Part shown: in pieces, positions 1 to 64,000 of the stretch | Layout: each line of letters starts with the position of its first letter | Numbering within the stretch: position 1 is the stretch's first letter | Assembly (NCBI GenBank): GCA_003133545.1 | Contig: PKYA01000062.1 | Location: forward strand, 7,135-71,134 | Length of the DNA: 64,000 nucleotides | Reading direction: 5' to 3' | DNA from: Acidimicrobiaceae bacterium | GTDB lineage: Bacteria > Actinomycetota > Acidimicrobiia > Acidimicrobiales > RAAP-2 | Translations under genes and position numbers: made by a program | The notes under the pieces: generated by a model | Told to the model about the DNA's origin: nothing | The model's database searches: none | What the model saw: only the letters and a program-made list of their open reading frames with translations

Positions 1-499
1 CTTCGAGGCCCAGGACGTGGTGGCGTGTCACGCCGTAGCGCACGGCCCGCATGCCCCCGGCGTTGGTGGCGACGTTGCCGCCGAGCGAGGCGCTCTGCTC
101 CCCGGGCGAGACGGGATAGATCAGCCCGAGCGGCGCCAGGGCGGCGTCGAGCTCCGCGAGGGTGACGCCCGGCTCCACCACGGCCAGCTGGTTCTCGGTG
201 TCGATCTCCCTGATGGCGCGCATGCGGTCGAAACCGAGGACGATCCCGTCTGCCACCGGCAGGCACCCGCCCGACAGCCCCGTCCCGCTGCCCCGGACGA
301 CGACGGGCAGGTGGTTCTCGCTGGCCACGCGCAGGATCTCGCTGACCTCCGCGGTGGAGGCAGGCAACACGACGGCCAGCGGCGTGACGGGCCGCGCCGT
401 CATGGCCTCGTCGTGGGTGTAGTCGGCGTGCACCGCGTCGCCGGAGAGGACATTGGGGTCGCCGACCACTTTGCGCAGCTGCGTCAGCACTTCAGCCAT
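1..499 (-). CDS. FAD-binding oxidoreductase, GlcD / D-lactate dehydrogenase family (N-terminal part; 3' end lies beyond the window edge)
   Basis: Own translation of the minus strand from ATG at 497-499: MAEVLTQLRKVVGDPNVLSGDAVHADYTHDE...LAVVLPASTAEVSEILRVASENHLPVVVRGSGTGLSGG...GGNVATNAGGMRAVRYGVTRHHVLGLE. This matches the FAD_binding_4-type signature. It is missing from the ORF track only because it runs off the edge. Strong G/C third-position bias. Confidence 0.75.
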   Translation of the reverse strand, partial: MAEVLTQLRKVVGDPNVLSGDAVHADYTHDEAMTARPVTPLAVVLPASTAEVSEILRVASENHLPVVVRGSGTGLSGGCLPVADGIVLGFDRMRAIREIDTENQLAVVEPGVTLAELDAALAPLGLIYPVSPGEQSASLGGNVATNAGGMRAVRYGVTRHHVLGLE

Positions 500-539
500 C
501 GCGCCTCCCCTTGTGTCCCGGTCACTCGACCCGCCGACA

Positions 540-2213
540 CTACCGGCCAGGCTCGTCGTCGCCTTCGTCGGCGGTGAGTCGTTGCCGGAGCTCGGCCACC
601 CGGGCCGCCACGTCCGCTGCGGCCGTGGGCGCGGCGGCCTGGGCCAGCCGCGCGATCGTGCGCGCAATGGGCTCGAGCCACGGGCTGGGGGAGCGGGACC
701 GGGCCGGCTCGGATCCCGAGGACGCTCCGTCGCGCTCGGACCAGCTGCACCACAACTCCTCCTCGGCGCGGGTCAGGGCGACGTAGAGCAGGCGGCGCTC
801 CTCGTCGAGCGCCGCGGCGGTCTGGGCCGATGCCAGCGGCATCAGGCCGGCGCTCAGCCCGAGGACCAGCACCGTGTGCCACTGCAACCCCTTGGCCCGG
901 TGGAACGTCGTCAGGACCACCCGGTCGTGGTCGACCTCTTCGTTGTCGGGTTCCTCGTCGTGCTCGAGGTGACGGCGCCCCGCGCCGCCGCCGCGTACGT
1001 CACTGGCCGGACCCAGATCGGAACCGGCCACCTGGCACGGCACGTTTGCCGCCTCCATGGCCACCTGCACGGCCGCCAACTGGGCGTTCGTGCGGACCAG
1101 CACGGCGATGCTGGACCAGCGCCTCCCGGGTGCGCGTGACTGCTTGGCCCGCTGAGCGGCCCAGGCGGCCTCGTCGGCGTCGGTGGCGTGTGCGATGACC
1201 GTGGGCACGGGGCCGTCCACCCGGCTGCTCGAGGCGGCGTCGATCTCGCGCAACACGGCCTCGTCGGTCTCGCTCTCCCGCAGCACGGCGGTGGCGACCG
1301 CCACCACCTGAGGGGTGCAGCGGTGGTTCTCGTCCAGGCGGATCACCGTGGTCCCGCGCAGGATATCGGGCAGGCGGTAGAGGAGCGTCGGGTCCGCACC
1401 GTTGAACCCGTACACCGATTGGTTGGGGTCTCCCACCACGAAGAGATCGGGCTCGTCGGAGAGCAGCGCCGTCAACAGGCGGAACTGCGCCGGGTTGACG
1501 TCCTGCATCTCGTCGACGAAGAGGTGGCGGGTGCGCCAGCGCACCGCGTCGGCGAAGGCGGCGTCGCCCGCCAACGCGTCCGCACAGGCGATGATCAGGT
1601 CGTCGAAGTCAAGGAGGCGGCGGCGCACGCGCTCGGTCTCGTAGCGGGCGAAGACATCGGCGATCTGCCCGGCGCTGATGCCGCTCCGCCGCTTGGCCCG
1701 GTGCGCCTCCGCCTCGTAGCGGCCGGGCGGCACCAGCCGGGCCTTGGCCCATCCGATCTCACCGTCGAGCGCGCGCATCCGGCGCGGGTCGCTCGCCGCC
1801 ACCTCGGCCAGCAGCCGGCGCCGGTCGGGCAGGAGCTGGGGTTCGGGTCGTCCCCGCTGGGCCCGGTGCTCGCGCAGCAGGCCGAGCGCGGTGTGATGGA
1901 AGGTCCCCGCTTTCACACCGGTCACCCCGAGCGACCACAGCCGGGTGCGGAGCTCTTCGGCCGCTTTGCGGCTGAAGGTGGTCACGAGGGCGCGGTCGGG
2001 CTCCATGGAGCCGTCACGGACCCGCCGGGCCACCCGCAGCGTGAGCACCCTGGTCTTCCCGGCGCCGGCGCCGGCCATGACGCAGAGGAGTGGCTCGTCG
2101 GACTCGATGGCGGCCCGCTGCGCCAGGGTGAGGCGGCTTGCCCCCGGGAGCGTCTCCCAGGCTTCGTTCTCGAACATGGTCACCACTGTGCTCACCGTAC
2201 CGAACGGTTGCAT
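540..2213 (-). CDS. UvrD/Rep-family ATP-dependent DNA helicase (short, 546-557 aa)
   Basis: Walker A MAGAGAGKTRVL, TFHHTALGLL, FDDLI, VDEMQDVNPAQ (DEXQ), VVGDPNQSVYGFNGADP, HRAKGLQW, LLYVALTRAEEEL. Alternative start MFENEAW at 2177. Confidence 0.85.
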   Translation of the reverse strand: MQPFGTVSTVVTMFENEAWETLPGASRLTLAQRAAIESDEPLLCVMAGAGAGKTRVLTLRVARRVRDGSMEPDRALVTTFSRKAAEELRTRLWSLGVTGVKAGTFHHTALGLLREHRAQRGRPEPQLLPDRRRLLAEVAASDPRRMRALDGEIGWAKARLVPPGRYEAEAHRAKRRSGISAGQIADVFARYETERVRRRLLDFDDLIIACADALAGDAAFADAVRWRTRHLFVDEMQDVNPAQFRLLTALLSDEPDLFVVGDPNQSVYGFNGADPTLLYRLPDILRGTTVIRLDENHRCTPQVVAVATAVLRESETDEAVLREIDAASSSRVDGPVPTVIAHATDADEAAWAAQRAKQSRAPGRRWSSIAVLVRTNAQLAAVQVAMEAANVPCQVAGSDLGPASDVRGGGAGRRHLEHDEEPDNEEVDHDRVVLTTFHRAKGLQWHTVLVLGLSAGLMPLASAQTAAALDEERRLLYVALTRAEEELWCSWSERDGASSGSEPARSRSPSPWLEPIARTIARLAQAAAPTAAADVAARVAELRQRLTADEGDDEPGR

Positions 2214-2353
2214 CGGGGTCCGGGGGTCCGTCGCTTCGGTAGGGTGACCCGGCAGTTCGGACAGGTGAGAAGGGCGAGGTTGACCGCCATGGGCAGGAAG
2301 GAGCCGCAGGTGGCAGTGGGTGTGCCTGCCGGCGCGGGCGGGGCGGGCTGATT

Positions 2354-3100
2354 TTGCTCCGGACGTTTGCCGACGGGCACCTCTTCGGTTCGGTCACCGG
2401 GACCGGCGCGCCGCAGGTCCTCGCCCTGCACGGCTGGGCCCGCTCCCACCGCGACTTCGATGCCGTGTTGGCGCCGCCTGGCGCGCCGCCGCTACGGGCC
2501 GTGGCGCTCGACCTGCCAGGGTTCGGGGTGTCCCCCCCGCCCGCCGAGGCCTGGGGCGCCGCGGCCTACGCCGAGGCCCTGGCGCCGGTGCTCGATGACA
2601 TGGACGCGCCGGTGGTCGTGCTCGGCCACTCCTTCGGCGGTCGCGTGGCAGTGCATCTCGCCACCCAGCGCCCCGATGCGGTGCGGGCCCTCGTGCTCAC
2701 CGGCGTCCCCTTGCTGCACCCGCTCGACCGGCGCTCCCGGGTGGCGGTGGGCTACAAGCTCGTCCGCCGGCTACACCGGATGGGAGTCGTCTCCGACCGC
2801 GCGCTCGAAGCAGCGCGGCAGCGGCACGGATCGGCGGACTACAAGGCCGCGCAGGGCATCATGCGCCAGGTGCACGTGCGGGCGGTCAACGAGACCTATG
2901 AAGCGCAACTCGACGCCGTGCGTTGTCCGGTCCACCTCGTCTGGGGGGCCGATGACACGGTGGTGCCGGTCGAGGTGGCGCAGCGCGCGCTCGCCCGGCT
3001 CGCCCAGGGCGATCTCGCCACGTATCCCGGCGTCGGCCACCTCACCCCGCTCTTGATTCCCACCGAGCTTCGTTCCGCCGTCGTGGCGTGCTCGTCGTAA
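2354..3100 (+). CDS. alpha/beta-fold hydrolase
   Basis: VLALHGW, nucleophile elbow GHSFGGRVA, VWGADDTVVP, GVGHL. TTG start. The 3' end overlaps the next gene start by 13 nt. Confidence 0.8.
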   Translation: MLRTFADGHLFGSVTGTGAPQVLALHGWARSHRDFDAVLAPPGAPPLRAVALDLPGFGVSPPPAEAWGAAAYAEALAPVLDDMDAPVVVLGHSFGGRVAVHLATQRPDAVRALVLTGVPLLHPLDRRSRVAVGYKLVRRLHRMGVVSDRALEAARQRHGSADYKAAQGIMRQVHVRAVNETYEAQLDAVRCPVHLVWGADDTVVPVEVAQRALARLAQGDLATYPGVGHLTPLLIPTELRSAVVACSS

Positions 3101-4611
3101 TCGGCGCCGTTGCCAGCGCGCTGGCGCTGGTGCCGGCCGGGGCCCGGTGGCTGCGCGTGGCCCAGCGCGAGCACTACCTGCCCGGTTCCACCGCGCGGTT
3201 CGCCTGGCGCTGGTGGAGGGGGGGACCGTTGGCCCCGCTGATGGCGCTCGTCGCGCTGGCCGCGGCCGGCGTCGCCTTCGCCTACCCGCTGGTGGCGCTG
3301 GGCACGGCGGCCGTGGTGATCGTCGGGCCGCCGCACCTCGGCGTGCGCGGGCGCACGGCGCCGCTCGCGTTCACCCGGCGGCTTCGCCTCCTGGTCGCAG
3401 TGTGGCTGGTGCTCCAGGCGGCGGTGCTGGTCATCGGGATCCTGGTGCACCGCGCCGCCCCTGTCGCCGCGCTCGGCGCCTGCGCGGCACCCCTCCTGGT
3501 CGATGCCGCCTGCGCCGTGCTCGCGCCGGTGGAGCGCCGGCTGGTGACGCCGTACATCACCGCGGCGCGCACCCGGCTCGCGCAGGTGAATCCCACCGTG
3601 GTGGCGATCACGGGCTCGTTCGGGAAGACCTCCACCAAGCAGCACGTGGCCCACCTGGTCGCGGGGACGTGCACGGTCGTGGCGAGCCCGGCATCGTTCA
3701 ACAACCGGGCCGGGCTCGCCCGCGCCGTCAACGAGCACCTCACTGCGGGCACCGATGTCTTCGTGGCCGAGATGGGTACCTACGGGAAGGGTGAGATCGC
3801 CGAGCTCTGCCGCTGGTGCCCCCCTGCCATCGCCGTGCTCACGGCGATCGGGCCGGTGCATCTGGAGCGCTTCAAGACGGAGGAGGCGATCGTGGCCGCC
3901 AAGGCCGAGATCACCGAGACGGCGCACACGGTCGTGCTCAACGTCGACGATCCCCGCCTGGCCGCGTTGGCCGACCAACTGGTCGAAGCCGGCGGCAAGA
4001 CGGTGCTGCGTTGTTCCGCCACCGATCCGGCGGCGGACGTCTTCGTGGACGCCTCCGGCGGCATGGTCTCGGTCCGTGCGGCCGGTGCCGACATCGGTGC
4101 CGCCGTCGCGGTCCCGGGCTCGGTGCAACCGACCAACCTGGCCTGTGCCCTCGCCGCCGCCTTCGCGCTGGGGGTGCCGCACGATGTCGCGCTGGCGCGC
4201 ACCAGCTCCCTCCCTCCGGTGCCGAACCGCCTGGCCTCCGCCCAGGCGCCCTCGGGAGCCTGGGTCATCGACGACACCTTCAACTCGAATCCCCGCGGGG
4301 CCCGGGCGGCCCTGGCCACCTTGGCCGAGCTGGGAGCTTCGGGGCGCCGCGTCGTGGTCACCCCGGGCATGGTCGAGCTCGGGCCGCGCCAGTTCGCGGA
4401 GAACCGGTCCTTTGCCGAGGCCGTGGCCGCGTGCGCCACCGACCTGGTGATCGTCGGCCAAACCAACCGGCGCGCCCTGCGGGCAGGGGCGCCCCCGCTC
4501 CGACCGCTCTGCGTCGCGACCAGGGAGCAAGCGGTTGCATGGGTCCGTGCCACCCTCGGGCCCGGCGACGCCGTGCTGTACGAGAACGACCTGCCGGACC
4601 ACTACCGTTGA
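3088..4611 (+). CDS. Mur ligase family protein, MurF-like catalytic core preceded by a ~170-aa polytopic hydrophobic N-terminal region
   Basis: P-loop ITGSFGKTSTKQ, VAEMGTYGKGEIAEL...IAVLTAIGPVHLERF, C-terminal VIDDTFNSNPRGARAAL and VVVTPGMVELG. The N-terminus carries 4-5 hydrophobic stretches (MLVVIGAVASALALVPAGA, LMALVALAAAGVAFAYPLVALGTAAVVIV, LLVAVWLVLQAAVLVIGILV). Confidence 0.75.
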   Translation: MLVVIGAVASALALVPAGARWLRVAQREHYLPGSTARFAWRWWRGGPLAPLMALVALAAAGVAFAYPLVALGTAAVVIVGPPHLGVRGRTAPLAFTRRLRLLVAVWLVLQAAVLVIGILVHRAAPVAALGACAAPLLVDAACAVLAPVERRLVTPYITAARTRLAQVNPTVVAITGSFGKTSTKQHVAHLVAGTCTVVASPASFNNRAGLARAVNEHLTAGTDVFVAEMGTYGKGEIAELCRWCPPAIAVLTAIGPVHLERFKTEEAIVAAKAEITETAHTVVLNVDDPRLAALADQLVEAGGKTVLRCSATDPAADVFVDASGGMVSVRAAGADIGAAVAVPGSVQPTNLACALAAAFALGVPHDVALARTSSLPPVPNRLASAQAPSGAWVIDDTFNSNPRGARAALATLAELGASGRRVVVTPGMVELGPRQFAENRSFAEAVAACATDLVIVGQTNRRALRAGAPPLRPLCVATREQAVAWVRATLGPGDAVLYENDLPDHYR

Positions 4612-4685
4612 GGCCGCCTCAGCGGGGGACCGTTGGCCGGCGCGGCCATCCGGCCATCTGACATCACCGAAGCGAGGGATCGAAC

Positions 4686-5810
4686 GTGCCTGATATCGCC
4701 GTGATCCTCGGGGGTCCGTCTCCCGAGCACGACGTCAGTGTCCTCACCGGACTGCAGGCGGCCCATGAGCTCCAGCGCGCCGGCCGGACGGTGCACGCCC
4801 TGTACTGGTCCAAGACGGCCGAGTGGTTCGCCGTCGATGCGGCGTTGGAGGCGGACGCGTTCCTCGACGGCGTACCCCGGGGCGCCCAGCCCCTGCGGCT
4901 CGTCCTCGGGGCCGGGGGCGGATTCGAAGCCGTGGGCGGTCGCTTCACCAAGCAGCGGGCGACGGCGTTCGAGGTCGCAGTGGTGTGCTGCCACGGCGGC
5001 CCGGGGGAGGACGGGACGCTGCAGGGCGCGCTCGACGGCGCTGGCATCGCCTACACCGGACCCGGGGTGGCTGCCGCGGCGTTGGGCATGGACAAGCTGG
5101 CTTTTGCCGGCGTGATGACGGCTGCCGGCATCCGGACCCTGCCCCGCGTCGCCCTGACGCCCGCGACCGACGGGGTTGCATTCGGCGGCCCGTACATCGT
5201 GAAGCCGCGCTTCGGCGGCTCCTCCATCGGGATCAAGGTGGTCGAGGACGTGACGACGGCGCGGGCTCTCCTCCGGAGCAGCGTGCACCTGCGCGACGGC
5301 GCCGTGCTCGAACCGTTCCGTCCCGACCTCTTCGACGTGCAGGTGGCGCTGCGCCGCTGGCCCGACACCGAGGTGTCGGCCATAGAGCGTCCCCTCCGCT
5401 CGCCGGGCGGATCCGGTGCGGCCGGGGGCGAGATCTTGGGGTACACCGACAAGTACGTGGGGGGAGAGGGCATGGCCAGCGCCCCGCGCCAGCTCCCGGC
5501 CGAGCTGCCGGCGGGGGTCGCGGAGGCCGTCCGGGCTGCGGCGCGCCGCATCGGTGACCTCGCCCTCGTCCGCGGGGTGGCCCGGATCGACTTTCTGACG
5601 GACGGGGACGACCTCGTCGTGAACGAGATCAACACCATTCCGGGCTCGTTGGCCCGCTATCTGTGGATCGATCCCGCGGTGCCCTTCGCGCGCCTGCTGA
5701 GCGACATGGTTGCCGAAGCGGTGGCCCGGCCCACCGGGCGTTACAGCGCAGCGGGCGCCGATGGCCTGGTCCTGCGTGGGGCCTCCTCCATCGCAGCCAA
5801 GCTGGCGTGA
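4686..5810 (+). CDS. ddl: D-alanine--D-alanine ligase family ATP-grasp enzyme
   Basis: IAVILGGPSPEHDVSVLTG, HGGPGEDGTLQGALD, MDKLAF, IVKPRFGGSSIGI, ARIDFL, VVNEINTIPG. Confidence 0.8.
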   Translation: MPDIAVILGGPSPEHDVSVLTGLQAAHELQRAGRTVHALYWSKTAEWFAVDAALEADAFLDGVPRGAQPLRLVLGAGGGFEAVGGRFTKQRATAFEVAVVCCHGGPGEDGTLQGALDGAGIAYTGPGVAAAALGMDKLAFAGVMTAAGIRTLPRVALTPATDGVAFGGPYIVKPRFGGSSIGIKVVEDVTTARALLRSSVHLRDGAVLEPFRPDLFDVQVALRRWPDTEVSAIERPLRSPGGSGAAGGEILGYTDKYVGGEGMASAPRQLPAELPAGVAEAVRAAARRIGDLALVRGVARIDFLTDGDDLVVNEINTIPGSLARYLWIDPAVPFARLLSDMVAEAVARPTGRYSAAGADGLVLRGASSIAAKLA

Positions 5811-5820
5811 GCGACGCCTC

Positions 5821-8415
5821 TCAGCGGTCCGGGTTGACGGCACCCACCAGCACGCGCCGGGCCAGCTCGTCGTAGAGGCGCTCGGTGCGCGGTGACGGTG
5901 CGCTCCCGGGATCGAGCTCGTCGATCCTGCGCTGGCATTCGCGCCACTCCCGGCGCAGTCCGTCGGCGTCGCTGGCCGCCGCGGCCACCTGCATGGCGGC
6001 GCGTGAGATCGCTTCGCTGTAGGGATCGACCAGGCGGGCGCGCGCGAGTCCCCAGCGCGCGAGGTCGTAGAGCCCGGCGCTGACCGCAAGGCGCGCGAGG
6101 TCGCTCGCGGCGTCGACGAGCACGGCGGCGATGCGGGCGCCGTGACCCTCCGCCTCCCACCAGGTGTACCCCGACAGAGCGTTGGCCAGCGGCTCACCCT
6201 CCACGAGGCCGAGCGCGGCGCGCAGGAGGGCCATGGCCACTTCGGGGTCCTCTGCTGTGCGCCCTTCGGCGGCCAGGGTGGCGGCCCGGTGCGCATCGAC
6301 GGTGACCGCGTCGGTCACGTGGTAGTGCCCGCTGCGGGTGCCCGGCGGGAGCAACGGCACCCCGGCCGCGTCGGTGCCCATGGCACGCCGCGCCGCCGTT
6401 GCGATGTTGAACAGGGTCTTCGACGCGGCATCGGCATCGGAGGACCCGAGGACCCGCGAGCGCAACCGGTCGCTCGTGACCTCTTCGTCGTGATGCAGCG
6501 CCAGGTAGGCGACCAGCTCCACGGCGCGGCGTGCTCGGTTCGGTGCCAGCGCCGCCCGCAGGCCATCGAGCCGTGGCGTCGGCGTCAACAGCCGTACCTC
6601 GACCGTGCCGGGGCTCGGCGGTGCCGGCCCATCAGGGGTGCCCCCGCCTTCGGCGTGACTCCCGGCGGCGAGCGGCATCTCGTCTCGAAGGTGCGCCGCG
6701 CCGCCCATGCGCAGCTCCGCCGGGCGCGCTGCGTCATCGGGCAACGGGGTTGCCACGAGTTGGCCCACCGCGTCGGCGCTGTCGTGGCCCAACAGGTGCG
6801 GGCGCACGGTCCGGGCCAACGGGTGGATCGATGCGGCGCGGTGGTCGGCGAGCACGGCCACGTCGCTGGCCGGCACGTGCGCCAGGGTGACCACCGAGAC
6901 CGCCCGTGCCAGCGACTCGGGGAGCAGCGTCGGATCGCCGAAGAAGAGGACGTGCGGAGTGTCGTCCGGGTAAATGGCGCTGGCGTCGTGCCAGCCCACC
7001 TCGTTGGCCGCGGCGTCGGGGTCGGCGGTGACCAGGACGGTGTCGGCCCACGCCCAGGCCTCTTGCACGGGGCGGGCCGCCCGCCACAGGGCGCCCGCCG
7101 CTTCGCCCAGCAGGGGCAGACAGATGCCGGGCTGCACCGGGACCAGCCAGGTGCCGTCGCCGTCCTCCCCGATCGGCAGGACAATGGGCAGGTACGGCCG
7201 CCCGACGTCGTGCGAGGGATCGTCCTCGTGCGCGGCATGCCAGGCGCGGCCGTCGGCGGTGAGGCTGAAACCGGCGGGAGCGGCGCGTCCGGGATCGCAG
7301 AGCCAGAAGTCCACGCCGGCCGCACCCACGCAGACGGCACGGATCCCGACTCGGCGCTCCGACGGCCCCACTCCGCAAAGTGCGTCCGCCAGCCGGCAGT
7401 TCGCGGCCTCGAAGGCGTGCAGGGCGGGCACGCCCGAGAAGCGGGCGAGGAGGACCTCCGTGTCGATGGCGCGCGCGGGGAGCACGAATTCGGGCTCGTC
7501 CGCCGGGGGTGTCAGCTGACGGAGCAGGCGGGCCCGCCGCGACCGCCGTGCCAGCGCGGCACACGCGATGGCCCCGATCCCCAATGCGGCGAGCTCGGGC
7601 AGCCCCGAGGCCGGCGCCCGCGCGTCGGGTTTGGCGTGATGCGGAGTGACCGTGAAGGCCCGCTGGTAGGAGACCGGGACGGCCGGCGTCTCCGTCGGGG
7701 CCGCCGGCGGCGCCGCCGACGGGGCCACCGGGTCCGGGGGCAATGCGGGGCCGGAGATGTCCGTGGTCGGGGGAGCGGGCATCAGCAGTGTCCAGCCGGC
7801 GTAGATCCGGCTCGGGTCCACGAAGCGCAGACCGTCAGGCATCATCCGGCCCAGGTTCAGCGCGGCGATGGCGGGCCAGTCGGACCCGTCTCCCAACTGC
7901 GCGTCGGCGATCGACCACAGTGAATCGCCGGGACGGACGACGTAGGTGGTCGGCACCGGTACCGGAGCCGGAGCGTGCGCCGGCAGGGCACTGGTGCCCG
8001 GCACCACTGACTCCGTGCGCGGGGCCGTGGTGGCGGCACCGGCCGTGGCAGTCAGGGCGACCGGCGCCGCCAACGCCGTCAGGGTCAGCACGCCGGCGGC
8101 GAGGCGCGCCGCGATCCTCTCGGTGAGGGTGGCGCTGGAGGCGGGACTGATGTGGCCCCGGCGGACCTGTGCGATGACCGAGCGGATCAATTGGGAGCAG
8201 CAGGCCACCCAGGCCACCCACGCCACCAGCACCACGGCCGCCAGTCCGACGCGGGCATCATGGTTCAGTTGATGTCCCAGCCCTCCGGACAGGGGATCGC
8301 CCACGACAGTGACAAGGACCACCGGGGTGGCGCCGAAGGCGAGCAGGGCGGTGAGCAGCGAGCCCACGAGGTCGGCCGCCTTCTTGGCGCTGGCATGGGT
8401 GCGGCGACTACCCAC
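5821..8415 (-). CDS. membrane protein with extracytoplasmic LysM domain and cytoplasmic SARP-type winged-helix + BTAD region
   Basis: N-terminal TM helices. LysM YVVRPGDSLWSIADAQLGDGSDWPAIAALN. A further TM (LAALGIGAIACAALARRSRR). wHTH-like VEVRLLTPTPRLDG...AVELVAYLALHHDEEVTSDRLRSRVLG. BTAD-like WWEAEGHGARIAAVLVDA...LYDLARWGLARARLVDPYSEAISRAAMQ. The start overlaps the upstream gene by 8 nt. Confidence 0.75.
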   Translation of the reverse strand: MGSRRTHASAKKAADLVGSLLTALLAFGATPVVLVTVVGDPLSGGLGHQLNHDARVGLAAVVLVAWVAWVACCSQLIRSVIAQVRRGHISPASSATLTERIAARLAAGVLTLTALAAPVALTATAGAATTAPRTESVVPGTSALPAHAPAPVPVPTTYVVRPGDSLWSIADAQLGDGSDWPAIAALNLGRMMPDGLRFVDPSRIYAGWTLLMPAPPTTDISGPALPPDPVAPSAAPPAAPTETPAVPVSYQRAFTVTPHHAKPDARAPASGLPELAALGIGAIACAALARRSRRARLLRQLTPPADEPEFVLPARAIDTEVLLARFSGVPALHAFEAANCRLADALCGVGPSERRVGIRAVCVGAAGVDFWLCDPGRAAPAGFSLTADGRAWHAAHEDDPSHDVGRPYLPIVLPIGEDGDGTWLVPVQPGICLPLLGEAAGALWRAARPVQEAWAWADTVLVTADPDAAANEVGWHDASAIYPDDTPHVLFFGDPTLLPESLARAVSVVTLAHVPASDVAVLADHRAASIHPLARTVRPHLLGHDSADAVGQLVATPLPDDAARPAELRMGGAAHLRDEMPLAAGSHAEGGGTPDGPAPPSPGTVEVRLLTPTPRLDGLRAALAPNRARRAVELVAYLALHHDEEVTSDRLRSRVLGSSDADAASKTLFNIATAARRAMGTDAAGVPLLPPGTRSGHYHVTDAVTVDAHRAATLAAEGRTAEDPEVAMALLRAALGLVEGEPLANALSGYTWWEAEGHGARIAAVLVDAASDLARLAVSAGLYDLARWGLARARLVDPYSEAISRAAMQVAAAASDADGLRREWRECQRRIDELDPGSAPSPRTERLYDELARRVLVGAVNPDR

Positions 8416-9103
8416 CCTCGGCCGGACCGATGGTCAAGGTGTACGGGACCTCGTCGTATTGGACGATGGTCTCCTTGAGCGTGGCCCCGCAGGCCCCATC
8501 GGCATCGGGCAGCACCACGGTGACCGGCGATGGCCCCTCGTCGGTCTGCGTCCCGGCCGGGCACGTCACGGTCAAAGAGAGGATGCTGGAGGACGTCCAG
8601 CTGGCGCTCACCTCCATGGACCCCTGGCCGCTGAAGGAGTAGTTGGCCGTCGCGTCGTCGGGTTGCTGGAGATAGCCCGGGTACGACTCGGTGGGCACGA
8701 CCGGTTGCACCGGTGCGGCAGCGACGTTCGAACCCCGCGCCGGGGAGGCTGCGACCGTGCTGGTCGTCGTGGTGACGACGGGGCCGCTGCTCACCCGCGC
8801 GTCGGTGACCGGTGCGGACGTCGGAGCCGGACCGGCGACCGGCGACGTCGCCGGTGTCTGCGAAGAGCGCACGGTGGTCGAAGTGGTGGTCGTCGTGCTC
8901 GATGCCGGTCCCGCTCGTGATGGGCCCAGGGCTGCATGCGTCCGCGGTCCCGGTTGCTCGCCCAGCGGGTGCGGACGGCCCGCAGCGACGGCAGCCACCA
9001 CTGCGAGGAGTGACAGTGACACGGCCAGGACGACCCACCAATGGGGGCGACTGCGCGCTGGCCGAGAGCCGTCATATTCCCGCCTGGTCGCAACCCCTCC
9101 CAC
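8408..9103 (-). CDS. membrane-anchored protein with Ser/Thr/Pro-rich linker and small Cys-containing C-terminal domain (unknown function)
   Basis: TM WWVVLAVSLSLLAVVAAVAA, a TTTTTSTT/TSPVAGPAPTSAP linker, then YPGYLQQPDDATANYSFSGQGSMEVSASW...LTVTCPAG...DADGACGATL. GC3-rich. Lies between and is coupled to the flanking genes. Confidence 0.55.
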   Translation of the reverse strand: MGGVATRREYDGSRPARSRPHWWVVLAVSLSLLAVVAAVAAGRPHPLGEQPGPRTHAALGPSRAGPASSTTTTTSTTVRSSQTPATSPVAGPAPTSAPVTDARVSSGPVVTTTTSTVAASPARGSNVAAAPVQPVVPTESYPGYLQQPDDATANYSFSGQGSMEVSASWTSSSILSLTVTCPAGTQTDEGPSPVTVVLPDADGACGATLKETIVQYDEVPYTLTIGPAEGG

Positions 9104-9146
9104 GGCGTGACCTTACGCGCCATGCGACATGCGGGAAATCGCGACG

Positions 9147-9938
9147 TCACACGCAGAGGCGTCGGTGACCCCGGTCGCGCCGCGCGTAGAGGGAGCGGCG
9201 GTCCCGGCCCGTCAACGACGCCAACTCGGCTATGGAGAAGCCCAGCACATGGTGGGCGTAGAGGACCTGGACCTCTTCTGGCCGCATGCCGTCGCGGCGC
9301 AGGTCGATCAGCGTACGCGCCAGCACCTCGAGGTCGGTCTCGCTCGCCACGGCGCGCGGCTCGGCGCTGTCCGGCGTGAACGGCATCTGCAGTTGCCGGA
9401 GATCCTTGGCCCGGAACAGCTGCCGGCGCATGCGGCAACGGATCGCCGACAGGAGGTCGAGCACGGCATAGGGCCGGTCCTGGCCCGACCATTCGGTCAC
9501 CACCATCCACGTGGTGGAGAGGGTCTCGCTGAAGAACTCACTCCCATCCTCCCACTCACCTCCTTGACCCCACCGCAGGCGCGCCGCGATGGTGAGCAGA
9601 CCGGGGAGCAGGGCCTGCACGAGGCAGCGGACGACCAGCGGGTCCACGGCGGCCTCGCGGAGCATCACCCGGACGAGCCCTGCCGCATCCTCTCGGCCCC
9701 GACTCCCGGTCGCCTGCCGCATGTGGTCGATCAGGGCACACGGCGTCGGGCACCGGGGTGGCGCGCCCGGCGCGCCCCCGGGGGTGTCGGGCGCGCCATG
9801 CACCAACATTGCGAGGTGCGGGTCGCGCTGGGCCAGGCGGTGCAGGGCGCGCACCGCCCCTTCTGAGCGGCCGAGCGTGCGCCACTCCGTGTTCAGCTGT
9901 TCGATGGGCAGGAGCCCGTGTCGCATGGCGGGAGGCAT
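9147..9938 (-). CDS. divergent sigma-70-like / HTH protein (region 4-like C-terminus)
   Basis: EEVQVLYAHHVLGFSIAELASLTGRDRRSLYARRDRG resembles a sigma region 4 HTH. LVRVMLREAAVDPLVVRCLVQALLPGLLTIAARL is region-2-like. Only the last 264 codons (ATG at 9936-9938) of the 560-aa track ORF are used. The family call is weak. Confidence 0.5.
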   Translation of the reverse strand: MPPAMRHGLLPIEQLNTEWRTLGRSEGAVRALHRLAQRDPHLAMLVHGAPDTPGGAPGAPPRCPTPCALIDHMRQATGSRGREDAAGLVRVMLREAAVDPLVVRCLVQALLPGLLTIAARLRWGQGGEWEDGSEFFSETLSTTWMVVTEWSGQDRPYAVLDLLSAIRCRMRRQLFRAKDLRQLQMPFTPDSAEPRAVASETDLEVLARTLIDLRRDGMRPEEVQVLYAHHVLGFSIAELASLTGRDRRSLYARRDRGHRRLCV

Positions 9939-10049
9939 GGCCAGCACCCTCTCGGGTCTCGCTCCCCCCATGCCTCCCCCAACGGGCCTCCGGCGGCAGG
10001 GCGCGGGCGCAATCCTGTGGGCGCCCTGGTGGGGGATAACCTCCCGCTG

Positions 10050-10463
10050 ATGGATATCGAAGAGTTCTACGACGGCGACCCCAGGCGCCGTCCTTCGGCG
10101 GAGACCGAGCTGGGCACCGAATGGCATGACGCGCACGGCACCCGGTACGAACTCAGCTGGCTGGAGGACACCGGAGAGCTCTACGTCATGCGGGAGCCGG
10201 CCCCGCACATCAGAGGAGACCCCTTTGGTGGGCTGCACTTTTCGATGCGGGCCGCCGAAGAGGGAAAGATGACCGTGCACGTGGTGGCCCACATCCCATC
10301 CCTCCCCGACGTGCACCGGATCCTCGACGGCTGGCAAGCCGCCATGGCGGGTGACGGCGGAGCCGAGTGGCTGGCCGAGCGGCTGCGCACGGCGGGGGTG
10401 GCCACCGGGCCCGAGGAACCGATTCCCGACGATGCGGGCGACGCCGACCCGCTGGGCGCCTGA
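10050..10463 (+). CDS. hypothetical protein (138 aa)
   Basis: ATG at 10050 (MDIEEFYDGDPRRRPSAETELGTEWHDAHGTRYELSWLEDTGELYVMRE...). Protein-like composition and GC3 bias. No motif recognised. Confidence 0.5.
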   Translation: MDIEEFYDGDPRRRPSAETELGTEWHDAHGTRYELSWLEDTGELYVMREPAPHIRGDPFGGLHFSMRAAEEGKMTVHVVAHIPSLPDVHRILDGWQAAMAGDGGAEWLAERLRTAGVATGPEEPIPDDAGDADPLGA

Positions 10464-10479
10464 CGATCCGAGCGAAACC

Positions 10480-11580
10480 TCAGCCTGGTGCGGGGAGGTC
10501 CAGCATTTTGGCCAGTAGCTGCGTGGCCAGATTGTTGGTCGCCATGTCGGAGTCGCCCGGCAGTGTGTCACTGCCCACCAACAGGTCGGCCAACCGGGCC
10601 ATGACCACGGCGAAGCGGAACCCCGCGAAGACCTCGTAGAAGAACAGGTCGCGCAAGGGCCGGCCGAGGACCTCGGCATAGTGGTCGATCGTCTCTTCGT
10701 GCGAGCCGAAACCCGCCGGCCGCGGCACCCCGAGCCCGTCAGAGAACTGAAGGTCGAAATAGAGCCACCACCCGAGGTCCATCTCGGGTTGGCCGAGTCC
10801 GGCCATCTCCCAGTCCAACACGGCGGCACACTCGAAGTCGTCCCAGATGATGTTGCCGATGCGGCTGTCGCCCCAGCTCAGCGTCACCTCGCCCACCTCC
10901 TCGGGCTGATGGGCCACCAGCCACGCCCATGTTGCGTCCAGCGTCGCGATCGGCGTGCCTTTGGCGACCCAGTGGTAGAAGTCCCGGTAGTACGCCATGT
11001 GCTGCTCAATGCCGGGTCGACCGCGACGGGGGTCGCTGAGCCAGCCGAGCCCGAGCGCGGTCCAGTCGACGCGATGCACGGCCGCGAGCGCATCGATGCC
11101 ACTCCACCACATCCGGGCCTGTTGCTCGGGCGTCCCTTCAATCACCCACCCCTCCAAGGTGTAGGGCAGGTTGTCGGCCGGCACCTGCCCTTCTACATGG
11201 TCCATGGTGAAGAACGGCACGCCAAGGTACCGCGGGTCCTCCTCGTACCACCCCAGCTGGGGGAGGGGGATGCCGGTCTCGCCCTCGGCCAGGGTCCGCA
11301 TGACGCTGTACTGCGAGGAGAAGTCGGCGTCGAGGAAGAGGAGATGCTTGGTGGGCGCCACGCGCACGACCAGTCGCTTCTCGGTGGGGCCGTCCCCGGA
11401 GTCGGCGCGGACACGGCACATGATGGTCTCGTTGGAGAAGCCGTTCGTCTCCGGCGACTGCACGTCGAAGACCTCGATCCGGGTGCCGCGGCCGGCCCCG
11501 CCCTGTTCCGCCTTCTCCGCCAGCCACTGGGAGAGTATGGAGGCAACCTCACTCGGGTCTCGATGATCGATATCGGGCAT
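10480..11580 (-). CDS. phosphotransferase family protein (APH / choline-kinase fold)
   Basis: Start MPDIDHRDPSEV at 11578-11580. SNETIMCRV, FFTMDHVEG, catalytic loop LSWGDSRIGNIIW, and VLDWEMAG. Confidence 0.8.
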   Translation of the reverse strand: MPDIDHRDPSEVASILSQWLAEKAEQGGAGRGTRIEVFDVQSPETNGFSNETIMCRVRADSGDGPTEKRLVVRVAPTKHLLFLDADFSSQYSVMRTLAEGETGIPLPQLGWYEEDPRYLGVPFFTMDHVEGQVPADNLPYTLEGWVIEGTPEQQARMWWSGIDALAAVHRVDWTALGLGWLSDPRRGRPGIEQHMAYYRDFYHWVAKGTPIATLDATWAWLVAHQPEEVGEVTLSWGDSRIGNIIWDDFECAAVLDWEMAGLGQPEMDLGWWLYFDLQFSDGLGVPRPAGFGSHEETIDHYAEVLGRPLRDLFFYEVFAGFRFAVVMARLADLLVGSDTLPGDSDMATNNLATQLLAKMLDLPAPG

Positions 11581-11701
11581 GGGGCGGGAGTGTAGCCAGG
11601 GCCCCGCTGTCGTCGGGGCCTCGCCGTTGGCTACCCTGTGGGCTGATCGCGCGCGCGTCCTGGGACGGCCGCGGCGACGCTCACGAAAAAGGGGAGGGCA
11701 C

Positions 11702-13168
11702 ATGCCCATTCGGGACTATGACCACTTGTTCATCGGCGGCGACTGGGTCGCCCCCGAAGGGTCCGAGACCATCGCCGTAGTGTCGCCGTCGACCGAAGAG
11801 GTCGTCGGGCGCGTGCCCGAGGGCACCGAGGCGGATATCGACAAGGCCGTGGCGGCGGCGCGCCTGGCGTTCGACCGCGGCCCGTGGCCGCGCATGACGC
11901 CGGCCGAGCGCGGGGCGATCCTGACCAAGGTGGCGGAGCAGATCACCGCGGAGATGAACGAGATGGCAGAGATCATCACGAACGAGATGGGATCCCCCAT
12001 CTCGTTCTCCACCCTGGGCCAGGTGCTGGCGCCGACCATGATCTTCAACTACTACGCCGAGATGGCATCCACCTTCGCCTTCGACGAGGTGCGCACCGGC
12101 CTGCTGAACCCGCAGGTACTTGTGTCCAAGGAGCCCGTCGGCGTCGTCGGCGCCATCGCGCCGTGGAACGTGCCGCTCTTCATCGCCGCCGCGAAGCTGG
12201 CGCCATCGCTCGCGGCCGGCTGCACCGTCGTGTACAAGCCGGCACCGGAGACACCCTTTGACGCGTTTCGCCTGGCCGAGATCTTCGCCGACGCCGGGCT
12301 CCCCAAGGGCGTGCTGTCGGTGATCCCGGCCGGTCGTGAGGTCAGCGAGCATCTGGTCACGCATCCCGGGGTGGACAAGATCTCCTTCACCGGCTCCGGG
12401 GTGGGTGGGAAGCGCATCGGTGGGCTTTGCGGCGAACGTCTCAAGCGCTGCACGCTCGAGCTGGGTGGCAAGTCGGCCGCCATCATCCTCGACGACGCCG
12501 ATCTCTCGACCACCATCGCGACCCTCTTGCCCAACGCCATCATGAACAACGGCCAGGCCTGCGTAGCGCAGACCAGGATCCTGGCGCCGCGCGCCCGTTA
12601 CGACGAGGTTGTCGATGCCCTGGTGGCCGGCGTACGCGCGCTGAAGGTGGGTGATCCGCTCGACCCGGCGACCGAGGTGGGCCCGGTGGTGGCCGAACGG
12701 CAACGGACGCGTATTGAAGGGTATCTGGACAGCGGGCGTGAGGAAGGGGCCACGGTGGCCATCGGCGGTGGCCGGCCGGCGAGCTTCACCAAGGGCTGGT
12801 ACGTCGAGCCCACCGTCTTCACCAACGTCGACAACAAAATGAAGATCGCGCAAGAGGAGATCTTCGGCCCCGTTCTGGCCGTCATTCCCTATGACGGAGA
12901 CGACCAGGCAGTCGAGATCGCCAACGACTCCAACTACGGCTTGTGCGGTTCGGTCTGGACGAAGGACAACGACCGAGGTCTGGGGATCGCCCGCCAGGTT
13001 CGCACTGGCACCTACATGCTTAATGCCCCTGTGCCGATCGATTTCGCCACCCCCTTCGGCGGGTACAAGGAGTCCGGTGTCGGCCGCGAGTTCGGGCCCG
13101 AAGGCCTGGAGAGCTTTCTCGAGAAGAAGTCGATTGCGTTGCCGGCCGGCTACACGCCGGGCAGCTGA
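11702..13168 (+). CDS. NAD(P)-dependent aldehyde dehydrogenase
   Basis: MPIRDYDHLFIGGDW, APWNVPL, FTGSGVGGKRI, LELGGKSAAII, catalytic Cys in NNGQACVAQTR, EEIFGPVL, and PFGGYKESGVGRE. Confidence 0.9.
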   Translation: MPIRDYDHLFIGGDWVAPEGSETIAVVSPSTEEVVGRVPEGTEADIDKAVAAARLAFDRGPWPRMTPAERGAILTKVAEQITAEMNEMAEIITNEMGSPISFSTLGQVLAPTMIFNYYAEMASTFAFDEVRTGLLNPQVLVSKEPVGVVGAIAPWNVPLFIAAAKLAPSLAAGCTVVYKPAPETPFDAFRLAEIFADAGLPKGVLSVIPAGREVSEHLVTHPGVDKISFTGSGVGGKRIGGLCGERLKRCTLELGGKSAAIILDDADLSTTIATLLPNAIMNNGQACVAQTRILAPRARYDEVVDALVAGVRALKVGDPLDPATEVGPVVAERQRTRIEGYLDSGREEGATVAIGGGRPASFTKGWYVEPTVFTNVDNKMKIAQEEIFGPVLAVIPYDGDDQAVEIANDSNYGLCGSVWTKDNDRGLGIARQVRTGTYMLNAPVPIDFATPFGGYKESGVGREFGPEGLESFLEKKSIALPAGYTPGS

Positions 13169-13214
13169 GCGGCCCGGCCGTCCCCGCCCGCCGCGACGAC
13201 AAAGGACTGGATCA

Positions 13215-13856
13215 TCACGACGTCGAGCGCGGCGCGCTGGGCGCCACGTAACCCGAGAGCCGGCCGCCGTGGCCCTGCACGTCAGCGAATGCCTGGTCGT
13301 CCCCCGCCTCCACCACACTGAACCCGGTACGGTCGCCGTCCCCGTTGATGACGTCGGGCGCGTCCGGGTTGGAGGTGGCGCCCGTCACGATGGCGACGTG
13401 GTCTGCCGTGACCGAGGTGAGGTCAAGGCCGTAGACGGCGACGTCGCCCGGCTGTGGCGTGTAGTGCGAGCCGACCGGGTGCCAGGTACCGTGATCGACC
13501 CCCCACACATAGAAGCTGGCCGAGTCGGAGTTGAGGAATCCGGGTGCCAGTTGGTAGTCGACCTCAGCCCCGGCCTGTTTCCAGACCCAGGCCGCGAAGT
13601 CGGCGCACCACTCCTCGTTGCGGTTGGCATTGCCGCAGTCGGCGATGCCCGCGTACCAATAGGCGCTGAAGCGGTTGCAGTAGGTGTCGGCGGGATCGGT
13701 GCGGTACCCGAGCTGGCTGCGTGCCACGGCCACGATGCGCGCCCGCAGCGGACTGAGGGACGGCCCGCTGGCGACGCGGTCCACCACGGCTGCGGCGATG
13801 GCGACGGCGGCAAGGAGAACGAGGAATCGCCGCAGGCGATGGCGTCTGGGTGCCAC
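13215..13856 (-). CDS. CHAP / NlpC-P60-like cell-wall amidase with N-terminal membrane anchor
   Basis: RFLVLLAAVAIAAAVV anchor. CNRFSAYWY...EWCADFAAWVWKQAG and DHVAIVTG...NGDG are consistent with a Cys-His papain-like amidase. Start set at GTG 13854-13856 and is uncertain. Confidence 0.6.
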   Translation of the reverse strand: MAPRRHRLRRFLVLLAAVAIAAAVVDRVASGPSLSPLRARIVAVARSQLGYRTDPADTYCNRFSAYWYAGIADCGNANRNEEWCADFAAWVWKQAGAEVDYQLAPGFLNSDSASFYVWGVDHGTWHPVGSHYTPQPGDVAVYGLDLTSVTADHVAIVTGATSNPDAPDVINGDGDRTGFSVVEAGDDQAFADVQGHGGRLSGYVAPSAPRSTS

Positions 13857-13973
13857 TGGTGGTCGAGAGGGGCTCAGGTCACTGCAGGGTAGCCAGCGGG
13901 CCGTGCCATTTGGCGGCAGCCCGGTTCTGCCAGAATGTCGCGCCTCCACCTTCGAGCGGGAGACTGACAAATT

Positions 13974-16061
13974 GTGACGGTGGAGAGGACGGACGAGACA
14001 ACGAGGAGGCCGCCCGGGGCTGCGCACCAGCGCGTCGCCTACATTCCCGGCCTCGACGGGGTGCGCGCCTTCGCCGTCGTGGCTGTCATGATGTTCCACG
14101 GGGGTCTGGCGGTGGCCACCGGCGGCTTCATGGGAGTCGACACGTTCTTCGTCTTGTCGGGCTTTCTCATCACCTCGCTGCTCGTCTCGGAATGGCGTGC
14201 GACGCGCACGATCCGGCTCGGAGCGTTCTGGGCCCGGCGGGCACGCCGGTTGCTGCCCGCACTCTTCTTGATGCTGCTCTTCGTCGCGCTCTTTGCCTCG
14301 GTGATCGTGCCGGAGGGCACGTACCCGGCCTTGCGGCTCGATGCGCTGAGCACGCTGCTCTACGTCAGCAATTGGCACTTCGTACTGGCGAGCTCCAACT
14401 ACTTCAACGAGACGGCCTCCGCGTCACCCCTCATCCACACCTGGTCGCTGGCCGTCGAGGAGCAGTTCTACCTGATCTGGCCCTTAGTGGTGCTGGGCAT
14501 CCTGCGCCTCACGCGCGACCTGCGCGCGTTGCTCGTGGTCTGTTGCGTGGCGGCGGTCGGATCGGCCGGGGAGATGTACCTGCTCTTCCGTCACTCTGTC
14601 TCGGTCAACCGGGTCTATCTAGGGACCGACACGCGGGCCCAGTGCCTCTTCATCGGTGCCGCGCTGGCGGTGGCACTCGTGCTGGCGTCCCAGCGCGGCC
14701 ATTCGAGGGGCCGACTGACCGGAGGCGAGCTCTGGCGGCCGGCCCACCGGCGCGGCGCGTTCCTTTGTGCCTTCTGTGGCCTGGCCGGGGCGGCGGGATC
14801 GATCGCGCTGTGGGTGCGGGTGAACTCCACCACGTCGTTTTCCTACGAAGGCGGGTTTTTCCTCATCGGGTTGGCCACGGCCGGCGTGATCCTGGCCATC
14901 GTCGGCGCGCCACGCAGTCCCGTCCCGTGGGCCCTCTCGCTGTCCCCGATCCGCTACGTCGGCCGGATCTCCTACGGCCTCTACATCTGGCACTGGCCGA
15001 TGTTCATCTGGCTCAATGCCGCTCGTACGGGCCTCGCGGGGTACGAGCTGTTCGGCGTGCGCGTGGCAGTGACCTTTGGTGTCGCCGTGGCCTCCTACCA
15101 CCTGGTCGAACGGCCGATTCGCCAGGGCTCGTTCTTCCGCCAGTGGCGCGCCTGGGTGGCTGCGCCGGTCAGCGTCGGCGCGGTCGTGGCCGCCGTGGTG
15201 TTGGCCACGGCCGGATCGAGCGTGGCCGCAGAGGCGGTGCCCCCGGTGACCGGGACGCTGGCGCCAGTTTCGCCCAGTTCGCCGAACAGTGCAGGACCCC
15301 CGGTGCGGGTGCTGCTCCTCGGCGATTCGACCGCCCTGACCCTCGGAGAGGGTTTGGGGGAGAAACCCGTCCAGAGCCGGTACGGCTACATCCTGGCCGA
15401 CGACGGGATATTGGGCTGCGGGGTGGCGGAAGGCCCCGCAGTGGAGATCATGGGCGCGATCGACATAGTGAGCTCGGTCTGCAATGGGTCCACGCCGCCA
15501 CCGGACGCCCCGATAGCCGAGCAAACCCTTACCGTGCAGTGGCAGCACTACATGGCGGTCAATCGCCCCAACGTGGTGGTCCTGCTGGCCGGGCGCTGGG
15601 AGGTGGTCAACCGGGAGTACCAGGGAAAGTGGACCAACATTTTGAGCCCGCCCTTCGCCGCCTATGTGAAGCGTCAGCTGGAGCTGGCGTCAAACCTCGT
15701 CACCGCCTATGGAGCCCACATGGTTTTCCTGACGGCTCCGTGCACCGACGAGGGGGAGCAACCCGACGGTGCGCCGTGGCCGGAGGAGAACCCGGCACGG
15801 CTCGCCGTTTACAACAAGCTGGTGCGAGAGGTGGCGGCAGAGCACCCGCGCACCGACGCCGTAGCCGATCTCGATGCCGCTGCCTGCCCGGGGGGCAAGT
15901 ACACCCCCACCAAGGACGGCGTGACGATCCGCACCGTCAGTGACGGCATCCATTTCACGCCGGCCGGCGGCGTGGCGATGGCGCCGTACATCATGCCGCT
16001 GATTGTGGCGTCGGGTCGCGCCCAGCGTGCCGCGACCGCCAAAGCGAGCGGTCAACCCTGA
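13974..16061 (+). CDS. acyltransferase family 3 (AT3) membrane protein fused to C-terminal SGNH domain (OafA/YrhL-like O-acyltransferase)
   Basis: YIPGLDGVRAFAVVAVMMFHGG, GVDTFFVLSGFLIT, WSLAVEEQFYLIWP, multiple TM helices. C-terminal VLLLGDSTALTLG ... SDGIHFT is SGNH-like. Confidence 0.85.
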   Translation: MTVERTDETTRRPPGAAHQRVAYIPGLDGVRAFAVVAVMMFHGGLAVATGGFMGVDTFFVLSGFLITSLLVSEWRATRTIRLGAFWARRARRLLPALFLMLLFVALFASVIVPEGTYPALRLDALSTLLYVSNWHFVLASSNYFNETASASPLIHTWSLAVEEQFYLIWPLVVLGILRLTRDLRALLVVCCVAAVGSAGEMYLLFRHSVSVNRVYLGTDTRAQCLFIGAALAVALVLASQRGHSRGRLTGGELWRPAHRRGAFLCAFCGLAGAAGSIALWVRVNSTTSFSYEGGFFLIGLATAGVILAIVGAPRSPVPWALSLSPIRYVGRISYGLYIWHWPMFIWLNAARTGLAGYELFGVRVAVTFGVAVASYHLVERPIRQGSFFRQWRAWVAAPVSVGAVVAAVVLATAGSSVAAEAVPPVTGTLAPVSPSSPNSAGPPVRVLLLGDSTALTLGEGLGEKPVQSRYGYILADDGILGCGVAEGPAVEIMGAIDIVSSVCNGSTPPPDAPIAEQTLTVQWQHYMAVNRPNVVVLLAGRWEVVNREYQGKWTNILSPPFAAYVKRQLELASNLVTAYGAHMVFLTAPCTDEGEQPDGAPWPEENPARLAVYNKLVREVAAEHPRTDAVADLDAAACPGGKYTPTKDGVTIRTVSDGIHFTPAGGVAMAPYIMPLIVASGRAQRAATAKASGQP

Positions 16062-16555
16062 GTGCCGGGAAGGTCACCCCCTGGAGCGGGGTTGACGTTC
16101 GAATCCGGAAGGTCGCCCCCTGGGGCGGGGTTGACGTTCGAGTCCGGAAGGTCGCCCCCTGGGGCGGGGTTGACGTTCACATTGTTGTCCACCATGGCGC
16201 ACTGGCCCTTGAGCGCGGGGATGAGGTGGGCTTCGTCCACCGTGGCGCTCTCAGAGATCGTCGTCATGAGCGAATTCAACGATCCGTCGTCCGAGGTGGC
16301 CGCCGCCGCCAACGGAAGGGCAGCGCGCAGTTCTACGTCGGCCTCGGACCGTAAGCGGGTGACGTCGGCCGCGGATGTGGACGATTTGGTCGAGAGCTCG
16401 TAGTCGCGGACCGAGAGCCGCACGTGCACACAGGCCTGCTGGGCCAGGTTGATCCCATCCTGTTGCCCGCAGGCACTGAGGCACAACAACGCTCCGACAG
16501 CGGAGCCTCCGAGCCCGATGAGGGAACGGCGACCGGTCGGGCGCGGTCGCCGCAC
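16052..16555 (-). CDS. lipoprotein with C-terminal 13-aa tandem repeats
   Basis: Signal peptide plus lipobox (ALLCLSACGQ). C-terminus NVNPAPGGDLPDS x3. GTG start. 1-nt gap to the upstream gene. The 3' end overlaps the convergent AT3 gene by 10 nt. Confidence 0.65.
   Translation of the reverse strand: MRRPRPTGRRSLIGLGGSAVGALLCLSACGQQDGINLAQQACVHVRLSVRDYELSTKSSTSAADVTRLRSEADVELRAALPLAAAATSDDGSLNSLMTTISESATVDEAHLIPALKGQCAMVDNNVNVNPAPGGDLPDSNVNPAPGGDLPDSNVNPAPGGDLPGTQG
16066..16182. repeat. three tandem copies of a 39-bp unit (CCGGAAGGTCGCCCCCTGGGGCGGGGTTGACGTTCGAGT)
   Basis: Read directly. Copies start at about 16066, 16105 and 16144. Copies 2 and 3 are near-identical. The array is in frame and encodes the NVNPAPGGDLPDS repeat of the lipoprotein. 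Confidence 0.9.
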
Positions 16556-16556
16556 C

Positions 16557-17114
16557 TCAGCCGAGCCAACTCTCGGCTGACTCCAGTAGGTAGCGGCTGA
16601 CGGCCAACGCCCGGTCGAAGACGTCGCACAGCAATTCTTCGCCGCCGAGCACGCGGGCCAGTGACACCGGGTGGCGTGCCACGATGCTCAATCGGCGTTC
16701 GGAGCCGTCAGTGGCGTTGGCGAACGAGTCGATGGCCGACACCTCGAGAGGGAGCTCGATCCCCCCTACGCCGGCCAGGTCGATGGCCAACCGGAGGAGA
16801 TCCGGACCGCTGGGCAACGGAGGGAGGGCCCATGTGAAGGTGAGCGGGAAGTGGAACTCGTCGGGCGGTTCCTCCTCCTCGGTGAGGAGCACTACAGCGT
16901 CCTCGAAGGAGAGGAGGACGCGGGGATCCACATCGAGGGCCAGATGCAGATCCAAGGGACCCCCACATCCCTCCTCGGGATGGAGGTCGACTTCCCACAC
17001 CTGGCGCAGCGAGTAGGTCTCCACGAAGTGCCGTTCGTCATGCACGTGGAACCCGTGATCGACGGAGTGATCTTTCAGGTCTGCCACGTATCCGGCGACG
17101 TCAATGGCTGCCAC
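16557..17114 (-). CDS. hypothetical acidic protein (185 aa)
   Basis: GTG start at 17112-17114. GC3-rich and protein-like (HGFHVHDERHFVETYSLRQVWEVDLHPEEG...). Directly upstream of and coupled to the repeat lipoprotein. No motif recognised. Confidence 0.5.
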   Translation of the reverse strand: MAAIDVAGYVADLKDHSVDHGFHVHDERHFVETYSLRQVWEVDLHPEEGCGGPLDLHLALDVDPRVLLSFEDAVVLLTEEEEPPDEFHFPLTFTWALPPLPSGPDLLRLAIDLAGVGGIELPLEVSAIDSFANATDGSERRLSIVARHPVSLARVLGGEELLCDVFDRALAVSRYLLESAESWLG

Positions 17115-17170
17115 AGTGGGGCGAGCCTAATAGCCACGATGGGCCTGCCAGCCAGTAGGGTTCGAGGCCC

Positions 17171-17911
17171 GTGGATGAGGCACGATTGCTACACGTACTC
17201 GATGAGGCCATCCGGGCGGTGCGCGCCGCGCTGGACGGACTGGACGATTGGGGCCCGGCCGGGACACTCCCGGGACAGTACCGGCTTGACCTGGCTGCCG
17301 ACGCCGCCGCGCTGCCGGTCCTTCAGGGTGCCGGCCTCGCGGTGCTTTCCGAGGAGTCGGGCCTGTCCGGCGACCCGTCCGCCGCCCTCATGGCGGTGAT
17401 CGACCCGGTCGATGGATCAACCAACGCGCACCGGGGTATTCCCTTCTATTCGACCAGCATCTGCGTGCTCGACTCCGATGGCCCGTTGGCGGGGATGGTC
17501 GTGAACCAGGCCACCGGCACGCGCTTCGAGGCGGTGCGGGGCGGAGGGGCGCGCCACGATGGCAAAGCCATTGCACCGTCGGGTTGCACTGACCTGCCGT
17601 CGGCCATTGTGGGGATCTCGGGGTTCCCTGGCTGTCATCCCGGTTGGGCCCAGTTTCGTGCCCTCGGTGCGGCGTCGTTGGAGTTCTGCGCCGTGGCCGA
17701 AGGGATGCTCGACGCCTACAGCGTCGTGGGAAAGAGCACGCTGTTCGGCTGGGACTACCTGGCGGGAATGCTCATCTGCGCGGAAGCCGGTGCTGTGACC
17801 GCCGACCGTGACGGCGCACCCGTGGTGGTGCGCGACGCCAGTCCGCGCCGTCCGGTGGTGGCGGCGACGCGGCAGCTCTCCGCGCAGCTGCTCGTGGTGG
17901 GTTCGCTGTGA
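17171..17911 (+). CDS. inositol monophosphatase family protein
   Basis: LSEESG, VIDPVDGSTN, WDYLAG motifs. Confidence 0.85.
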   Translation: MDEARLLHVLDEAIRAVRAALDGLDDWGPAGTLPGQYRLDLAADAAALPVLQGAGLAVLSEESGLSGDPSAALMAVIDPVDGSTNAHRGIPFYSTSICVLDSDGPLAGMVVNQATGTRFEAVRGGGARHDGKAIAPSGCTDLPSAIVGISGFPGCHPGWAQFRALGAASLEFCAVAEGMLDAYSVVGKSTLFGWDYLAGMLICAEAGAVTADRDGAPVVVRDASPRRPVVAATRQLSAQLLVVGSL

Positions 17912-18756
17912 GTTCACACGCCGGAGCGTTGCTCGCCCGCAAGACGTGGAGGACGCTCGAACCGCTGCACGGGATGATCTATTTCGTGCCCGAGGCGGCC
18001 GATGCCTACGCCAGTATCGGCATCACCGGGCGCACGGGGTACTTCGCCTCGCGCGCCGCCCCCATGGGGGCGGTTTCCGCCGAGGTGGTCATCGCGACGT
18101 TCTTCAATTTCAACCCCGAGTTGGTGCACGCCGCCATCCCGCGGGCGTGGGAGATCGCTTCGCCCCAAGCCATGGTGAAGGCTCGTTTCGAAGCGGTCGA
18201 CGGCGCGTTTCGTCGCCTCCTTGGTGACCAGGTGGTGGCATCAGCAGAGATGGGTCGAGCCGCCGACTTGGCACGCGCCCTGGCCGAAGTGGTCCGCGAT
18301 CGGGTCGAAGGCCGACCCCTCTGTGCCGGGCACACCGATCTGTCGTGGCCGGAGTCCCCCCACCTCGTACTGTGGCACGCCCAGTCGATCCTCCGGGAAT
18401 TCCGAGGCGACGGGCACGTGGCTCTGCTGCTCACGCACGATCTCTCCGGACTTGATGCGCTGGTCACCCACGGCAGCGGCGGCGAGGTGCCGGCGCACCT
18501 CCTCCAATCGACGCGCGGTTGGCACGACGAGCAGTGGAGCGCCGCGGTGCGCTCCCTCAAAGAGCGCGGCTGGCTGGCCGAGGGTGATGTGCTGGCACTC
18601 ACCGAGTGGGGTGCGGCCCAGCGACAGGAGATAGAGGACCAGACGGACCGCCTGGCGGCGGCACCGTACCTCGCCCTCGGCGAAGACCACTGCGCCGAAC
18701 TCCGTGCCTTGGCTCGACCGTGGAGCAGGATTTTCGCTAATTTCCTGCTCCGTTGA
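17908..18756 (+). CDS. conserved hypothetical protein (282 aa)
   Basis: GTGA overlap with the IMPase stop. TLEPLHGMIYFVPEAADAYASIGITGRTGYFASRAAPMG... Coding-like composition. Family not recognised with confidence. Confidence 0.6.
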   Translation: MSSHAGALLARKTWRTLEPLHGMIYFVPEAADAYASIGITGRTGYFASRAAPMGAVSAEVVIATFFNFNPELVHAAIPRAWEIASPQAMVKARFEAVDGAFRRLLGDQVVASAEMGRAADLARALAEVVRDRVEGRPLCAGHTDLSWPESPHLVLWHAQSILREFRGDGHVALLLTHDLSGLDALVTHGSGGEVPAHLLQSTRGWHDEQWSAAVRSLKERGWLAEGDVLALTEWGAAQRQEIEDQTDRLAAAPYLALGEDHCAELRALARPWSRIFANFLLR

Positions 18757-18828
18757 ACCGCCGCCCGAATGGACGAGGCCACCGATCCGGTCACCTACGC
18801 TTGTCGCTCCACCCACATTTTGGTTTCA

Positions 18829-18902
18829 GGGCGCTTAGCTCAGTTGGTTAGAGCAGCTGGCTTACAACCAGCAGGTCGGGGGTTCGAGTCCCTCAGCGCC
18901 CA
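18829..18902 (+). tRNA. tRNA-Val (anticodon TAC)
   Basis: The cloverleaf can be drawn by hand. Acceptor GGGCGCT/AGCGCCC, D-stem GCTC/GAGC, anticodon stem GCTGG/CCAGC with loop CTTACAA, T-arm GGGGG-TTCGAGT-CCCTC, discriminator A. CCA is not encoded. Confidence 0.9.
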
Positions 18903-18944
18903 CAAATTTCGCTTGCGCGAACCGCTTGGTGGCCAGCCGGCGGC

Positions 18945-19358
18945 TTAGACCGCGACGACATCGACGAGCCCTCGGAGACTTCGAAAGTCGTCCGGATTGC
19001 GCGAATAGAGCGGGAGTCCTGCAGCACAGGCTGTTGCCGCGATCAAGAGATCCACCGCTCGAGCGCCACGTGCCTTGCGTCCGCTCGCGACTTCGGCAGC
19101 GTAGATCCGCCCATAGGCGCGAGCCGCCTCTCCATCGAAGGGAAGGGGATCGAACGCTGCTTCTGCCCGTTGTAGTCTGTCCTGCCGGCGCGCCCGCTCG
19201 TTGGCGTCAGCGGTCGCGTGCGATCCGGCGGCAAGTTCTGCCATGGTGATCGCGCTGACGGCTAGCTCAAAGGGAAGCTGGTCGACCTCGAGCTGTTCGA
19301 GGTCGATGACCACCGAGGTGTCGATGACACCCCGGTGAGCGCGTGGAGAATTAGGCAC
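18945..19358 (-). CDS. vapC: type II toxin VapC (PIN-domain ribonuclease)
   Basis: VIDTSVVIDL (first acidic residue), ITMAEL, DLLIAATA, LYSRNPDDF. GTG start at 19356-19358 overlaps the antitoxin stop by 8 nt. Confidence 0.85.
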   Translation of the reverse strand: MPNSPRAHRGVIDTSVVIDLEQLEVDQLPFELAVSAITMAELAAGSHATADANERARRQDRLQRAEAAFDPLPFDGEAARAYGRIYAAEVASGRKARGARAVDLLIAATACAAGLPLYSRNPDDFRSLRGLVDVVAV

Positions 19359-19611
19359 GAGGGCTGGGGTCCTGGGATGCGACGCTGTCAAGGTCGTTGC
19401 GGAGCTGGTCCAAGTCGACACTCGGAGCGCCCCGGAACATGGCGATGGCATTGTCGGCATTCACGAAGCGGTGGCGCCGAAGCGGGGTCAACTCCCCGAC
19501 GGGTACTCCATGTCGGGTGACGACGAAGGTCTCACCGCGGTCCAATCCCCTCATGATCTCGCCGCTGTCGTTCCTGAGTTGACGTTGGGTGATGTCTCGT
19601 GCCATGAGCAT
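19351..19611 (-). CDS. Phd/YefM-type antitoxin
   Basis: ITQRQLRNDSGEIMRGLDRGETFVVTRHGVPVGEL is the typical Phd/YefM N-terminal fold sequence. 86 aa, immediately upstream of and overlapping vapC. Confidence 0.8.
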   Translation of the reverse strand: MLMARDITQRQLRNDSGEIMRGLDRGETFVVTRHGVPVGELTPLRRHRFVNADNAIAMFRGAPSVDLDQLRNDLDSVASQDPSPRA

Positions 19612-19613
19612 AT

Positions 19614-19632
19614 TGTAGCACGTGGTGCTACA
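19614..19632. promoter_or_regulatory. candidate operator of the Phd/VapC operon: TGTAGCAC-GTG-GTGCTACA inverted repeat
   Basis: Perfect 8-bp arms with a 3-nt spacer, read directly, 3 nt upstream of the antitoxin start codon. Type II TA operons are typically autoregulated at such palindromes. Confidence 0.4.
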
Positions 19633-19985
19633 GAATTGATCGTCAATCCATGGCGGCCCAGTCCAGCTGACCTGCCCTCAGTCGGAGTGACTGTCTCAGG
19701 CCGGTCGGCGGGCCGGCCATCACCGGAAAACGGTTCCCGTACACGACCACAGAGTTGTGTTCCGGACGGGGGCTGAGTCGGATTCGGGGAAGATCTTCAT
19801 TGCTCACGATCAGACGGTACTGAGCGGTAGTGACTCAGCAGGTAGCGTCGGCTGGTCCAGGGCCCCCGGTCACTCGCCGGTGCTTACCCCCAGATGACGG
19901 CGCAATGTGGCCATAATCCTCCGGTCAATCGAATAAGCAGTGATGACAGCGGCGGGGACTCTGTCGTCGATAGCTTGGGAGTGCC

Positions 19986-20357
19986 GTGACGAAGAGTCTG
20001 TGGCAGTTCGATCCGAGTAGCGGTGGGCGTCCGGTTCCAGATGCGGTGCGCCGGGCGACGAAGGCGGCGATCCTCGCTCACGGTCAGCGGCACTTCACGA
20101 ACCGTTACCGTGAGCTCGAGGTGCGTTTCAAGGCGCAGTTCTGTTACGTGGACGCATATGTCGAACCGGAGGAGCCGGTAGGCGATGAAAGCGAACTGAA
20201 ACTGTGCCGAATTCGCTTCTTTGCCCCTGAACGATGGTCACTGGCCATTTACAGCTACGCCCAGGAGCGATACGAGGCGTCTGTGTTTGCCGACGGCGGG
20301 TTCGTCGGTCTTCCCCAGGACGGGTTCGACCTCGCCGCGAACCTCTACCTCGGGTGA
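19986..20357 (+). CDS. hypothetical protein (123 aa; possibly DUF3024-like)
   Basis: GTG start preceded by GGGAG. CRIRFFAPERWSLAIYSYAQERYEASVF resembles the beta-hairpin W/Y motif I associate with DUF3024. This is a low-confidence recollection. Confidence 0.45.
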   Translation: MTKSLWQFDPSSGGRPVPDAVRRATKAAILAHGQRHFTNRYRELEVRFKAQFCYVDAYVEPEEPVGDESELKLCRIRFFAPERWSLAIYSYAQERYEASVFADGGFVGLPQDGFDLAANLYLG

Positions 20358-20940
20358 CGGGTCCGTCCAGCATGGGCACCGAGCAGGAACCGGTACGGGT
20401 ATACGGACCTGAGACATGGAGGACGGTGGCCGGCACCAGCGGACAGCGTTCCGACGCACCCGGTAGACCTTCCGGAAGAAAGTGAAAGTGACAGCCGAGC
20501 TGACCCGACGCGTCCAAACATGCGGTCGGTCTCCGATCCCGGGCGACCAGTCCAATGGTCGGAACATCCTCATCGACGCCAGCCGTGGAGAGGTCAGAAC
20601 GCCGTCCCGTCGCTTAGGTAGCTTCGTTGCTTTATTCAAACCCTCCAGAGTCTGTTGAGGTCCGGCGTCAACGAGGCGATTCTTTCTGCATCCCGTCGAA
20701 ACAGATGTAGCGGATTTCGTCGCAAGGACGTCTTGAAGACCCCCACGCGCAAGCGGCACTTGTGCACCGGGCCAGATGGATATACAAGGACGCCCCGTGC
20801 TGACATTTCCGTGCGGGTCGCGAGCGCCTTGAAGCCCCGAGGTGGGGCGTGTCGTAGCCCCCAAAATGGCCACCCTGGCTCCCCTGGGCAGCCCGTTCCG
20901 CCGTGACCTACTCTGGTGTTCCCAGGCGGGAGGGTAATTC

Positions 20941-23900
20941 TTGAGCACCGAGAGCGCGACGATCCTGTTCACCGACGTGGTGGGCTCAACGGAGCTCTCG
21001 CAACGTCTGTCGGCCGAGGCCGCCGACGAGGTTCGCCGGGGGCACTTCTCGATTCTGCGCCAGGCCCTGGCCGAGGCCGGTGGCACCGAGGTCAAGAACC
21101 TCGGCGACGGCCTCATGGTGGTCTTCAGCTCGGCCTCCTCGGCTATCGGTTGTGCCGTGGCCATGCAGCAAGGGGTCGAGCGGGACAACCGGGACCGGGA
21201 GCACTCGGTGGGACTGCGAGTAGGGCTGAGCGGGGGCGAGGTAAGCAGAGAGAACGACGACTACTTCGGCGACCCGGTAGTCGAAGCGGCCCGGCTCTGT
21301 GCCACCTGCGAGAGCGGGCAAGTCCTGGCCACCGATGTTGTGCGGGCCATGGCTGGTCGGCGCAGTCGTTACGAATGCCTCTCGCTCGGAGAACTGACCC
21401 TGAAGGGACTGTCCGACCCGGTCGAAACCGTCGAGGTGGTCTGGGAGCCCCTCGGAGGGGCCGACACCGACCCCGGGACAGTCATCCCTTTGCCAGGTCG
21501 TCTGGCAGTACGCCCCATGGTGGGTGTTGTTGGACGCGAAGCCGAGATGCAAACCATGACCGACGCCACCAAGCGCGTCGCCGCGGGCGAAGGGCGCGAG
21601 GTGTTGCTCATTTCGGGCGAGGCCGGTCTGGGAAAGACGACGCTCGTGGCCGAAGCGGCAAGGGCTGCGTTCGAGGCTGGGGCCTGTGTGCTGTTCGGCC
21701 ACTGCGAAGAGGACCTCGCCACCCCCTACCAGCTCTTCGCCGAGGCCCTCCGCCACTACGTCACCCACGCCCCGGAAGGTCAACTCCGCAGCCACGTCGA
21801 GGAGTACGGATCGGAACTGTCCCGACTTGTGCCAGCCTTAGCCAGCAGAATTCCGGGCCTTCCGCCGTCGAAGGCCACCGATTCCGATACCGAGCGGTTC
21901 TTGCTCTTTGCCGCCGTGGTCGGTCTTTTGGCCAAGGTGTCGGAACACCAGCCAGTCGTCCTCGTCCTCGACGACCTCCAGTGGGCTGACAAAGGAAGCC
22001 TGCTGCTCCTTCGCCACCTCACGGCGGCCGAGCAAGCCATGCGCGTACTCACACTCGGTACCTACCGCGACAGTGAGTTATCGCGCTCCCACCCGCTCCT
22101 CGACACCCTGGCGGCGCTGCATCGACAGAATGACGTCAGTCGCATCGAACTGGCAGGGCTCGACGACATCGGCGTAATGGCGTTGATGGAGGCCGCCGCC
22201 GGTCATACCCTCGATGACGCCGGAGTGGGTCTCGCCCACGCTGTCTATCACGAGACCGACGGCAACCCGTTCTTCGTGAGCGAAGTGCTGCGCCACCTGT
22301 CGGAGACCGGGGCTATCTACCAGGACGCCACTGGACGGTGGACCTCTGAGAACACCGTGGAACAGGTGGCCCTACCCGACAGCGTGCGCGTCGTGATTGG
22401 TGCCCGGGTCGGACGACTGGGACAAGACGCCGAGCGTGTGCTGTCGCTGGCGGCGGTCATCGGTCGGGACTTCGACCTCGATGTTCTGGCTCGGGCCACG
22501 AAGTCCTCGGAAGACGAGCTGCTCGACATCCTTGAAGCAGCCACCACTGCCTCCCTGGTGCGGGAGTTGGCCGACGCCCCTGGGCATTACAACTTCGCCC
22601 ACGCCCTCATCCAGCACACCTTGTACGAGGACTTGGGTCTTACCCGTCGAGCCCGGGCACATCGGCAAGTAGCCGAAGCCCTGGAAGACCTGTGCGGCGA
22701 CCGCCCCGGGAGCCGGGTGGGCGAACTGGCCCGCCACTGGTTCAGCGCCACCCAACCCATCGATCTGGCCAAGGCCATCGGTTACTCGCGCCAGGCGGGC
22801 GACGCCGCTCTCGATGCCCTCGCCCCTGCCGACGCCCTTCGTTACTACGCCCAGGCCCTCGACCTCTGCCCCCAGGCCACCGACCCTGATCCCGTCCTCG
22901 GCATCGACCTGGCCATCGGCCTCGGCACGGCCCAGCGCCAGGCCGGGGACCCTGCATTTCGCGAAACCCTTCTTCACGCAGCGCATCGGGCGGCCAATCT
23001 CGGCGACACCGAGCGTTTGGTGGCGGCGGCCCTGGCCAATAACCGGGGCTGGGCCAGCGCCATCGGCACCATCGACGCAGACAAGGTCGAGATCCTGGAG
23101 ATCGCCCTTGGTCGGCTGTCTACCGACGACCTGGATCGGGCTCTCGTCCTCGCCACGCTGTGCTCCGAGCTTGCTCACGGCAGCCCACTCGACCGACGTC
23201 AGGCTCTTGCAGATGAGGCCGTAGCCATCGCACAGGCCAATGGCGACGACGCCGTCATTGTGCGGGTGCTCAATCATGTCTCGCTCCCGCTCCAGGTGCC
23301 ATCCCTCCTCGAACAGTCGCTGGACAGGTCGGCCGACGCTCTGGTTCGAGCCGAACGGGTCGGTGATCCGGTGCTGCTTGACTATGCAGCTATTTGGCGT
23401 GCCATCACTGCTTGTCGCGCGGCGGACATCGAAGAACTGGACCGCTGCGTCGAGATAGCCAGGGGGCTCGTCGAGCAGCTCGACCAGCCCCACTTGACCT
23501 GGGGGAACACTTTCATGCGCGCCCAACGAGCCATAATCGCCGGGGACACTGATCGGGCCGAACAGTTGGCCACGGAGGCCCTCCAGATCGGCACCGACAC
23601 CGGTGAGCCCGATGCCGCAATCTTTTTCGGTGCCCAGTTGGTGGGCGTGAACCACCAACGCGGGACCGCCTACGAGATGGTTCCTATCATCGAGCAGATG
23701 ATCGCCGAGACTCCCGATCTTGGCCCGGGAGCACTCAACGGGGCCCTGGCCTTGGCCTATACGGATGGGGGCAGAGTTGATGACGCGCGTCACCTGCTCG
23801 AGGAGTTCGCAGCCGCAGAATTCGATCTCCCGTTGGACCAGATCTGGATCCCCGCAATGGTCAATTACGCCGATGCTGCCGTTGAATGTCGGGACCTGAC

Positions 23901-24261
23901 GTACGCCATGCCGATGTTCGACAAACTCGCTCCGTGGGCTGATCAGTTGTCCTGTACCGGTTCAACGGCCGAAGGACCGGTCAGCCACTACCTCGGCGGC
24001 CTCGCCACCGTCCTCGGCCGCTACGAAGAAGCGGATGCCTACTTTGCACAATCCGCCGCGTTCAGCGCGCGGGTGGGTGCAAAGTTCTTCGCCGCCCGCA
24101 CAGACTTCTTATGGGGCAGGATGCTGGCGGAGCGCCGTGCCCCCGGGGACATCGAGAAGGCTCGGGACTTACTCACCAAGGCGCACACCACTGCAGTGAC
24201 CAACGGCTACGGGACCGTGGAACGGCGCGCTGCGGCGGCACTCCAACTGTTGGACGCCTAG
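20941..24261 (+). CDS. class III adenylate/guanylate cyclase domain fused to AAA_16/STAND ATPase and TPR-like C-terminal repeats
   Basis: ILFTDVVGSTELS, KNLGDGLMVVF, GLSGGEV, FGDPVVEAARL (cyclase homology domain). Walker A ISGEAGLGKTTL and Walker B VVLVLDDLQWAD. A long helical-repeat C-terminus with no LuxR HTH at the end. TTG start preceded by GGGAGGG. Confidence 0.85.
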   Translation: MSTESATILFTDVVGSTELSQRLSAEAADEVRRGHFSILRQALAEAGGTEVKNLGDGLMVVFSSASSAIGCAVAMQQGVERDNRDREHSVGLRVGLSGGEVSRENDDYFGDPVVEAARLCATCESGQVLATDVVRAMAGRRSRYECLSLGELTLKGLSDPVETVEVVWEPLGGADTDPGTVIPLPGRLAVRPMVGVVGREAEMQTMTDATKRVAAGEGREVLLISGEAGLGKTTLVAEAARAAFEAGACVLFGHCEEDLATPYQLFAEALRHYVTHAPEGQLRSHVEEYGSELSRLVPALASRIPGLPPSKATDSDTERFLLFAAVVGLLAKVSEHQPVVLVLDDLQWADKGSLLLLRHLTAAEQAMRVLTLGTYRDSELSRSHPLLDTLAALHRQNDVSRIELAGLDDIGVMALMEAAAGHTLDDAGVGLAHAVYHETDGNPFFVSEVLRHLSETGAIYQDATGRWTSENTVEQVALPDSVRVVIGARVGRLGQDAERVLSLAAVIGRDFDLDVLARATKSSEDELLDILEAATTASLVRELADAPGHYNFAHALIQHTLYEDLGLTRRARAHRQVAEALEDLCGDRPGSRVGELARHWFSATQPIDLAKAIGYSRQAGDAALDALAPADALRYYAQALDLCPQATDPDPVLGIDLAIGLGTAQRQAGDPAFRETLLHAAHRAANLGDTERLVAAALANNRGWASAIGTIDADKVEILEIALGRLSTDDLDRALVLATLCSELAHGSPLDRRQALADEAVAIAQANGDDAVIVRVLNHVSLPLQVPSLLEQSLDRSADALVRAERVGDPVLLDYAAIWRAITACRAADIEELDRCVEIARGLVEQLDQPHLTWGNTFMRAQRAIIAGDTDRAEQLATEALQIGTDTGEPDAAIFFGAQLVGVNHQRGTAYEMVPIIEQMIAETPDLGPGALNGALALAYTDGGRVDDARHLLEEFAAAEFDLPLDQIWIPAMVNYADAAVECRDLTYAMPMFDKLAPWADQLSCTGSTAEGPVSHYLGGLATVLGRYEEADAYFAQSAAFSARVGAKFFAARTDFLWGRMLAERRAPGDIEKARDLLTKAHTTAVTNGYGTVERRAAAALQLLDA

Positions 24262-24681
24262 CGACAAAGCGAGTCCTCGCCCCGTACGGTATCGCCGCCC
24301 TTTCTTGCGTCATCACTCAATGCCGACCAGGCGATAATGATTCATAATGCCGGTGTGAGTACGGTCGACCACGGTGGGCTCCGAACCGTCGGGAAATAGG
24401 GACGAGCCACAGTTGCAAGCCATAGAGAAGGGATGGCACGGCCGTTCCGGATCGGAGCGACGGACGGTCTGGGTTGTTCTAGCAACCCGGACCAATCACC
24501 CCACCTCTGAGACGGGACGTGCCGTCTTTCAATGTGCGGCTGGAGGGACCAGTCGACGACACCCGAAGATGTCACGGGACTCCAACTCAGACCGAACCTG
24601 CCAGCACTCCCGAAGTTATAAAGGAGCGGCAGTCAAGCGGTGGATCCCTCAGAGAAGTATCAATGTTAGGGGCAGTTCAAT

Positions 24682-25383
24682 TCAGAGGCGACCGGCTGAG
24701 CCGAAAATGAACCATCGCGTCGCCTGGATCTCAGTCGTCCAGCCCTCTGCCTCGATGAGTGACTGCAGCTCGCCTGGCTCGTACATCACACTGACGACCC
24801 GGTACCGCGATCCGCCGCTAAGACGACGCAGGTGAAGGTCGGTGTCGTATTGGACGACGAATGGATCCTTCGTAGTCGTGCTTGGCACTTGGTCGTTTCG
24901 ATTGTCGATGAGGAACGCCCGGCCTGAGGGAGTGAGGCATGAGTCAACCAGGGACCAGAACTCGCCCAATCGGGCCCTTGGTACGTGCGAAAGCCAGAAG
25001 GAGAAGAATACAGCGTCATATTTGGAGTCTGCTTGCCAATCGAAGAGATCCTCTACGACATAGTTGACATCGGAGCGTCCCACCCGTTCCTGGTTGAGTG
25101 CGAGAACCTCAGGCGAACTGTCCACAACGGTGAGGCGGTCGGCTGTCCGTGCGAGACGCTCAGTCCACCAACCAGTTCCCCCCGCCAGTTCCAAGACCAA
25201 GCCCTTAGCGCCAAAGGAGGTTAGGGCGTCGTCCACGACCGCTACCTGGCGCTGCCATTCGAGCAGCTGTTCCTCGCCCCGGTCATACCGACCCCGTCGC
25301 TGCCACCATTCGTCATACTCGGGCGTTCGCGCCCGATAGTACGAACGCTGCTCGGCGAGCAGGTCATCGTCGCTCACATCCAC
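24682..25383 (-). CDS. class I SAM-dependent methyltransferase
   Basis: Motif I VLELAGGTGWWTERLA, then VVDSSPEVL, and DAVFFSFWLSHVP. Confidence 0.8.
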   Translation of the reverse strand: MDVSDDDLLAEQRSYYRARTPEYDEWWQRRGRYDRGEEQLLEWQRQVAVVDDALTSFGAKGLVLELAGGTGWWTERLARTADRLTVVDSSPEVLALNQERVGRSDVNYVVEDLFDWQADSKYDAVFFSFWLSHVPRARLGEFWSLVDSCLTPSGRAFLIDNRNDQVPSTTTKDPFVVQYDTDLHLRRLSGGSRYRVVSVMYEPGELQSLIEAEGWTTEIQATRWFIFGSAGRL

Positions 25384-25495
25384 AGTTTCGCGCTCGTAGG
25401 CGAGTGCCTCAAAGATTGGCCAGCTGCACCTCGAACCGGGCGAACTGGGCTACTTCGGAGACCTGGTCGGACGGGGAATTGGGGACACTTCGTCG

Positions 25496-26104
25496 ATGGG
25501 TTCGGGCAACAGGTGTGGCCCGCTCACTCTTGACCCGCGTCATTGCGCAGTTGGGTACATGGGAGACTCTGACATCGATCCGACCCCGACTCATGGCAGC
25601 GCGAACATGCAGAACAGTGGCGGACAACACGACCGCCAGGAATGGGTCCGCGTCAACTTCACCCAGATCTTCGGTACTTCCGCCGAGGAATTGCAGGCAC
25701 AGGGGATCAATCCTCGTCAATACGCCAGGGAACACCGCGGCGAGATCCGCCGGTTCGCTCAGATGCAACGTAGCCAGGGCATCGCTGTTCCCAGCGGTCG
25801 TCCCGCCAGCGGCCGTGGACCGGGCAACACTGAACCCGGTGCCGGCGAACCTACCAATCAGGGATACGGCTATGGCGGGGGTCGACGCTTCGGCATCGGA
25901 ATGCGCGGCGGTACTGGGTGGATAGGGATACTGCTCGTGTTGTTCGCCCTGCGATTCTTGCTGGTCGACTCATTCGCCGGCACACACGCTGCCATCTTCT
26001 GGGTACTCGGAATCGGCGGGATCATGTTGGTCGCACGAGTGTTCCTCTTCTCCTGGCTCCGCAAGAGACGATTCAACCGACGCCAGTCGGGGGAGCATAA
26101 CTAG
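25496..26104 (+). CDS. hypothetical membrane protein (Gly-rich region followed by two C-terminal TM helices)
   Basis: GYGYGGGRRFGIGMRGGTGWIGILLVLFALRFLL...AIFWVLGIGGIMLVARVFLFSWL. Start unresolved (ATG 25496, 25559 or 25607). No SD seen. Confidence 0.45.
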   Translation: MGSGNRCGPLTLDPRHCAVGYMGDSDIDPTPTHGSANMQNSGGQHDRQEWVRVNFTQIFGTSAEELQAQGINPRQYAREHRGEIRRFAQMQRSQGIAVPSGRPASGRGPGNTEPGAGEPTNQGYGYGGGRRFGIGMRGGTGWIGILLVLFALRFLLVDSFAGTHAAIFWVLGIGGIMLVARVFLFSWLRKRRFNRRQSGEHN

Positions 26105-26639
26105 AGATTTACTTCACATCGACGGTCTGCCATCGGAAGTTTGGAAATGGTCCCACCAGCCCTGTGATCGGGGGCACCCTCTGGCCTCATATTCCACTCA
26201 ATCCCGGAGTCGATTTCTCAGGGCTGAAGACATGCTCGGATGCCTTCTTGCTGCCTGGAGACGGAGCAACTTCTTGCGTCAGATTTTGGCGTGCGCCTCC
26301 GTGGAGTGGGACGAACCAATGTAGCTCAGGGGTACGAACGGTCGGGTTGAATGTTGCCCTTCCTTGTCATTGTCGACGAGGGCGGTAACGCCAGGAAGGC
26401 AACCGGAGGCTCTCACAGACTCACGGTCCAATAGCAACGCGCTGCCAGCCTCCCTCTGCCAGCCGCCAAAAGGCGGAACGGGTCCGCACGAAAAGGGTCC
26501 CCCTTGCGTCGACAACTTGCTGTGGTCCTTCGGATTCGAGAGATCCCGGAACGGCAAGTTGCCACAAAAGACCTCCGTCGGTTGTATTCACCGACTTCTG
26601 CAGTCAGGGTGAGCGTGGTGGTGGTGGTAAGTCTTCCCA

Positions 26640-26966
26640 CTACTCTCGCAGCTTCTGGGGTGCGCGCACCCGCCAAGAGTCAGAAAGCACCTCCCACAAT
26701 TCATCTGCCTCGAGTTCGCTCAAGCGGATCAGGACAGTTGGATGGCGATCGTGGTGCGGGGTCGAAAAGAACGTCGTCGGCTCTGAAGCGATGAGCGCCG
26801 CCTTCTCATCTACGTCGTCGCACCACAAGACGAGGGCGTCACCTTCAGGCCTCATACGTGCGAACAGGCGATCACGAACACGGAACCCCGGCGTGCTGTA
26901 GGAGGGGTTCTCGACGACGTCGGGCGGCGACAACGAGAGGCGGCGAACGTCATCTTCGGTGATCAT
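26640..26966 (-). CDS. MmcQ/YjbR family protein
   Basis: MITEDDVRRLSLSPPDVVENPSYSTPGFRVRDRLFARM...VLWCDDVDEKAALIASEPTTFFSTPHHDRHPTVLIRL matches the YjbR pattern. ATG at 26964-26966 is preferred over the longer ORF to 27008. Confidence 0.7.
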   Translation of the reverse strand: MITEDDVRRLSLSPPDVVENPSYSTPGFRVRDRLFARMRPEGDALVLWCDDVDEKAALIASEPTTFFSTPHHDRHPTVLIRLSELEADELWEVLSDSWRVRAPQKLRE

Positions 26967-27313
26967 GGACCCAGACCGTACGACAATGGGCCAAGGGTCC
27001 GCCGACAAGCCGGATGCCGGACGGCCAAGCGCTGGATGTGTCCCAACGTCCCGGCGGTGGGGGACACCGTGGCAGTGCCGAGTTGGGCAATGATTGCCTG
27101 GTTCATGGTGGGGGAAATATCACCAGGGTCATGGGGTAGTACCACCCTGGCACGTGACACCGCATCGCCTTAGCCTGCCTGGTAGGCGCACCGTGGTGCC
27201 ACGAAGGTGGCGTGTGAAATCGAACTCGACGTCGGTGGACATGGGATGGATCTGGTGAAGCGACGCTCAGGCCACACCGGCCACCGGTATTGGCCTAGGA
27301 AGGCGACGGGCGC

Positions 27314-29746
27314 GTGGACGCTCTCAGGCTGATCTTCCGGGCCGAGCTGCGCCGCCGGTGGCGATCGTGGCTGGCGTTGGCGATCCTCATCGCGGTCGTC
27401 GGAGGCGTTGTCATGGCCACCGCCGCCGCCGGCAGGCGGACGGCGACCGCGTTCCCAACCTTCGTGCGGACTCACGGCTACGACTTCGTCGTCTTCAACG
27501 GGGTGCCGTTACCGGAGCTTGCCCGGTATCCCGCCGTCGCTTCCATCACGACGGCACCGGCCGCCTACAACGGCCAGCCCGCGTGCGCCTGCACGCACCC
27601 GATCGACAACAACAACTTCAACGTCATGTATGTACCGCCCAAGGAGATGTCCCGTACCGTCAACCTCGTCGCCGGCAGGATGCCCGACCCGTCGTCGCCC
27701 GACGAGGTGCTGGCCTCCTTCAACCTGCAGCGGGACAACGGCGTCCACGTCGGGACCGTCCTGCGGATGAGGATGTATGCGGCCTCCCAGTCGGAGGCTG
27801 TCAACAACGCCACCGGTGCCGGTCCCCCGCCGACGGGTCCGTTCGTCTCCTTCCACGTCGTCGGCATCGAAGCGGCCGTCTACGAGTTCCAGGCCGGGAC
27901 CACACCGTTGTACGACGTCTACACGACACCGGCCTTCGCCCGTTCCGTGCTGCCGAAGACGACCTCGGGATTCATCTACCTCGTGAAGCTGCGCCACGGG
28001 GCCGCCGACGTTGACGGCTTCAAGACCTACGTCAAGTCGTTGGGCAACGCCTCCTACACTGACTTGAGCACCCCCGAGGTGCTGCTGGCCGACTCCATCC
28101 ATCCGCAGGCGGTCGGCTGGTGGCTGTTGGCCGCGCTGGCCGCGCTGGCCGGGGCGGCCGTCGTCGGGCAGGCGCTGAGCCGGACCCGCCTGGTGGAGAG
28201 CGACGAGTTCCCCATCCTCCAGGTGCTCGGGCTCGAGCGGAGCGGCCTCGTGGGGCTGGGCATGGCATCGACCCTGCTCGTCGGCCTGGTCGGCGCCGCG
28301 GGAGCGTTGGCCGTCGCCTTTGTGCTCTCCCCTCTCGCCCCGGTCGGCGACGCTCGCCTCGCCGAGCCATCGTCGGGCCTGCGTTTCGACGGCCCTGTCC
28401 TTCTGCTGGGAGCGGTCGCCACGGTGGTGGTCGCGCTCGCCCTGGGGGTGTGGCCGTCGCTCCGCGCAGCGCGGGGTCGGCCGGACGACGCCCGTCGTCC
28501 CCGCTCGTCGGCCGTCGTCGGGTTCGTGGGCGCGGCGGGTGCGCCACCGACCATGGTGATCGGTGTGCGCAACGCGCTCGAACGCGGGCGCGGCGCCGCT
28601 TCCGCGCCGGTGGCCACCGCACTCCTGGGCGCGGCGGTCGCCGTGGCCGCGCTATGCGGCACTGCCGTATTCGGGTCGAGCCTGGCGCACCTCGACGCCA
28701 CGCCGGCACTCTTCGGCGATACCTACCAGGTGATCATCTACGGAACGGCGAGCACGTCGAGCACGTCGCTCTCCCAAGCCGACCAGCATCAGGTGATCCG
28801 GGGGCTCGAACGCCACAAGGGAATCGACCGCATTACCGTGGCCACGGGCGCGCCCATCTCCATCGACGGCGTCAGCGTGCAGGCGGCCGCGTATGCCGCT
28901 GTCCGCGGCCCGCCCCTCCTTGTGGCGATCAGTGGTCGGCTCCCTGACGGTCCAGGCGAGATCGCGTTGGGTTCGTCCACCATGCGCCTGATCGGCACCC
29001 ATGCGGGCGCCGTCGTGCTGGTGCGGTTCGCGTCGCCCACCGGCCACGCGCACAGCGTGCCGTTTCGGGTCGTGGGGACGGCGGCGCTCCCGACGGGTGT
29101 CGGTGACGGAGAGGTCGGGCTGGGCACGGGTGCGCTGCTGACGCTCGGTGGATACGAGCAGGCGGCGTGTCCGCACGGCACGGCCAACGAGAAGTGCGTC
29201 GGGTCGATTTTGGGGAGCACCGCCGTGCTTGCCAGTGCCACGCACGGCGGTTCGGGGCACGTGACGATCGAGCACATCATCTCCGCCGATCAGAGCTACG
29301 TCGGGACCCCGTTCACGCCGACGACGCTCGTGAACTTCGGCGAGGCGGTCGACTTCCCACTCATCCTCGGCCTCATCCTGGCCATCTTCGGCGCCGCCAC
29401 CCTCACCCACCTGCTCGTGGTGAGCGTAGGTCGACGCCGCCGGGAGATGGGACTGCTCAAGGCGATCGGGTTCGTGAGCCGTCAGGTGGGAGCGACGGTG
29501 TACTGGCAGGCCACGACGGTCACCCTGGTGGGCCTTGTCGTCGGTGTCCCGGTCGGCGTGGCGCTCGGGCGGGTGGTCTGGAGGGCCTTCGCCCTCAACG
29601 TCGGCGTTGTGCCTGAGCCGGTCGTCAATCCCTGGGTCATCGTGGGCCTGGGCGCGGCCGTCCTGGTGGGAGCCTTCGTGCTGGCCATCGGCCCAGCGTT
29701 GGCGGCGGCACGGGCGCGGCCCGCTCGGCTGCTACGGATGGAGTGA
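27314..29746 (+). CDS. FtsX-like ABC transporter permease (two FtsX modules, large extracytoplasmic loops)
   Basis: N-terminal RRRWRSWLALAILIAVVGGVVMA. Two blocks of 3-4 TM helices. C-terminal RRREMGLLKAIGFVSRQV is typical of MacB/FtsX permeases. No ATPase gene is adjacent. Confidence 0.8.
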   Translation: MDALRLIFRAELRRRWRSWLALAILIAVVGGVVMATAAAGRRTATAFPTFVRTHGYDFVVFNGVPLPELARYPAVASITTAPAAYNGQPACACTHPIDNNNFNVMYVPPKEMSRTVNLVAGRMPDPSSPDEVLASFNLQRDNGVHVGTVLRMRMYAASQSEAVNNATGAGPPPTGPFVSFHVVGIEAAVYEFQAGTTPLYDVYTTPAFARSVLPKTTSGFIYLVKLRHGAADVDGFKTYVKSLGNASYTDLSTPEVLLADSIHPQAVGWWLLAALAALAGAAVVGQALSRTRLVESDEFPILQVLGLERSGLVGLGMASTLLVGLVGAAGALAVAFVLSPLAPVGDARLAEPSSGLRFDGPVLLLGAVATVVVALALGVWPSLRAARGRPDDARRPRSSAVVGFVGAAGAPPTMVIGVRNALERGRGAASAPVATALLGAAVAVAALCGTAVFGSSLAHLDATPALFGDTYQVIIYGTASTSSTSLSQADQHQVIRGLERHKGIDRITVATGAPISIDGVSVQAAAYAAVRGPPLLVAISGRLPDGPGEIALGSSTMRLIGTHAGAVVLVRFASPTGHAHSVPFRVVGTAALPTGVGDGEVGLGTGALLTLGGYEQAACPHGTANEKCVGSILGSTAVLASATHGGSGHVTIEHIISADQSYVGTPFTPTTLVNFGEAVDFPLILGLILAIFGAATLTHLLVVSVGRRRREMGLLKAIGFVSRQVGATVYWQATTVTLVGLVVGVPVGVALGRVVWRAFALNVGVVPEPVVNPWVIVGLGAAVLVGAFVLAIGPALAAARARPARLLRME

Positions 29747-30099
29747 CGCAGGCACCACCGGTTCAGCGGCGCACCCACTCCGCCCTCTCCGTCGCGCCCA
29801 AGCGATTCTCGAACGGTCCGAGACAGAATGACTCCAAGTACGGAACGCGTCCTATAGAGCGCCGAACCCGACAATACGAGTATCGCAGAAGTGCCTGCTT
29901 GGAGTTCGGAGTCGGTCCGGGGCAATGCGACATGCCCTATTGCATGGGCGCGGGTCGCGGCATCACCGCGATGAACCGGACCCGGCATTCTGCTCCCTTT
30001 TACCTCAATGGCATCCATTGGTTTTGGGTCGAAGGTTGAGGTTGATCGGGGCTGCAGAATCGTCGTGTTAGGCGAACTTGGACGTCAGGCCACTCGGAC

Positions 30100-30777
30100 C
30101 TACTCCGCCCAAAGGGTTGCGACCGTTCGCGCGTAGCGCGGCTCCCATACGTAGCGGGAGAGAAGCCGGATTGGGGGCGGTGGCATGCTGAGCACGGCGT
30201 TGCGCTCGACGGCATCGGCCCCGTCAAAGATCCACGGGAAGAATCGTGCCGAGCCGCGCATCCCGATCGCTTTGGCCGTCGCCTTGCCGAAGGACTCGAA
30301 CTCGTCAACGCTCAACGATTTGTCGATGACAGGGAAACAGCGGGCTTCTTCATCGTCGAGATGTGACCCCAAGAGGATCGCGAGGGCATCAAGACCATCC
30401 GCCAGCTCCGCGCCGTTATCCCCTGTCGGGTTCTGCGCGAAGGAGGCAAACCCCATGCCGATTTCCCCGCACTTGGGCAAGAGCGCTTCGTGCTGGGCCT
30501 CCATCTCGGCCAGCACGGCCACCTCGTCGCCGCTTCCCGAGAGCTTGGGCCGTACGAGCGGCCAAAGGGAGTCATCTTCGACTTGGTGATGGTGGTGGAG
30601 CTGTTCGTTGATGAAGTCCCAGTGCGCGCCGAGCTGGCTTGCCCTGCGTTGGCTGACTCCGGGTGCCCGCACGGCCGAACTCAACCGCCCGATATCACGG
30701 CGGAACGCCTCGTGGATCAGGTAGACGATCGTGAAGCGACCCCTGGGGGGACTTCCGGTTTGTTCATCGCTCGCCAT
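30100..30777 (-). CDS. hemerythrin (HHE cation-binding) domain protein
   Basis: IVYLIHEAFRRDIGRL, HWDFINEQLHHHHQVEDDSLWP, EMEAQHEAL. These are the His/Glu ligand helices of hemerythrin-like domains. Confidence 0.75.
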   Translation of the reverse strand: MASDEQTGSPPRGRFTIVYLIHEAFRRDIGRLSSAVRAPGVSQRRASQLGAHWDFINEQLHHHHQVEDDSLWPLVRPKLSGSGDEVAVLAEMEAQHEALLPKCGEIGMGFASFAQNPTGDNGAELADGLDALAILLGSHLDDEEARCFPVIDKSLSVDEFESFGKATAKAIGMRGSARFFPWIFDGADAVERNAVLSMPPPPIRLLSRYVWEPRYARTVATLWAE

Positions 30778-31112
30778 GGGCTCCGCCTCCCTTCTGCCGG
30801 ACAGATTAGGACGATTCGGCGCGAAATGCTTTAGCGACGTACCGACCTTGTCATTCTCCAGGCGCCCGATATGAGGAATCGGCCAGCGGCCACTGGTGGC
30901 GCCATTGAACGGGAGTCGCCGTGGGTCGAATGGCCTTAAGGAGCCCGTCGATGCACCAGAGGTGCACCTTTCGCGGGAGAATTCCCCACACCGCCACTGA
31001 TCCTCCCTGGGGAGGATTAGTGCTCACCGGAAAGGGCGGGCACCCCTGAAGGCTCGTGGGGCTTCTCCTGGTAGAGGGCTTTATTCCGGCCTATGGCCTT
31101 CCGCACTCCTCG

Positions 31113-31739
31113 CTAACGCCTGGTAACCAAAGCGGCCTTTCCTTCGCCCGAGAGATCGTCGAGTCCAACCAAGCGCCCAGCCATCACCATGACCAGCGCC
31201 TCCGCTGGACCCGTCACCTCGGGTCCGGCCCCGTGAGACCAGTCCATATCGGTGGCCGTGAGCTTCAACCCGGCGATGCGCTTCTTGGCACCGAATATAT
31301 GAACGTCGTCCTTGACGAAGTCCGCCACCGGAACGAGATGAGCCTCAGGCAGATCGCGTTTGATGCCGAGAGGGCGACAGATGTCCTGACCATGGATCAG
31401 GACATGCATCAGGCTTCTGACCGGCCGAGCTCCAGTTGGGGCTTTGCGGTTGACAGCGGCGTTCCGAAGGGCGTTTAGAACGACCCCTGGGTCCTGCTGA
31501 CCGCGTACTTGTCCATCAGCTGCCACCCATCGGTTGTAGTTGAAGCCGTGGCGAAGCATTCCAGCGAAGATCGCGCCAACTCCGAAGGCACCCTCCGCGC
31601 CTGCGGTCACGTGAGCGAGCACATCCCTGATGCGCCACTGGGCACACAGTGAAGGGGAGTTCCACTGCTCGTCATTTAGCTCGGCGAGTCGCTCAGCGAG
31701 ATCTAGCATCTCGTCACGAGCTGGGTCGCATATCTCCAC
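31113..31739 (-). CDS. maleylpyruvate isomerase N-terminal (DinB-like, mycothiol-dependent enzyme family) protein
   Basis: LAERLAELNDEQWNSPSLCAQWRIRDVLAHVTAGAEG, the TIGR03083-like signature. Start uncertain (GTG 31739 or ATG 31709). The extension to 31856 looks non-coding. Confidence 0.7.
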   Translation of the reverse strand: MEICDPARDEMLDLAERLAELNDEQWNSPSLCAQWRIRDVLAHVTAGAEGAFGVGAIFAGMLRHGFNYNRWVAADGQVRGQQDPGVVLNALRNAAVNRKAPTGARPVRSLMHVLIHGQDICRPLGIKRDLPEAHLVPVADFVKDDVHIFGAKKRIAGLKLTATDMDWSHGAGPEVTGPAEALVMVMAGRLVGLDDLSGEGKAALVTRR

Positions 31740-32138
31740 GTCAACCCTCCCGTAATCGACCGAAGAGTAGACCCACCCGTGGTGGCATGGCGAAACGAGG
31801 AAACCGTTCCGCGGTCCGCAGCTCGGCGCCTCACAGCACAGCTGCCGGATTTGCAAAGTCCAAGTCGTAAAGGGACATGCCGGTTACCTTGATTACGGCA
31901 GGCCCATTGTGGTCGCAACGCGCTGAGTCACAATCGCTGGTTGGTTCGGGTCTGATCCAGTCGAGCGATCATGTTTCACGGGCTCGGGAAGCAGCACGGG
32001 CGGAAGTCCGTACGAACTGGCGATTTTCCTCGGACCTGCCGCCATCTTGGGTGGTTTCTGTTTCTGTTGGATACGCCGGCCCGTGTCCTAACCCATTCGA
32101 GTTCCAGTCCATCAGAAGGTGAATCGGGTTGGGCGGAG

Positions 32139-32597
32139 TCAGCCTTCGGAACGTTGCGCGACGTGCTGGAGCTCGATCCACAGCGGGATCAAGAACTCGA
32201 TGTAGACGTTGGTGAGCGTGTATTCGGAGTCGTTGTGGTGGGTGACCATTGTGCCGACGTCACTGATGTGGACCCGATCGTCCTTGCGCTGGTACACCCT
32301 GACCCGTTCCAGTATCTCCATCAGCTCCTCTTTGGAAGACACCTCCATCCCGAAGTGGTCCATCTTCGGAGTGACCATGAATTGGTCCTTTGCCGGCAGC
32401 AGGTAGAGGAACTGGCGCAATTCCCCGGTGTAGAGGATCAGGGGATTGCCCTTTTCCGTGCTGTTGTCTCCCTCGGTCCATCCGAAGACCTCGGAGTAGA
32501 AGTCGAGGAGCGCCACCCGACCCTCGTCATTGAGGACGTCGGCATCCACACTGATAGCCACGTGGTTGATCCGTGGGGCAAACGATGTCCCGCTCAT
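32139..32597 (-). CDS. VOC (glyoxalase/bleomycin-resistance/dioxygenase) family protein
   Basis: INHVAISVDA...FYSEVFGW, HFGMEVSSKEEL. The start overlaps the ADH stop (ATGA). Confidence 0.75.
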   Translation of the reverse strand: MSGTSFAPRINHVAISVDADVLNDEGRVALLDFYSEVFGWTEGDNSTEKGNPLILYTGELRQFLYLLPAKDQFMVTPKMDHFGMEVSSKEELMEILERVRVYQRKDDRVHISDVGTMVTHHNDSEYTLTNVYIEFLIPLWIELQHVAQRSEG

Positions 32598-33628
32598 GAC
32601 GACATCGATGGTCGGACCATTACCTTGCTCGGGATTTCGCCGCGGGAGAGCCGTTCCATCGAATCCATCACCTCACTGAGCGGAATGTCGTTGGGTTCGA
32701 TCAAGGACTCGAGCCGCAACGTTCCGCTGTTGAGCAGATCTACCGCCGGTTGGAAGCCGTCTTCATTGTAATTGTAGGCCCCGACGATCTCGAGCTCGAA
32801 GATGATCAAGCGGTTCTGGTTGAATCGGGGCGGTTCGAACCCGGTACCGACGATCACCAGGGTCCCCGCATAGTCGAGCTGGCCGAGCGCTGCTTCGGCG
32901 GCGCTTGCGTGTCCTGAGCATTCGAATATCACGGGGTAGGGCTCCGCCACCGGTTCGCCTATGGGTGGCTCCACCAGCGTGTCGGGTGTCACCACCCGGG
33001 TGGCTCCGACGTCGAGCGCCCGCTGGCGGCGGACAGGTGAAGGCTCACTCGCAGTGATGTCGGTGATCCCTTGCGCGCGGAGGACGGCGATGATGAGGAG
33101 CCCTACCGGACCGGCCCCGGTGACGAGCACTCGATCATCGGGCCGCACGCCGCCCATCTGCACCGCGTGCAGGGCTATCGCCGTCGGTTCGGTCAGAGCT
33201 GCCGCTCTGGTCGGGAGAGAATCGGGTATCCGGATCAGGCCGTCGGCACCGACCGTCTTGTAGCGGCAGAACGCTCCCATGTATCCGCGGAAGTCCGCTG
33301 GAGGGCGCTTGAGGCACACCGAAGGGCGGCCCCGTTGGCACGGCCGGCATACGCCGCACCCCGGGGTCGGATTCCCCACCACGCGATCACCGGGAGACCA
33401 GCCAGAGCCACTCGGCGCAGAGGCCACAATGCCGGACCATTCGTGCCCGAGAATGGCACCCGGCTGGGCGTATCGCTCGAGGACCATGTGCAGATCGGAT
33501 CCGCAAATCCCGCACTCGGCAATTTCAACGAGCACATCTCCGGGTCCCGGCTTGGGACAAGGGACCTCCTCTACGGCGATCCTGCCCTCGCCTACGTAGA
33601 CGGCTGCTGGCATCAATTCAGAAGGCAC
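32594..33628 (-). CDS. zinc-dependent alcohol dehydrogenase (MDR family, threonine/sorbitol DH-like)
   Basis: CGICGSDLH, GHEWSG, structural-zinc Cys cluster GCGVCRPCQRGRPSVC, and Rossmann VLVTGAGPVGLL. Confidence 0.9.
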   Translation of the reverse strand: MPSELMPAAVYVGEGRIAVEEVPCPKPGPGDVLVEIAECGICGSDLHMVLERYAQPGAILGHEWSGIVASAPSGSGWSPGDRVVGNPTPGCGVCRPCQRGRPSVCLKRPPADFRGYMGAFCRYKTVGADGLIRIPDSLPTRAAALTEPTAIALHAVQMGGVRPDDRVLVTGAGPVGLLIIAVLRAQGITDITASEPSPVRRQRALDVGATRVVTPDTLVEPPIGEPVAEPYPVIFECSGHASAAEAALGQLDYAGTLVIVGTGFEPPRFNQNRLIIFELEIVGAYNYNEDGFQPAVDLLNSGTLRLESLIEPNDIPLSEVMDSMERLSRGEIPSKVMVRPSMSS

Positions 33629-33733
33629 GCTTCCAATGGTAAGGGCGAATTGCGCCGAAGTCGATTGCGCCAGCCCTTATGAGCACTCTCCGTCTGGTGG
33701 TCGGTACCGCCGAGCCCTAGTCCATAGCGTGGA

Positions 33734-34444
33734 TTGGCGTGTGATGAGGTGGCAAGATCAGTTGCCCGGAAGGGGGCGAAGTTGTCGGAACATTCAGAAA
33801 CCCTCGCGAACGATCCGTTCAGTGGTCGACACCCGACCAGTCACGAACGGCTGACGGGATTGCCCTGGGATGCGTCGTACCACAGCGGCCCTGCACCTTG
33901 GGATATTGGCCGGCCGCAGCCCGCAATAGTGCGTTTGGCAGCCGGAGGCGGATTCGCCGGAGCGGTGCTCGACGCCGGCTGTGGGACGGGAGAGAACGCG
34001 CTGCTCGTGGCCTCGCTGGGATTTTCGGTGCTGGGTGTGGACGTGGCTGAGACCGCACTGGCCATGGCCCGAGCGAAGGCCGACGACCGTGGGATCGAGG
34101 TTGAATTCGTTGCGGCTGACGCATTCCAGTTGGAGCGTCTGGGACGCACGTTCGAGACGGTGCTGGACTGCGGACTTTTCCACACCTTCGACGACGACGA
34201 ACGGTCACTGTACGTGGCGGGTCTCGCGTCGGTGACCGAAATCGATGGAACCCTGTATGTAGTGTGCTTCAGTGACGACGGTCCCGATACAGGCCCGCAC
34301 CCCATCAGTAGGGAAGAGTTGAAAGCGGCGTTCAACCCCACGAACGGATGGAATGTCGACGCCATCGAGCCGGACCGGGTTCAGACGAGATACCACGACG
34401 ACGACGGCGCGCCGGCCTGGTTCGCGAGAATCAAACGTATCTGA
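33734..34444 (+). CDS. class I SAM-dependent methyltransferase
   Basis: PAPWDIGRPQPAIV, motif I VLDAGCGTGENALLVA, VLGVDVAETAL, LDCGLFHTF. Start position uncertain. Confidence 0.8.
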   Translation: MACDEVARSVARKGAKLSEHSETLANDPFSGRHPTSHERLTGLPWDASYHSGPAPWDIGRPQPAIVRLAAGGGFAGAVLDAGCGTGENALLVASLGFSVLGVDVAETALAMARAKADDRGIEVEFVAADAFQLERLGRTFETVLDCGLFHTFDDDERSLYVAGLASVTEIDGTLYVVCFSDDGPDTGPHPISREELKAAFNPTNGWNVDAIEPDRVQTRYHDDDGAPAWFARIKRI

Positions 34445-34720
34445 TCACGGCCAGGATCTGAGCGTCGCTCCAGTCTGGTGTGGCCTCCCCCCGAGTTTTG
34501 CGACTGGTCGCCCGGCGGGTTAAGTTGACCGTACTGAGCATTGCAAAATGGATAATCGCGGTCTTAGTCGGGTGGGCTGAGCAGCGGGATTTTCTTGGAT
34601 ATTCTCGCAGCGGTGCTGTCGGTGCGGGACAACCGGAAGCAGGGGGACTGGTGGGTGTTCAGCAAGCACTGAAACAACACGATCTGAATCGACCGGTGGG
34701 CAATCGGGCCCGCTCGACCG

Positions 34721-35239
34721 ATGGTTGAACGGACCTATCACTGGAGACGCTTCCTCATTGTGGCCGCCGTCTTTCTTCTCGGCGTAATCGTTGGGGGTGG
34801 CGAGTCGAGCGGGTCAACACTCCGTGCCTCGAAGTCATCGCACCAACCCACCGCACGGGTCAATGCCGTCTATATGGCTCAGGAGAATTCGAGGGTGCTG
34901 GTAAACGGGTCGGGGTATGCGTTGTACATGTTCGTTCCCGACCATCAACACCGCGTCACTTGCAACATAACCTGCGTGGAAAGTTGGCCGCCTTTCACGG
35001 TCGCCCCGGGAACTCACCCTCGGGCGGGATCCGGCGTCAAGAAGAGCCTGATCGGGACCGTCTCCTTCACCCCGGGCTATCGAGTCGTCTCCTACAACCG
35101 ATGGCCGCTCTACACCTACCAGGATGATTACCAGCCGGGCATGGTTACCGGGCAGGGCACCAACCTCAACGGCGGTTACTGGTACCTAATGAAACCCGAC
35201 GGTATGCCTCTCGTACCCGCCGGCGACCCCAGCCCATAA
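34721..35239 (+). CDS. secreted protein of the COG4315 family (Yx[FWY]xxD motif repeats)
   Basis: N-terminal TM/signal FLIVAAVFLLGVIVGG. Two signature motifs, GYALYMFVPD and RWPLYTYQDD. Confidence 0.7.
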   Translation: MVERTYHWRRFLIVAAVFLLGVIVGGGESSGSTLRASKSSHQPTARVNAVYMAQENSRVLVNGSGYALYMFVPDHQHRVTCNITCVESWPPFTVAPGTHPRAGSGVKKSLIGTVSFTPGYRVVSYNRWPLYTYQDDYQPGMVTGQGTNLNGGYWYLMKPDGMPLVPAGDPSP

Positions 35240-35995
35240 GTGACCCATCCTCCTCGCACGAGCAACCCGGAAGTGGAGGCTCGGAATTCTTCGCGATCAA
35301 TGTCGCGGAGAGGGCTGTTCGCTGCGGGTGGAGTGAGTCTGGCCATTAGTGCCCTCAGCGCTGCAACGGTCACTCCGGCGGCCGAGGCATCTTCGACATC
35401 AGCACCGCCGGACCCGCCGGATGTCGATCTCATGCAAGAGCATGGTGTTCTCAAGCGGGTACTGCTGATCTATCAAGAGTGCATACGGCGTCAGAGCATC
35501 GGACAGGAGCTTCCGGTCTCGGCCGTCCATGACGGCGCGGAAATCATCCACGACTTCATCGAGGGTTTCCATGAAGCACTGGAAGAGGGCTTCGTCTTTC
35601 CCAAATTGCGGTCCGCCGGGAAGCTGGTGGGCACGGTCGACACTCTGCTTCTGCAACACGCCCGAGGTCGCCAGCTCACGCAGCTCATCCTTGCTGAGTC
35701 AGCCGCCCAGACAGCAACCGTCAATGATTCGGCTCAGATCGTCGGCGCCATGACGGCGTTCGTTCGCATGTATCAGCCGCACGAGGCACGGGAAGACACA
35801 GTCGTCTTCCCTACGTTCCGGTCGATCCTGACATCCGAGCAGCTCAGTCATTTGGGGACCAACTTCGCAGATCTCCAACGTGAGCAGTTCGGCCCCAATG
35901 CGTTAAACCAGACCGTCGCCAAGGTGGCCGCCATTGAAGAAACCCTCGGGATTTACGATCTCAGTCAATTCACCCCAGAGCCCATAACCCAATGA
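35240..35995 (+). CDS. hemerythrin-like domain protein with twin-arginine (Tat) signal peptide
   Basis: MSRRGLFAAGGVSLAISALSAATVTPAAEA (SRRxLF Tat motif; alternative ATG at 35300). LMQEHGVLKRVL, FHEALEEGFVFP, LLQHARG, YQPHEAREDTVVFP His/Glu helices. Confidence 0.7.
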   Translation: MTHPPRTSNPEVEARNSSRSMSRRGLFAAGGVSLAISALSAATVTPAAEASSTSAPPDPPDVDLMQEHGVLKRVLLIYQECIRRQSIGQELPVSAVHDGAEIIHDFIEGFHEALEEGFVFPKLRSAGKLVGTVDTLLLQHARGRQLTQLILAESAAQTATVNDSAQIVGAMTAFVRMYQPHEAREDTVVFPTFRSILTSEQLSHLGTNFADLQREQFGPNALNQTVAKVAAIEETLGIYDLSQFTPEPITQ

Positions 35996-37473
35996 TCGAG
36001 GCACCGGATCGGAGACGATTGATGATCAATAGGCCGCAAAGGTGGATCTCCCTCGCTTTGTTCTCGCTGTTCCTGAGCATTGCGACGGGGCCGTACGCCT
36101 CGGCGGCTACGTCGCCGACGAGAAGCGCGACGACCTTGGCCTCGCCATCGGCCACCTACGACGGAGGCAGCTCCCGTACGGGCTATTCGAGCGATACTTC
36201 GATAACGCCGGCCAACGTGGCGCGGCTCACGCAACGGTGGCACATCACGGAATCTGCGCCGATATCCGGACAGCCGATCGTTGATAGCGGAGTCGTGTAT
36301 TGGGGTGATTGGAACGGTCTCATGCACGCCACATCGTTGACTGGCAAACCACTGTGGTCGACGTCACTCGGCCGATCCGCCAGGCCGCCCGGCTGTCCCT
36401 ATCCTCTGTCCAGTTTAGGAATACTGAGCTCAGCAACGATCGGAACCATCAACGGTCGAAGGGTTGTGTGGGTAGGCGGGGGTAAAGGCCAACTGGTTGC
36501 CTTGAACGCCTCGAACGGCAAGACGATCTGGACAACCAATCTCAAAACGGAACCGGGCGACGCCATTTGGAGCTCACCGGCCTACTACGGCGGCAGCATC
36601 TACGTGGGGGTGGCGTCCTGGCAAGGCTGCCCGGACGAGTTCGGGCGAATCGTGCAACTCAATGCCGCGACGGGGAAAGTGCAGAATGCCATCAACTTCT
36701 CATCGATGTTGCCCAAGAAGTGCGCTGGTCCCGGTGCCTGGTCGTCGCCAGCGGTCGACCCGAGGGACGGATCCATCTTCATCGGCATATCGAATGACCT
36801 CTGTGGCTCGAAATATCAAGACGCCATCGCCAAATTGGATCCCTCGACCCTCGCGATCGAGTCGCTTTGGCAGGTCCCGAGTTCCCAGCATGCTGCCGAT
36901 TCAGATTTCGGCGCCACTCCCATGCTCTTCTCCGCCGACATCGACGGGGTACAACGGCAGCTTGTCGGTGCGGAGAACAAAAATGGCGTCTATTACGCGC
37001 TCGATCGAACCAATCTGGCAGCCGGCCCGGTGTGGCAATACCGGGTCGAATCCAGCGCAGCATATGCAAATGCGTCCTGCAATAACACGATTTCGACCTC
37101 TGCCTGGGCGGGCGCTGGGTTGCCGATCATGGTGGCCGGGGTCACTTTGAGTGGTTCCAAGTGCATCGGAACGATGACGGCGCTCGATCCATCCACCGGT
37201 CAACCCGTTTGGCAAGTGACTCTTCAGGGAGGGGTCGAAGGTGCGGTGACTGAGCTTCCCGGCCTCGTCGTCGTTGGTGCGGGCAGGGACCTGGATGCCT
37301 TGTCGAGTTCCAATGGGGCGACGCTCTTCTCCTACGCCGAACCGGTGCCGCAAAAGGGGGAAAAGGGTAGCTACGGGGCGCCCGAGTATTGGTTCTGGGA
37401 CCCGCCAACCGTCTCCGGGGGAGTCATTCTGGCTGCAAATCAGGACGGCACCCTGCGAGCCTTCGGAATTTGA
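35992..37473 (+). CDS. secreted PQQ-like / BamB-like beta-propeller repeat protein
   Basis: Signal peptide ISLALFSLFLSIATGPYASA. Repeated blades: GVVYWGDWNGLMHA, GKGQLVALNASNGKTIW, GSIYVG, GRIVQLNAATGKV, NGVYYALDRTN, MTALDPSTGQPVW, DGTLRAF. The start overlaps the previous stop (ATGA). Confidence 0.75.
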   Translation: MIEAPDRRRLMINRPQRWISLALFSLFLSIATGPYASAATSPTRSATTLASPSATYDGGSSRTGYSSDTSITPANVARLTQRWHITESAPISGQPIVDSGVVYWGDWNGLMHATSLTGKPLWSTSLGRSARPPGCPYPLSSLGILSSATIGTINGRRVVWVGGGKGQLVALNASNGKTIWTTNLKTEPGDAIWSSPAYYGGSIYVGVASWQGCPDEFGRIVQLNAATGKVQNAINFSSMLPKKCAGPGAWSSPAVDPRDGSIFIGISNDLCGSKYQDAIAKLDPSTLAIESLWQVPSSQHAADSDFGATPMLFSADIDGVQRQLVGAENKNGVYYALDRTNLAAGPVWQYRVESSAAYANASCNNTISTSAWAGAGLPIMVAGVTLSGSKCIGTMTALDPSTGQPVWQVTLQGGVEGAVTELPGLVVVGAGRDLDALSSSNGATLFSYAEPVPQKGEKGSYGAPEYWFWDPPTVSGGVILAANQDGTLRAFGI

Positions 37474-37784
37474 GTCGCACCCGAGTCGGTGCCGGATTGG
37501 TCCGGTAGCAGGTCTCTGTTCGTCAACGGTCCTCGGTCGTGAGGGGCTAACGCACGCTGGGGAGCCCGCTCCCCTCCGTGGCTGGTGCACTGGCAACGGA
37601 ACTATTTGCTTTGCCGTTGCGACGGTCCCCACTGGTCCTCGCGGTATTCGGCCTCGCAACGGTTCCCACCTTGGTCCAGCACCGACGAGCCACTCCGTCG
37701 AATGACATGAGCCTGGCCAAAGTATTGGTGATTCCCATCCTCTGATGTATCCTCAATGCCAGCCGAATGCCTTAGGAGAAACGA

Positions 37785-37895
37785 ATGCGCCAAGCGTCTG
37801 TGTCCATCAAGAAAGGAGAGATCACCTATCGAGAGGGCCTGACGCATCATGCAATCGTTGAACTTGGGAATTTTGGCGCATGTCGACGCCGGTAA
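37785..37895 (+). promoter_or_regulatory. candidate leader uORF (36 codons, MRQASVSIKKGEITYREGLTHHAIVELGNFGACRRR) overlapping the start of the ribosomal-protection gene
   Basis: AGGAG (37774-37778) lies 6 nt before ATG 37785, a better SD than that of the main ORF. The uORF is in the +1 frame and ends at TAA 37893-37895, 47 nt inside the main ORF. It also contains an internal SD-like AAAGGAGAG. Function is inferred only. Confidence 0.3.
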
Positions 37896-39843
37896 GACCA
37901 GCCTGACCGAGCGGCTTCTTTATGCCGCCGGGGTAATCGACCAAATCGGAAGCGTCGACAAAGGTACGACCCAAACCGACTCCCTCGCCTTAGAACGGCA
38001 ACGAGGGATCACCATCAAATCGGCCGTGGTTTCGTTCGTCGTGAACGCCACCGCGGTGAACCTCATCGACACGCCCGGTCACCCAGACTTCATCGCGGAG
38101 GTCGAGCGCGTGTTGAATGTGCTCGACGGCGCAGTCTTGGTGCTATCAGCCGTGGAGGGAGTGCAGGCTCAGGCCCGCGTCCTCATGCGGGCCCTGAAGC
38201 GGCTCAATATCCCCACCCTGCTGTACATAAACAAGATCGATCGCCGCGGCGCGGACGTGCAGAAAGTACTACGCGCCATCTCGGAGAGGCTGACGCCCGA
38301 CATTGCCCCAATGGGTTGTGTCCATGACCTGGGAACCCGCCACGCGGCGTTCGATCCCTACGGTCCGGCCGATCCCGCCTTCTTGGCGAGCTTGGCCGAG
38401 CAGCTCACCCAACACGACGAATCGCTTCTTGCCGACTTCGTTGAAGGTGAAGCGGAGATCTCGTATCGCCGGTTGCGTGCTGCGTTGACCGTCCAGGTGC
38501 AGCACGCGCTGGTTCACCCTGTGTATTGCGGATCAGCCATCACCGGCGCAGGTATCGAGTCCCTCATGTCCGCCATCACCGAGTTGCTGCCGACCGCCAA
38601 CGTCGATGGCGGGCCCGCAAGCGGGGCGGTGTTCAAGATTGAGCGGAGCCCATCTGGGGAGAAGATCGCATTCATTCGAATGTTCTCAGGAGAACTGCGG
38701 ACTCGCAATCGGATCCCGTTCGGACATGATGGCGAGGGAAAAGTGACCGCTGTCAAGGTCTTTCGTCGCGGTTCGGCTGTCCAATCATCCTCCCTCACCG
38801 CCGGGCAGATCGGGAAGGTGTGGGGGCTCTCCGCGATCCAGGTTGGAGATTCCATCGGCTCAGCTCGGCCTCACTTGGCCAGTCGACAGTTCGCACCGCC
38901 CACCCTTGAGACGGCGATCGTTCCATGTATCTCCGACGAAAAGGGCGCCTTGCATGCCGCACTCGCCCATTTAGCAGAGCAGGATCCACTCATCGGTTTG
39001 CGCCAGGATGATCTCCGCCAGGAGTTATACGTTTCGCTGTACGGCGAGGTGCAGAAGGAAATAGTCCGGGACACCCTGCTGGCTGACTTTGGGATTGAGG
39101 TGGAGTTCCGCGAGACGGTCCCCATTTGCATCGAACGCCCCATCGGCGTCGGCTCGGCGGTCGAGGTGCTCGGCCAAGCCGGCAATCCTTTCCTGGCAAC
39201 GGTCGGGTTGCGGGTTGAACCGGCACCTATGCGGTCGGGCATTGAGGTGGTGCTGGATCTCAAGCTCGAATCGATGCCCCGTAACGTGTACAAATCCGTC
39301 GAAGAGTTCCACCGGGCGATGACGGACACAGTGCGCACGACGTTGCGTGAGGGGATCCACGGATGGCAGGTCACGGACTGCCTGGTCACGATGACCGACT
39401 GCGGATACACGTCGCCCGGGACAACCGCAGGTGACTTCTCCAAGTTGACGCCGCTGGTACTCATGGCAGCCCTCAAACAGTCCGGCACGAAGGTGTGCGA
39501 GCCGATCAATCACGTACATGTGGAGCTCCCGGCGGGAACTCGTTCGAAGGTGTCGGCCCTGCTCTCGCGTCTCGGCGTGACGACCGGCGAAACAGAAATG
39601 GGCGACGGCACCGTCACGCTGGAAGGGCAGATCCCCGTATCTCGAACGCACGATCTGCAGCAGCGATTGCCGGTCCTCTCGAGGGGCGAAGGGGTCTTGG
39701 AAGCTTTCTTTGCTGGTTATGAGCCCGTTCGTGGTACTGCACCGGCCCGTCCCCGGACCGATGGCAATCCCTTGAACCGCAAGGAATACCTGCTCCGGCT
39801 CAGCGGCGGGCGGCCGACAACAGGCGGGGTCCACGAGCGATGA
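37849..39843 (+). CDS. ribosomal protection-type tetracycline resistance GTPase (Tet(M)/Tet(O)/OtrA family, EF-G-like)
   Basis: MQSLNLGILAHVDAGKTSLTERLLYAAGVIDQIGSVDKGTTQTDSLALERQRGITIKSAV...LIDTPGHPDFIAEVERVL...INKIDR closely follows the Tet(M) N-terminus. 664 aa with EF-G-like domains II-V. Confidence 0.85.
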   Translation: MQSLNLGILAHVDAGKTSLTERLLYAAGVIDQIGSVDKGTTQTDSLALERQRGITIKSAVVSFVVNATAVNLIDTPGHPDFIAEVERVLNVLDGAVLVLSAVEGVQAQARVLMRALKRLNIPTLLYINKIDRRGADVQKVLRAISERLTPDIAPMGCVHDLGTRHAAFDPYGPADPAFLASLAEQLTQHDESLLADFVEGEAEISYRRLRAALTVQVQHALVHPVYCGSAITGAGIESLMSAITELLPTANVDGGPASGAVFKIERSPSGEKIAFIRMFSGELRTRNRIPFGHDGEGKVTAVKVFRRGSAVQSSSLTAGQIGKVWGLSAIQVGDSIGSARPHLASRQFAPPTLETAIVPCISDEKGALHAALAHLAEQDPLIGLRQDDLRQELYVSLYGEVQKEIVRDTLLADFGIEVEFRETVPICIERPIGVGSAVEVLGQAGNPFLATVGLRVEPAPMRSGIEVVLDLKLESMPRNVYKSVEEFHRAMTDTVRTTLREGIHGWQVTDCLVTMTDCGYTSPGTTAGDFSKLTPLVLMAALKQSGTKVCEPINHVHVELPAGTRSKVSALLSRLGVTTGETEMGDGTVTLEGQIPVSRTHDLQQRLPVLSRGEGVLEAFFAGYEPVRGTAPARPRTDGNPLNRKEYLLRLSGGRPTTGGVHER

Positions 39844-41075
39844 GAGGGACCCCCGGAAGACATGCTGGACGCGAACCGGTAGACCGATCCATCTCCTCGA
39901 CCTTCCTGCGGTGGACTTTCGCACGGGCGCTGTTTCACCGGGGCTACGTATTGGCCTCGGGCCTCTACTTCGTCATCAACGCCCACCTGTCGGGATACCA
40001 GCTCCTGATTCTGGCCACCGTCATGGCAATCACACTGCTGCTGTCGGACATTCCCTTCGGCGTGTGGTCCGATGCGTTCAGCCGCAAGTGGCCACTGGTC
40101 ATCGGCCACGTGTTCCTCGCCGCGGGGATGGTGTTGACCGGCCTCGTCACCGCGTTCCCGCTCCTGCTCGTGACGCAGGTCCTGTGGGGCTTGGGTTGGG
40201 CGTTTTCGACCGGAGCGGATGTGGCGTGGGTGACCGACGAGTTGGACCAGCCCGGGCTCATCGCTCGCGTACTCACGGCCCGGGCGCGTTGGGACCTGAT
40301 CGGTGGAGCGGTAGGCATGACCGCGTTCGGAGTCCTTGGCTGGGCCATCGGCCTGGGAACGGCAATCGTCATCACCGGGGCTGCGATGGCCGTGGTCGGG
40401 GTCTTCGTAGCTCTTCGGTTTCGCGAGGACAATTTCACCCCCGCGAAAGCGCAGAAATGGAAGACCTCGGTGTCGATTTTCCGACGAGGGCTGAGTCTTT
40501 CGCGCCGAGACCGTGAGGTGTTGCTTGTTCTCGTTGCCACAATGCTTGTCAACGGGGCGGCCATGATCTCGTGGGCATTCCCCAAGCAGCTCGTCGATCG
40601 CGGTTTTCCAAGTAGTCCCGTGCTGTGGTACGCCGCCCTTGGAATCCTTTCGTCCGGCATCGGGATTCTTGCCTTGCATTTCGTGGAGGTTCGTATTGAG
40701 GGAGTTGGTGTGGCGCGCCGGACCTATGCGCTCAGCTGTTTCGTCGGGATGTTGGGGCTATTGGTACTGGCTTACGCTCCGAAGGCACTCGAGGGCAGCG
40801 CCGGCATCCTTGTCATAAGCGGCATCACCTTCAACGTCACTCGTACTGTCAGCACCGTTTGGATCAATCGACGGACACCGAGTGACATTCGAGCCACGAT
40901 GCACTCGTTTCTCTCGCAGGCCGAATCGGTGGGAGAGGTCGCCGGCGGAGCCGCTCTTGCCGGTGTGGCCAGCCTGTGGGGGATCGTTCCGACGATCGTG
41001 GCCTCGGGCCTGCTGGTGGCTCTTGCGGGTGTCATCGTCGCAAGGTCCCGTGCTGATCGCAAGGTCCCGTGCTGA
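39840..41075 (+). CDS. MFS transporter, translationally coupled to the ribosomal-protection gene
   Basis: ATGA start/stop overlap at 39840-39843. About 12 hydrophobic segments. Motif-A-like GVWSDAFSRKWPLVIG. Confidence 0.8.
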   Translation: MRGTPGRHAGREPVDRSISSTFLRWTFARALFHRGYVLASGLYFVINAHLSGYQLLILATVMAITLLLSDIPFGVWSDAFSRKWPLVIGHVFLAAGMVLTGLVTAFPLLLVTQVLWGLGWAFSTGADVAWVTDELDQPGLIARVLTARARWDLIGGAVGMTAFGVLGWAIGLGTAIVITGAAMAVVGVFVALRFREDNFTPAKAQKWKTSVSIFRRGLSLSRRDREVLLVLVATMLVNGAAMISWAFPKQLVDRGFPSSPVLWYAALGILSSGIGILALHFVEVRIEGVGVARRTYALSCFVGMLGLLVLAYAPKALEGSAGILVISGITFNVTRTVSTVWINRRTPSDIRATMHSFLSQAESVGEVAGGAALAGVASLWGIVPTIVASGLLVALAGVIVARSRADRKVPC

Positions 41076-41077
41076 TC
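41040..41077. repeat. perfect 19-bp tandem duplication GCAAGGTCCCGTGCTGATC x2 spanning the MFS stop codon
   Basis: Read directly. The second copy is read in a shifted frame, so the protein ends ...ARSRADRKVPC*. With a single copy it would end ...ARSRADHE*. Confidence 0.9.
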
Positions 41078-41507
41078 ATGAATAGGACGTCATCTGCGCC
41101 GATCAAACGAAGCCGAAGACCTTGCGTCGTCCCCGAGACCAGAAAGAGATGAGTTCGCTGGACGCTGCTCGAACAACCGCCAAGGTTCGTCCATCTTGGG
41201 CGTGGGCACGCGGCATCCATGCGGGCAAGTGCAGGTTGGCGCGTCGCAGGTGCAACGCCGGTTTGCCGTCTCCAAGGCGACCGACCAACGCCGCTTGCCC
41301 TGACGGGCGAAGTGTTCCCCAGGGCTGCCGAGGTCGGCTGGGGCACCGAAGGCCCCGTGGCCTGGACCCTCACCGATGGCTGGGCTTGGGTGCGTCACGA
41401 CGAGGCAATCGCTCCGCCTTCTTGAGCCGCTCGGCTCACCCACTAGACGTCTTGGCAGTCCAGGTCTAGTCTTGCCTGGGGTTAGTGGCTTCATAGGCGG
41501 GTGGACG

Positions 41508-43232
41508 GTGGCGGAAATCACACAAGAGGGCGCGCGGCCGCGAGGCGTTTTCATCAGCTACCGGCGCGGTGAGACGAACGGTCAGGCTCGGGCCCTCCAC
41601 GACCAGCTAGCTGGTCACTTTGGCAAGAATCGTGTCTTCATGGACGTAGATTCGATCAGCCCCGGAGCGGACTTCGTCGAAAAGATCAATGAGGCCATCG
41701 ACTCGAGTGGTGTGGTGCTCGTCCTGATCGGACGGGACTGGATCGGAAGCGGCGGTCGCACGCTGAATGATCCGAATGATTTCGTGCGCCTGGAGATCGA
41801 CGCCGCGCTACAGCAGCACGTCCAGATCATTCCCATCCTCGTTGAACGCACACCGATGCCCGACCGAGCAGAGCTTCCCGAGCCCCTTCGCCCTTTGGCC
41901 AATCGGCACGCCCTCGACCTTGAGAATGCGCGTTGGGACTCTGACGTGCAGCGCCTGGTAACCGCTGTGGAGCCGTATGTGGACAGCGAGGCTTCTGTGA
42001 CGGTCCCAGGGGTCGAGCCTCGGACTCCCAAGCAAAGTGAAGGAGTCGCCGGTGAAAAGGCTCGCGGCGTCTCCTTTTCGGGCCGCAACCTCGCCGTGGG
42101 GATAACCGTATTGGTCGTGGTGGTCGCTTTGGTCGTGTACTTCATCACCCGCCCGGGACCCAAGCCGAAGCCGCCCGCACAGCTATCTGTGGCGCACACC
42201 GTTGCCGCGATTGTTCCGGATCGTATGGCAGAGGCATTACTGGGCGCGGAATTCACCGGCCACGCTCTCCCGAGCGGCGTATCGGCTTCCGGCCCTCCGC
42301 TTCTGGGCACCTACCGATTCCAGAATGCGGTTGCGGAAATCGAAGTCCAGCTCTCGGGGTTGGCCCCGAGCATCGGCATCAACTACCTAGTCTTTGACGC
42401 TCCCGGTGCTGCCAAGGCCTATGTGGCGGACACCGACCCAGTGGGTGGCGGCTTTCGAACGACGGGTACATTCGCCTCCCCCGGAATCGGCAACTCGCTG
42501 AAATGCGGTACGTCATATAGAGCGGCCAGCTCAACGAACACTCAGCTCTGGTCCTCTGACTGCCTGACAGCGAGTGCCAACGTGGTCGACTTCGTGTACG
42601 TCGGTACTTCCTCCAAGAAAACGACCGCTGACGACGCGCTCGTGGCGAAACTGACCGAAGATGCCCTCCGTCACGTGGGGAGCGTGGCGGCAACGGCACC
42701 CAAGGCGCCGCTGGTGCCTCCTCCGGGGTCGCTCAATCCTGACGCACAATTCGCGCAGATCCGCAACGCCACCTTCAACACGGCGTTCGAGCCCGATGGG
42801 CTGACGAACCCGGTGGTTGCGTCCTTCAGCGCGGGAACGGACCCGCCAACCGGCCTGATCAACGGCTCGTACATCACCGCCACCTTCACGGGACCGGACC
42901 ACGAAGACGTCCTCTATTTCTACATTTTCGATACTGCGCAAGACGCAGGGACCTGGTTCAACACCACGCCGGTACTGCACGGCGCGACGACGACGAGCGT
43001 GCCGCTGGATTGTTCTGGCTTTTCCCAGCAGGCCCAGTGTGCAAATTATTCGTTGCCCGCAAGCGGTACGGTGCCGGTCCTCGGACTTTCCCAATGTCAG
43101 GTCCTGTGGGGCAACGTCGTGATCTTCGGCGACTCCGAAAGCACGACGAACACCCAAGCGGGTACGGGCGACATTGCCGTTACATTGGCCCGCTCCGGTG
43201 TCATGTATCTGGACCAGCTGGGCGGTTCGTAG
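41508..43232 (+). CDS. TIR domain protein with one TM helix and a duplicated extracytoplasmic C-terminal module
   Basis: GVFISYRRGETNGQARALHDQLAGHFGKNRVFMDVDSISPGADFVEKINEAIDSSGVVLVLIGRDW...DFVRLEIDAAL...IIPILVE (TIR_2-like). TM LAVGITVLVVVVALVVYFIT. Two related ~170-aa modules follow. GTG 41508 is preferred over ATG 41376 because the first 44 aa look non-coding. Confidence 0.8.
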   Translation: MAEITQEGARPRGVFISYRRGETNGQARALHDQLAGHFGKNRVFMDVDSISPGADFVEKINEAIDSSGVVLVLIGRDWIGSGGRTLNDPNDFVRLEIDAALQQHVQIIPILVERTPMPDRAELPEPLRPLANRHALDLENARWDSDVQRLVTAVEPYVDSEASVTVPGVEPRTPKQSEGVAGEKARGVSFSGRNLAVGITVLVVVVALVVYFITRPGPKPKPPAQLSVAHTVAAIVPDRMAEALLGAEFTGHALPSGVSASGPPLLGTYRFQNAVAEIEVQLSGLAPSIGINYLVFDAPGAAKAYVADTDPVGGGFRTTGTFASPGIGNSLKCGTSYRAASSTNTQLWSSDCLTASANVVDFVYVGTSSKKTTADDALVAKLTEDALRHVGSVAATAPKAPLVPPPGSLNPDAQFAQIRNATFNTAFEPDGLTNPVVASFSAGTDPPTGLINGSYITATFTGPDHEDVLYFYIFDTAQDAGTWFNTTPVLHGATTTSVPLDCSGFSQQAQCANYSLPASGTVPVLGLSQCQVLWGNVVIFGDSESTTNTQAGTGDIAVTLARSGVMYLDQLGGS

Positions 43233-43383
43233 GGGGAACCCATAGGTCGGAGCACCTGAGTGGTTTCGCCAATTCGCCGAGAGCACCGGGGAGCGAAGCT
43301 TGTCTCCGGCGGAGATTCTGGCCTGAGGCCGGCGCCCACTCCCCGTTTTGGGGTCCTTGTCCCCGTGACAAGATGGTGGGTCA

Positions 43384-44661
43384 ATGAGCGACTTGCCCCA
43401 GCGTGCCGCCTCGATAGTACGCCGCGGCAAGGGCGTCAATCCGCATGTGCCCAAGGGTTGGCGATTGGTGCTCGTCATCGGGGGCTTGTCGATCTTCGGA
43501 CCCCTGAGCATCGACATGTACCTCCCGTCCCTGCCCCGAATAAGCCGCGATCTCCATGCCAGCACTTCAGCGGTGCAGCTCACGATCACCGCGTGTTTGA
43601 TCGGCATCGCGGTCGGACAGCTGGTCATCGGACCGGTCAGCGATCGTCATGGGCGACGAGGCCCCCTCTTGGCCGGGATATGTGCCTTCGTGCTCTCGTC
43701 GCTGGCGTGCACCATCGTGCAGAATGTCTACGTTCTCGATGCGCTGCGTTTCATGCAGGGGCTCGGTGGCGCGGCGGGGATCGTCATCTCCCGCGCGATC
43801 GTCCGGGATCTCTTCGAAGGGGTGAAAGCGGCACGCTTCTTTTCGACCCTGATGCTGGCCACCGGTGTGGGGCCAATTCTGGCGCCGCAGTTTGGCGCCG
43901 AGATCCTCCGGGTCACGTCGTGGCGCGGCATCTTCGTGGCCCTGGCGATCATCGCCTCGGCGCTCTTCGTCAGCGCCCTGTTCAACGTCCCCGAGACCCT
44001 TCCGCCGGATCGCCGTAACGCGGGCGGTATGCGCTCGACGATCCGGACGCTCTGGATCGTGGGTCGGGATCGCTCGTTCATAAGCTACGCGCTCGTTCTC
44101 ACGCTTGGCTTCGGTGCGGTATTCGCCTACATCGCGGGATCACCGTTCGTGCTCCAAGATGTGTACGGGCTCTCGCCCCAGGTGTTCGGTTTCGTGTTCG
44201 CCATCAACGCGGTCGGGCTTGTCCTCGGGGCCCAGATCAACGGCCACCTGCTCCACCGCTTCGGCAGCGGCCCGTTGCTCAGTGTGGGCTTGATCCTCAT
44301 GGGAGTGGGGGGTTTGGTGTTCCTCGCCGACGTGGCAACCCGATGGATCGGGCTCCCCCTCATATTGCCTTCGTTGTTCACCACCATGTTCGGCCTGGGG
44401 TTCGTCGGACCCAACAGCATGGCGCTGGCCCTGCAGAACCATCCCAACGCAGCCGGAGCCGCATCAGCCCTGCTCGGGAGCGCGCAGTTCCTGTTCGCCG
44501 CTGCGGTGGCACCGATCGTCGGTGTCGCCGGAAGTCATACCGCGTTGCCCATGGCACTGGTCATGGCCGCGCTCGCTTCTGTTGCCGTGATCGTCCGTTT
44601 CACGTTTCCACGGGGCGCACCCGCGGTGCCGATCCCGGTGGACGCGGCGCCCGTCCTCTAG
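43384..44661 (+). CDS. MFS drug efflux transporter, Bcr/CflA (DHA1) subfamily
   Basis: GGLSIFGPLSIDMYLPSLPRISRDL, GQLVIGPVSDRHGRRGPLLAG (motif A), 12 TM pattern. Confidence 0.85.
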   Translation: MSDLPQRAASIVRRGKGVNPHVPKGWRLVLVIGGLSIFGPLSIDMYLPSLPRISRDLHASTSAVQLTITACLIGIAVGQLVIGPVSDRHGRRGPLLAGICAFVLSSLACTIVQNVYVLDALRFMQGLGGAAGIVISRAIVRDLFEGVKAARFFSTLMLATGVGPILAPQFGAEILRVTSWRGIFVALAIIASALFVSALFNVPETLPPDRRNAGGMRSTIRTLWIVGRDRSFISYALVLTLGFGAVFAYIAGSPFVLQDVYGLSPQVFGFVFAINAVGLVLGAQINGHLLHRFGSGPLLSVGLILMGVGGLVFLADVATRWIGLPLILPSLFTTMFGLGFVGPNSMALALQNHPNAAGAASALLGSAQFLFAAAVAPIVGVAGSHTALPMALVMAALASVAVIVRFTFPRGAPAVPIPVDAAPVL

Positions 44662-44672
44662 GCCCCCAATCC

Positions 44673-45494
44673 TCACACCTCGAGCTCGTCCAGATCGCGC
44701 GCGACGACGACACCCCCCCTGAAATGGGCGCGGGCCTCGTCTGCCCACTCGTCCTCTGTCCCGGGCCACGGCGCCGGCACCAGGTGGGTGAGCACGAGAG
44801 TCGAGACCCCGGCACGCGCCGCCGTTCCGGCGGCATCTTCGACGCTCGAGTGGTACCCGATGATGTCCTGCAGGCGAGGAGACGGAATCGCCTCCACGAG
44901 CGATTTGCGGATCACGGTCTGCACGTACACGTCCGCTCCCGCCGCCAGCCTGTCCAGGCCGGCGCACGGGACCGTATCCCCCGCGATCACGACCGCGCGA
45001 CCCTCGGCCTCCACCCGGTAGCCGACCGTGGGGTGGACGGGGGCATGATCCGTGGGCTCGGCCATGATCCGCACGGTCCCGTCGTCGAACACGACGCCCT
45101 CGGAGACCTCGGCCACGTCGCAGGTGGGGCGCCAGTTGAGGTCGTCGTGATGGGCCAAGCGGTAGCCGATGTCGTCGTCGAGCATCGTGAGCGTCCGCTC
45201 GACCATGCGGCCCGTCCCCACCGGCCCGACGACACGCAGCGGCTGATCAGTCGGCGACATGGCCCACCGCATCGTCACCACGTCGTTGAAATCGGTGATG
45301 TGATCGCTGTGCAGGTGGGTCAGCAGGACCGTGTGCAAGGTCAGGGGTCCGGTGCCTGCAGCGGCGCAGCGCATGAGCACGCCCCGCCCGCAGTCGAAGA
45401 GGAAGTCGCCGCTGGGCGTGCGCACCAGGTTCGCGGGTCCGGCGCGATTGGGATCGGGGAGTGGGCTTCCCGTCCCCAACGTGATGAGCTTCAT
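44673..45494 (-). CDS. MBL-fold metallo-hydrolase (RNase Z/BN-like)
   Basis: MKLITLGTGSPLPDPNRAG, LLTHLHSDHITDF (HxHxDH), VLTHL. Confidence 0.85.
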   Translation of the reverse strand: MKLITLGTGSPLPDPNRAGPANLVRTPSGDFLFDCGRGVLMRCAAAGTGPLTLHTVLLTHLHSDHITDFNDVVTMRWAMSPTDQPLRVVGPVGTGRMVERTLTMLDDDIGYRLAHHDDLNWRPTCDVAEVSEGVVFDDGTVRIMAEPTDHAPVHPTVGYRVEAEGRAVVIAGDTVPCAGLDRLAAGADVYVQTVIRKSLVEAIPSPRLQDIIGYHSSVEDAAGTAARAGVSTLVLTHLVPAPWPGTEDEWADEARAHFRGGVVVARDLDELEV

Positions 45495-45720
45495 AACAGC
45501 CGTACCCCCCGCGGACCTCGCCGATAGTTGCGATGCAACGCTTTCGCTGCGGAGGGATGTCTACTAGAGAACTCCGACCATCGGAGAACCTGCGGGCGAA
45601 CGGGTTCTTGACCGCGCCGTCATGACCATCCTCTATTCGAAGCCACCCGTCAACTAAATTTCAGTCGCGGTCTAGTCGTGCGGGGCCGAGGTGACGACGC
45701 GTGAAGTCGAGGTGGGGCCG

Positions 45721-46095
45721 ATGGACCAGGAAAATTCCGAGACATCGCCGGGAGAACGTGCGGTGGAGACAGCTCCAGGGGGTGCCCTTGAGCTCGTGCG
45801 CGAGTTTGTCGACGCGATGAGCCATCGCGAGCTCAACCGGGCCGCGTCCTATCTTGCCACTGACAGCTATCTGCGGAACTCCGATCTCTATTTCATCGTC
45901 GAGGATGAATGGGCCTACGCGGGGTCTCCCCAGGTCGTGGATTTGGACACCGAGGTCGTCGTGCGGATTAAGGCGGGCCTCACCGAGAAGCGGAAGGACG
46001 ATCGGCGCGCCGTCCCTGGGCATCAGTTCACCGTTCGTCAGAAGAGCAATGACGGCTGGCGCATCGTAGATATCGAATCGCTCGCGGGGCCGTAG
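45721..46095 (+). CDS. hypothetical protein, possibly NTF2/SnoaL-like fold
   Basis: ATG 45721 preceded by GAGGTGG. ALELVREFVDAMSHRELNRAASYLATDS...GWRIVDIE resembles SnoaL-like proteins. Weak call. Confidence 0.5.
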   Translation: MDQENSETSPGERAVETAPGGALELVREFVDAMSHRELNRAASYLATDSYLRNSDLYFIVEDEWAYAGSPQVVDLDTEVVVRIKAGLTEKRKDDRRAVPGHQFTVRQKSNDGWRIVDIESLAGP

Positions 46096-46132
46096 ATCCC
46101 CACGGCGTGCCTGCCGCGCGCCGTGGACGGGA

Positions 46133-47395
46133 TCACCCTGCGTTCACACCCGGCGGGCACGTCAACCTCGCGCCGGCAAAAGCATGCAACCGTGCCCGTT
46201 GCTCGGACCTGACGGGGCCGGTGAGCACCCACCGCAGTCGCGTGCGCAGCACGAGAGACGTGAAGACCGCCGAGAGCGCTAGGGTGGCGGCGAAGGTCGC
46301 TGCAACTCTTCCCGCCCATCCGATGTGAGGTCCGATCCATATCGCGCCGAGCGCCCAGCGCACGAGGCTTATGAAGAGCACGTGACACAGGAAGATGCCG
46401 CCGGTCAGGCTCCCTAGGTAAACGGCTGAGAACGCAGGAGCGCGCACCCGCCGCTCGTCCCTCTGGGCGCGCTGGTACCACATCCAGGTGGCGCACTCCA
46501 GCCCGGCCACCGCCGCGGTGAACCACAAGAAGGCAATGGGCTGATAGAGATCCGAAGCGCGCCCTGTGGGCGACCCGGTCCAGACCGCGACCAGGTACCA
46601 GAGTGTGGCGACGACGCCCATCGCGGCGGCGGCGATGATAATGGTGCGGCCCCAGCGCTGCACGAATCCTCTGACTTGGTCGAGATGCAGCGCCACCAAG
46701 GCGCCGGCCACGAACTGCTCCTGGTAGGTGATGGGGTCTCTCTCCCATGGCCAAATCGAACCCAGCCGCCGCGTGGCGTCCCCGACCACCCCGAACGATC
46801 CGGGCCAGTGCAGATCGGCGGCGAGCGCCAGGGCGAAGGTGAGGCTGGCGAACATGATGATGCCCTGATGGCGGCTGGCCCGCAGCACCCGGATCAAGAG
46901 TGGCCACACGAGGTAGACCTGAAGGAGCACCACGGCGAAGTAGAGCTGGTAGTAGCCGAAAACGAGGTCGTGCCAGAACAGAGACCCCGCCCGGCTGGTC
47001 GATCCGTGCACGCTGAGGAGCGTGTACACCCAGTAGACGAAGGTCCAGGCCAAGTACGGCACACCGAGTTGCACGTAGCGACGGCGCCAGAACTCCCGAG
47101 TGGACCGGGGCCTGGTGATCTGGGCGTAGGTGAGAAGCAACGCCGACAGGAAGAAGAACGCCGTCCGGCTGAAATGCAGCAACATCACGAAGGCCCATGG
47201 GACGACGATCCCGGCCGGGATCGTCCATAGGAATGAATGCTGGAGCACCACGGCGCCGCAGGCCACGACCCGGTACGAATCGAATTGACCGAGATAGTCA
47301 CCGAAGCCCGGTCGGTTCGGATCGATGCTCGCCTCTGCGTCCGGGTGGGCGCGCCGAGCGTAGGGCGGATCGGTCAAGGCGCGCACCGTGCGCAT
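46133..47395 (-). CDS. acyltransferase family 3 (AT3) integral membrane protein
   Basis: About 10 hydrophobic segments, HFSRTAFFFLSALLLTY, and an overall AT3-like layout. Start taken at ATG 47393-47395 (MRTVRAL). The longer ORF runs to 47491. Confidence 0.75.
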   Translation of the reverse strand: MRTVRALTDPPYARRAHPDAEASIDPNRPGFGDYLGQFDSYRVVACGAVVLQHSFLWTIPAGIVVPWAFVMLLHFSRTAFFFLSALLLTYAQITRPRSTREFWRRRYVQLGVPYLAWTFVYWVYTLLSVHGSTSRAGSLFWHDLVFGYYQLYFAVVLLQVYLVWPLLIRVLRASRHQGIIMFASLTFALALAADLHWPGSFGVVGDATRRLGSIWPWERDPITYQEQFVAGALVALHLDQVRGFVQRWGRTIIIAAAAMGVVATLWYLVAVWTGSPTGRASDLYQPIAFLWFTAAVAGLECATWMWYQRAQRDERRVRAPAFSAVYLGSLTGGIFLCHVLFISLVRWALGAIWIGPHIGWAGRVAATFAATLALSAVFTSLVLRTRLRWVLTGPVRSEQRARLHAFAGARLTCPPGVNAG

Positions 47396-47547
47396 CCTCG
47401 CGGACCCAGCCGAATTCCCCCTTGGAGGCACCTGTGTTTTGATTGAGGCCGCCATCCGTCGTCGGAGCCATGGGATACTGGCCTTCCCCATGGATGCGCG
47501 CGTCGAGGTCGAACTGGCCGACAGGGCGATCGCGGCCTCGTAAGCCC

Positions 47548-48051
47548 GTGGCCGTTCAGATCGCAGTCGTCGGTGGGTCCGAGGCGACGCCTCAGGCGAC
47601 TGCGATGGCCGAGGAGGTTGGGGCCGCTCTCGCCGGCGCCGGAGCTGTCGTGGTGTGTGGCGGGCTGGGTGGGATCATGGCGGCGGCGTGCCGGGGGGCG
47701 AAGTCCGCCGGGGGACTGACGGTGGGGATCCTGCCCGGCACGGACCCTTCGGCTGCCAACGAGTGGGTCGATGTGGTCCTCGCCACCGGCCTCGGCGAGG
47801 CGCGCAATGCCCTGGTCGTGGGCGCGGCCGCCGCCGTTATCGCCATCGGCGGGGAGTACGGCACGCTCTCAGAGATAGCGCTTGCTCTACGCGCCGGGAC
47901 TCCGGTCGTCGGTCTGGGCACGTGGGACCTCACGCGTCCCGACCGCCAGCTGGACCGGGGGATTCAGGTGGTGGCCCAGCCACGCCAGGCGGTGACGACG
48001 GCGCTGTCCCTGGCTTCTGCCCGGGGCGGCGCACCCAAGGGGCCTGCCTGA
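47548..48051 (+). CDS. TIGR00725 / LOG (SLOG-fold) family protein
   Basis: IAVVGGSEA...VVVCGGLGGIMAAACRGAKSAGGLTVGILPG...IAIGGEYGTLSEIALAL. GTG start at 47548. Confidence 0.75.
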   Translation: MAVQIAVVGGSEATPQATAMAEEVGAALAGAGAVVVCGGLGGIMAAACRGAKSAGGLTVGILPGTDPSAANEWVDVVLATGLGEARNALVVGAAAAVIAIGGEYGTLSEIALALRAGTPVVGLGTWDLTRPDRQLDRGIQVVAQPRQAVTTALSLASARGGAPKGPA

Positions 48052-48070
48052 TCACCGGATTCTGCGGCGC

Positions 48071-48086
48071 GCGGGGAGCGCCCCGC
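48071..48086. terminator. GC-rich hairpin (GCGGGG-AGCG-CCCCGC) between convergent LOG and ku genes
   Basis: 6-bp G/C stem with a tetraloop, read directly in the 47-bp convergent spacer. No U-tract, so only a candidate (actinobacterial I-shaped type). Confidence 0.3.
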
Positions 48087-48098
48087 ACGGATGCAGGG

Positions 48099-49037
48099 TC
48101 AGGACGCCTTTCGACGCGGGGTCTTGGTCGCGGGCTGGGGCGTTGCCTTCTTCGCGCTTGCGGCCGCCTTCTTGGGTGGTGCCGACTTCGCAGCCGCAAT
48201 CCGTTTGGCGGGCTTGGCCTGGCGGTCGACCTTGGGCGCCGCCGTCGAGGACTTGGGCCGCCCGCTCGATGCGGCGATGCTCGCATTGAGCGCTTCCATG
48301 AGGTCGATCACCTTGTTGGCCGGCGCAGCCGCGTGCGTCACGATCTTCTTGCCCTTGCTCTTCTGCTCGATGAGGGCTTCGACCTTTTCCCGGTGGGTGT
48401 CCCGGTACCGGGAGGGATCCCACGATCCCTCCATCGATTCGATCAGCATCTCGGCCATCTTGATCTCGCGCTCCGTCGGGTCTTCCACCTCCCCGAGGTT
48501 CGGGAGTTCCCTTGTCGGGGACCGGACCTCATCGGGGAAGAACATCGTCTCGAGTGCCAGCACGTCACCCTGGGGGCGGACCGCAACCAGGTATTCCTTG
48601 TTGCGCATGACCATGGTGGCGATGCCCACCTTGTGCGACTCGGCCATGGCCTTGCGCAACAGGCCGTAGGCGCGTCCGGCGGAGTCCCCTTCGGGGGCGA
48701 GGTAGTAGGTGGCGCGGAAATAGACGGGGTCGATCTCGTCGAGGGAGACGAAATCGGTGATCTCGAGATAGCGGGAGCGCTCGGGTTCGGCCGCGGTGAG
48801 CTCATCATCGCTGAGGATCACGAACTCGCCGCCACCGAGATCAACGCCCTTGACGATGTTGGCCGTCTCGACCTCCTGACCCGTGCGCTCGTTGACTTTC
48901 TTGTAACGGATGCGGTCCGACGTGCCCGCCTCGAACTGGTTGAAATGGATGCCTTTGTCCTGTGTGGCGGGGTACACGCCCACGGGTACATTGACCAGTC
49001 CGAAGTTCAAGGAGCCCTTCCAGATTGCTCGTGCCAT
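48099..49037 (-). CDS. ku: Ku DNA end-binding protein (NHEJ) with Lys/Ala/Pro-rich C-terminal tail
   Basis: MARAIWKGSLNFGLVNVPVGVYPAT...IRYKKVNERTG...VKGVDLGGGEFVILSDDEL...YFRATYYLAPEG...LLRKAM. Tail: AKPAKRIAAAKSAPPKKAAASAKKATPQPATKTPRRKAS. Start ATG at 49035-49037. Confidence 0.9.
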   Translation of the reverse strand: MARAIWKGSLNFGLVNVPVGVYPATQDKGIHFNQFEAGTSDRIRYKKVNERTGQEVETANIVKGVDLGGGEFVILSDDELTAAEPERSRYLEITDFVSLDEIDPVYFRATYYLAPEGDSAGRAYGLLRKAMAESHKVGIATMVMRNKEYLVAVRPQGDVLALETMFFPDEVRSPTRELPNLGEVEDPTEREIKMAEMLIESMEGSWDPSRYRDTHREKVEALIEQKSKGKKIVTHAAAPANKVIDLMEALNASIAASSGRPKSSTAAPKVDRQAKPAKRIAAAKSAPPKKAAASAKKATPQPATKTPRRKAS

Positions 49038-49107
49038 CCCTATAGCTTTACCCAGGTCAGGGGTGATCCACCACCGTGTCACACCCCCTCGCCACACTGG
49101 GGGCGTG

Positions 49108-49509
49108 ATGCACCAGCCGGCAGACATCGATCTGGCCTTCGCCGACCTTGTCCTCCGGGGCCTGGCGGACTTCGATGTCGTCGCCGGCGATGGCGAGGAT
49201 CTATGCCTTGAACTGGCACTTTCCATCTGGATGCGCCGCTGTGGCACCGATCTGGCTGCCGCCAGGGCAACGGTCGTCGCCCTCCCGCCGATGGTCGCCG
49301 AAGCGGGCGGCCTGGAGCCCCGGACCGAGCCGGCCCAGCTCGTCGGAAGGTCGCCCAAAGACGATGTGGTCACTATCTCGCACAATTTGGGGAACGTGCT
49401 GGCCCGGGCCTCCTGGTCGGCCGGGTGCTCCACCGAGGCCGTCATCGATCGGGTCCTCGACCGCCTGGCCCGTGTCGCGCCGGCCGGATCGTCCCGGGCG
49501 GCCGGCTGA
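49108..49509 (+). CDS. hypothetical protein (133 aa), divergent from ku
   Basis: ATG 49108. Codon-by-codon reading shows strong G/C third-position bias. No recognisable motif. Confidence 0.4.
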   Translation: MHQPADIDLAFADLVLRGLADFDVVAGDGEDLCLELALSIWMRRCGTDLAAARATVVALPPMVAEAGGLEPRTEPAQLVGRSPKDDVVTISHNLGNVLARASWSAGCSTEAVIDRVLDRLARVAPAGSSRAAG

Positions 49510-49620
49510 ATTCACGCGGCCGCAGCCCGCGCGCGACGCGCTGTTGACTACCCTGCTTTTCCATAGCGGCCGCGGCGGCCCGCCCCTTCGAGCGGCTGAT
49601 GTCAAGAAGGGAGACAGGCG

Positions 49621-50022
49621 ATGCCTGCCGGGACGAAGGACGACCCTTGGATGCTCACGACGCCACCGGGGACGTCGGAGTACTCCATGTACAAGGACGA
49701 GGACGCCGATCCCCCAGCCCTCGTGTGCCAGGTGGGCTCCACGACCCTCAGGTATCACCTTCGCGCCATAGACGATTTGCATGCGTGGTTGATCGAGAGA
49801 GGGGACTGGGTCCCCTTGGGTGCGGCCGATGAGAAGAAGGACGCGTCGGCGGGCACCGTCGAGGAATGGGGGCGATCGGCCGACAACCCCGTCGGTGGAT
49901 GGTACGGATTGCGCAAGGGCTATCGGGGCCGTTTCGGGATGTACCTCCCGCCGTTGCTCGAAGCGCTCGGGCTCGCCGAGTTGACCCACGATCCCCGCAA
50001 CAATTCGATGCGCGCCATCTAG
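49621..50022 (+). CDS. conserved hypothetical protein (133 aa)
   Basis: AAGGGAG SD 6 nt upstream of ATG. MPAGTKDDPWMLTTPPGTSEYSMYKDEDADPPALVCQVGSTTLRYHLRAIDDLHAWL...GGWYGLRKGYRGRFGMYLPPLLEALGLAE looks like a folded, conserved small protein. Family not recognised. Confidence 0.6.
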   Translation: MPAGTKDDPWMLTTPPGTSEYSMYKDEDADPPALVCQVGSTTLRYHLRAIDDLHAWLIERGDWVPLGAADEKKDASAGTVEEWGRSADNPVGGWYGLRKGYRGRFGMYLPPLLEALGLAELTHDPRNNSMRAI

Positions 50023-50052
50023 GGGGTCACGGACCCTCGCGGGACAACCCAA

Positions 50053-50673
50053 CTAGCGCAGGTGATCTCCGAAGAAGGCGAGCGTCCGGGTCCATGCATC
50101 GGCAGCCGACTCGGCGTGGAAGCTGGCCGACCCGTCGCGCATGAAGCCATGATCGGCGTCGGGGTAGACGATGGTGTCGGGGTGGTGGGCCGCCACCCGC
50201 TCGATCTCGGCTGGCGTGATGTAGGGGTCCTGCCCACCGAAGAACAGGAGGGTGGGGCACCGCGGCGTGCTGAGCTCGTCGGCGATGCCACTCCCGTAGA
50301 AGCCGACCGCCGCCGCGAAGCCCTCGCCGTGCACGGCCGTGTGCCAGGTGTAGCGGCCGCCCATGCAGAATCCGGTCACTCCGATCCGCGCCGCCCCCAG
50401 TCCGCCCAGGGTGTCGGCCGCCGCTTCCACGTCGGCCAGGACCTGCTCCGGCCGAAGCGCGCCGATCAGGGTGGCGAAGTCGGCCGCCTCGGTTCCCCCG
50501 TTTCGGAAGAAGAGATCGGGGGCGATCGCCGCAAATCCCTCGCCGGCCAGGCGTTGGCACAGGCGCAGCAACTGGGGGCTGATGCCCCCGCCCTCGTGGA
50601 TCACGACCACTCCGGGCCAAGGGCTGCTGCTTTGCGGGACGGCAAGGAAATACGGCAGTTCAATGGGGGGCAT
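50053..50673 (-). CDS. dienelactone hydrolase family protein
   Basis: PGVVVIHEGGGISPQL...GFAAIAPDLF, nucleophile GVTGFCMGG, and YPDADHGF. Start ATG at 50671-50673. Confidence 0.8.
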   Translation of the reverse strand: MPPIELPYFLAVPQSSSPWPGVVVIHEGGGISPQLLRLCQRLAGEGFAAIAPDLFFRNGGTEAADFATLIGALRPEQVLADVEAAADTLGGLGAARIGVTGFCMGGRYTWHTAVHGEGFAAAVGFYGSGIADELSTPRCPTLLFFGGQDPYITPAEIERVAAHHPDTIVYPDADHGFMRDGSASFHAESAADAWTRTLAFFGDHLR

Positions 50674-50817
50674 ATCGGTGATTGTGGCAGATCCGGCCCG
50701 GCTGCTCCGCCCGCGCGTCAATGGTGAAGAATCTGGGTGGTGCTGTCGATCGCGGCGTCTTCCGTTCGTCGTACTGAGTGAGAAGCCCAAGAGGGCTGCG
50801 AAAGAGAGGAGCACATC

Positions 50818-51165
50818 ATGGCCGAGTATCTCTTCCTGATTTACGGGGACGAGTCTGCGCTGGGCAATGCCGCCGGCGAGGAAACGAACATGATCATGAA
50901 GGGCCACCAGGAATTCGGTGAGCGCAATGCCGCCGCACTCCGGGGCGGCAATGCCTTGCAGCCCACCGCCACGGCGACGTCGCTGCGCCCAGACTCGGGC
51001 GATGGCTTCACCGTGACCGATGGGGCGTTCGCCGAGACCAAGGAGGCCCTGGGCGGGTACTACCTGGTGGAAGCCCCCGACCTCGACGCGGCCTTGGCCA
51101 TGGCCAAGCAGGTGCCCATGCCATCAGGCGGGGTCGAAGTCCGGCCGATCAGGACCTTCGACTGA
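50818..51165 (+). CDS. YCII-related (DGPF) domain protein
   Basis: MAEYLFLIYGDE...TDGAFAETKEALGGYYLVEAPDLDAALAMAKQ is the DGPFxETKE signature. Confidence 0.8.
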   Translation: MAEYLFLIYGDESALGNAAGEETNMIMKGHQEFGERNAAALRGGNALQPTATATSLRPDSGDGFTVTDGAFAETKEALGGYYLVEAPDLDAALAMAKQVPMPSGGVEVRPIRTFD

Positions 51166-51239
51166 GCGACGTCCCCCGCCCTGAGCGCGCCTCTGTCGAG
51201 GCCGCGGTCGCTGACGCGCACCGTCGCGAATGGGCCTTC

Positions 51240-52487
51240 GTGCTCGCCGCGACGGTGCGGGTCACGGGCGACATCGATGTGGCGGAGGAGTGCGTCCAGG
51301 ACGCCTATGCCCGCGCCCTGGCCAGCTGGTCCAGTGACGGCATCCCGGCCAGACCGGGCGCATGGTTGACGACGGTGGCCCGCCGCCGTGCCGTCGACGT
51401 CATGCGGCGAGTCTCCACGCACGGCCGGGCCCTCCCCCTCCGCGTCGAGCCTGTGACGGCTCCCGGCCCGGAGGACCGGGAGCCCCCCGAGATCATCGAC
51501 GACCGGCTGCGCCTCATCTTCACGTGCTGTCACCCGGCCATCAGCACCGACGCGCAGGTCGCGTTGACGCTGCGCCTGCTCTGCGGGCTCACGACCGCCG
51601 AGGTGGCGCGGGCTTTCTTGGTGAGCGAGGCCACCATGGCGGCCCGGATCACCCGAGCCAAGAAGAAGATCTCCGCTGCTCGCATCCCCTTCCGCGTGCC
51701 GCCCGTCGAAGACCTCCCCGCTCGTATCGGTGCCGTGCTCACGGTGCTCCACCTGCTCTTTTCGACCGGACACACCGCTCCCGCCGGCGCCGATCTGATC
51801 CGACGGGACCTGGTGGAACGTTCCCTCGACCTGGCCCGGGTCCTCCGGGCTCTGCTGCCCGGCGATGCCGACGTCGCCGGCCTGCTGGCGCTCATCCTGC
51901 TCACCGACGCCCGGCGCGCCGCTCGGCTGGGAGATGCCGGCCAACTGGTGTTGTTGTCCGACCAGGATCGCTCTTGCTGGGACCAAGACGCCATCAAGGA
52001 GGGCATCTCCCTGTTGGGAGTTGCCCTGCAGCGCCGGCCTCCCGGCCGTTTCGCCCTCATGGCGGCCATCGCCGCGGTGCACGCCCAGGCCCCCTCGTGG
52101 GATGCCACCGACTGGCGCGAGATCCTCGGGCTCTACGACATCTTGGTGGAGATATGGCCGTCTCCCGTCGTCGCTCTCAACCGCGCCGTGGCGGTCGGCC
52201 TCGCTGGCGGACCGGCGGCCGGGCTCGCGGCGCTCGACGCGTTGGGGACGGAGCCGCTCCTTGCCACGTACAGCTATCACGCGTCGGCGCGGGCCGACTT
52301 CCTGCGGAAGTTGGGCCGGACGGGGGAGGCCCGCGCCGCCTACGAAGAAGCACTGCTGTTGAGCGAGAACGAAATAGAGAGGGGGTTCCTGGCTGACCGC
52401 CTGCATGAGATGGAGGCCCAACATCGTGCGGGAGGCGATGGCACGAACCCAGGTCCCTCCCAGCCACGCGCCGGGCGCGACGCCTGA
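51240..52487 (+). CDS. ECF sigma factor with C-terminal TPR-like extension (ECF42-type; the usual partner of YCII genes)
   Basis: Region 2 (EECVQDAYARALASW, PGAWLTTVARRRAVD), region 4 (RLIFTCCHPAISTDAQVALTLRLLCGLTTAEVARAFLVSEATMAARITRAKKKI), and a long helical C-terminus. The true start is probably upstream (about 51162-51200), because SDVPRPERASVEAAVADAHRREWAF reads in frame. Confidence 0.8.
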   Translation: MLAATVRVTGDIDVAEECVQDAYARALASWSSDGIPARPGAWLTTVARRRAVDVMRRVSTHGRALPLRVEPVTAPGPEDREPPEIIDDRLRLIFTCCHPAISTDAQVALTLRLLCGLTTAEVARAFLVSEATMAARITRAKKKISAARIPFRVPPVEDLPARIGAVLTVLHLLFSTGHTAPAGADLIRRDLVERSLDLARVLRALLPGDADVAGLLALILLTDARRAARLGDAGQLVLLSDQDRSCWDQDAIKEGISLLGVALQRRPPGRFALMAAIAAVHAQAPSWDATDWREILGLYDILVEIWPSPVVALNRAVAVGLAGGPAAGLAALDALGTEPLLATYSYHASARADFLRKLGRTGEARAAYEEALLLSENEIERGFLADRLHEMEAQHRAGGDGTNPGPSQPRAGRDA

Positions 52488-52613
52488 CACCATGCATGGT
52501 GCGACAGGGCGCCAGGCACCACTGGCAAAATTTATGAATTTTATGTCGAAGTCTGACGTGGTTCTCGGTGCGTTCCCAGTCCTGACCCAGAGGAATTGTC
52601 CATCCTGTGATGA

Positions 52614-53255
52614 ATGAATCGTGCGCGTGACGAAAGCAACAACATTTGGCTGGTGCGCCACGGTGAGAGCACGTGGAATGTGCGCGGGCTCATCCAAGGA
52701 CAGGCCGACGGCCCGGTACTGACGGCACAGGGCCACCGGCAATCTGCCGAGCTCGTCGAGCGCTTCCGTTCTCGTCGTGTCGAAGCGCTCTACGCCAGTG
52801 ATCTCGTCCGCGCCCAGCAAACCGCGGCCTATGTCGGTTCGCTTCTTGCCCTCCCGGTCCGATGCGATGCAGCGTTACGCGAACGGTGCTTCGGCGCCTA
52901 TGAGGGACTCCCATTGCAGGCGCTCGAGCCCGAGGCGTCCGGCATCGTTGGCATGCAGATCGTCGACCCCTCGGCGCGTCCTCCCGGTGGCGAGTCGCTC
53001 ACGGACGTACGGCGGCGGGTGGCGGGGTTCGTGCAACGGCTGGCGGGCCAGCGGCACACGGGCGACGTCGTCGTGGTCACCCACGGCGGGACCATGCGGG
53101 TCGTGCGCGCGTACTGCACGGGTACGCCCCTGCGCAACGCCGCCTGGGACCCGGTCCCCAATGGCACCGTCTGGCCCCTGCACCCACCGGAGCCCGCTGT
53201 CGTCGTCCCCCATCCCCCGAGCGCACGGAGGGTCATATGCGTCCCACAGCCCTAG
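52614..53255 (+). CDS. histidine phosphatase (phosphoglycerate mutase-like) family protein
   Basis: IWLVRHGESTWN (RHG), SDLVRAQQTA, ERCFGAYEG, VVVTHGGTMR. Confidence 0.85.
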   Translation: MNRARDESNNIWLVRHGESTWNVRGLIQGQADGPVLTAQGHRQSAELVERFRSRRVEALYASDLVRAQQTAAYVGSLLALPVRCDAALRERCFGAYEGLPLQALEPEASGIVGMQIVDPSARPPGGESLTDVRRRVAGFVQRLAGQRHTGDVVVVTHGGTMRVVRAYCTGTPLRNAAWDPVPNGTVWPLHPPEPAVVVPHPPSARRVICVPQP

Positions 53256-54013
53256 AGCTTCCAGACCGAGCAAGCAAGCCCAGGTCGTCCGGGCTGACAA
53301 TGATGGTGGACGGCGGATTGCCCACCCGGCACTTTCGCGATGTCGTGCAGAGTGGCGCGGAGTTCCTCGACTTCGTGAAGTTCGGATGGGGCACCGCGTT
53401 GGTGACGAAGGATCTCGCCCAGAAGATAGCGGTACTGCAGGAAAGCGGGGTGAACTTCTACTTCGGCGGCACGTTGTTCGAGAAGTTCGTGCTGCAGGAT
53501 CGGCTCGATGACTTCCGTGCGCTGTGCCACGAGCACTCCTGTCACTTCGTGGAGGTGTCCAACGGCACGATCGATCTGACGAATTCTGAGAAGGCCGGCT
53601 ACATCCGGAAGCTCTCCGGCGAGTTCGACGTCATCTCCGAGGTGGGATTCAAGGATGCGGAGCGCTCCGAGAACCTGCCACCGAGTCGGTGGATCGAATG
53701 CATTCAAGAAGATCTTGACGCCGGAGCCTCGCTCGTGACCCTGGAGTCGAGGGAGAGCGGCCGCTCGGGTATCTGCCGTCCCAACGGCGAGCTCCGATTC
53801 GGGCTCATCGAGGAGCTGTTGGCGAGCGGCCTCCGGCACGAAGGCCTGCTCTTCGAAGCGCCCTCGACCGAGCTCCAGTGCTATTTCGTGAAACGGGTCG
53901 GACCCGATGTCAACTTGGGCAATGTGGCGGCCTCCGCCGTACTCGGGCTCGAGACCATCCGTCTCGGACTCCGGTCCGACACGTTGTGCTGCTTCGAGAG
54001 CGGGGCTGCGTGA
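53237..54013 (+). CDS. comA: (2R)-phospho-3-sulfolactate synthase (ComA family)
   Basis: KPRSSGLTMMVDGGLPTRHFRDVVQSGAEFLDFVKFGWGTALVTKDL...GVNFYFGGTLFE...HFVEVSNGTIDL...ISEVGFKD...LESRESG matches the ComA pattern as I recall it. GGAGGG sits before the ATG. 19-nt overlap with the phosphatase gene. Confidence 0.85.
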   Translation: MRPTALELPDRASKPRSSGLTMMVDGGLPTRHFRDVVQSGAEFLDFVKFGWGTALVTKDLAQKIAVLQESGVNFYFGGTLFEKFVLQDRLDDFRALCHEHSCHFVEVSNGTIDLTNSEKAGYIRKLSGEFDVISEVGFKDAERSENLPPSRWIECIQEDLDAGASLVTLESRESGRSGICRPNGELRFGLIEELLASGLRHEGLLFEAPSTELQCYFVKRVGPDVNLGNVAASAVLGLETIRLGLRSDTLCCFESGAA

Positions 54014-54417
54014 GGGAAGGAAGGGATGTCTTCCACCTCGCCATACCGGCATATGACCTGGCCGAGACCGAGCACTTCTACGTCGGCCGGCTCGGCTGCA
54101 AGCTGGCTCGGCGCTATCCGGATCGCATCACCCTCGACTTCTTCGGGGATCAGGTCGTCTGCCATCTGAGCGAGCCTGGCGCAGGTGTCGCGGGCGGCCT
54201 TTCTCTCTATCCACGGCACTTCGGCATCACGTTCCGCGCAGCGGCGGACTTCGATGCCGTGCACCACCTCTGCGTCGAGCGCAAGATCGAGATGTTCCGC
54301 GAGCTCAGCACCAGATTCGAAGGAATGGTCGAGGTGCACCGCACCTTCGTGCTGCGCGACCCGTCGGACAATCTGGTCGAGTTCAAGCACTATGCCGATC
54401 CCCGGATGATGTACTGA
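54010..54417 (+). CDS. VOC (glyoxalase/dioxygenase fold) family protein
   Basis: GTG 54010 overlaps the comA stop (GTGA). VFHLAIPAYDLAETEHFYVGRLGC...HFGITF...VLRDPSDNLVEFK. Confidence 0.65.
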   Translation: MREGRDVFHLAIPAYDLAETEHFYVGRLGCKLARRYPDRITLDFFGDQVVCHLSEPGAGVAGGLSLYPRHFGITFRAAADFDAVHHLCVERKIEMFRELSTRFEGMVEVHRTFVLRDPSDNLVEFKHYADPRMMY

Positions 54418-54418
54418 C

Positions 54419-56011
54419 ATGGCAGCACTCACTCTGGCCCCGGCACTCTCCGGCACTGCGCCATGCCTTCCCGCAGTGGCCACTCTGGCCGACATCATCG
54501 GCGCGCGGTGCGCCAGCCAGGGGTCCAGGCCGTATCTCGAGCATGCCCGCAGTGGCCGCGTCGTGTCCTTCGGCGAGCTCTCCTGGGCGGTCGAGCTCTG
54601 GACGGCCGTGCTGGACCGCGCAGGCGTCGCGCCTGGGTCCACCGTGGCCCTCTCGATCAGTGATCCCCTTGACTTTTCGATTGCCTTTCTCGGGACCATC
54701 GCGGCCGGGCGCTGGGTCGCGCCGCTGAATCCGGCCCAGCCCGCTCACGGGGCGGCTGGGTTGGAGGCTGCCGCCGCACGGGTGCACGCCGTGATGGTGT
54801 TCGCCGACGCGCCGGTGCCCGCGGGGGTCGACCTCGACTGGGTGCACATGCGCGCGGGTGCGTTTCTCGGGGCCCCCTCGAACCCTGCACACACAAGGCC
54901 GGCGCGGAGGGGAGACGCGGGTGGGGCGGTGCTGGCCTCGTCGGGCACGAGCGGCCCTCCCAAGGTGATCCGACTCGGAGAGGACCAGTTGTTGCACACG
55001 GCGCGCGGTGTCGCCGCCCACCATCGGCTCACCCGGAGCGACCGCGGGTTCTGCCCGCTGCCGCTCTTCCACATCAACGCCGAGGTCGTGGGGTTGCTCG
55101 CCTCGCTCGTCGCCGGGTCATGCCTGGTCCTCGACGACCGCTTCCACCGCACGCGCTTTTGGGGCGTGATGACAGAGCGGCGGATCACCTGGATCAACGC
55201 CGTCCCGGCGATCATCTCGCGGCTGGCCGATCCCCGTGGGGAGGAGATGCCACCGGGCATCCGCTTCATCCGCTCGGCGTCGGCCCCCTTGGCGGTGGCG
55301 ACGGCTGCCCGCTTCGAGGCCACGACCGGCATACCCGTGGTGGAGACATACGGCATGACGGAGGCAGCCAGCCAGATTACGACCAATCCGGTGGACGGCG
55401 GGCGCAAGCTGGGCTCGGTCGGGCTCCCCGTCGGGGTCGAATTGCGCATCGTCGCCGACGAGACGGCCATGCCGGAAGAGTCGGCGCCAGGCTGCCCCCA
55501 CGGCACCGGTCACGTCGAGATTCGGGGACCGTCGGTCATCACGGCTTATGGCGGTGATGACCACCGGGAATGTATCGACTCCGACGGCTGGCTACGGACG
55601 GGAGACCTCGGGCATCTCGACGACGACGGCTACCTCTACCTCGACGCCCGGGCCGACGATGTGATCAACCGTGGCGGTGAGAAGGTCTTCCCCCGCGAGA
55701 TCGAGGAGGTGGCCCTGCTCGATCCCGATGTGGCTGCCATCGCGGTGGTCGCTGCCCTTGATCCCGAGTTGGGTGCGGTGCCCGTGGCGTTCCTCGTGGT
55801 GCACGGCATCGCCGACGACACCGATCGACCCAGGGTCTCCCGCGTGACCCGCCGGGTCCGGGACCACCTCGAGGTGTCGCTCGTCCGGAGCAAGCGGCCT
55901 GCCTCCCTGATGGTGGTACGCGCGCTGCCGGCGGGGGCCACCGGCAAGGTGGCGCGGCGCGCCCTGCGTGCCGGCGACGTGCCGGTCATCTTTCGGCTCG
56001 ACTGCCGATGA
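54419..56011 (+). CDS. AMP-dependent synthetase/ligase (ANL superfamily, acyl-CoA/acyl-AMP forming)
   Basis: LASSGTSGPPKV (AMP motif), ETYGMTEA, GWLRTGDLG, DRADDVINRGGEKVFPREIEE. ATG lies 1 nt after the previous stop. Confidence 0.85.
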   Translation: MAALTLAPALSGTAPCLPAVATLADIIGARCASQGSRPYLEHARSGRVVSFGELSWAVELWTAVLDRAGVAPGSTVALSISDPLDFSIAFLGTIAAGRWVAPLNPAQPAHGAAGLEAAAARVHAVMVFADAPVPAGVDLDWVHMRAGAFLGAPSNPAHTRPARRGDAGGAVLASSGTSGPPKVIRLGEDQLLHTARGVAAHHRLTRSDRGFCPLPLFHINAEVVGLLASLVAGSCLVLDDRFHRTRFWGVMTERRITWINAVPAIISRLADPRGEEMPPGIRFIRSASAPLAVATAARFEATTGIPVVETYGMTEAASQITTNPVDGGRKLGSVGLPVGVELRIVADETAMPEESAPGCPHGTGHVEIRGPSVITAYGGDDHRECIDSDGWLRTGDLGHLDDDGYLYLDARADDVINRGGEKVFPREIEEVALLDPDVAAIAVVAALDPELGAVPVAFLVVHGIADDTDRPRVSRVTRRVRDHLEVSLVRSKRPASLMVVRALPAGATGKVARRALRAGDVPVIFRLDCR

Positions 56012-57213
56012 GCACGCCCGCAGCCGCGTTCGCAGCAGCCGAGCCCGGGCCCGGCACCCGCCAGCGGCTCCATCACATCGACGCCATGCGGCCGGTCAAG
56101 CAGGTCGGCGTCGTCTCGACCCACACGCTGATTGCCTTCGCGCCGGCGGCGGCCGGCGGCGTCGGTGCCGCCCTCCAGCTCCTGCACGCGACGCGTGAGG
56201 CTTTTCTCTTCGTGTCGGCGTGCATGATCACCTACAGCTTTCGCCACGTCTTGCGGGTGGAGCTCGCATCGTTCTGGCGCCGCCGCTTCATGATGGTCGG
56301 GGTGCCGTATCTGTGCTGGACGGCCATCTACTTCTGCCTCACCTGGCGGACCACCACGGGCTCGGTCTCCGCGCGACTCCTCCACTTGGGCTATCTCACG
56401 GCCACCGGGTACTACCAGCTGTATTTCCTGGTGGTCCTGCTCGAGTTCTATGCCGTCTTCCCCCTCCTCATGGCGCTGTTGCGGCGGACCGCCGGCCATC
56501 ACGGGGCGCTCCTCGCGGCGAGCGGGGCGCTCCAGGTGCTGCTCGTCTCGCTCATACACTGGGGCGCGCTCCCGCGCTCGATGCAGGGGTTCTGGGCTAC
56601 CCGCGAGGTCACCTCGTACCAGTTCTACCTCGTCGCCGGGATGGTGGTGGCCCTGCATCTCGATGAGGTGCACCAGTGGCTCTGTGCGCATGTGCGCCTG
56701 GTGGTCGGGTTCACCTTGGCGACAGCGGGGATCGCCGAGGGGTGGTACTTCCTTTCCGCCGACCATGTGGTCTCGTGGTTGGGCTCCAGCTCCGATCCCT
56801 TCCAACCGGTGGTGATCCCGTTCAACATCGGCGCCATCGCCTCCATTTATCTCGTCGGGGTGTGGCTCGTCGGCCCCAATCGCTCCGCAACGACCCGCGC
56901 CCTGACGCAGACCGGTTCGGACGACTCCTACGGTGTGTATCTGGCCCAGTTGGTGTTCATCACGGCCTTGACGTGGGTCGGCTGGGAGCACCTCAGTGCG
57001 TTCGTGCCGTGGCCGGTCCTCAGCATCTGCACCGTCGCGCTCGTCTTCGTAGCCTGTGTGGCCCTTACCGAGCTGCTGGCCCGGACGCCGCTGGCAAAGC
57101 CCCTTACCGGACGATCACGTGTGCCGCAGGGGCCGGGGCTGCGTCGCACCACCGCCGTGGTCGGCGCGGATCCCCTCGGGGGAAAACAGATGGTCCCGTC
57201 CGGACGCCTCTGA
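56008..57213 (+). CDS. acyltransferase family 3 (AT3) integral membrane protein
   Basis: ATGA overlap with the ligase stop. HHIDAMRPVKQVGVVSTH, REAFLFVSACMITY, GVPYLCWTAIYF, YYQLYFLVVLLEFY, about 10 TM segments. Confidence 0.8.
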   Translation: MSTPAAAFAAAEPGPGTRQRLHHIDAMRPVKQVGVVSTHTLIAFAPAAAGGVGAALQLLHATREAFLFVSACMITYSFRHVLRVELASFWRRRFMMVGVPYLCWTAIYFCLTWRTTTGSVSARLLHLGYLTATGYYQLYFLVVLLEFYAVFPLLMALLRRTAGHHGALLAASGALQVLLVSLIHWGALPRSMQGFWATREVTSYQFYLVAGMVVALHLDEVHQWLCAHVRLVVGFTLATAGIAEGWYFLSADHVVSWLGSSSDPFQPVVIPFNIGAIASIYLVGVWLVGPNRSATTRALTQTGSDDSYGVYLAQLVFITALTWVGWEHLSAFVPWPVLSICTVALVFVACVALTELLARTPLAKPLTGRSRVPQGPGLRRTTAVVGADPLGGKQMVPSGRL

Positions 57214-57221
57214 GCGGATAC

Positions 57222-58103
57222 TCAAGACCCGATGGCGTCGCCCACGGCGTCAGCGATGGCCTCGCCGATGACCCGATAGCCCGCATCGTTGGGGTGCTTG
57301 TTGGGACCGAGGGGTGCGGGTGCGCATTCCCAGGTCAGCGCACAGGTGCGCGCCACGTCCAGCGGGACGGTCCCGAAGCCGGGCACCGACGTCGGCTGCG
57401 TGTTCGTCATGTCGAATGCCGCGGGGATGTCGGCGACAGGGATCCCCGCGGCGCCATAGGCGGCACGCAACGCGTCGTTGAGCCTGAGGATTACGGCCAG
57501 GGACTGCGCGGCGAACATTCGCCCTGCTGGCCCGTCGAGGGCGGAGGCCAGGTAGGGGTCGTAGTGGGTGAGCCCAATCATCAGCGTCCCCGGTGCGGCG
57601 GTTTCTTTGAGCAGGGTCAGTATCTGGGGGAGCTGCACCCCGACGTCCCGCAGGGCGCGCGCCACGCAGGTCTCGTCGATCGTCGCGTGCCTGAGGCAGC
57701 GCACCACGTCGTTGAAGCCGAGATCAACCGTTATCAGCACCGTCGACGGGTGCTGGTGGAGAAAGGACAGCGCTGCTCCAAGTTGTGAAGCCTGCGGGTA
57801 GGTGCAGTGATCCGTTCCGGTGCGCATGGTCGCTGTGGTCTCACCGGGACATCCGAGGTCCACCAACCGCAGGTCATGCCAGCGAGAGCGTTCGGCGTCG
57901 AGCAGATCGTTCGCGTAGCCCGAGAGCGTGCGCTCCCCGTGGGGATCGGCGGCGGTGGGTTGGAAGCCGACCGATGCGGACCCTCCGAGGGCGAGGTAGT
58001 AGGGGGAGTCCTGGTCCACCGCGCCGAGGGGCGGTGCGGCGCCGGCGACGCCGCCGAGCAGCCCGGCCGCCCCCGCGCAGAGTGCAACTGTGCCCACCCG
58101 CAT
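57222..58103 (-). CDS. secreted SGNH/GDSL-like hydrolase
   Basis: Signal peptide MRVGTVALCAGAAGLLGGVAGA. YLALGGSASVG (block I Ser), VDLGFNDV (block III), HPNDAGY (block V). Only the C-terminal 293 codons of the 570-aa track ORF are used. Confidence 0.75.
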   Translation of the reverse strand: MRVGTVALCAGAAGLLGGVAGAAPPLGAVDQDSPYYLALGGSASVGFQPTAADPHGERTLSGYANDLLDAERSRWHDLRLVDLGCPGETTATMRTGTDHCTYPQASQLGAALSFLHQHPSTVLITVDLGFNDVVRCLRHATIDETCVARALRDVGVQLPQILTLLKETAAPGTLMIGLTHYDPYLASALDGPAGRMFAAQSLAVILRLNDALRAAYGAAGIPVADIPAAFDMTNTQPTSVPGFGTVPLDVARTCALTWECAPAPLGPNKHPNDAGYRVIGEAIADAVGDAIGS

Positions 58104-58280
58104 GACGGCCCGCCGCCACCGCGACTGCCCTGACTCCACTTCCCCTCCCAGCTCATCGGGGGAACGGCGTCCCCGGCCCGTCCTACGTCCAGGGCGGGAC
58201 GTTACCTGCGCCATGGTCCGCGGCGTCCGCGCCCGGCGGCGTGGCGCGCCGGTGCCCCAGGCTGGGTCACACTGGTTGGC

Positions 58281-59960
58281 ATGGCAGCTCAGTTCATTTA
58301 CACCATGCGCGACCTCCGCCGGTTCTACCCACCCGATCGTGAGGTGCTGCGGGGCATTAACCTCTCGTTCTACCCGGGGGCCAAGATCGGGGTCATCGGC
58401 TCGAACGGATCGGGCAAGTCGTCCCTGCTGCGGATCATGGCGGGAGAGGACGACGGCTTCACCGGCGAGGCCCGTCTCACACCCGAGTTCACGGTGGGCT
58501 TCCTGGCCCAGGAGCCCACACTGGACCCCACCAAGGACGTGGCCGGCAACGTGGCGGACGGCGTCGGGCCGGCCAAAGGTCTCCTCGACCGCTACAACGA
58601 GGTGTGCGCCGCTTTCGCCGAGCCCGACGCCGACTTCGACGCATTGCTGGCCGAGCAGGCCGACCTGCAGACGAAGATCGATGCTGCCGGGGTATGGGAC
58701 CTCGAGCGCACCATCGAGATCGCCATGGATGCGCTGCGGCTGCCACCTGGTGACGCCGATGTGACGACGCTTTCGGGCGGCGAGCAGCGCCGGGTGGCGC
58801 TGTGCCGCCTCTTGCTCTCGAGGCCCGACCTGCTCCTGCTCGACGAGCCCACCAACCATCTCGACGCCGAGTCCGTGGCGTGGCTGGAGCGCACCTTGCA
58901 GGACTACCCCGGCACCGTGGTGGCCGTCACCCACGATCGCTATTTCTTGGACAACGTGGCCGGCTGGATCCTCGAGTTGGACCGGGGGGCAGGCATTCCG
59001 TGGCAGGGGAATTACTCGTCGTGGTTGGAGCAGAAGCAGGCCCGCTTGGCGGGAGAGGAGAAGTCGGACCGGTCCCGCCAGCAGGCGCTGGCCCGAGAGC
59101 TCGAATGGATCCGGATGTCGCCGCGGGCACGGCAGAGCAAGGGGAAGGCCCGCATCACCGCCTACAACGAACTGGCGTCCGAGGCGGAGGCAGCCGAGCG
59201 GCGGGCCGACAAGGTCGAGATCACCATTCCGCCCGGGCCGCGCCTGGGCGACCGGGTGGTCGTGGTCGAAGGATTGGTCAAGGGCTTCGGTGACCGCCTG
59301 TTGATCGACGGGTTGTCGTTCCTGCTTCCTCCCGGCGGGATCGTGGGGGTGATCGGCCCGAACGGCGCCGGCAAGACGACGCTGTTCAAGATGATGGTGG
59401 GGGAGGACAAGCCCGACGCGGGGGACCTCGAGGTGGGCGCCTCCGTGGTCCTCGCCTACGTCGACCAGTCACGCGACAGCCTGGCGCCCGACGCCACGGT
59501 CTTCGACGAGATCACCGGTGGGGTCGAGCGGATCGTCGTGGGGAGCCGAGAGATCCACGGGCGTGCCTACGTGGCCAGCTTCGGGTTCAAGGGAAGCGAT
59601 CAGCAGAAGAAGGTCGGTGAGCTCTCGGGTGGCGAGCGCAACCGGGTGCAGCTGGCCAAGATCCTCAAGAGCGGGGGCAACGTCCTGCTACTCGACGAGC
59701 CGACCAACGACCTCGACGTGGACACCCTGCGCGCGCTCGAGGATGCCCTGCTGGGCTTCCCGGGTTGTGTCGTGGTGATCAGCCACGACCGCTGGTTCCT
59801 CGACCGGATTTCGACGCATGTCCTCGCCTTCGAGGGTGACTCCGAGGTCCGCTGGTGGGAGGGGAACTTCACCGACTACGAAGCCGATCGCAAGAAGCGC
59901 CTCGGCCTCGACGCCGACCAGCCCCACCGCCTCCGCTACAAGCCCTTGGTGCGCGACTGA
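58281..59960 (+). CDS. ettA: energy-dependent translational throttle protein EttA (ABC-F ATPase)
   Basis: MAAQFIYTMRDLRRFYPPDREVLRGINLSFYPGAKIGVIGSNGSGKSSLLRIMAG, LSGGEQRRVALCRLLL, LLLDEPTNHLD, second cassette GPNGAGKTTLFKM, LSGGERNRVQLA, LLLDEPTNDLD. Confidence 0.92.
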   Translation: MAAQFIYTMRDLRRFYPPDREVLRGINLSFYPGAKIGVIGSNGSGKSSLLRIMAGEDDGFTGEARLTPEFTVGFLAQEPTLDPTKDVAGNVADGVGPAKGLLDRYNEVCAAFAEPDADFDALLAEQADLQTKIDAAGVWDLERTIEIAMDALRLPPGDADVTTLSGGEQRRVALCRLLLSRPDLLLLDEPTNHLDAESVAWLERTLQDYPGTVVAVTHDRYFLDNVAGWILELDRGAGIPWQGNYSSWLEQKQARLAGEEKSDRSRQQALARELEWIRMSPRARQSKGKARITAYNELASEAEAAERRADKVEITIPPGPRLGDRVVVVEGLVKGFGDRLLIDGLSFLLPPGGIVGVIGPNGAGKTTLFKMMVGEDKPDAGDLEVGASVVLAYVDQSRDSLAPDATVFDEITGGVERIVVGSREIHGRAYVASFGFKGSDQQKKVGELSGGERNRVQLAKILKSGGNVLLLDEPTNDLDVDTLRALEDALLGFPGCVVVISHDRWFLDRISTHVLAFEGDSEVRWWEGNFTDYEADRKKRLGLDADQPHRLRYKPLVRD

Positions 59961-60904
59961 CCCGTGCGCCACAACTGGCGGCGCCGGTCCATCACCGAAC
60001 GGCGTGGCCAGTGCACCTCGGTGGCCCAGCCCACGCGCTCGAACACCCGGATGACCTCGGCCGAGATGTCGACCTGTCCAGGGTCGACGCCATGGCGGGC
60101 CGAGCGGGGGAAGGCGTGATGTGCGTTGTGCCAGGCGTCACCGAAGCTGAGTAGGGCCAACGGCGCGAAGTTGGTGCTGCGGTCCCTGTCGCCGAAGGGT
60201 TGCTTCCCGAAAGTGTGGCAGAGCGAGTTGGTGCTCCACGTGACGTGGTGCAAGAGCGCGACCCGCACCACTCCACCCCACAGCCCGGCGAGAAGGGCGC
60301 CCCACACCGTCTTGGTGACGATGAAGCCGATGGCGGATGGGATGAGGAAGGAGAGCACGGTCCACCACACCGCGGTGCGGGAGATGAACGCCACGTCGGG
60401 GTCGTCCACCAGATCCTTGCTCCAGCGCGCCGCGTTGACCTCGTTGGCGACGAAGAGCCAGCCGGCGTGGGCGTGCCACAGCCCCCGGAGCTGATTGCCC
60501 AGGCCCGGACCGTCGGGGACCGGCGAATGGGGGTCCCCCGCCTGGTCCGTGAAGGCGTGGTGGCGGCGGTGCTGGGACACCCAACTGGTCACGGAGCCCT
60601 CTATGCCCATCGTCCCGGCGATGGCCAGGGTCACCTTCAGCCATCGGGCAGGGACGAAAGAGCGGTGGCTGAAAAGGCGGTGGAAGCCGAGGCTGAGCCC
60701 GAGGCCGGTGAAGACGTACATGCCGGCGGCCAGCCCAAGGTCGAGCCAGCCGATGCCGTGATTCCAGAAGATCGCCACGGCGAAAACCACGGCGACCAGA
60801 GGGAGGACGACCAGGAGGGCAGCGCTGACCAGTTGCACCTTGGTGGCCCGGAGCGTCGGGACGGCAGGTGCGACCGGCATGACGTCTGGGGCCACAATGG
60901 TCAC
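59936..60904 (-). CDS. acyl-CoA (stearoyl-CoA delta-9-type) fatty acid desaturase
   Basis: Three His boxes: HRLFSHRSF, HRRHHAFTD, HNAHHAFP. N-terminal TM helices. The 3' end overlaps the ettA 3' end by 25 nt. Confidence 0.85.
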   Translation of the reverse strand: MTIVAPDVMPVAPAVPTLRATKVQLVSAALLVVLPLVAVVFAVAIFWNHGIGWLDLGLAAGMYVFTGLGLSLGFHRLFSHRSFVPARWLKVTLAIAGTMGIEGSVTSWVSQHRRHHAFTDQAGDPHSPVPDGPGLGNQLRGLWHAHAGWLFVANEVNAARWSKDLVDDPDVAFISRTAVWWTVLSFLIPSAIGFIVTKTVWGALLAGLWGGVVRVALLHHVTWSTNSLCHTFGKQPFGDRDRSTNFAPLALLSFGDAWHNAHHAFPRSARHGVDPGQVDISAEVIRVFERVGWATEVHWPRRSVMDRRRQLWRTGQSRTKGL

Positions 60905-61173
60905 TCGAGCTCCGATCGATGAACATCACATCAATTGGGGAGATCGGAAATGTCATCCGGCCCAACGTCGCCAGCATAGCTCTCCCGTCCGGCGGCGCAG
61001 AGTCGGGGGCGCGTTCTGTTCTCCCTGTTCGCAGACGGCGCGGCGCCTGTGCAAAGCTTCCGTCCGCCACGCGACGACGAGCGCGAGAAGGGGGCGAGGA
61101 TGCGCAGCAAGGTCGCGGGAGCACGGGTCCCTGTCATCGCGGCTCGGCGGGTGCTGACCACCCCGACGACGTC

Positions 61174-62085
61174 ATGAGCACCGTGGCATTGCACGACGGT
61201 AAACGCCTGTGGGAGGAGGAGGGCTGGTGCATCCTGCACGGGCTCCTTCCCGCGGACGAGGTGCGGCTGGCGCAGGAAGCGTTGCCCGACCTCTTCCCGA
61301 CGGCCGAGGAGTTCGCGGAGGACCGCGACCCGGCCCGCAATCTGCCGTTCCGCGTCGATTCGCACTCGGTGCTGCCGGCGTTCCCTTTCGAGAGCGGCGT
61401 ACTCAATCGCATGGTCCTGCACGACAAGGTGATCGACCTGGCCCAGGAGTTTCTGGGGTTGACGAACATCCGCCTCTACCAGGGCATGGTGAGCGCGAAG
61501 TACTCCGACGGCGCGCTCGACGACGAACAGCTCCTGCACGTCGACTACGGCAATCACACCTTGGTGGTGCCGCGGCCCGACCTGGGCTACCAGCACCTCG
61601 AGCTCTTCATCTACCTGAGTGACGTGACCGCAGAGACTGCGGCGACGCGGATGGTGTCGCGCCGCCTGACCACGGGCGTCCCGACCGAGAGGACGTATCT
61701 CAGCCTCACGGAGTACCCGGATCTCTACGCGGCCGAGGTGCCTGCCTCGGGCCCGGCCGGCTCCATACTGGCCTACCGGCCCGACGTGTACCACCGGGGG
61801 GTGCGCATGACGGCCCCCGGCGCGGCCCGCTTCATGCTGCACGTCTCGTACAAGCCCGTCGCGACCGATTGGCTCGGGTCCCAGGCCTGGCCCGGAGCGG
61901 CCGAGGGCCTGGCCTGGCACCGGTTCATGCAGGAGACCAACGTGCGCCAGCTCACCATGCTCGGCTTCCCCGAGCCGGGTCACCCGTACTGGAACGAGCA
62001 GACCCTGCGCGGCGTCTCGGCGCGCTACCCCCTCCTCGACATGGCACCGTGGCGCGCCGCGTCCTCCGGCGCCGGCCCGTCTTGA
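61174..62085 (+). CDS. Fe(II)/2-oxoglutarate dioxygenase, phytanoyl-CoA dioxygenase (PhyH)-like
   Basis: ATG 61174 (MSTVALHDGKRLWEEEGWCILHGLL). HVDYGNH (HxD) and a distal YHRG His. Family call from overall resemblance only. Confidence 0.65.
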   Translation: MSTVALHDGKRLWEEEGWCILHGLLPADEVRLAQEALPDLFPTAEEFAEDRDPARNLPFRVDSHSVLPAFPFESGVLNRMVLHDKVIDLAQEFLGLTNIRLYQGMVSAKYSDGALDDEQLLHVDYGNHTLVVPRPDLGYQHLELFIYLSDVTAETAATRMVSRRLTTGVPTERTYLSLTEYPDLYAAEVPASGPAGSILAYRPDVYHRGVRMTAPGAARFMLHVSYKPVATDWLGSQAWPGAAEGLAWHRFMQETNVRQLTMLGFPEPGHPYWNEQTLRGVSARYPLLDMAPWRAASSGAGPS

Positions 62086-62090
62086 GCGGC

Positions 62091-63716
62091 GTGGCGGGCA
62101 CGGAGAGCCCGACGGCCGAGCCCTGGTGGAAGGCCGGGGTCCTGTACCAGGTCTACCCCCGCTCCTTCGCCGACTCCGACGCCGACGGCGTGGGCGACCT
62201 GCCCGGGGTCATCGCACATCTCGACCACCTCGAATGGCTCGGCGTCGACGGCATCTGGTTGTCGCCGGTGACGCGCTCACCCAACGCCGACTGGGGCTAC
62301 GACGTGTCGGACTTCACCTCCATTGCGCCCGAGCTCGGGACCCTCGACGACCTCGACCGCCTCATCGCGCAGGCGCGCCGCCGTGGGATCCGTGTGCTCA
62401 TGGACCTGGTCCCCAACCACACCAGTGATCAGCATCCGTGGTTCTTGGACGCGCGTTCTGCGCGCACCGCGGCCAAGCGCGACTGGTACGTCTGGGCTGA
62501 TCCCAAAGAGGACGGCTCGCCGCCGAACAACTGGGTCAGCAGCTTCGGCGGGCCCGCCTGGACGCCCGACCCCGGGTCCGGGCAGTCCTACCTGCACAAT
62601 CACCTCTCCGTCCAGCCCGACCTCAACTGGTGGAACGAGGAGGTGCGCCAGGTCTTCGACGGGATCATGCGCTTCTGGTGGGACCGGGGGTTGGCGGGTT
62701 TCCGGATCGATGTGTGCAACGTCATCATCAAAGATGCCGAGCTGCGCGACAACCCGCCGGCCACCGAGGAAGACGATCTCGAGGCTCAGCTCTTCGGGCA
62801 ACGATCGGTGTACAACGCCAACCGGCCCGAGGTGCACGAGGTCATCCGGCGCTGGCGCACGTTGGCCGAGGAGTACGACGCACCCCGCGTCCTCATCGGG
62901 GAGACCCCGGTCCCTGTCGGCGAGCTGGCGGCGTACTACGGCGACGGCCGCGACGAGCTCCACCTGTCCTTCAACTTCCCGTTCATCAGCGCGCCGCTCG
63001 AGCCGGCCGCCATGCGGTCGATCGTCGAGGAGACCGAGGTGGCCTTGCCCGCGGGCGCCTGGCCCGCCTGGACCGGCTCGAACCACGACATGTTCCGCTT
63101 GGCCACGCGCTGGGCGGAAGGTGACCCCCGCAAGGTGCGAGTCGCCCTGATGCTCCTGCTGAGCCTGCGCGGCACCCCTGTCCTGTACCAGGGCGACGAG
63201 ATCGGCCTGGCCAACACGGAGCTGGCCCACGAGGACATGCGCGATCCCCTCGGCGTCCGCTACTGGCCTTACTACGCGGGGCGCGACGCCGGCCGCACCC
63301 CGATGCCCTGGCGGGACGCGCCTGGGGGCGGTTTCACCGAGCCGGGGGTGCGCCCGTGGCTCCCCCTGGGTGACGTCCACGCCTGCAACGTCGAAAGCCA
63401 GCGGTCCGATCCGCACTCCACGCTCACCTTGGTGCGCGCCCTGATCGCCCTGCGACGTCAGGAGGCGGACCTCGCCGTCGGGGCGTACCGCACCCTCCCC
63501 GCGCCCGAGGGCGTCTGGGCTTTCGCCCGGGGTGATCGCCACATTGTGGTGCTCAACATGGCCGACCGGGGGGCGACCGTGCCCGGGATCGAGGGGACCG
63601 TGCGTATCAGCACCGAAGCCGCCCGCGCCGGGGAGCCCGTGACCGGGACGCTGGAGCTCCGGGCGTGGGAGGGCCTCATAGGGGCAACGAGGAGCGCGCC
63701 GACCACAGCGCGCTGA
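62091..63716 (+). CDS. GH13 alpha-glucosidase / oligo-1,6-glucosidase-like enzyme
   Basis: WWKAGVLYQVYPRSFADSDADGVGDL, GVDGIWLSP, DLVPNHTSDQHPWF, GFRIDV, VLIGET, SNHD. GTG start at 62091. Confidence 0.88.
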   Translation: MAGTESPTAEPWWKAGVLYQVYPRSFADSDADGVGDLPGVIAHLDHLEWLGVDGIWLSPVTRSPNADWGYDVSDFTSIAPELGTLDDLDRLIAQARRRGIRVLMDLVPNHTSDQHPWFLDARSARTAAKRDWYVWADPKEDGSPPNNWVSSFGGPAWTPDPGSGQSYLHNHLSVQPDLNWWNEEVRQVFDGIMRFWWDRGLAGFRIDVCNVIIKDAELRDNPPATEEDDLEAQLFGQRSVYNANRPEVHEVIRRWRTLAEEYDAPRVLIGETPVPVGELAAYYGDGRDELHLSFNFPFISAPLEPAAMRSIVEETEVALPAGAWPAWTGSNHDMFRLATRWAEGDPRKVRVALMLLLSLRGTPVLYQGDEIGLANTELAHEDMRDPLGVRYWPYYAGRDAGRTPMPWRDAPGGGFTEPGVRPWLPLGDVHACNVESQRSDPHSTLTLVRALIALRRQEADLAVGAYRTLPAPEGVWAFARGDRHIVVLNMADRGATVPGIEGTVRISTEAARAGEPVTGTLELRAWEGLIGATRSAPTTAR

Positions 63717-64000
63717 CGTCGACGAACGGCGCGGTGCAGGGCGGGCCATCCGCCGCCCAGATCCGGGGGCGTACCGCCGGGTCGTCGCCACAGAGGATGA
63801 TGCACGACGAGCGGGTCCCGTAGTCCTCGAGGTGCACGCAGTTGGACGAGGATTTGGGGCCGCTTTCCGCATGGGCCGAGAGATCGGGCGCGTGATCGGC
63901 CAGCACATGTCGGAGCGCACTGACCGTGCCCTCCGCGTCCAAGTTGGTGCCCAGGGAGCCGGCGACACGCTCGGCCTTGGTGGAGGGCGCCCCGAGGGGC
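63676..64000 (-). CDS. C-terminal part of an unidentified protein (5' end outside the window)
   Basis: Open frame to the window edge with strong GC3 bias (...KAERVAGSLGTNLDAEGTVSALRHVLADHAPDLSAHAESGPKSSSNCVHLEDYGTRSSCIILCGDDP...). Overlaps the glucosidase 3' end by 41 nt. No family recognised. Confidence 0.35.
   Translation of the reverse strand, partial: PLGAPSTKAERVAGSLGTNLDAEGTVSALRHVLADHAPDLSAHAESGPKSSSNCVHLEDYGTRSSCIILCGDDPAVRPRIWAADGPPCTAPFVDVSALWSARSSLPL

Follow-up and report, generated by a model that had tools for sequence, protein, structure and literature searches.

A Membrane-Anchored TIR Protein with a Duplicated Ectodomain: A Candidate Outside-In Receptor in an Acidimicrobiales-like Actinobacterium

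Results

Gene and Domain Layout

The window, i.e., the whole 64-kb stretch of DNA analysed, carries an open reading frame at 41376-43232 on the forward strand, within which the true gene runs from 41508 to 43232 and encodes a TIR domain, a transmembrane (TM) helix and two copies of an ectodomain (ecto) module. The GTG at 41508, given as the probable start in the initial annotation, is the start chosen by gene callers on seven independent assemblies, the gene being called in loci L001-L006. The 574-aa product is 100% identical across all seven assemblies, and the nucleotide sequence is likewise intact and identical in them, despite their origin from different samples. A Shine-Dalgarno-like motif, GGTGGA, is found at 41500-41505, ahead of the GTG. 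The roughly 430 bp of apparently noncoding DNA described upstream amount to 432 bp (41076-41507), where no gene is called in the six other assemblies, no Rfam family is matched and a scan for sigma-70-like promoters returns no match. The features of the locus are as follows (window positions).

41076-41507, + strand: upstream intergenic region, 432 bp, 100% identical in L001-L006
41508-43232, + strand: coding sequence for the 574-aa TIR-TM-2x ecto-module protein, from the GTG start through the stop codon; 100% identity to P0001 over 574 aa
41547-41960, + strand: cytoplasmic TIR_2 domain, SARM1-like, aa 14-151; Pfam PF13676, E = 1e-16
41793-41795, + strand: predicted catalytic Glu96 codon; 39 of 39 homologues, aligned with SARM1 E642 (HMMER, MAFFT)
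42090-42146, + strand: single transmembrane helix, aa 195-213, LAVGITVLVVVVALVVYFI; 19-residue Kyte-Doolittle mean 3.05
42168-42728, + strand: ecto module 1, aa 221-407, including a Pro/Lys-rich juxtamembrane stretch; AlphaFold pLDDT 90.2
42504-42506 and 42561-42563, + strand: conserved Cys333 and Cys352 of module 1, an invariant pair
42729-43229, + strand: ecto module 2, aa 408-574, with an SGFSQ motif; AlphaFold pLDDT 92.4
43038-43040 and 43095-43097, + strand: conserved Cys511 and Cys530 of module 2, an invariant pair
18829-18903: tRNA-Val, 22.6 kb from the TIR-TM-ecto gene

TIR Domain

By its sequence, the N-terminal part of the protein is a bona fide TIR domain bearing the catalytic Glu. 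The TIR_2 assignment made at first reading is confirmed by the Pfam match (PF13676, E = 1e-16), which lies above the gathering score (62 bits vs a 28-bit cutoff) and covers profile positions 1-122, its full length. Among 39 full-length homologues with 29-66% identity, Glu96 (in DFVRLE) and F56 are invariant, and at least 90% of the sequences keep FISYRR and the greater part of DFVRLE (D91, E96). Glu96 is the Glu of VRLEID that had been placed at the catalytic position of TIR NADases, and the homologue alignment and its pairing with SARM1 E642 agree with that placement.

Among PDB sequences, the TIR chains of SARM1 match the domain best (E about 2e-4). The alignment pairs E96 with E642, F92 with W638, Y18-R19-R20 with Y568-R569-R570, and F56 with F603, with SARM1 residue numbers counted from the printed PDB-match sequence. 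In SARM1, W638, Y568-R569-R570 and F603 are NAD-pocket positions and E642 is the catalytic Glu (in part after Horsefield 2019). Residue roles in the SARM1 TIR are also taken partly from PMC7075850, according to which the conserved Glu is frequent in nonenzymatic TLR TIRs as well, so that NADase activity is not guaranteed by it. SARM1 and the window protein share box 1 (FISYRR), the Phe of the BB loop, and the catalytic Glu (E96/E642) together with the aromatic residue ahead of it; overall identity is low, about 25-30% across some 135 residues. On this pattern of residues, the domain is apparently catalytically competent, SARM1-like and NAD-cleaving. Unlike SARM1, the window protein has no ARM or SAM domains, and its TIR sits at the N terminus, anchored in the membrane through the TM helix.

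Membrane Topology

The segment at aa 195-213 is the sole one of its kind in the protein on the Kyte-Doolittle scale and corresponds to the one hydrophobic helix noticed after the TIR domain. Its flanks are asymmetric family-wide: K+R residues number 5.1 on the TIR side vs 1.5 on the ecto side, and 37 of 39 members are so biased; in the window copy alone, the positive-inside count is tied (3 vs 3). Cysteines follow the opposite distribution, 0.3 vs 4.1 per part, nearly all of them C-terminal, and their number is even in 35 of 39 members. In the kinase, CHAT, AAA and TIR fusions alike, one transmembrane helix directly precedes the ecto module on its N-terminal side. Because in Hanks kinases the module lies C-terminal to the TM helix, and the kinase domain there must be cytoplasmic, the module is placed outside and the TIR inside. 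Charge bias, cysteine statistics and kinase fusions agree in supporting an N-in/C-out, type-II-oriented single-pass topology, the one first proposed for this protein.

Ectodomain

The two modules are homologous to each other: profile-profile comparison by hhalign gives a probability of 99.7% and E = 9e-27 over 158 columns. The two related modules of about 170 aa recognised by eye are therefore the product of an internal duplication. Of the paired cysteines reported for each module, one pair apiece is invariant in the homologue alignment (C333/C352 and C511/C530); a fifth cysteine, C502, is not conserved. In the AlphaFold secondary structure, the module 1 pair sits in register on adjacent antiparallel strands, and the modules are predicted to be disulfide-braced. 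The homologue alignment further indicates that the ecto modules are conserved to the same degree as the TIR domain.

No model in Pfam, NCBIfam or PADLOC matches the ectodomain; PknH_C or any other Pfam ecto family is absent from it and from 87 relatives, and its profile searched against all PDB sequences gives zero matches even at E ≤ 10. Structural comparison of the module 2 model by Foldseek returns TiME (7cu9, TMq 0.50, probability 1.0; 7cu8 also matched) and the PknH sensor (4esq, TMq 0.48, probability 1.0). For 4esq and 7cu9 the E-values range from 2e-3 to 7e-3 and the TM-scores from 0.43 to 0.50; since all Foldseek E-values exceed 1e-3 and the TM-scores are about 0.5, the assignment is borderline, and the confidently modelled modules weakly match a PknH/TiME sensor-like fold. 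The ectodomain had been called impossible to assign to any family; this stands as far as sequence models are concerned, but the fold bears a borderline resemblance to PknH/TiME, and the module family serves as the outside part of receptor kinases and of CHAT, caspase and STAND proteins. DynU16, TplEi and RseB, the top-ranked long Foldseek alignments of the two-module model, have TM-scores below 0.2 and were set aside as false matches. Foldseek against viral models finds nothing over noise.

The ecto-module family is rare, with 184 representatives among 1.84 billion. Hanks kinases carry the same module C-terminal to a TM helix, as do CHAT, caspase, STAND (nSTAND1) and AAA proteins, and this reuse after the membrane helix of such different proteins marks it as a swappable outside sensor.

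Genomic Neighbourhood

The neighbouring genes encode an Otr(A)-like GTPase, two MFS pumps and an RNase Z-like protein, a tetracycline-type resistance and efflux setting. The scan of these neighbours finds no adjacent ThsA, SIR2, SLOG or SLATT gene, consistent with the lack of a ThsA/SIR2/SLOG-type partner noted at first reading, and tblastn detects no RyR, TrkA_N-RyR, S8 or zinc-ribbon partner in the 64-kb window at E ≤ 1e-3. The downstream metallo-β-lactamase (MBL) gene had carried an Apyc1 ("Anti-Pycsar") label; because this label is not reproduced by the Pfam scan and the nearest NCBIfam model is RNase Z, the gene is not counted as a partner.

The gene is not located in a defence island. 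It had been placed in a variable, tRNA-proximal region, a description that is not supported: with the tRNA-Val 22.6 kb away, "tRNA-proximal" is a stretch, the scan of ORFs around the tRNA shows a PIN-domain gene but no integrase, the window contains a single copy of the tRNA-Val 3′ end, and no flanking direct repeats bounding a segment are found. A low-GC3 block ending just past the gene is the only hint of an island. PADLOC applied to the window neighbours and to the partner genes of the relatives gives no matches except weak PycC-like ones, which correspond to a cyclase domain at 20941-24261.

Relatives and RyR-Linked Clusters

Most of the divergent relatives, all from Acidimicrobiales metagenome-assembled genomes, adjoin genes for RyR-domain and TIR-TrkA_N-RyR proteins. 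RyR (PF02026) and (TIR-)TrkA_N-RyR neighbours are present in loci L007-L017 and L092, and secreted S8-peptidase and membrane zinc-ribbon genes are frequent further neighbours of these relatives. The neighbouring RyR domains keep the RyDEP residues H75, W78 and D117, which bind or cleave 2′/3′cADPR in phage proteins (PMC13232231; 10.64898/2026.06.04.730250). One relative sits amid the conflict-type genes TY-Chap1, AAA+ and ARPP-1. The window copy has no adjacent RyR and TrkA_N-RyR pair, and partner genes are lacking for it as well as for its closest relative (P0002), P0025 and P0042. The one-component reading of the initial annotation fits these copies but is atypical of the family, in which most of the divergent relatives have conserved RyR and TIR-TrkA_N-RyR neighbours.

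Comparison with Known Systems

A TIR domain with a catalytic Glu is shared with ThsB and the signal-generating TIRs of Thoeris types I-XI. ThsB, however, is a soluble cytoplasmic sensor, whereas the window protein is transmembrane with a large ectodomain. The NCBIfam ThcB4 match scores 43 bits vs a 220-bit cutoff, and the PADLOC ThsB1 match is partial (aa 54-117 only, E = 5e-8). With no adjacent effector gene and ThsB/ThcB scores far under the cutoffs, Thoeris membership of the window copy was rejected.

With PknH of M. tuberculosis (4esq) and TiME/Rv3705c (7cu8, 7cu9), the window protein has in common a cytoplasmic output, one TM helix and an outside module predicted to be alpha/beta and disulfide-containing. 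Like PknH_C, the module is extracytoplasmic, carries disulfide-type cysteines and follows the TM helix of a signalling protein, as judged from fusions, charge and cysteine content. In contrast to PknH, with which there is no detectable sequence similarity (neither a PknH_C match nor a PDB profile match), the module is tandemly duplicated, with one conserved, model-predicted disulfide in each copy, and the output is a TIR rather than a kinase.

Toll-like and IL-1 receptors are also single-pass proteins with a recognition domain outside and a TIR inside, and a Toll-like-receptor layout had been suggested for the window protein. The overall logic is retained, but the domain order is reversed: the TIR is N-terminal in a type II protein with no signal peptide, LRR and Ig domains are absent, and the TIR looks, from its residues, enzymatic rather than adaptor-recruiting. 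The resemblance is one of analogy, not of membership. Phage resistance is conferred by E. coli TIR systems in a 2024 survey (Nat Commun, PMC11350192), among them one that has a TM domain; the survey describes no ectodomain or sensing role and states that bacterial TIR systems seem to lack membrane features of the TLR kind.

Discussion

On balance, it is probable, if far from certain, that the protein is a receptor of an Acidimicrobiales-like actinobacterium in which an outside ligand drives TIR assembly and NAD+ cleavage. TIR NADases need their TIR domains to be brought together. An envelope or environmental ligand would bind the ectodomain and alter the oligomeric state of the receptor, the resulting clustering would gather the TIR domains, and the NAD+ cleavage that follows would either deplete NAD+ or yield a cADPR-type nucleotide. 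In most relatives, this nucleotide would be read or quenched by the co-encoded RyR-domain proteins; because no RyR gene lies within 64 kb, the window copy would work as a lone NAD+-consuming effector or rely on a distant reader. NADase activity and an immune role are what we infer from the sequence, and the receptor may serve in defence against phage or envelope attack, or in envelope or population sensing.

The last of these roles could also be the entire function. The protein would then be a nonimmune sensor whose ectodomain responds to cues from the cell wall, from nutrients or from neighbours, as PknH-type receptor kinases presumably do, and whose TIR makes an NAD-derived messenger regulating growth or development without killing. 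We consider such a sensor unlikely. It is suggested by the use of the same ecto module in Hanks Ser/Thr kinases, by window neighbours of housekeeping and resistance rather than defence type, by relatives whose neighbours encode a secreted S8 peptidase and zinc-ribbon membrane proteins instead of classical defence functions, and by the lack of PADLOC models for the partner genes of these relatives. Against it, the module is fused also to death- or conflict-type domains (CHAT, caspase, nSTAND1, TIR), one relative is embedded among conflict-type genes, and every characterised bacterial TIR enzyme, to our knowledge, works in immunity or as a toxin. It is improbable, to a greater extent, that the ectodomain is a mere anchor or localiser (e.g., by cell-wall binding) and that the TIR is triggered inside by a phage protein, as for ThsB and SpbK. 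The bacterial TIR sensors studied to date detect cytoplasmic cues according to the literature, and the diverse C-terminal regions that follow the TM segment in about 70% of the closest TIR relatives may be simple tethers. Nevertheless, modules conserved like the TIR itself, with invariant Cys pairs and SGFSQ-type motifs, argue for more than anchoring; a conserved tandem domain of 350 aa would be costly as a tether, and in receptor kinases, where the same modules form the outside domain, sensing is the usual reading.

The two other explanations concern the TIR and the gene as a whole. A noncatalytic TIR, serving as a recruitment scaffold in the manner of animal TLR signalling, is very unlikely: some nonenzymatic TIR groups do have the conserved Glu (PMC7075850), but here the SARM1 NAD-pocket positions are kept beyond it (F92/W638, Y18-R19-R20, F56/F603), the relatives are linked to RyR domains keeping cADPR-binding residues, and none of the nearby window genes codes for an adaptor-like TIR partner. 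Hardly credible at all is a decaying orphan left behind after the loss of RyR-type partners. Such partners are indeed absent from the 64-kb window and from the P0002 locus; still, the frame is full-length with all family-invariant residues present, the nucleotide sequence is the same in seven assemblies, and orphan copies recur in other lineages.

The bacterial TIR proteins studied so far are all reported in the literature to sense intracellular cues. If a TIR with intact SARM1-type catalytic residues is coupled through one TM helix to a conserved ectodomain of the receptor-kinase type, NAD-based signalling would come to include outside-in sensing. A ligand of the ecto module, if found, would also be informative on those Hanks kinases that carry the module as an orphan sensor domain.

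A broader proposal, doubtful at present, is that the family constitutes a receptor-controlled bacterial counterpart of the SARM1/cADPR/ryanodine-receptor axis, with the window gene as a stand-alone member of what would be the first TIR receptors of bacteria, immune or signalling, to sense events beyond the cytoplasm, and as a functional analogue of TLRs. In that case, the PknH-like sensor outside would activate the SARM1-like TIR across the membrane to produce a cADPR-type nucleotide, the RyR (Repeat12) domain of the TIR-TrkA_N-RyR effector would read it, and the small RyR protein keeping the glycosidase dyad would quench it. A possible tie between phage RyR/cADPR-isomer chemistry and ryanodine receptors has been raised (PMC13232231; 10.64898/2026.06.04.730250). 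RyDEP and RyR Tad (2026 preprints) are phage anti-defence proteins, whereas the RyR domains of the relatives are chromosomal and co-encoded with TIR genes; chromosomal RyR genes with cADPR-isomer residues beside TIR genes would offer an experimental handle on the ryanodine-receptor link.

The profile search with the full-length alignment returned mostly TIR-only relatives, and about 70% of the closest ones have a transmembrane segment followed by highly diverse C-terminal regions. Clustering the neighbours of 72 TIR-only relatives gives no family in more than 9 loci, and the wider TIR-TM-X class therefore has no general partner. Related TIRs (45-48% identical) adjoin effector-like SLATT and TPR-S genes, an arrangement described in a preprint for the canonical-cADPR Thoeris types VII and VIII.

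Gene Model and TIR Domain

The initial annotation's observation of a membrane TIR protein with a duplicated ectodomain is confirmed; its interpretation is right in the core and needs three corrections, concerning the fold and usage of the ectodomain, the partners of the family and the tRNA-island context. The maximal open reading frame spans 41376-43232 (+); P0001, an exact 574-aa match from the protein collection (identity and coverage both 100%), has the GTG at 41508 as its start, as proposed earlier and as chosen by gene callers in six other assemblies. GGTGGA lies 3-8 nt 5' of this GTG. All six other loci, which derive from different sequencing runs, carry the gene and the 432-bp gap upstream of it with identical nucleotide sequence.

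The Pfam run bears out the TIR_2-type domain (residues 14-151 of 574, E=1e-16, 62 bits vs a cut-off of 28); matches to the Thoeris-type TIR models of PADLOC and NCBIfam are partial and stay below threshold. Among solved structures, human SARM1 TIR chains are closest in sequence (E ~2e-4).

Window residues and SARM1 counterparts in the sequence alignment (SARM1 numbers counted along the printed sequence)
FISYRR: FISYRR (Y568-R569-R570)
F56: F603
F92: W638
E96: E642

The roles of these SARM1 residues follow general background together with PMC7075850. The glutamate noticed earlier at the catalytic position is E96 (DFVRLE), opposite SARM1 E642; among the invariant residues of a 39-sequence family alignment are both E96 and F56. 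As judged from sequence, the window TIR is SARM1-like and looks catalytically competent, from which we infer enzymatic activity.

About 40 full-length homologues were found (29-66% identity), and all those placed in genomes come from bog, peat and soil MAGs assigned to Acidimicrobiales or Acidimicrobiaceae. The domain combination is rare and uncharacterised; bacterial TIR enzymes as such are already known.

For the TIR domain by itself, hundreds of relatives occur in many phyla (45-65% identity). One hydrophobic segment directly follows the TIR in 53 of 75 according to a crude hydropathy scan, and the C-terminal regions of the TIR-TM relatives are varied (e.g. tachylectin, PD40, DUF11). Around 72 TIR loci no recurrent neighbour family occurs in more than nine; those that do recur are SLATT_1/DUF4231 and TPR-S genes. 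In loci of alphaproteobacterial MAGs (L058, L059, L068, L074, L078, L087, L088; ~6500-11600 in each), a TIR 45-48% identical to that of the window adjoins a SLATT_1/DUF4231 2TM gene and a TPR-S gene. These loci, closely related to one another and therefore one or two independent cases, resemble a combined type VII/VIII Thoeris (ThsH plus ThsI); ThsH and ThsI, the effectors of types VII and VIII, use canonical cADPR (preprint 10.64898/2025.12.03.692087).

Membrane Topology and Ectodomain

The single strongly hydrophobic segment of the window protein comprises residues 195-213. Family-wide, the 15 residues before the helix contain on average 5.1 K+R and those after it 1.5, with the positive-charge bias directed toward the TIR side in 37 of 39 sequences; the window copy itself gives a tie (3 vs 3). 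Cysteines average 0.3 per sequence in the N-terminal part and 4.1 in the C-terminal part, and their number is even in 35 of 39. These statistics place the TIR inside and the modules outside. Independently, Hanks-type kinases also carry the ecto module C-terminal of one transmembrane helix, and their kinase domain is necessarily cytoplasmic. The topology predicted for the window protein is consequently the one first suggested, with a cytoplasmic TIR and external modules.

Residues 214-574 match no Pfam, NCBIfam or PADLOC model. Comparison of the half-alignment profiles of module 1 (221-407) and module 2 (408-574) supports the two related modules described initially (hhalign probability 99.7%, E=9e-27, 158 columns), so the duplication is real and old. 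With the family alignment as input, AlphaFold2 models both modules with pLDDT 90.2 and pTM 0.89, and module 2 alone with pLDDT 92.4. In the model, each module begins with a helix, three strands and a second helix, followed by three or four more strands and a long C-terminal helix. The paired cysteines noted in each module (C333/C352 and C511/C530) are invariant in the 39 sequences and, in the model, face each other on adjacent antiparallel strands that are exactly in register (model numbering 113+132 = 118+127; 291+310 = 296+305), an arrangement that fits a disulfide in both modules.

The ectodomain model has no Foldseek match in the PDB at E<=1e-3. High-probability matches are limited to single domains: TiME/Rv3705c (7cu9, 7cu8; TMq ~0.50), the extracellular sensor domain of PknH (4esq; TMq 0.48) and, more weakly, TM1622, BT_1490, MTC28 and LpqN. 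On these matches, whose statistics are borderline, the predicted fold appears PknH/TiME-sensor-like. Sequence searches did not place the ectodomain in the PknH sensor family.

When 1.84 billion representative proteins were searched with the module profile, only 184 relatives emerged. Among these are Pkinase-TM-module (P0122, P0129, P0157, P0161, P0190), CHAT-TM-module (P0135) and AAA/ATPase_2-TM-module proteins (P0137), fusions to nSTAND1, caspase, trypsin, S8 and FHA, and short single-module forms that are secreted or lipoprotein-like. The module is therefore rare and serves signalling and death-type proteins as an interchangeable extracytoplasmic domain. The earlier view of it as unassignable holds for sequence models, but not for the fold, for which the model suggests an assignment, nor for its clear family usage.

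Gene Clusters of the Relatives

All sampled homologues at 40-47% identity lie in a conserved cluster (loci L007-L017).

Cluster layout
Divergent side: S8 peptidase (~525 aa), multi-TM double-zinc-ribbon protein (~410 aa), small TM protein (227-265 aa)
Then: TIR-TM-ecto gene
Then: ~155-aa RyR protein (PF02026)
Then: ~770-aa TIR_2-TrkA_N-RyR protein (domains assigned by Pfam)

The divergent trio stands beside the clusters of most Acidimicrobiales relatives (L007:2714-6337; L010:2925-6552; also L011, L012, L014, L016, L017). The TIR and RyR genes are paired at L007:8925-11684, L008:8797-11585, L010:8815-11792, L014:10058-12995, L017:11807-14542 and L092:7657-9558. The TIR of the TIR_2-TrkA_N-RyR protein, a rare architecture with ~17 clusters, also keeps the catalytic-position Glu. 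In L092 the family member (P0029, 35% identity) adjoins a TrkA_N-RyR gene and a CHASE2-TIR membrane protein; the latter (L092:9807-11498), in which TIR_2 is joined to an extracytoplasmic CHASE2 sensor domain, gives this locus another membrane TIR protein with a sensor-TM-TIR layout. RyR genes are also present at L048 (Solirubrobacterales), near a different TIR protein. The surroundings of the distant member P0044 (L094:1762-5931 and 9259-10263) are conflict-system-like and unlike the RyR cluster: genes for a ClpB-like AAA+ ATPase, TY-Chap1 and an ARPP-1-domain protein lie there, as does another weak TIR gene.

The partner proteins of the relatives have no tblastn match in the 64-kb window. The stand-alone layout initially proposed thus applies to the window copy, its closest relative P0002 (66% identical), P0025 and P0042, but not to the family, which usually has partners (L007-L017, L092).

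Two 2026 preprints show cleavage or sequestration of 2'cADPR, 3'cADPR and cADPR by phage RyR (Repeat12) proteins, and the key residues of RyDEP are H75, W78, H100 and D117 (PMC13232231; 10.64898/2026.06.04.730250). When RyDEP (gp78 of MN234187) was aligned with ten cluster RyR domains, H75, W78 and D117 were invariant, and H100 was retained in both aligned TIR-TrkA_N-RyR copies. The searchable literature yielded no description of chromosomal RyR genes paired with TIR genes, and PADLOC holds no model for such partner genes. The link of the family to RyR-domain nucleotide biology is testable.

Proposed Mechanism

A ligand outside would cluster the window receptor and switch on the TIR inside, which would cleave NAD+ to ADPR or a cADPR-type product. 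In the relatives, the RyR domain of the second TIR protein may sense this product and the small RyR protein may quench it; for the window copy, the output would be NAD+ loss, or a reader would be encoded elsewhere. Direct support extends to the architecture, topology, duplication, conserved catalytic and disulfide residues, module reuse in receptor kinases and RyR linkage in relatives.

Other readings have to be set against this evidence. The TIR could act as a scaffold: a catalytic-position Glu by itself is no proof of TIR activity (PMC7075850), and here the SARM1-like residues accompany it. The ectodomain could be merely an anchor, to be weighed against its invariant cysteines and its fusion to varied signalling domains. 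The reuse of the module in receptor kinases would suit a non-immune envelope sensor. Finally, the window gene could be a decaying orphan; it has no partner nearby, and its frame is complete, with the catalytic Glu and all four cysteines in place.

Genomic Surroundings

Genes around the TIR gene
37849-39843: Otr(A)/Tet-type ribosomal-protection GTPase, upstream
39840-41075: tetracycline-type MFS pump, upstream
43384-44661: Bcr/CflA MFS pump, downstream
44673-45494, minus strand: RNase Z-like MBL gene, downstream
Farther downstream: acyltransferase and Ku genes

None of these neighbours is a known TIR partner; the initial annotation had likewise noted no adjacent ThsA/SIR2/SLOG-type gene. Its placement of the gene in a tRNA-proximal variable region is unsupported: tRNA-Val lies 22.6 kb away, no integrase was found among the ORFs scanned near it, and no second copy of the tRNA 3' end or att repeat was detected. 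GC3 is 0.72 for the TIR gene, 0.73-0.74 for the two upstream genes and 0.81-0.88 downstream, at most a compositional hint of foreign origin. A lower-G+C block (about 0.59-0.63 vs 0.67-0.73) extends from ~19 kb to ~43.3 kb.

The overlapping GTPase and MFS genes (37849-41075) are a candidate pair for resistance or self-resistance to tetracycline in an uncultured actinobacterium; the GTPase scores 687 bits, just below the 775-bit equivalog cut-off. At the extreme 3' end of the MFS gene, stop codon included, a perfect 19-bp tandem duplication (41038-41075, TCGCAAGGTCCCGTGCTGA x2) is found, also in all six other assemblies; because its length is not divisible by 3, the duplication alters the C-terminal frame.

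The MBL-fold gene, probably unrelated to the TIR gene, carries a precomputed Pfam match to 'Anti-Pycsar Apyc1' in the contig tables; a fresh scan returns Lactamase_B and Lactamase_B_2 only. Its nearest NCBIfam model is RNase Z (337 bits vs a cut-off of 363), with a weaker cyclic-nucleotide phosphodiesterase-model match.

tRNA-Val(TAC) and, directly after it, a minus-strand PIN-domain (VapC-like) gene lie at 18829-19460. At 20941-24261 (+), a 1106-aa protein combines a nucleotide cyclase domain, an AAA_16 (STAND-like) ATPase and TPR repeats, its cyclase part giving weak PADLOC matches to Pycsar cyclase models.

Follow-up and report, generated by a model that had tools for sequence, protein, structure and literature searches.

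The locus lies in a window of 64,000 nucleotides, the whole stretch of DNA that was analysed, and comprises five plus-strand genes, a convergent gene beyond them, a short DNA motif before them and a second acyltransferase paralogue (Table 1). The gene positions, the overlaps and the convergent gene were confirmed from the open reading frames and the sequence, and a Pfam check matched all five families named for the plus-strand genes in an earlier note (PF02679, PF00300, PF00903, PF00501 and PF01757). Translational coupling of the five genes, also claimed there, is borne out by the junctions. HisP ends with a TAG at 53253-53255 and the ATG of ComA, preceded by a GGAGGG Shine-Dalgarno sequence, stands at 53237, giving an overlap of 19 nt. 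The end of ComA and the start of VOC have in common a GTGA at 54010-54013, and translation from this GTG gives MREGRDVFHLAIP, matching the N-terminus of PDB 3RRI. The VOC stop codon (54415-54417) is separated by 1 nt from the ANL ATG at 54419, ANL and AT3 have an ATGA at 56008-56011 in common, and the convergent SGNH gene ends 8 nt past the AT3 stop.

Table 1. Features of the operon and its surroundings in the window
Feature	Coordinates	Strand	Supporting match
HisP, histidine phosphatase	52614..53255	+	PF00300 1e-47
ComA, (2R)-phospho-3-sulfolactate synthase family	53237..54013	+	PF02679 9e-79
VOC, small VOC-fold metalloenzyme	54010..54417	+	PF00903 8e-9
ANL adenylate-forming ligase	54419..56011	+	PF00501 4e-44 + PF13193
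AT3 (Acyl_transf_3) integral membrane acyltransferase	56008..57213	+	PF01757 1.4e-23
SGNH/GDSL hydrolase-fold protein, secreted	57222..58103	-	PF13472 1.5e-12
Second AT3 paralogue	46133..47491	-	PF01757 5e-29
DNA motif of ~55 nt, 5' of the HisP start	52550..52607	+	nhmmer

Four peat or permafrost metatranscriptome runs yielded contigs that cover parts of all six genes, including the ComA/VOC junction, with 0 mismatches in the listed pieces, although contaminating DNA is possible in such contigs and qualifies them as a sign of expression. The host of the operon is a peat-soil actinobacterium.

Catalytic motifs and domain families are intact in all six proteins. ComA is 47 % identical to YitD of Bacillus subtilis (PDB 1U83, 7.7e-80), also matches PDB 1QWG (3.8e-41) and keeps the family motifs VKFGWGT, GGTLFE, VEVSNG, SEVGxK, ESRESG, FEAP, VNLGN and LETxRLGLRSDT; strong homology predicts PEP and sulfite as its substrates and 2-phospho-3-sulfolactate as its product. 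HisP retains an RHG (residues 15-17) and a THG (156-158), both kept in 44 orthologues, and its best PDB relatives are the phosphatases PhoE, CobC, GpgP and PspA. It is a branch 1 histidine phosphatase, and from its position and the presence of ComB in its stead elsewhere we propose that it would act on 2-phospho-3-sulfolactate in place of ComB, removing the phosphate to give sulfolactate. Such a non-orthologous replacement, suggested in the earlier note, gains support from Ferroacidibacillus (ComB-ComA-VOC), where a true ComB occupies the slot held here by the histidine phosphatase, and from a search for ComB homologues that found none in the window, nor any up to ~10 kb from ComA in 80 loci. 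The predicted addition of sulfite to PEP followed by dephosphorylation recalls ComA/ComB of the coenzyme M pathway in methanogens and YitD/YitC of B. subtilis; here, however, a histidine phosphatase stands in place of ComB, VOC, ANL and AT3 follow downstream, and the block is without ComC, ComDE or the bacterial Xcb genes (aspartase/fumarase-type and PLP enzymes; PMC9457059).

The VOC protein aligns with PDB 3RRI, an Alicyclobacillus protein with no assigned function, at 2.7e-50 and 62-64 % identity, and residues H9, H52, H70, E124, Y24, Y67 and D117 are invariant. Its closest characterised folds are the Fos thiol transferases and not oxygenases, an observation that counts against an oxygenase-like, sulfoacetate-forming reading of this protein. 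The ligase carries the motifs SSGTSGPPK, YGMTE, TGD and PAGATGK and falls under every cut-off of the NCBIfam equivalogs. Its top PDB relatives are oxalate-CoA ligases (1e-59), with MenE, FadD13 and malonyl-CoA synthetases next, so that among solved structures it stands nearest to CoA ligases for oxalate and malonate rather than to fatty-acid enzymes. These ligases accept small anionic diacids, and malonate has its sulfonate analogue in sulfoacetate. We propose that ANL may be a sulfoacetate (or sulfolactate)-CoA ligase.

The earlier note knew of no described pathway with this gene set; the misNOPQ cassette, published in 2022, nevertheless resembles it (PMC9136965). This cassette encodes an ACP along with an acyl-CoA ligase, a PSL synthase (ComA) and a glyoxalase, and belongs to the cluster of misaugamycin, a type V glycopeptide, in Streptomyces sp. 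WAC00631; the product of the cluster bears a 2-sulfoacetyl or malonyl group, sulfite feeding favours the sulfonated form, and the role of misNOPQ is predicted in that paper, not proven (PMC9136965). Likened by their described gene families, both systems are small operons that combine a phosphosulfolactate synthase with a glyoxalase/VOC protein and an acyl-CoA ligase. They differ in that misNOPQ delivers its group via the ACP to an NRPS, whereas the present operon lacks an ACP and would deliver its group via one or two AT3 proteins and a secreted SGNH protein; moreover, it has a dedicated histidine phosphatase, and none is listed in misNOPQ. A ligase making such a thioester also has a precedent in sulfoacetate catabolism, where SauT is a sulfoacetate-CoA ligase and sulfoacetyl-CoA is a real metabolite (Cupriavidus necator; Bilophila, PMC10413351). 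Compared by description, SauT resembles what is proposed here in being an AMP-forming ligase able to make sulfoacetyl-CoA; its role is, however, catabolic, toward sulfoacetaldehyde, while in the present operon the thioester would serve biosynthesis as an acyl donor.

With slightly better than even confidence, we read the operon as a set of genes whose products make an acyl group bearing a sulfonate and transfer it to an acceptor outside the cell. The acid built from PEP and sulfite would be a small sulfonate, probably 2-sulfoacetate. By analogy with misaugamycin, we propose that VOC turns sulfolactate into the substrate of ANL, most likely 2-sulfoacetate, perhaps by a speculative O2-dependent oxidative decarboxylation, and that ANL would convert this acid to its CoA thioester. 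The general idea of the earlier note, a sulfonate-bearing acyl group activated and then passed to AT3, fits this evidence, but the group it favoured was sulfolactyl, and a C2 sulfoacetyl group made by VOC appears more likely since misaugamycin, with a similar cassette, carries 2-sulfoacetyl. It is fairly unlikely that the same architecture transfers a C3 sulfolactyl group, with VOC epimerising or isomerising sulfolactate or the corresponding CoA ester rather than shortening the chain, on the model of methylmalonyl-CoA epimerase or glyoxalase I. ComA and the phosphatase would yield sulfolactate directly, H9, H52, H70 and E124 are candidate metal or base residues as in proton-transfer VOCs, and a 2-hydroxyacid dehydrogenase that is linked at times suggests chemistry at the C2 hydroxyl. 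However, the sole natural product tied to a ComA/VOC/ligase cassette bears 2-sulfoacetyl, the closest relatives of the ligase accept C2-C3 diacids without a hydroxyl, and the term 'sulfolactyl' was not found in the literature searched. The lack of a linked phosphatase in the mis cassette, and likewise in several Bacillota or metagenome loci, raises the further possibility that VOC acts on phosphosulfolactate instead.

Surface glycans are O-acylated by AT3-SGNH enzymes such as OatA of Staphylococcus and OafA and OafB of Salmonella, and mycobacteria possess the succinyltransferase SucT; these systems combine a 10-helix AT3 domain, with Arg and His in its first helix, and an extracytoplasmic serine-hydrolase-fold domain. 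SucT illustrates that a wall polysaccharide can receive an anionic acyl group from an AT3 protein, and all of them draw on common acetyl- or succinyl-CoA pools. The AT3 protein described here likewise has R28 and H39, spaced 11 residues apart, in its first helix (D25, R28, H39, H60, R63, R92 and R93 are kept in 82 homologues) and would be paired with an extracytoplasmic hydrolase-fold partner. The SGNH protein has a hydrophobic N-terminal signal, and 30 orthologues all share its S42, N131 and H270 as well as six conserved Cys. It is without the usual Asp three residues ahead of the catalytic His, which counts against the role proposed for it. Unlike in OatA, OafA and SucT, the proposed partner is a separate convergent gene, replaced in Trebonia-type loci by an esterase-like domain, and the operon would encode its own making and activation of an unusual sulfonated donor. 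In those loci the gene following AT3 encodes a membrane-anchored protein with an esterase-like domain and a GYSNGG motif, and in T. kvetii this domain is fused to AT3. By analogy, we consider SGNH more likely to be an extracytoplasmic transferase partner of AT3, in a split OatA/OafA-like layout, than the esterase reversing the modification that the earlier note had envisaged. AT3 would accept the acyl group on the inner side of the membrane, and SGNH would pass it to a hydroxyl on an acceptor outside the cytoplasm, which is probably a glycan of the wall. If true, a permanently charged group would be placed on something outside the cell; we found no paper describing a sulfonate-acyl surface decoration of this kind.

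The second AT3 shows ~64 % identity to an AT3 that 26 related genomes carry directly upstream of HisP and in the same orientation as it, and ~32 % to the operon's own AT3 type; on sequence grounds it is probably a displaced member of an ancestral block. AT3 enzymes also acylate small molecules, as in macrolide O-acylation, and the acceptor could be a small secreted or membrane metabolite, giving a sulfonated natural product or surfactant. An MFS transporter within the cluster in two lineages and the antibiotic fed by the related mis cassette are in keeping with this, but we regard it as quite unlikely: scaffold genes (PKS, NRPS, glycosyltransferase) are not conserved beside the block in the 80 loci, housekeeping genes surround it, and the conserved, secreted partner (SGNH or esterase) and the second AT3 suit polymer O-acylation better.

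Conservation was assessed in 80 species-level genomes encoding a close ComA relative, with denominators varying by neighbour. ComA is accompanied by HisP in 77 of 79, VOC in 79 of 79, ANL in 75 of 77 and AT3 in 76 of 76, and by SGNH, convergent beside AT3, in 57 of 72 loci. The block is thus syntenic in almost all of these genomes, as the earlier note had proposed to check, and its linkage is far above chance. In Streptosporangiales the genes occur in permuted order, which suggests that selection, and not shared ancestry alone, has kept them linked. ComA-VOC is the constant pair across phyla, VOC also adjoining ComA in several Bacillota genomes and MAGs and in unassigned metagenome contigs. 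The arrangement is AT3-ComA-VOC in A. cycloheptanicus, (ANL-MFS-AT3) divergent from (SGNH-ComA-VOC) in A. acidoterrestris, and ComA-VOC-ANL-AT3 or MFS-AT3-ANL-ComA-VOC in metagenome contigs. Some genomes have ComA-VOC, or VOC and a 2-hydroxyacid dehydrogenase, with neither ANL nor AT3 nearby, suggesting that the two arms are able to work apart. The functions might even be linked but independent, with ComA, phosphatase and VOC making a free sulfonate (a solute or spore-type store) or trapping toxic sulfite, and ANL, AT3 and SGNH acylating the envelope with an ordinary acid. In spore-forming Bacillota, ComA-VOC does occur by itself or together with ComB, and B. subtilis spores store sulfolactate; this explanation is nonetheless distinctly improbable, given the stop/start codon coupling that joins all five genes here, the persistence of linkage through permutation across orders and phyla, and the place of the ligase in a small-diacid clade. 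Hardly credible is a catabolic module in which ComA would run backwards and free sulfite from a sulfonate taken up by the cell. Its addition-elimination reaction is reversible in principle and some clusters include an MFS transporter, but the phosphatase beside ComA would destroy the substrate for the reverse reaction, the block has no kinase, AT3 and secreted SGNH proteins serve no catabolic purpose, and in the mis system feeding with sulfite gave more of the sulfonated product.

The motif before HisP contains two CAG boxes (TTCxCAGT ... CxCAGAG) followed by GGCAtNNTg. With nhmmer it was located in the window and in 31 of the related loci compared (32 sources), at the same offset of ~-680 to -740 relative to the ComA start, and the spacer flanking it is not conserved. 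Neither a consensus RNA structure nor an Rfam family was found for it. It is a candidate promoter or operator, possibly of a leaderless or short-leader transcript.

The five plus-strand genes described in the earlier note, encoding a histidine phosphatase (HisP), the putative phosphosulfolactate synthase ComA, a VOC protein, an ANL ligase and the membrane acyltransferase AT3, could all be read in the sequence with the overlaps and the 1-nt gap claimed for them (see the table). The Pfam assignments made at the time were likewise recovered (PF00300, PF02679, PF00903, PF00501 and PF01757, respectively), the ligase additionally matching PF13193 and the convergent SGNH protein PF13472.

Features of the operon and its surroundings in the window, and of related loci (denoted by L-numbers)
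Feature	Position	Strand	Remarks
HisP	52614-53255	+	overlaps ComA by 19 nt (ORF list, sequence)
ComA	53237-54013	+	ATG preceded by GGAGGG Shine-Dalgarno
VOC	starts 54010	+	GTGA at 54010 common to ComA end and VOC GTG start
ANL	starts 54419	+	1 nt between VOC stop and ANL start
AT3	starts 56008	+	ATGA at 56008 common to ANL and AT3
SGNH	57222-58103	-	convergent; end 8 nt past AT3 stop
Second AT3 orthologue	46133-47491	-	~64% identity to the AT3 upstream of HisP in relatives; displaced ~5 kb, inverted
ECF sigma factor	51240-52487	+	DUF6596, TPR C-terminal extension
Palindrome	52488-52501
Conserved DNA motif	52550-52607		6-10 nt before HisP start
Metatranscriptome contig	56960-57484
Esterase-like replacement	L072:12658-14832; L061:10650-11519; L070:11555-12439		Trebonia/Nocardiopsaceae loci
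D-2-hydroxyacid dehydrogenase	L003:1924-2892, L009:8282-9244, L012:8278-9240; L083/L084:8953-9933; L088:5541-6524
Gene order, A. cycloheptanicus			AT3-ComA-VOC
Gene order, A. acidoterrestris			(ANL-MFS-AT3) divergent from (SGNH-ComA-VOC)
Gene order, metagenome contig L087			ComA-VOC-ANL-AT3
Gene order, metagenome contig L091			MFS-AT3-ANL-ComA-VOC
Gene order, metagenome contig L089 and Bacillota assembly L092 with GerA gene			ComA-VOC alone
Gene order, Ferroacidibacillus			ComB-ComA-VOC, genes overlapping
Region of ComB-ComA-VOC, Ferroacidibacillus	L086:1-8402		before the operon: flavoprotein, asd, aspartokinase, dapA, RNase J, Clp-type protease, ylzJ

A scan of species-representative genomes yielded 80 loci with a close ComA, belonging to Acidimicrobiia, Streptosporangiales (including the isolate Trebonia kvetii), Nocardiopsaceae and others, and neighbours were counted only at loci whose contig extends far enough. 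On this basis ComA is accompanied by VOC at 79 of 79 loci, by AT3 at 76 of 76, by HisP at 77 of 79, by ANL at 75 of 77 and by SGNH at 57 of 72, the exact gene order of the window being found in 57 loci and a permuted order, HisP-ComA-VOC-AT3-ANL, in 9. The genes are therefore syntenic in nearly all of the loci with a close ComA, and no further genes are conserved around the block across the lineages represented among the 80. Throughout the Bacillota and metagenome contexts listed in the table, ComA-VOC is the invariant pair. A second AT3 paralogue lies directly upstream of HisP in 26 genomes; in the window, its orthologue is separated from the operon by a Ku gene, the ECF sigma gene and several small ORFs.

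The ComA protein matches PF02679 with 264.8 bits (cut-off 25.2), its residues 10-248 covering profile positions 2-243 of 243. With 213.9 bits it stays under the equivalog cut-off of 280 bits of NCBIfam TIGR03849, which describes archaeal ComA, and is therefore placed on the bacterial branch; it is nearer to bacterial YitD (1U83, 7.7e-80, 47% identity) than to ComA of M. jannaschii (3.8e-41). It keeps 68 of the 100 columns that are identical in 1U83 and 1QWG, the remainder being mostly conservative changes, and all block motifs of YitD and M. jannaschii ComA are found in it, including the SEVGxK lysine. Its predicted reaction is the formation of phosphosulfolactate from PEP and sulfite.

The genes linked to ComA in coenzyme M biosynthesis (ComC, ComDE, Xcb-type aspartase/fumarase or PLP enzymes) are absent from the block, and it is therefore not a coenzyme M pathway; unlike ComA-E and XcbA-E, it places ComA beside VOC, ANL, AT3 and SGNH, the Xcb enzymes belonging to other families.

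The next step towards sulfolactate would be a dephosphorylation, for which a non-orthologous replacement of ComB by the histidine phosphatase had been suggested. The catalytic R15-H16-G17 (RHG) and the second catalytic H157 of HisP are conserved in 44 orthologues (PF00300, E = 1e-47), and among proteins of solved structure it is related to phosphatases (PhoE, CobC, GpgP, PspA), not mutases. On searching by tblastn with the ComB of Ferroacidibacillus, no homologue was detected in the 64 kb of the window, where the best E was 2.8, nor in the 80 loci to a distance of ~10 kb from ComA; in Ferroacidibacillus itself a genuine ComB fills the slot held by the histidine phosphatase in the window. The ComB comparison gives the suggested replacement direct support. 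A HisP+ComA fusion (P0116), considered as Rosetta-stone support, was set aside because the genes on its contig are broken by frameshifts, and the same caution applies to the 'fusions' of ComA+VOC, VOC+ANL and VOC+ATP-grasp.

The ligase carries the ANL core motifs A3 (SSGTSGPPK at 174), A5 (YGMTE at 311) and A7 (TGD at 394), and its A10 lysine is K510, at the end of PAGATGK. It scores below every NCBIfam equivalog cut-off checked (FadD7, MatB, MenE and others), the FadD7 family being the best (248.5 bits against 650) and malonyl-CoA synthase reaching 202 against 558. Among solved structures it is most closely related to oxalate-CoA ligases (1e-59), followed by MenE, FadD13 and malonyl-CoA synthetases. 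A fatty-acid ligase producing an O-acyl-sulfolactate lipid was also considered; this possibility was dropped, as ANL groups with ligases for oxalate and malonate, of which the latter has sulfoacetate as its sulfonate analogue. Three lines point to a small anionic acid, most likely 2-sulfoacetate, as the acyl group, namely the relatives of the ligase, a likeness to the misaugamycin cluster and the chain shortening considered below.

Misaugamycin is N-acylated with a 2-sulfoacetyl group in form B or a malonyl group in form A, and addition of Na2SO3 shifts it toward form B (PMC9136965). The misNOPQ cassette of its cluster carries genes for an ACP, acyl-CoA ligase, phosphosulfolactate synthase and glyoxalase, and the authors of that study predict it to be the source of the sulfoacetyl group (PMC9136965). 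Compared by the description in that paper, both systems unite ComA, a glyoxalase/VOC protein and an acyl-CoA ligase in one operon; they differ in the delivery arm, which includes an ACP in the mis cassette and none in the operon of the window. No ACP gene was found in the operon or in the loci inspected, and since the genes overlap there is no room for one within the operon. Searches of plasmids for mis-type genes returned only CoM-type ComA (<=41% identity) and distant VOCs.

Read from the GTG start of its gene, the VOC protein agrees with PDB 3RRI in every residue of the N-terminus. 3RRI, an Alicyclobacillus protein solved by structural genomics and with no function assigned, is 62-64% identical to the VOC protein. 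The AF2 model (pLDDT 91, TM 0.92 to 3RRI) has the paired beta-alpha-beta-beta-beta modules of the VOC superfamily, and H9, H52, H70 and E124, candidate metal ligands, are invariant. The family is compact, with only 8 representatives (50% clustering) at E < 1e-30. Compared with the characterised subfamilies (glyoxalase I, methylmalonyl-CoA epimerase, Fos and extradiol dioxygenase), no close match was obtained in sequence or fold; ranked next behind 3RRI are uncharacterised cassette proteins, STM3117 and FosA/FosB, with TM of 0.6-0.67 and 15-22% identity, so that by fold FosA and FosB are its nearest characterised relatives. H9, H52, H70 and E124 are spaced much like the catalytic His and the residues of the Fe(II) site in extradiol dioxygenases.

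An oxidation that shortens the chain is required to pass from the C3 sulfolactate to the C2 sulfoacetate; as VOC is the sole enzyme in the block left unassigned, this step would fall to it. The protein would convert sulfolactate and O2 to sulfoacetate, CO2 and H2O without a cofactor, a reaction that balances. To our knowledge, all of the carriers named here are aerobes. The oxidative mechanism is a guess of our own and, given the fold likeness to Fos, far from settled. A D-2-hydroxyacid dehydrogenase gene was also observed in three Acidimicrobiia, where it lies immediately upstream of HisP, and adjoining or near VOC in Sulfobacillus-type genomes; in the latter, MurJ-like flippases and a sulfotransferase are encoded near VOC, with no ComA nearby.

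Acyl groups on cytoplasmic CoA thioesters are picked up by AT3 proteins and handed on to an outer SGNH domain, which forms an ester on a surface glycan. OatA and OafA act by such a transfer, and the mycobacterial SucT installs succinyl groups. In the AT3 of the window (PF01757), R28 and H39 lie 11 residues apart in the first transmembrane helix and are conserved in 82 homologues; we take them to be equivalent to the first-helix Arg/His of OafA. In OatA and OafA the SGNH domain is fused to the C-terminus of AT3, whereas here it is encoded by a separate, convergent gene. Its product conserves S42, G84/G87, N131, H270 and six Cys and has an N-terminal signal, and it lacks the Asp that usually stands three positions ahead of the His; the signal sequence, the Ser/Asn/His blocks and the six Cys fit a secreted, disulfide-bonded protein.

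The earlier note had regarded this SGNH protein as a possible matching esterase. In Trebonia and Nocardiopsaceae loci, however, it is replaced by a membrane-anchored esterase-like protein of ~290 residues, encoded after AT3, which has a GYSNGG motif, belongs to no Pfam family and weakly matches a feruloyl esterase. The isolate T. kvetii has this domain fused to AT3 in a 724-residue protein. That serine hydrolases of two distinct folds fill one role argues for the outer protein being AT3's partner rather than an esterase reversing its action.

Combining these arms, we tentatively propose, at rather less than even confidence, that the operon directs O-sulfoacetylation of a cell-wall polymer, the first sulfonate-acyl decoration of a surface, with VOC as a new cofactor-free enzyme converting sulfolactate to sulfoacetate. 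If this is true, the decoration would bring a charge that remains negative whatever the pH, which would fit where the carriers found here live (peat Acidimicrobiia, Trebonia, Alicyclobacillus and Ferroacidibacillus), and the known decorations, namely acetyl, succinyl, D-alanyl and pyruvyl groups, would be joined by a new kind with a sulfonate ester donor. Such a pathway would also assign a function to the orphan VOC family, which is tightly conserved and has a solved structure, explain the origin of the 2-sulfoacetyl group of misaugamycin B and constitute a sulfite sink in abundant uncultured peat Actinomycetota. Culturable carriers exist in Trebonia kvetii and Alicyclobacillus species, so the prediction is directly testable.

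The statement in the earlier note that no pathway with this gene set had been described needs to be narrowed, as the ComA/VOC/ligase trio occurs in the mis cassette (PMC9136965); for the full combination it stands, the literature search having found no description of supply and transfer together. No papers on sulfolactyl groups were found in this search, and sulfoacetyl appeared only in catabolism papers, misaugamycin and unrelated matches. The supply arm is common to the predicted mis cassette and the transfer arm to AT3-SGNH systems.

In Ferroacidibacillus, the genes before ComB-ComA-VOC are those listed in the table, and a SpoIIIE/FtsK gene follows. The region resembles what we take to be a sporulation gene neighbourhood, which hints at a spore-linked role of the free sulfonate in Bacillota.

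A DNA motif of ~55 nt, in which two CAG boxes and an element resembling CATNNT can be recognised, occupies the same place before HisP in the window and 31 related loci. A riboswitch in this conserved leader was rejected, since the motif showed no Rfam match, consensus RNA structure or covariation. No Shine-Dalgarno sequence precedes HisP, and therefore the transcript may be leaderless. A scan for sigma-70 promoters and terminators gave nothing above shuffled expectation, and the nearby palindrome is unconserved in relatives. The ECF sigma factor gene directly upstream of the operon is shared only by the closest relatives among the 80 loci (7 loci at ~-2 kb and 2 at ~-2.9 kb); in other lineages two-component systems flank the block.

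The window was found intact in ~20 peat and permafrost metagenomes. In metatranscriptome contigs from four peat/permafrost runs, each of the six genes is represented by pieces, and the ComA/VOC junction is covered too, though the contigs are short and DNA carry-over is possible; the pieces listed show no mismatches to the window. One such contig spans the 8-nt convergent gap between AT3 and SGNH, and may represent either DNA carry-over or AT3 and SGNH transcripts that overlap at their 3' ends.
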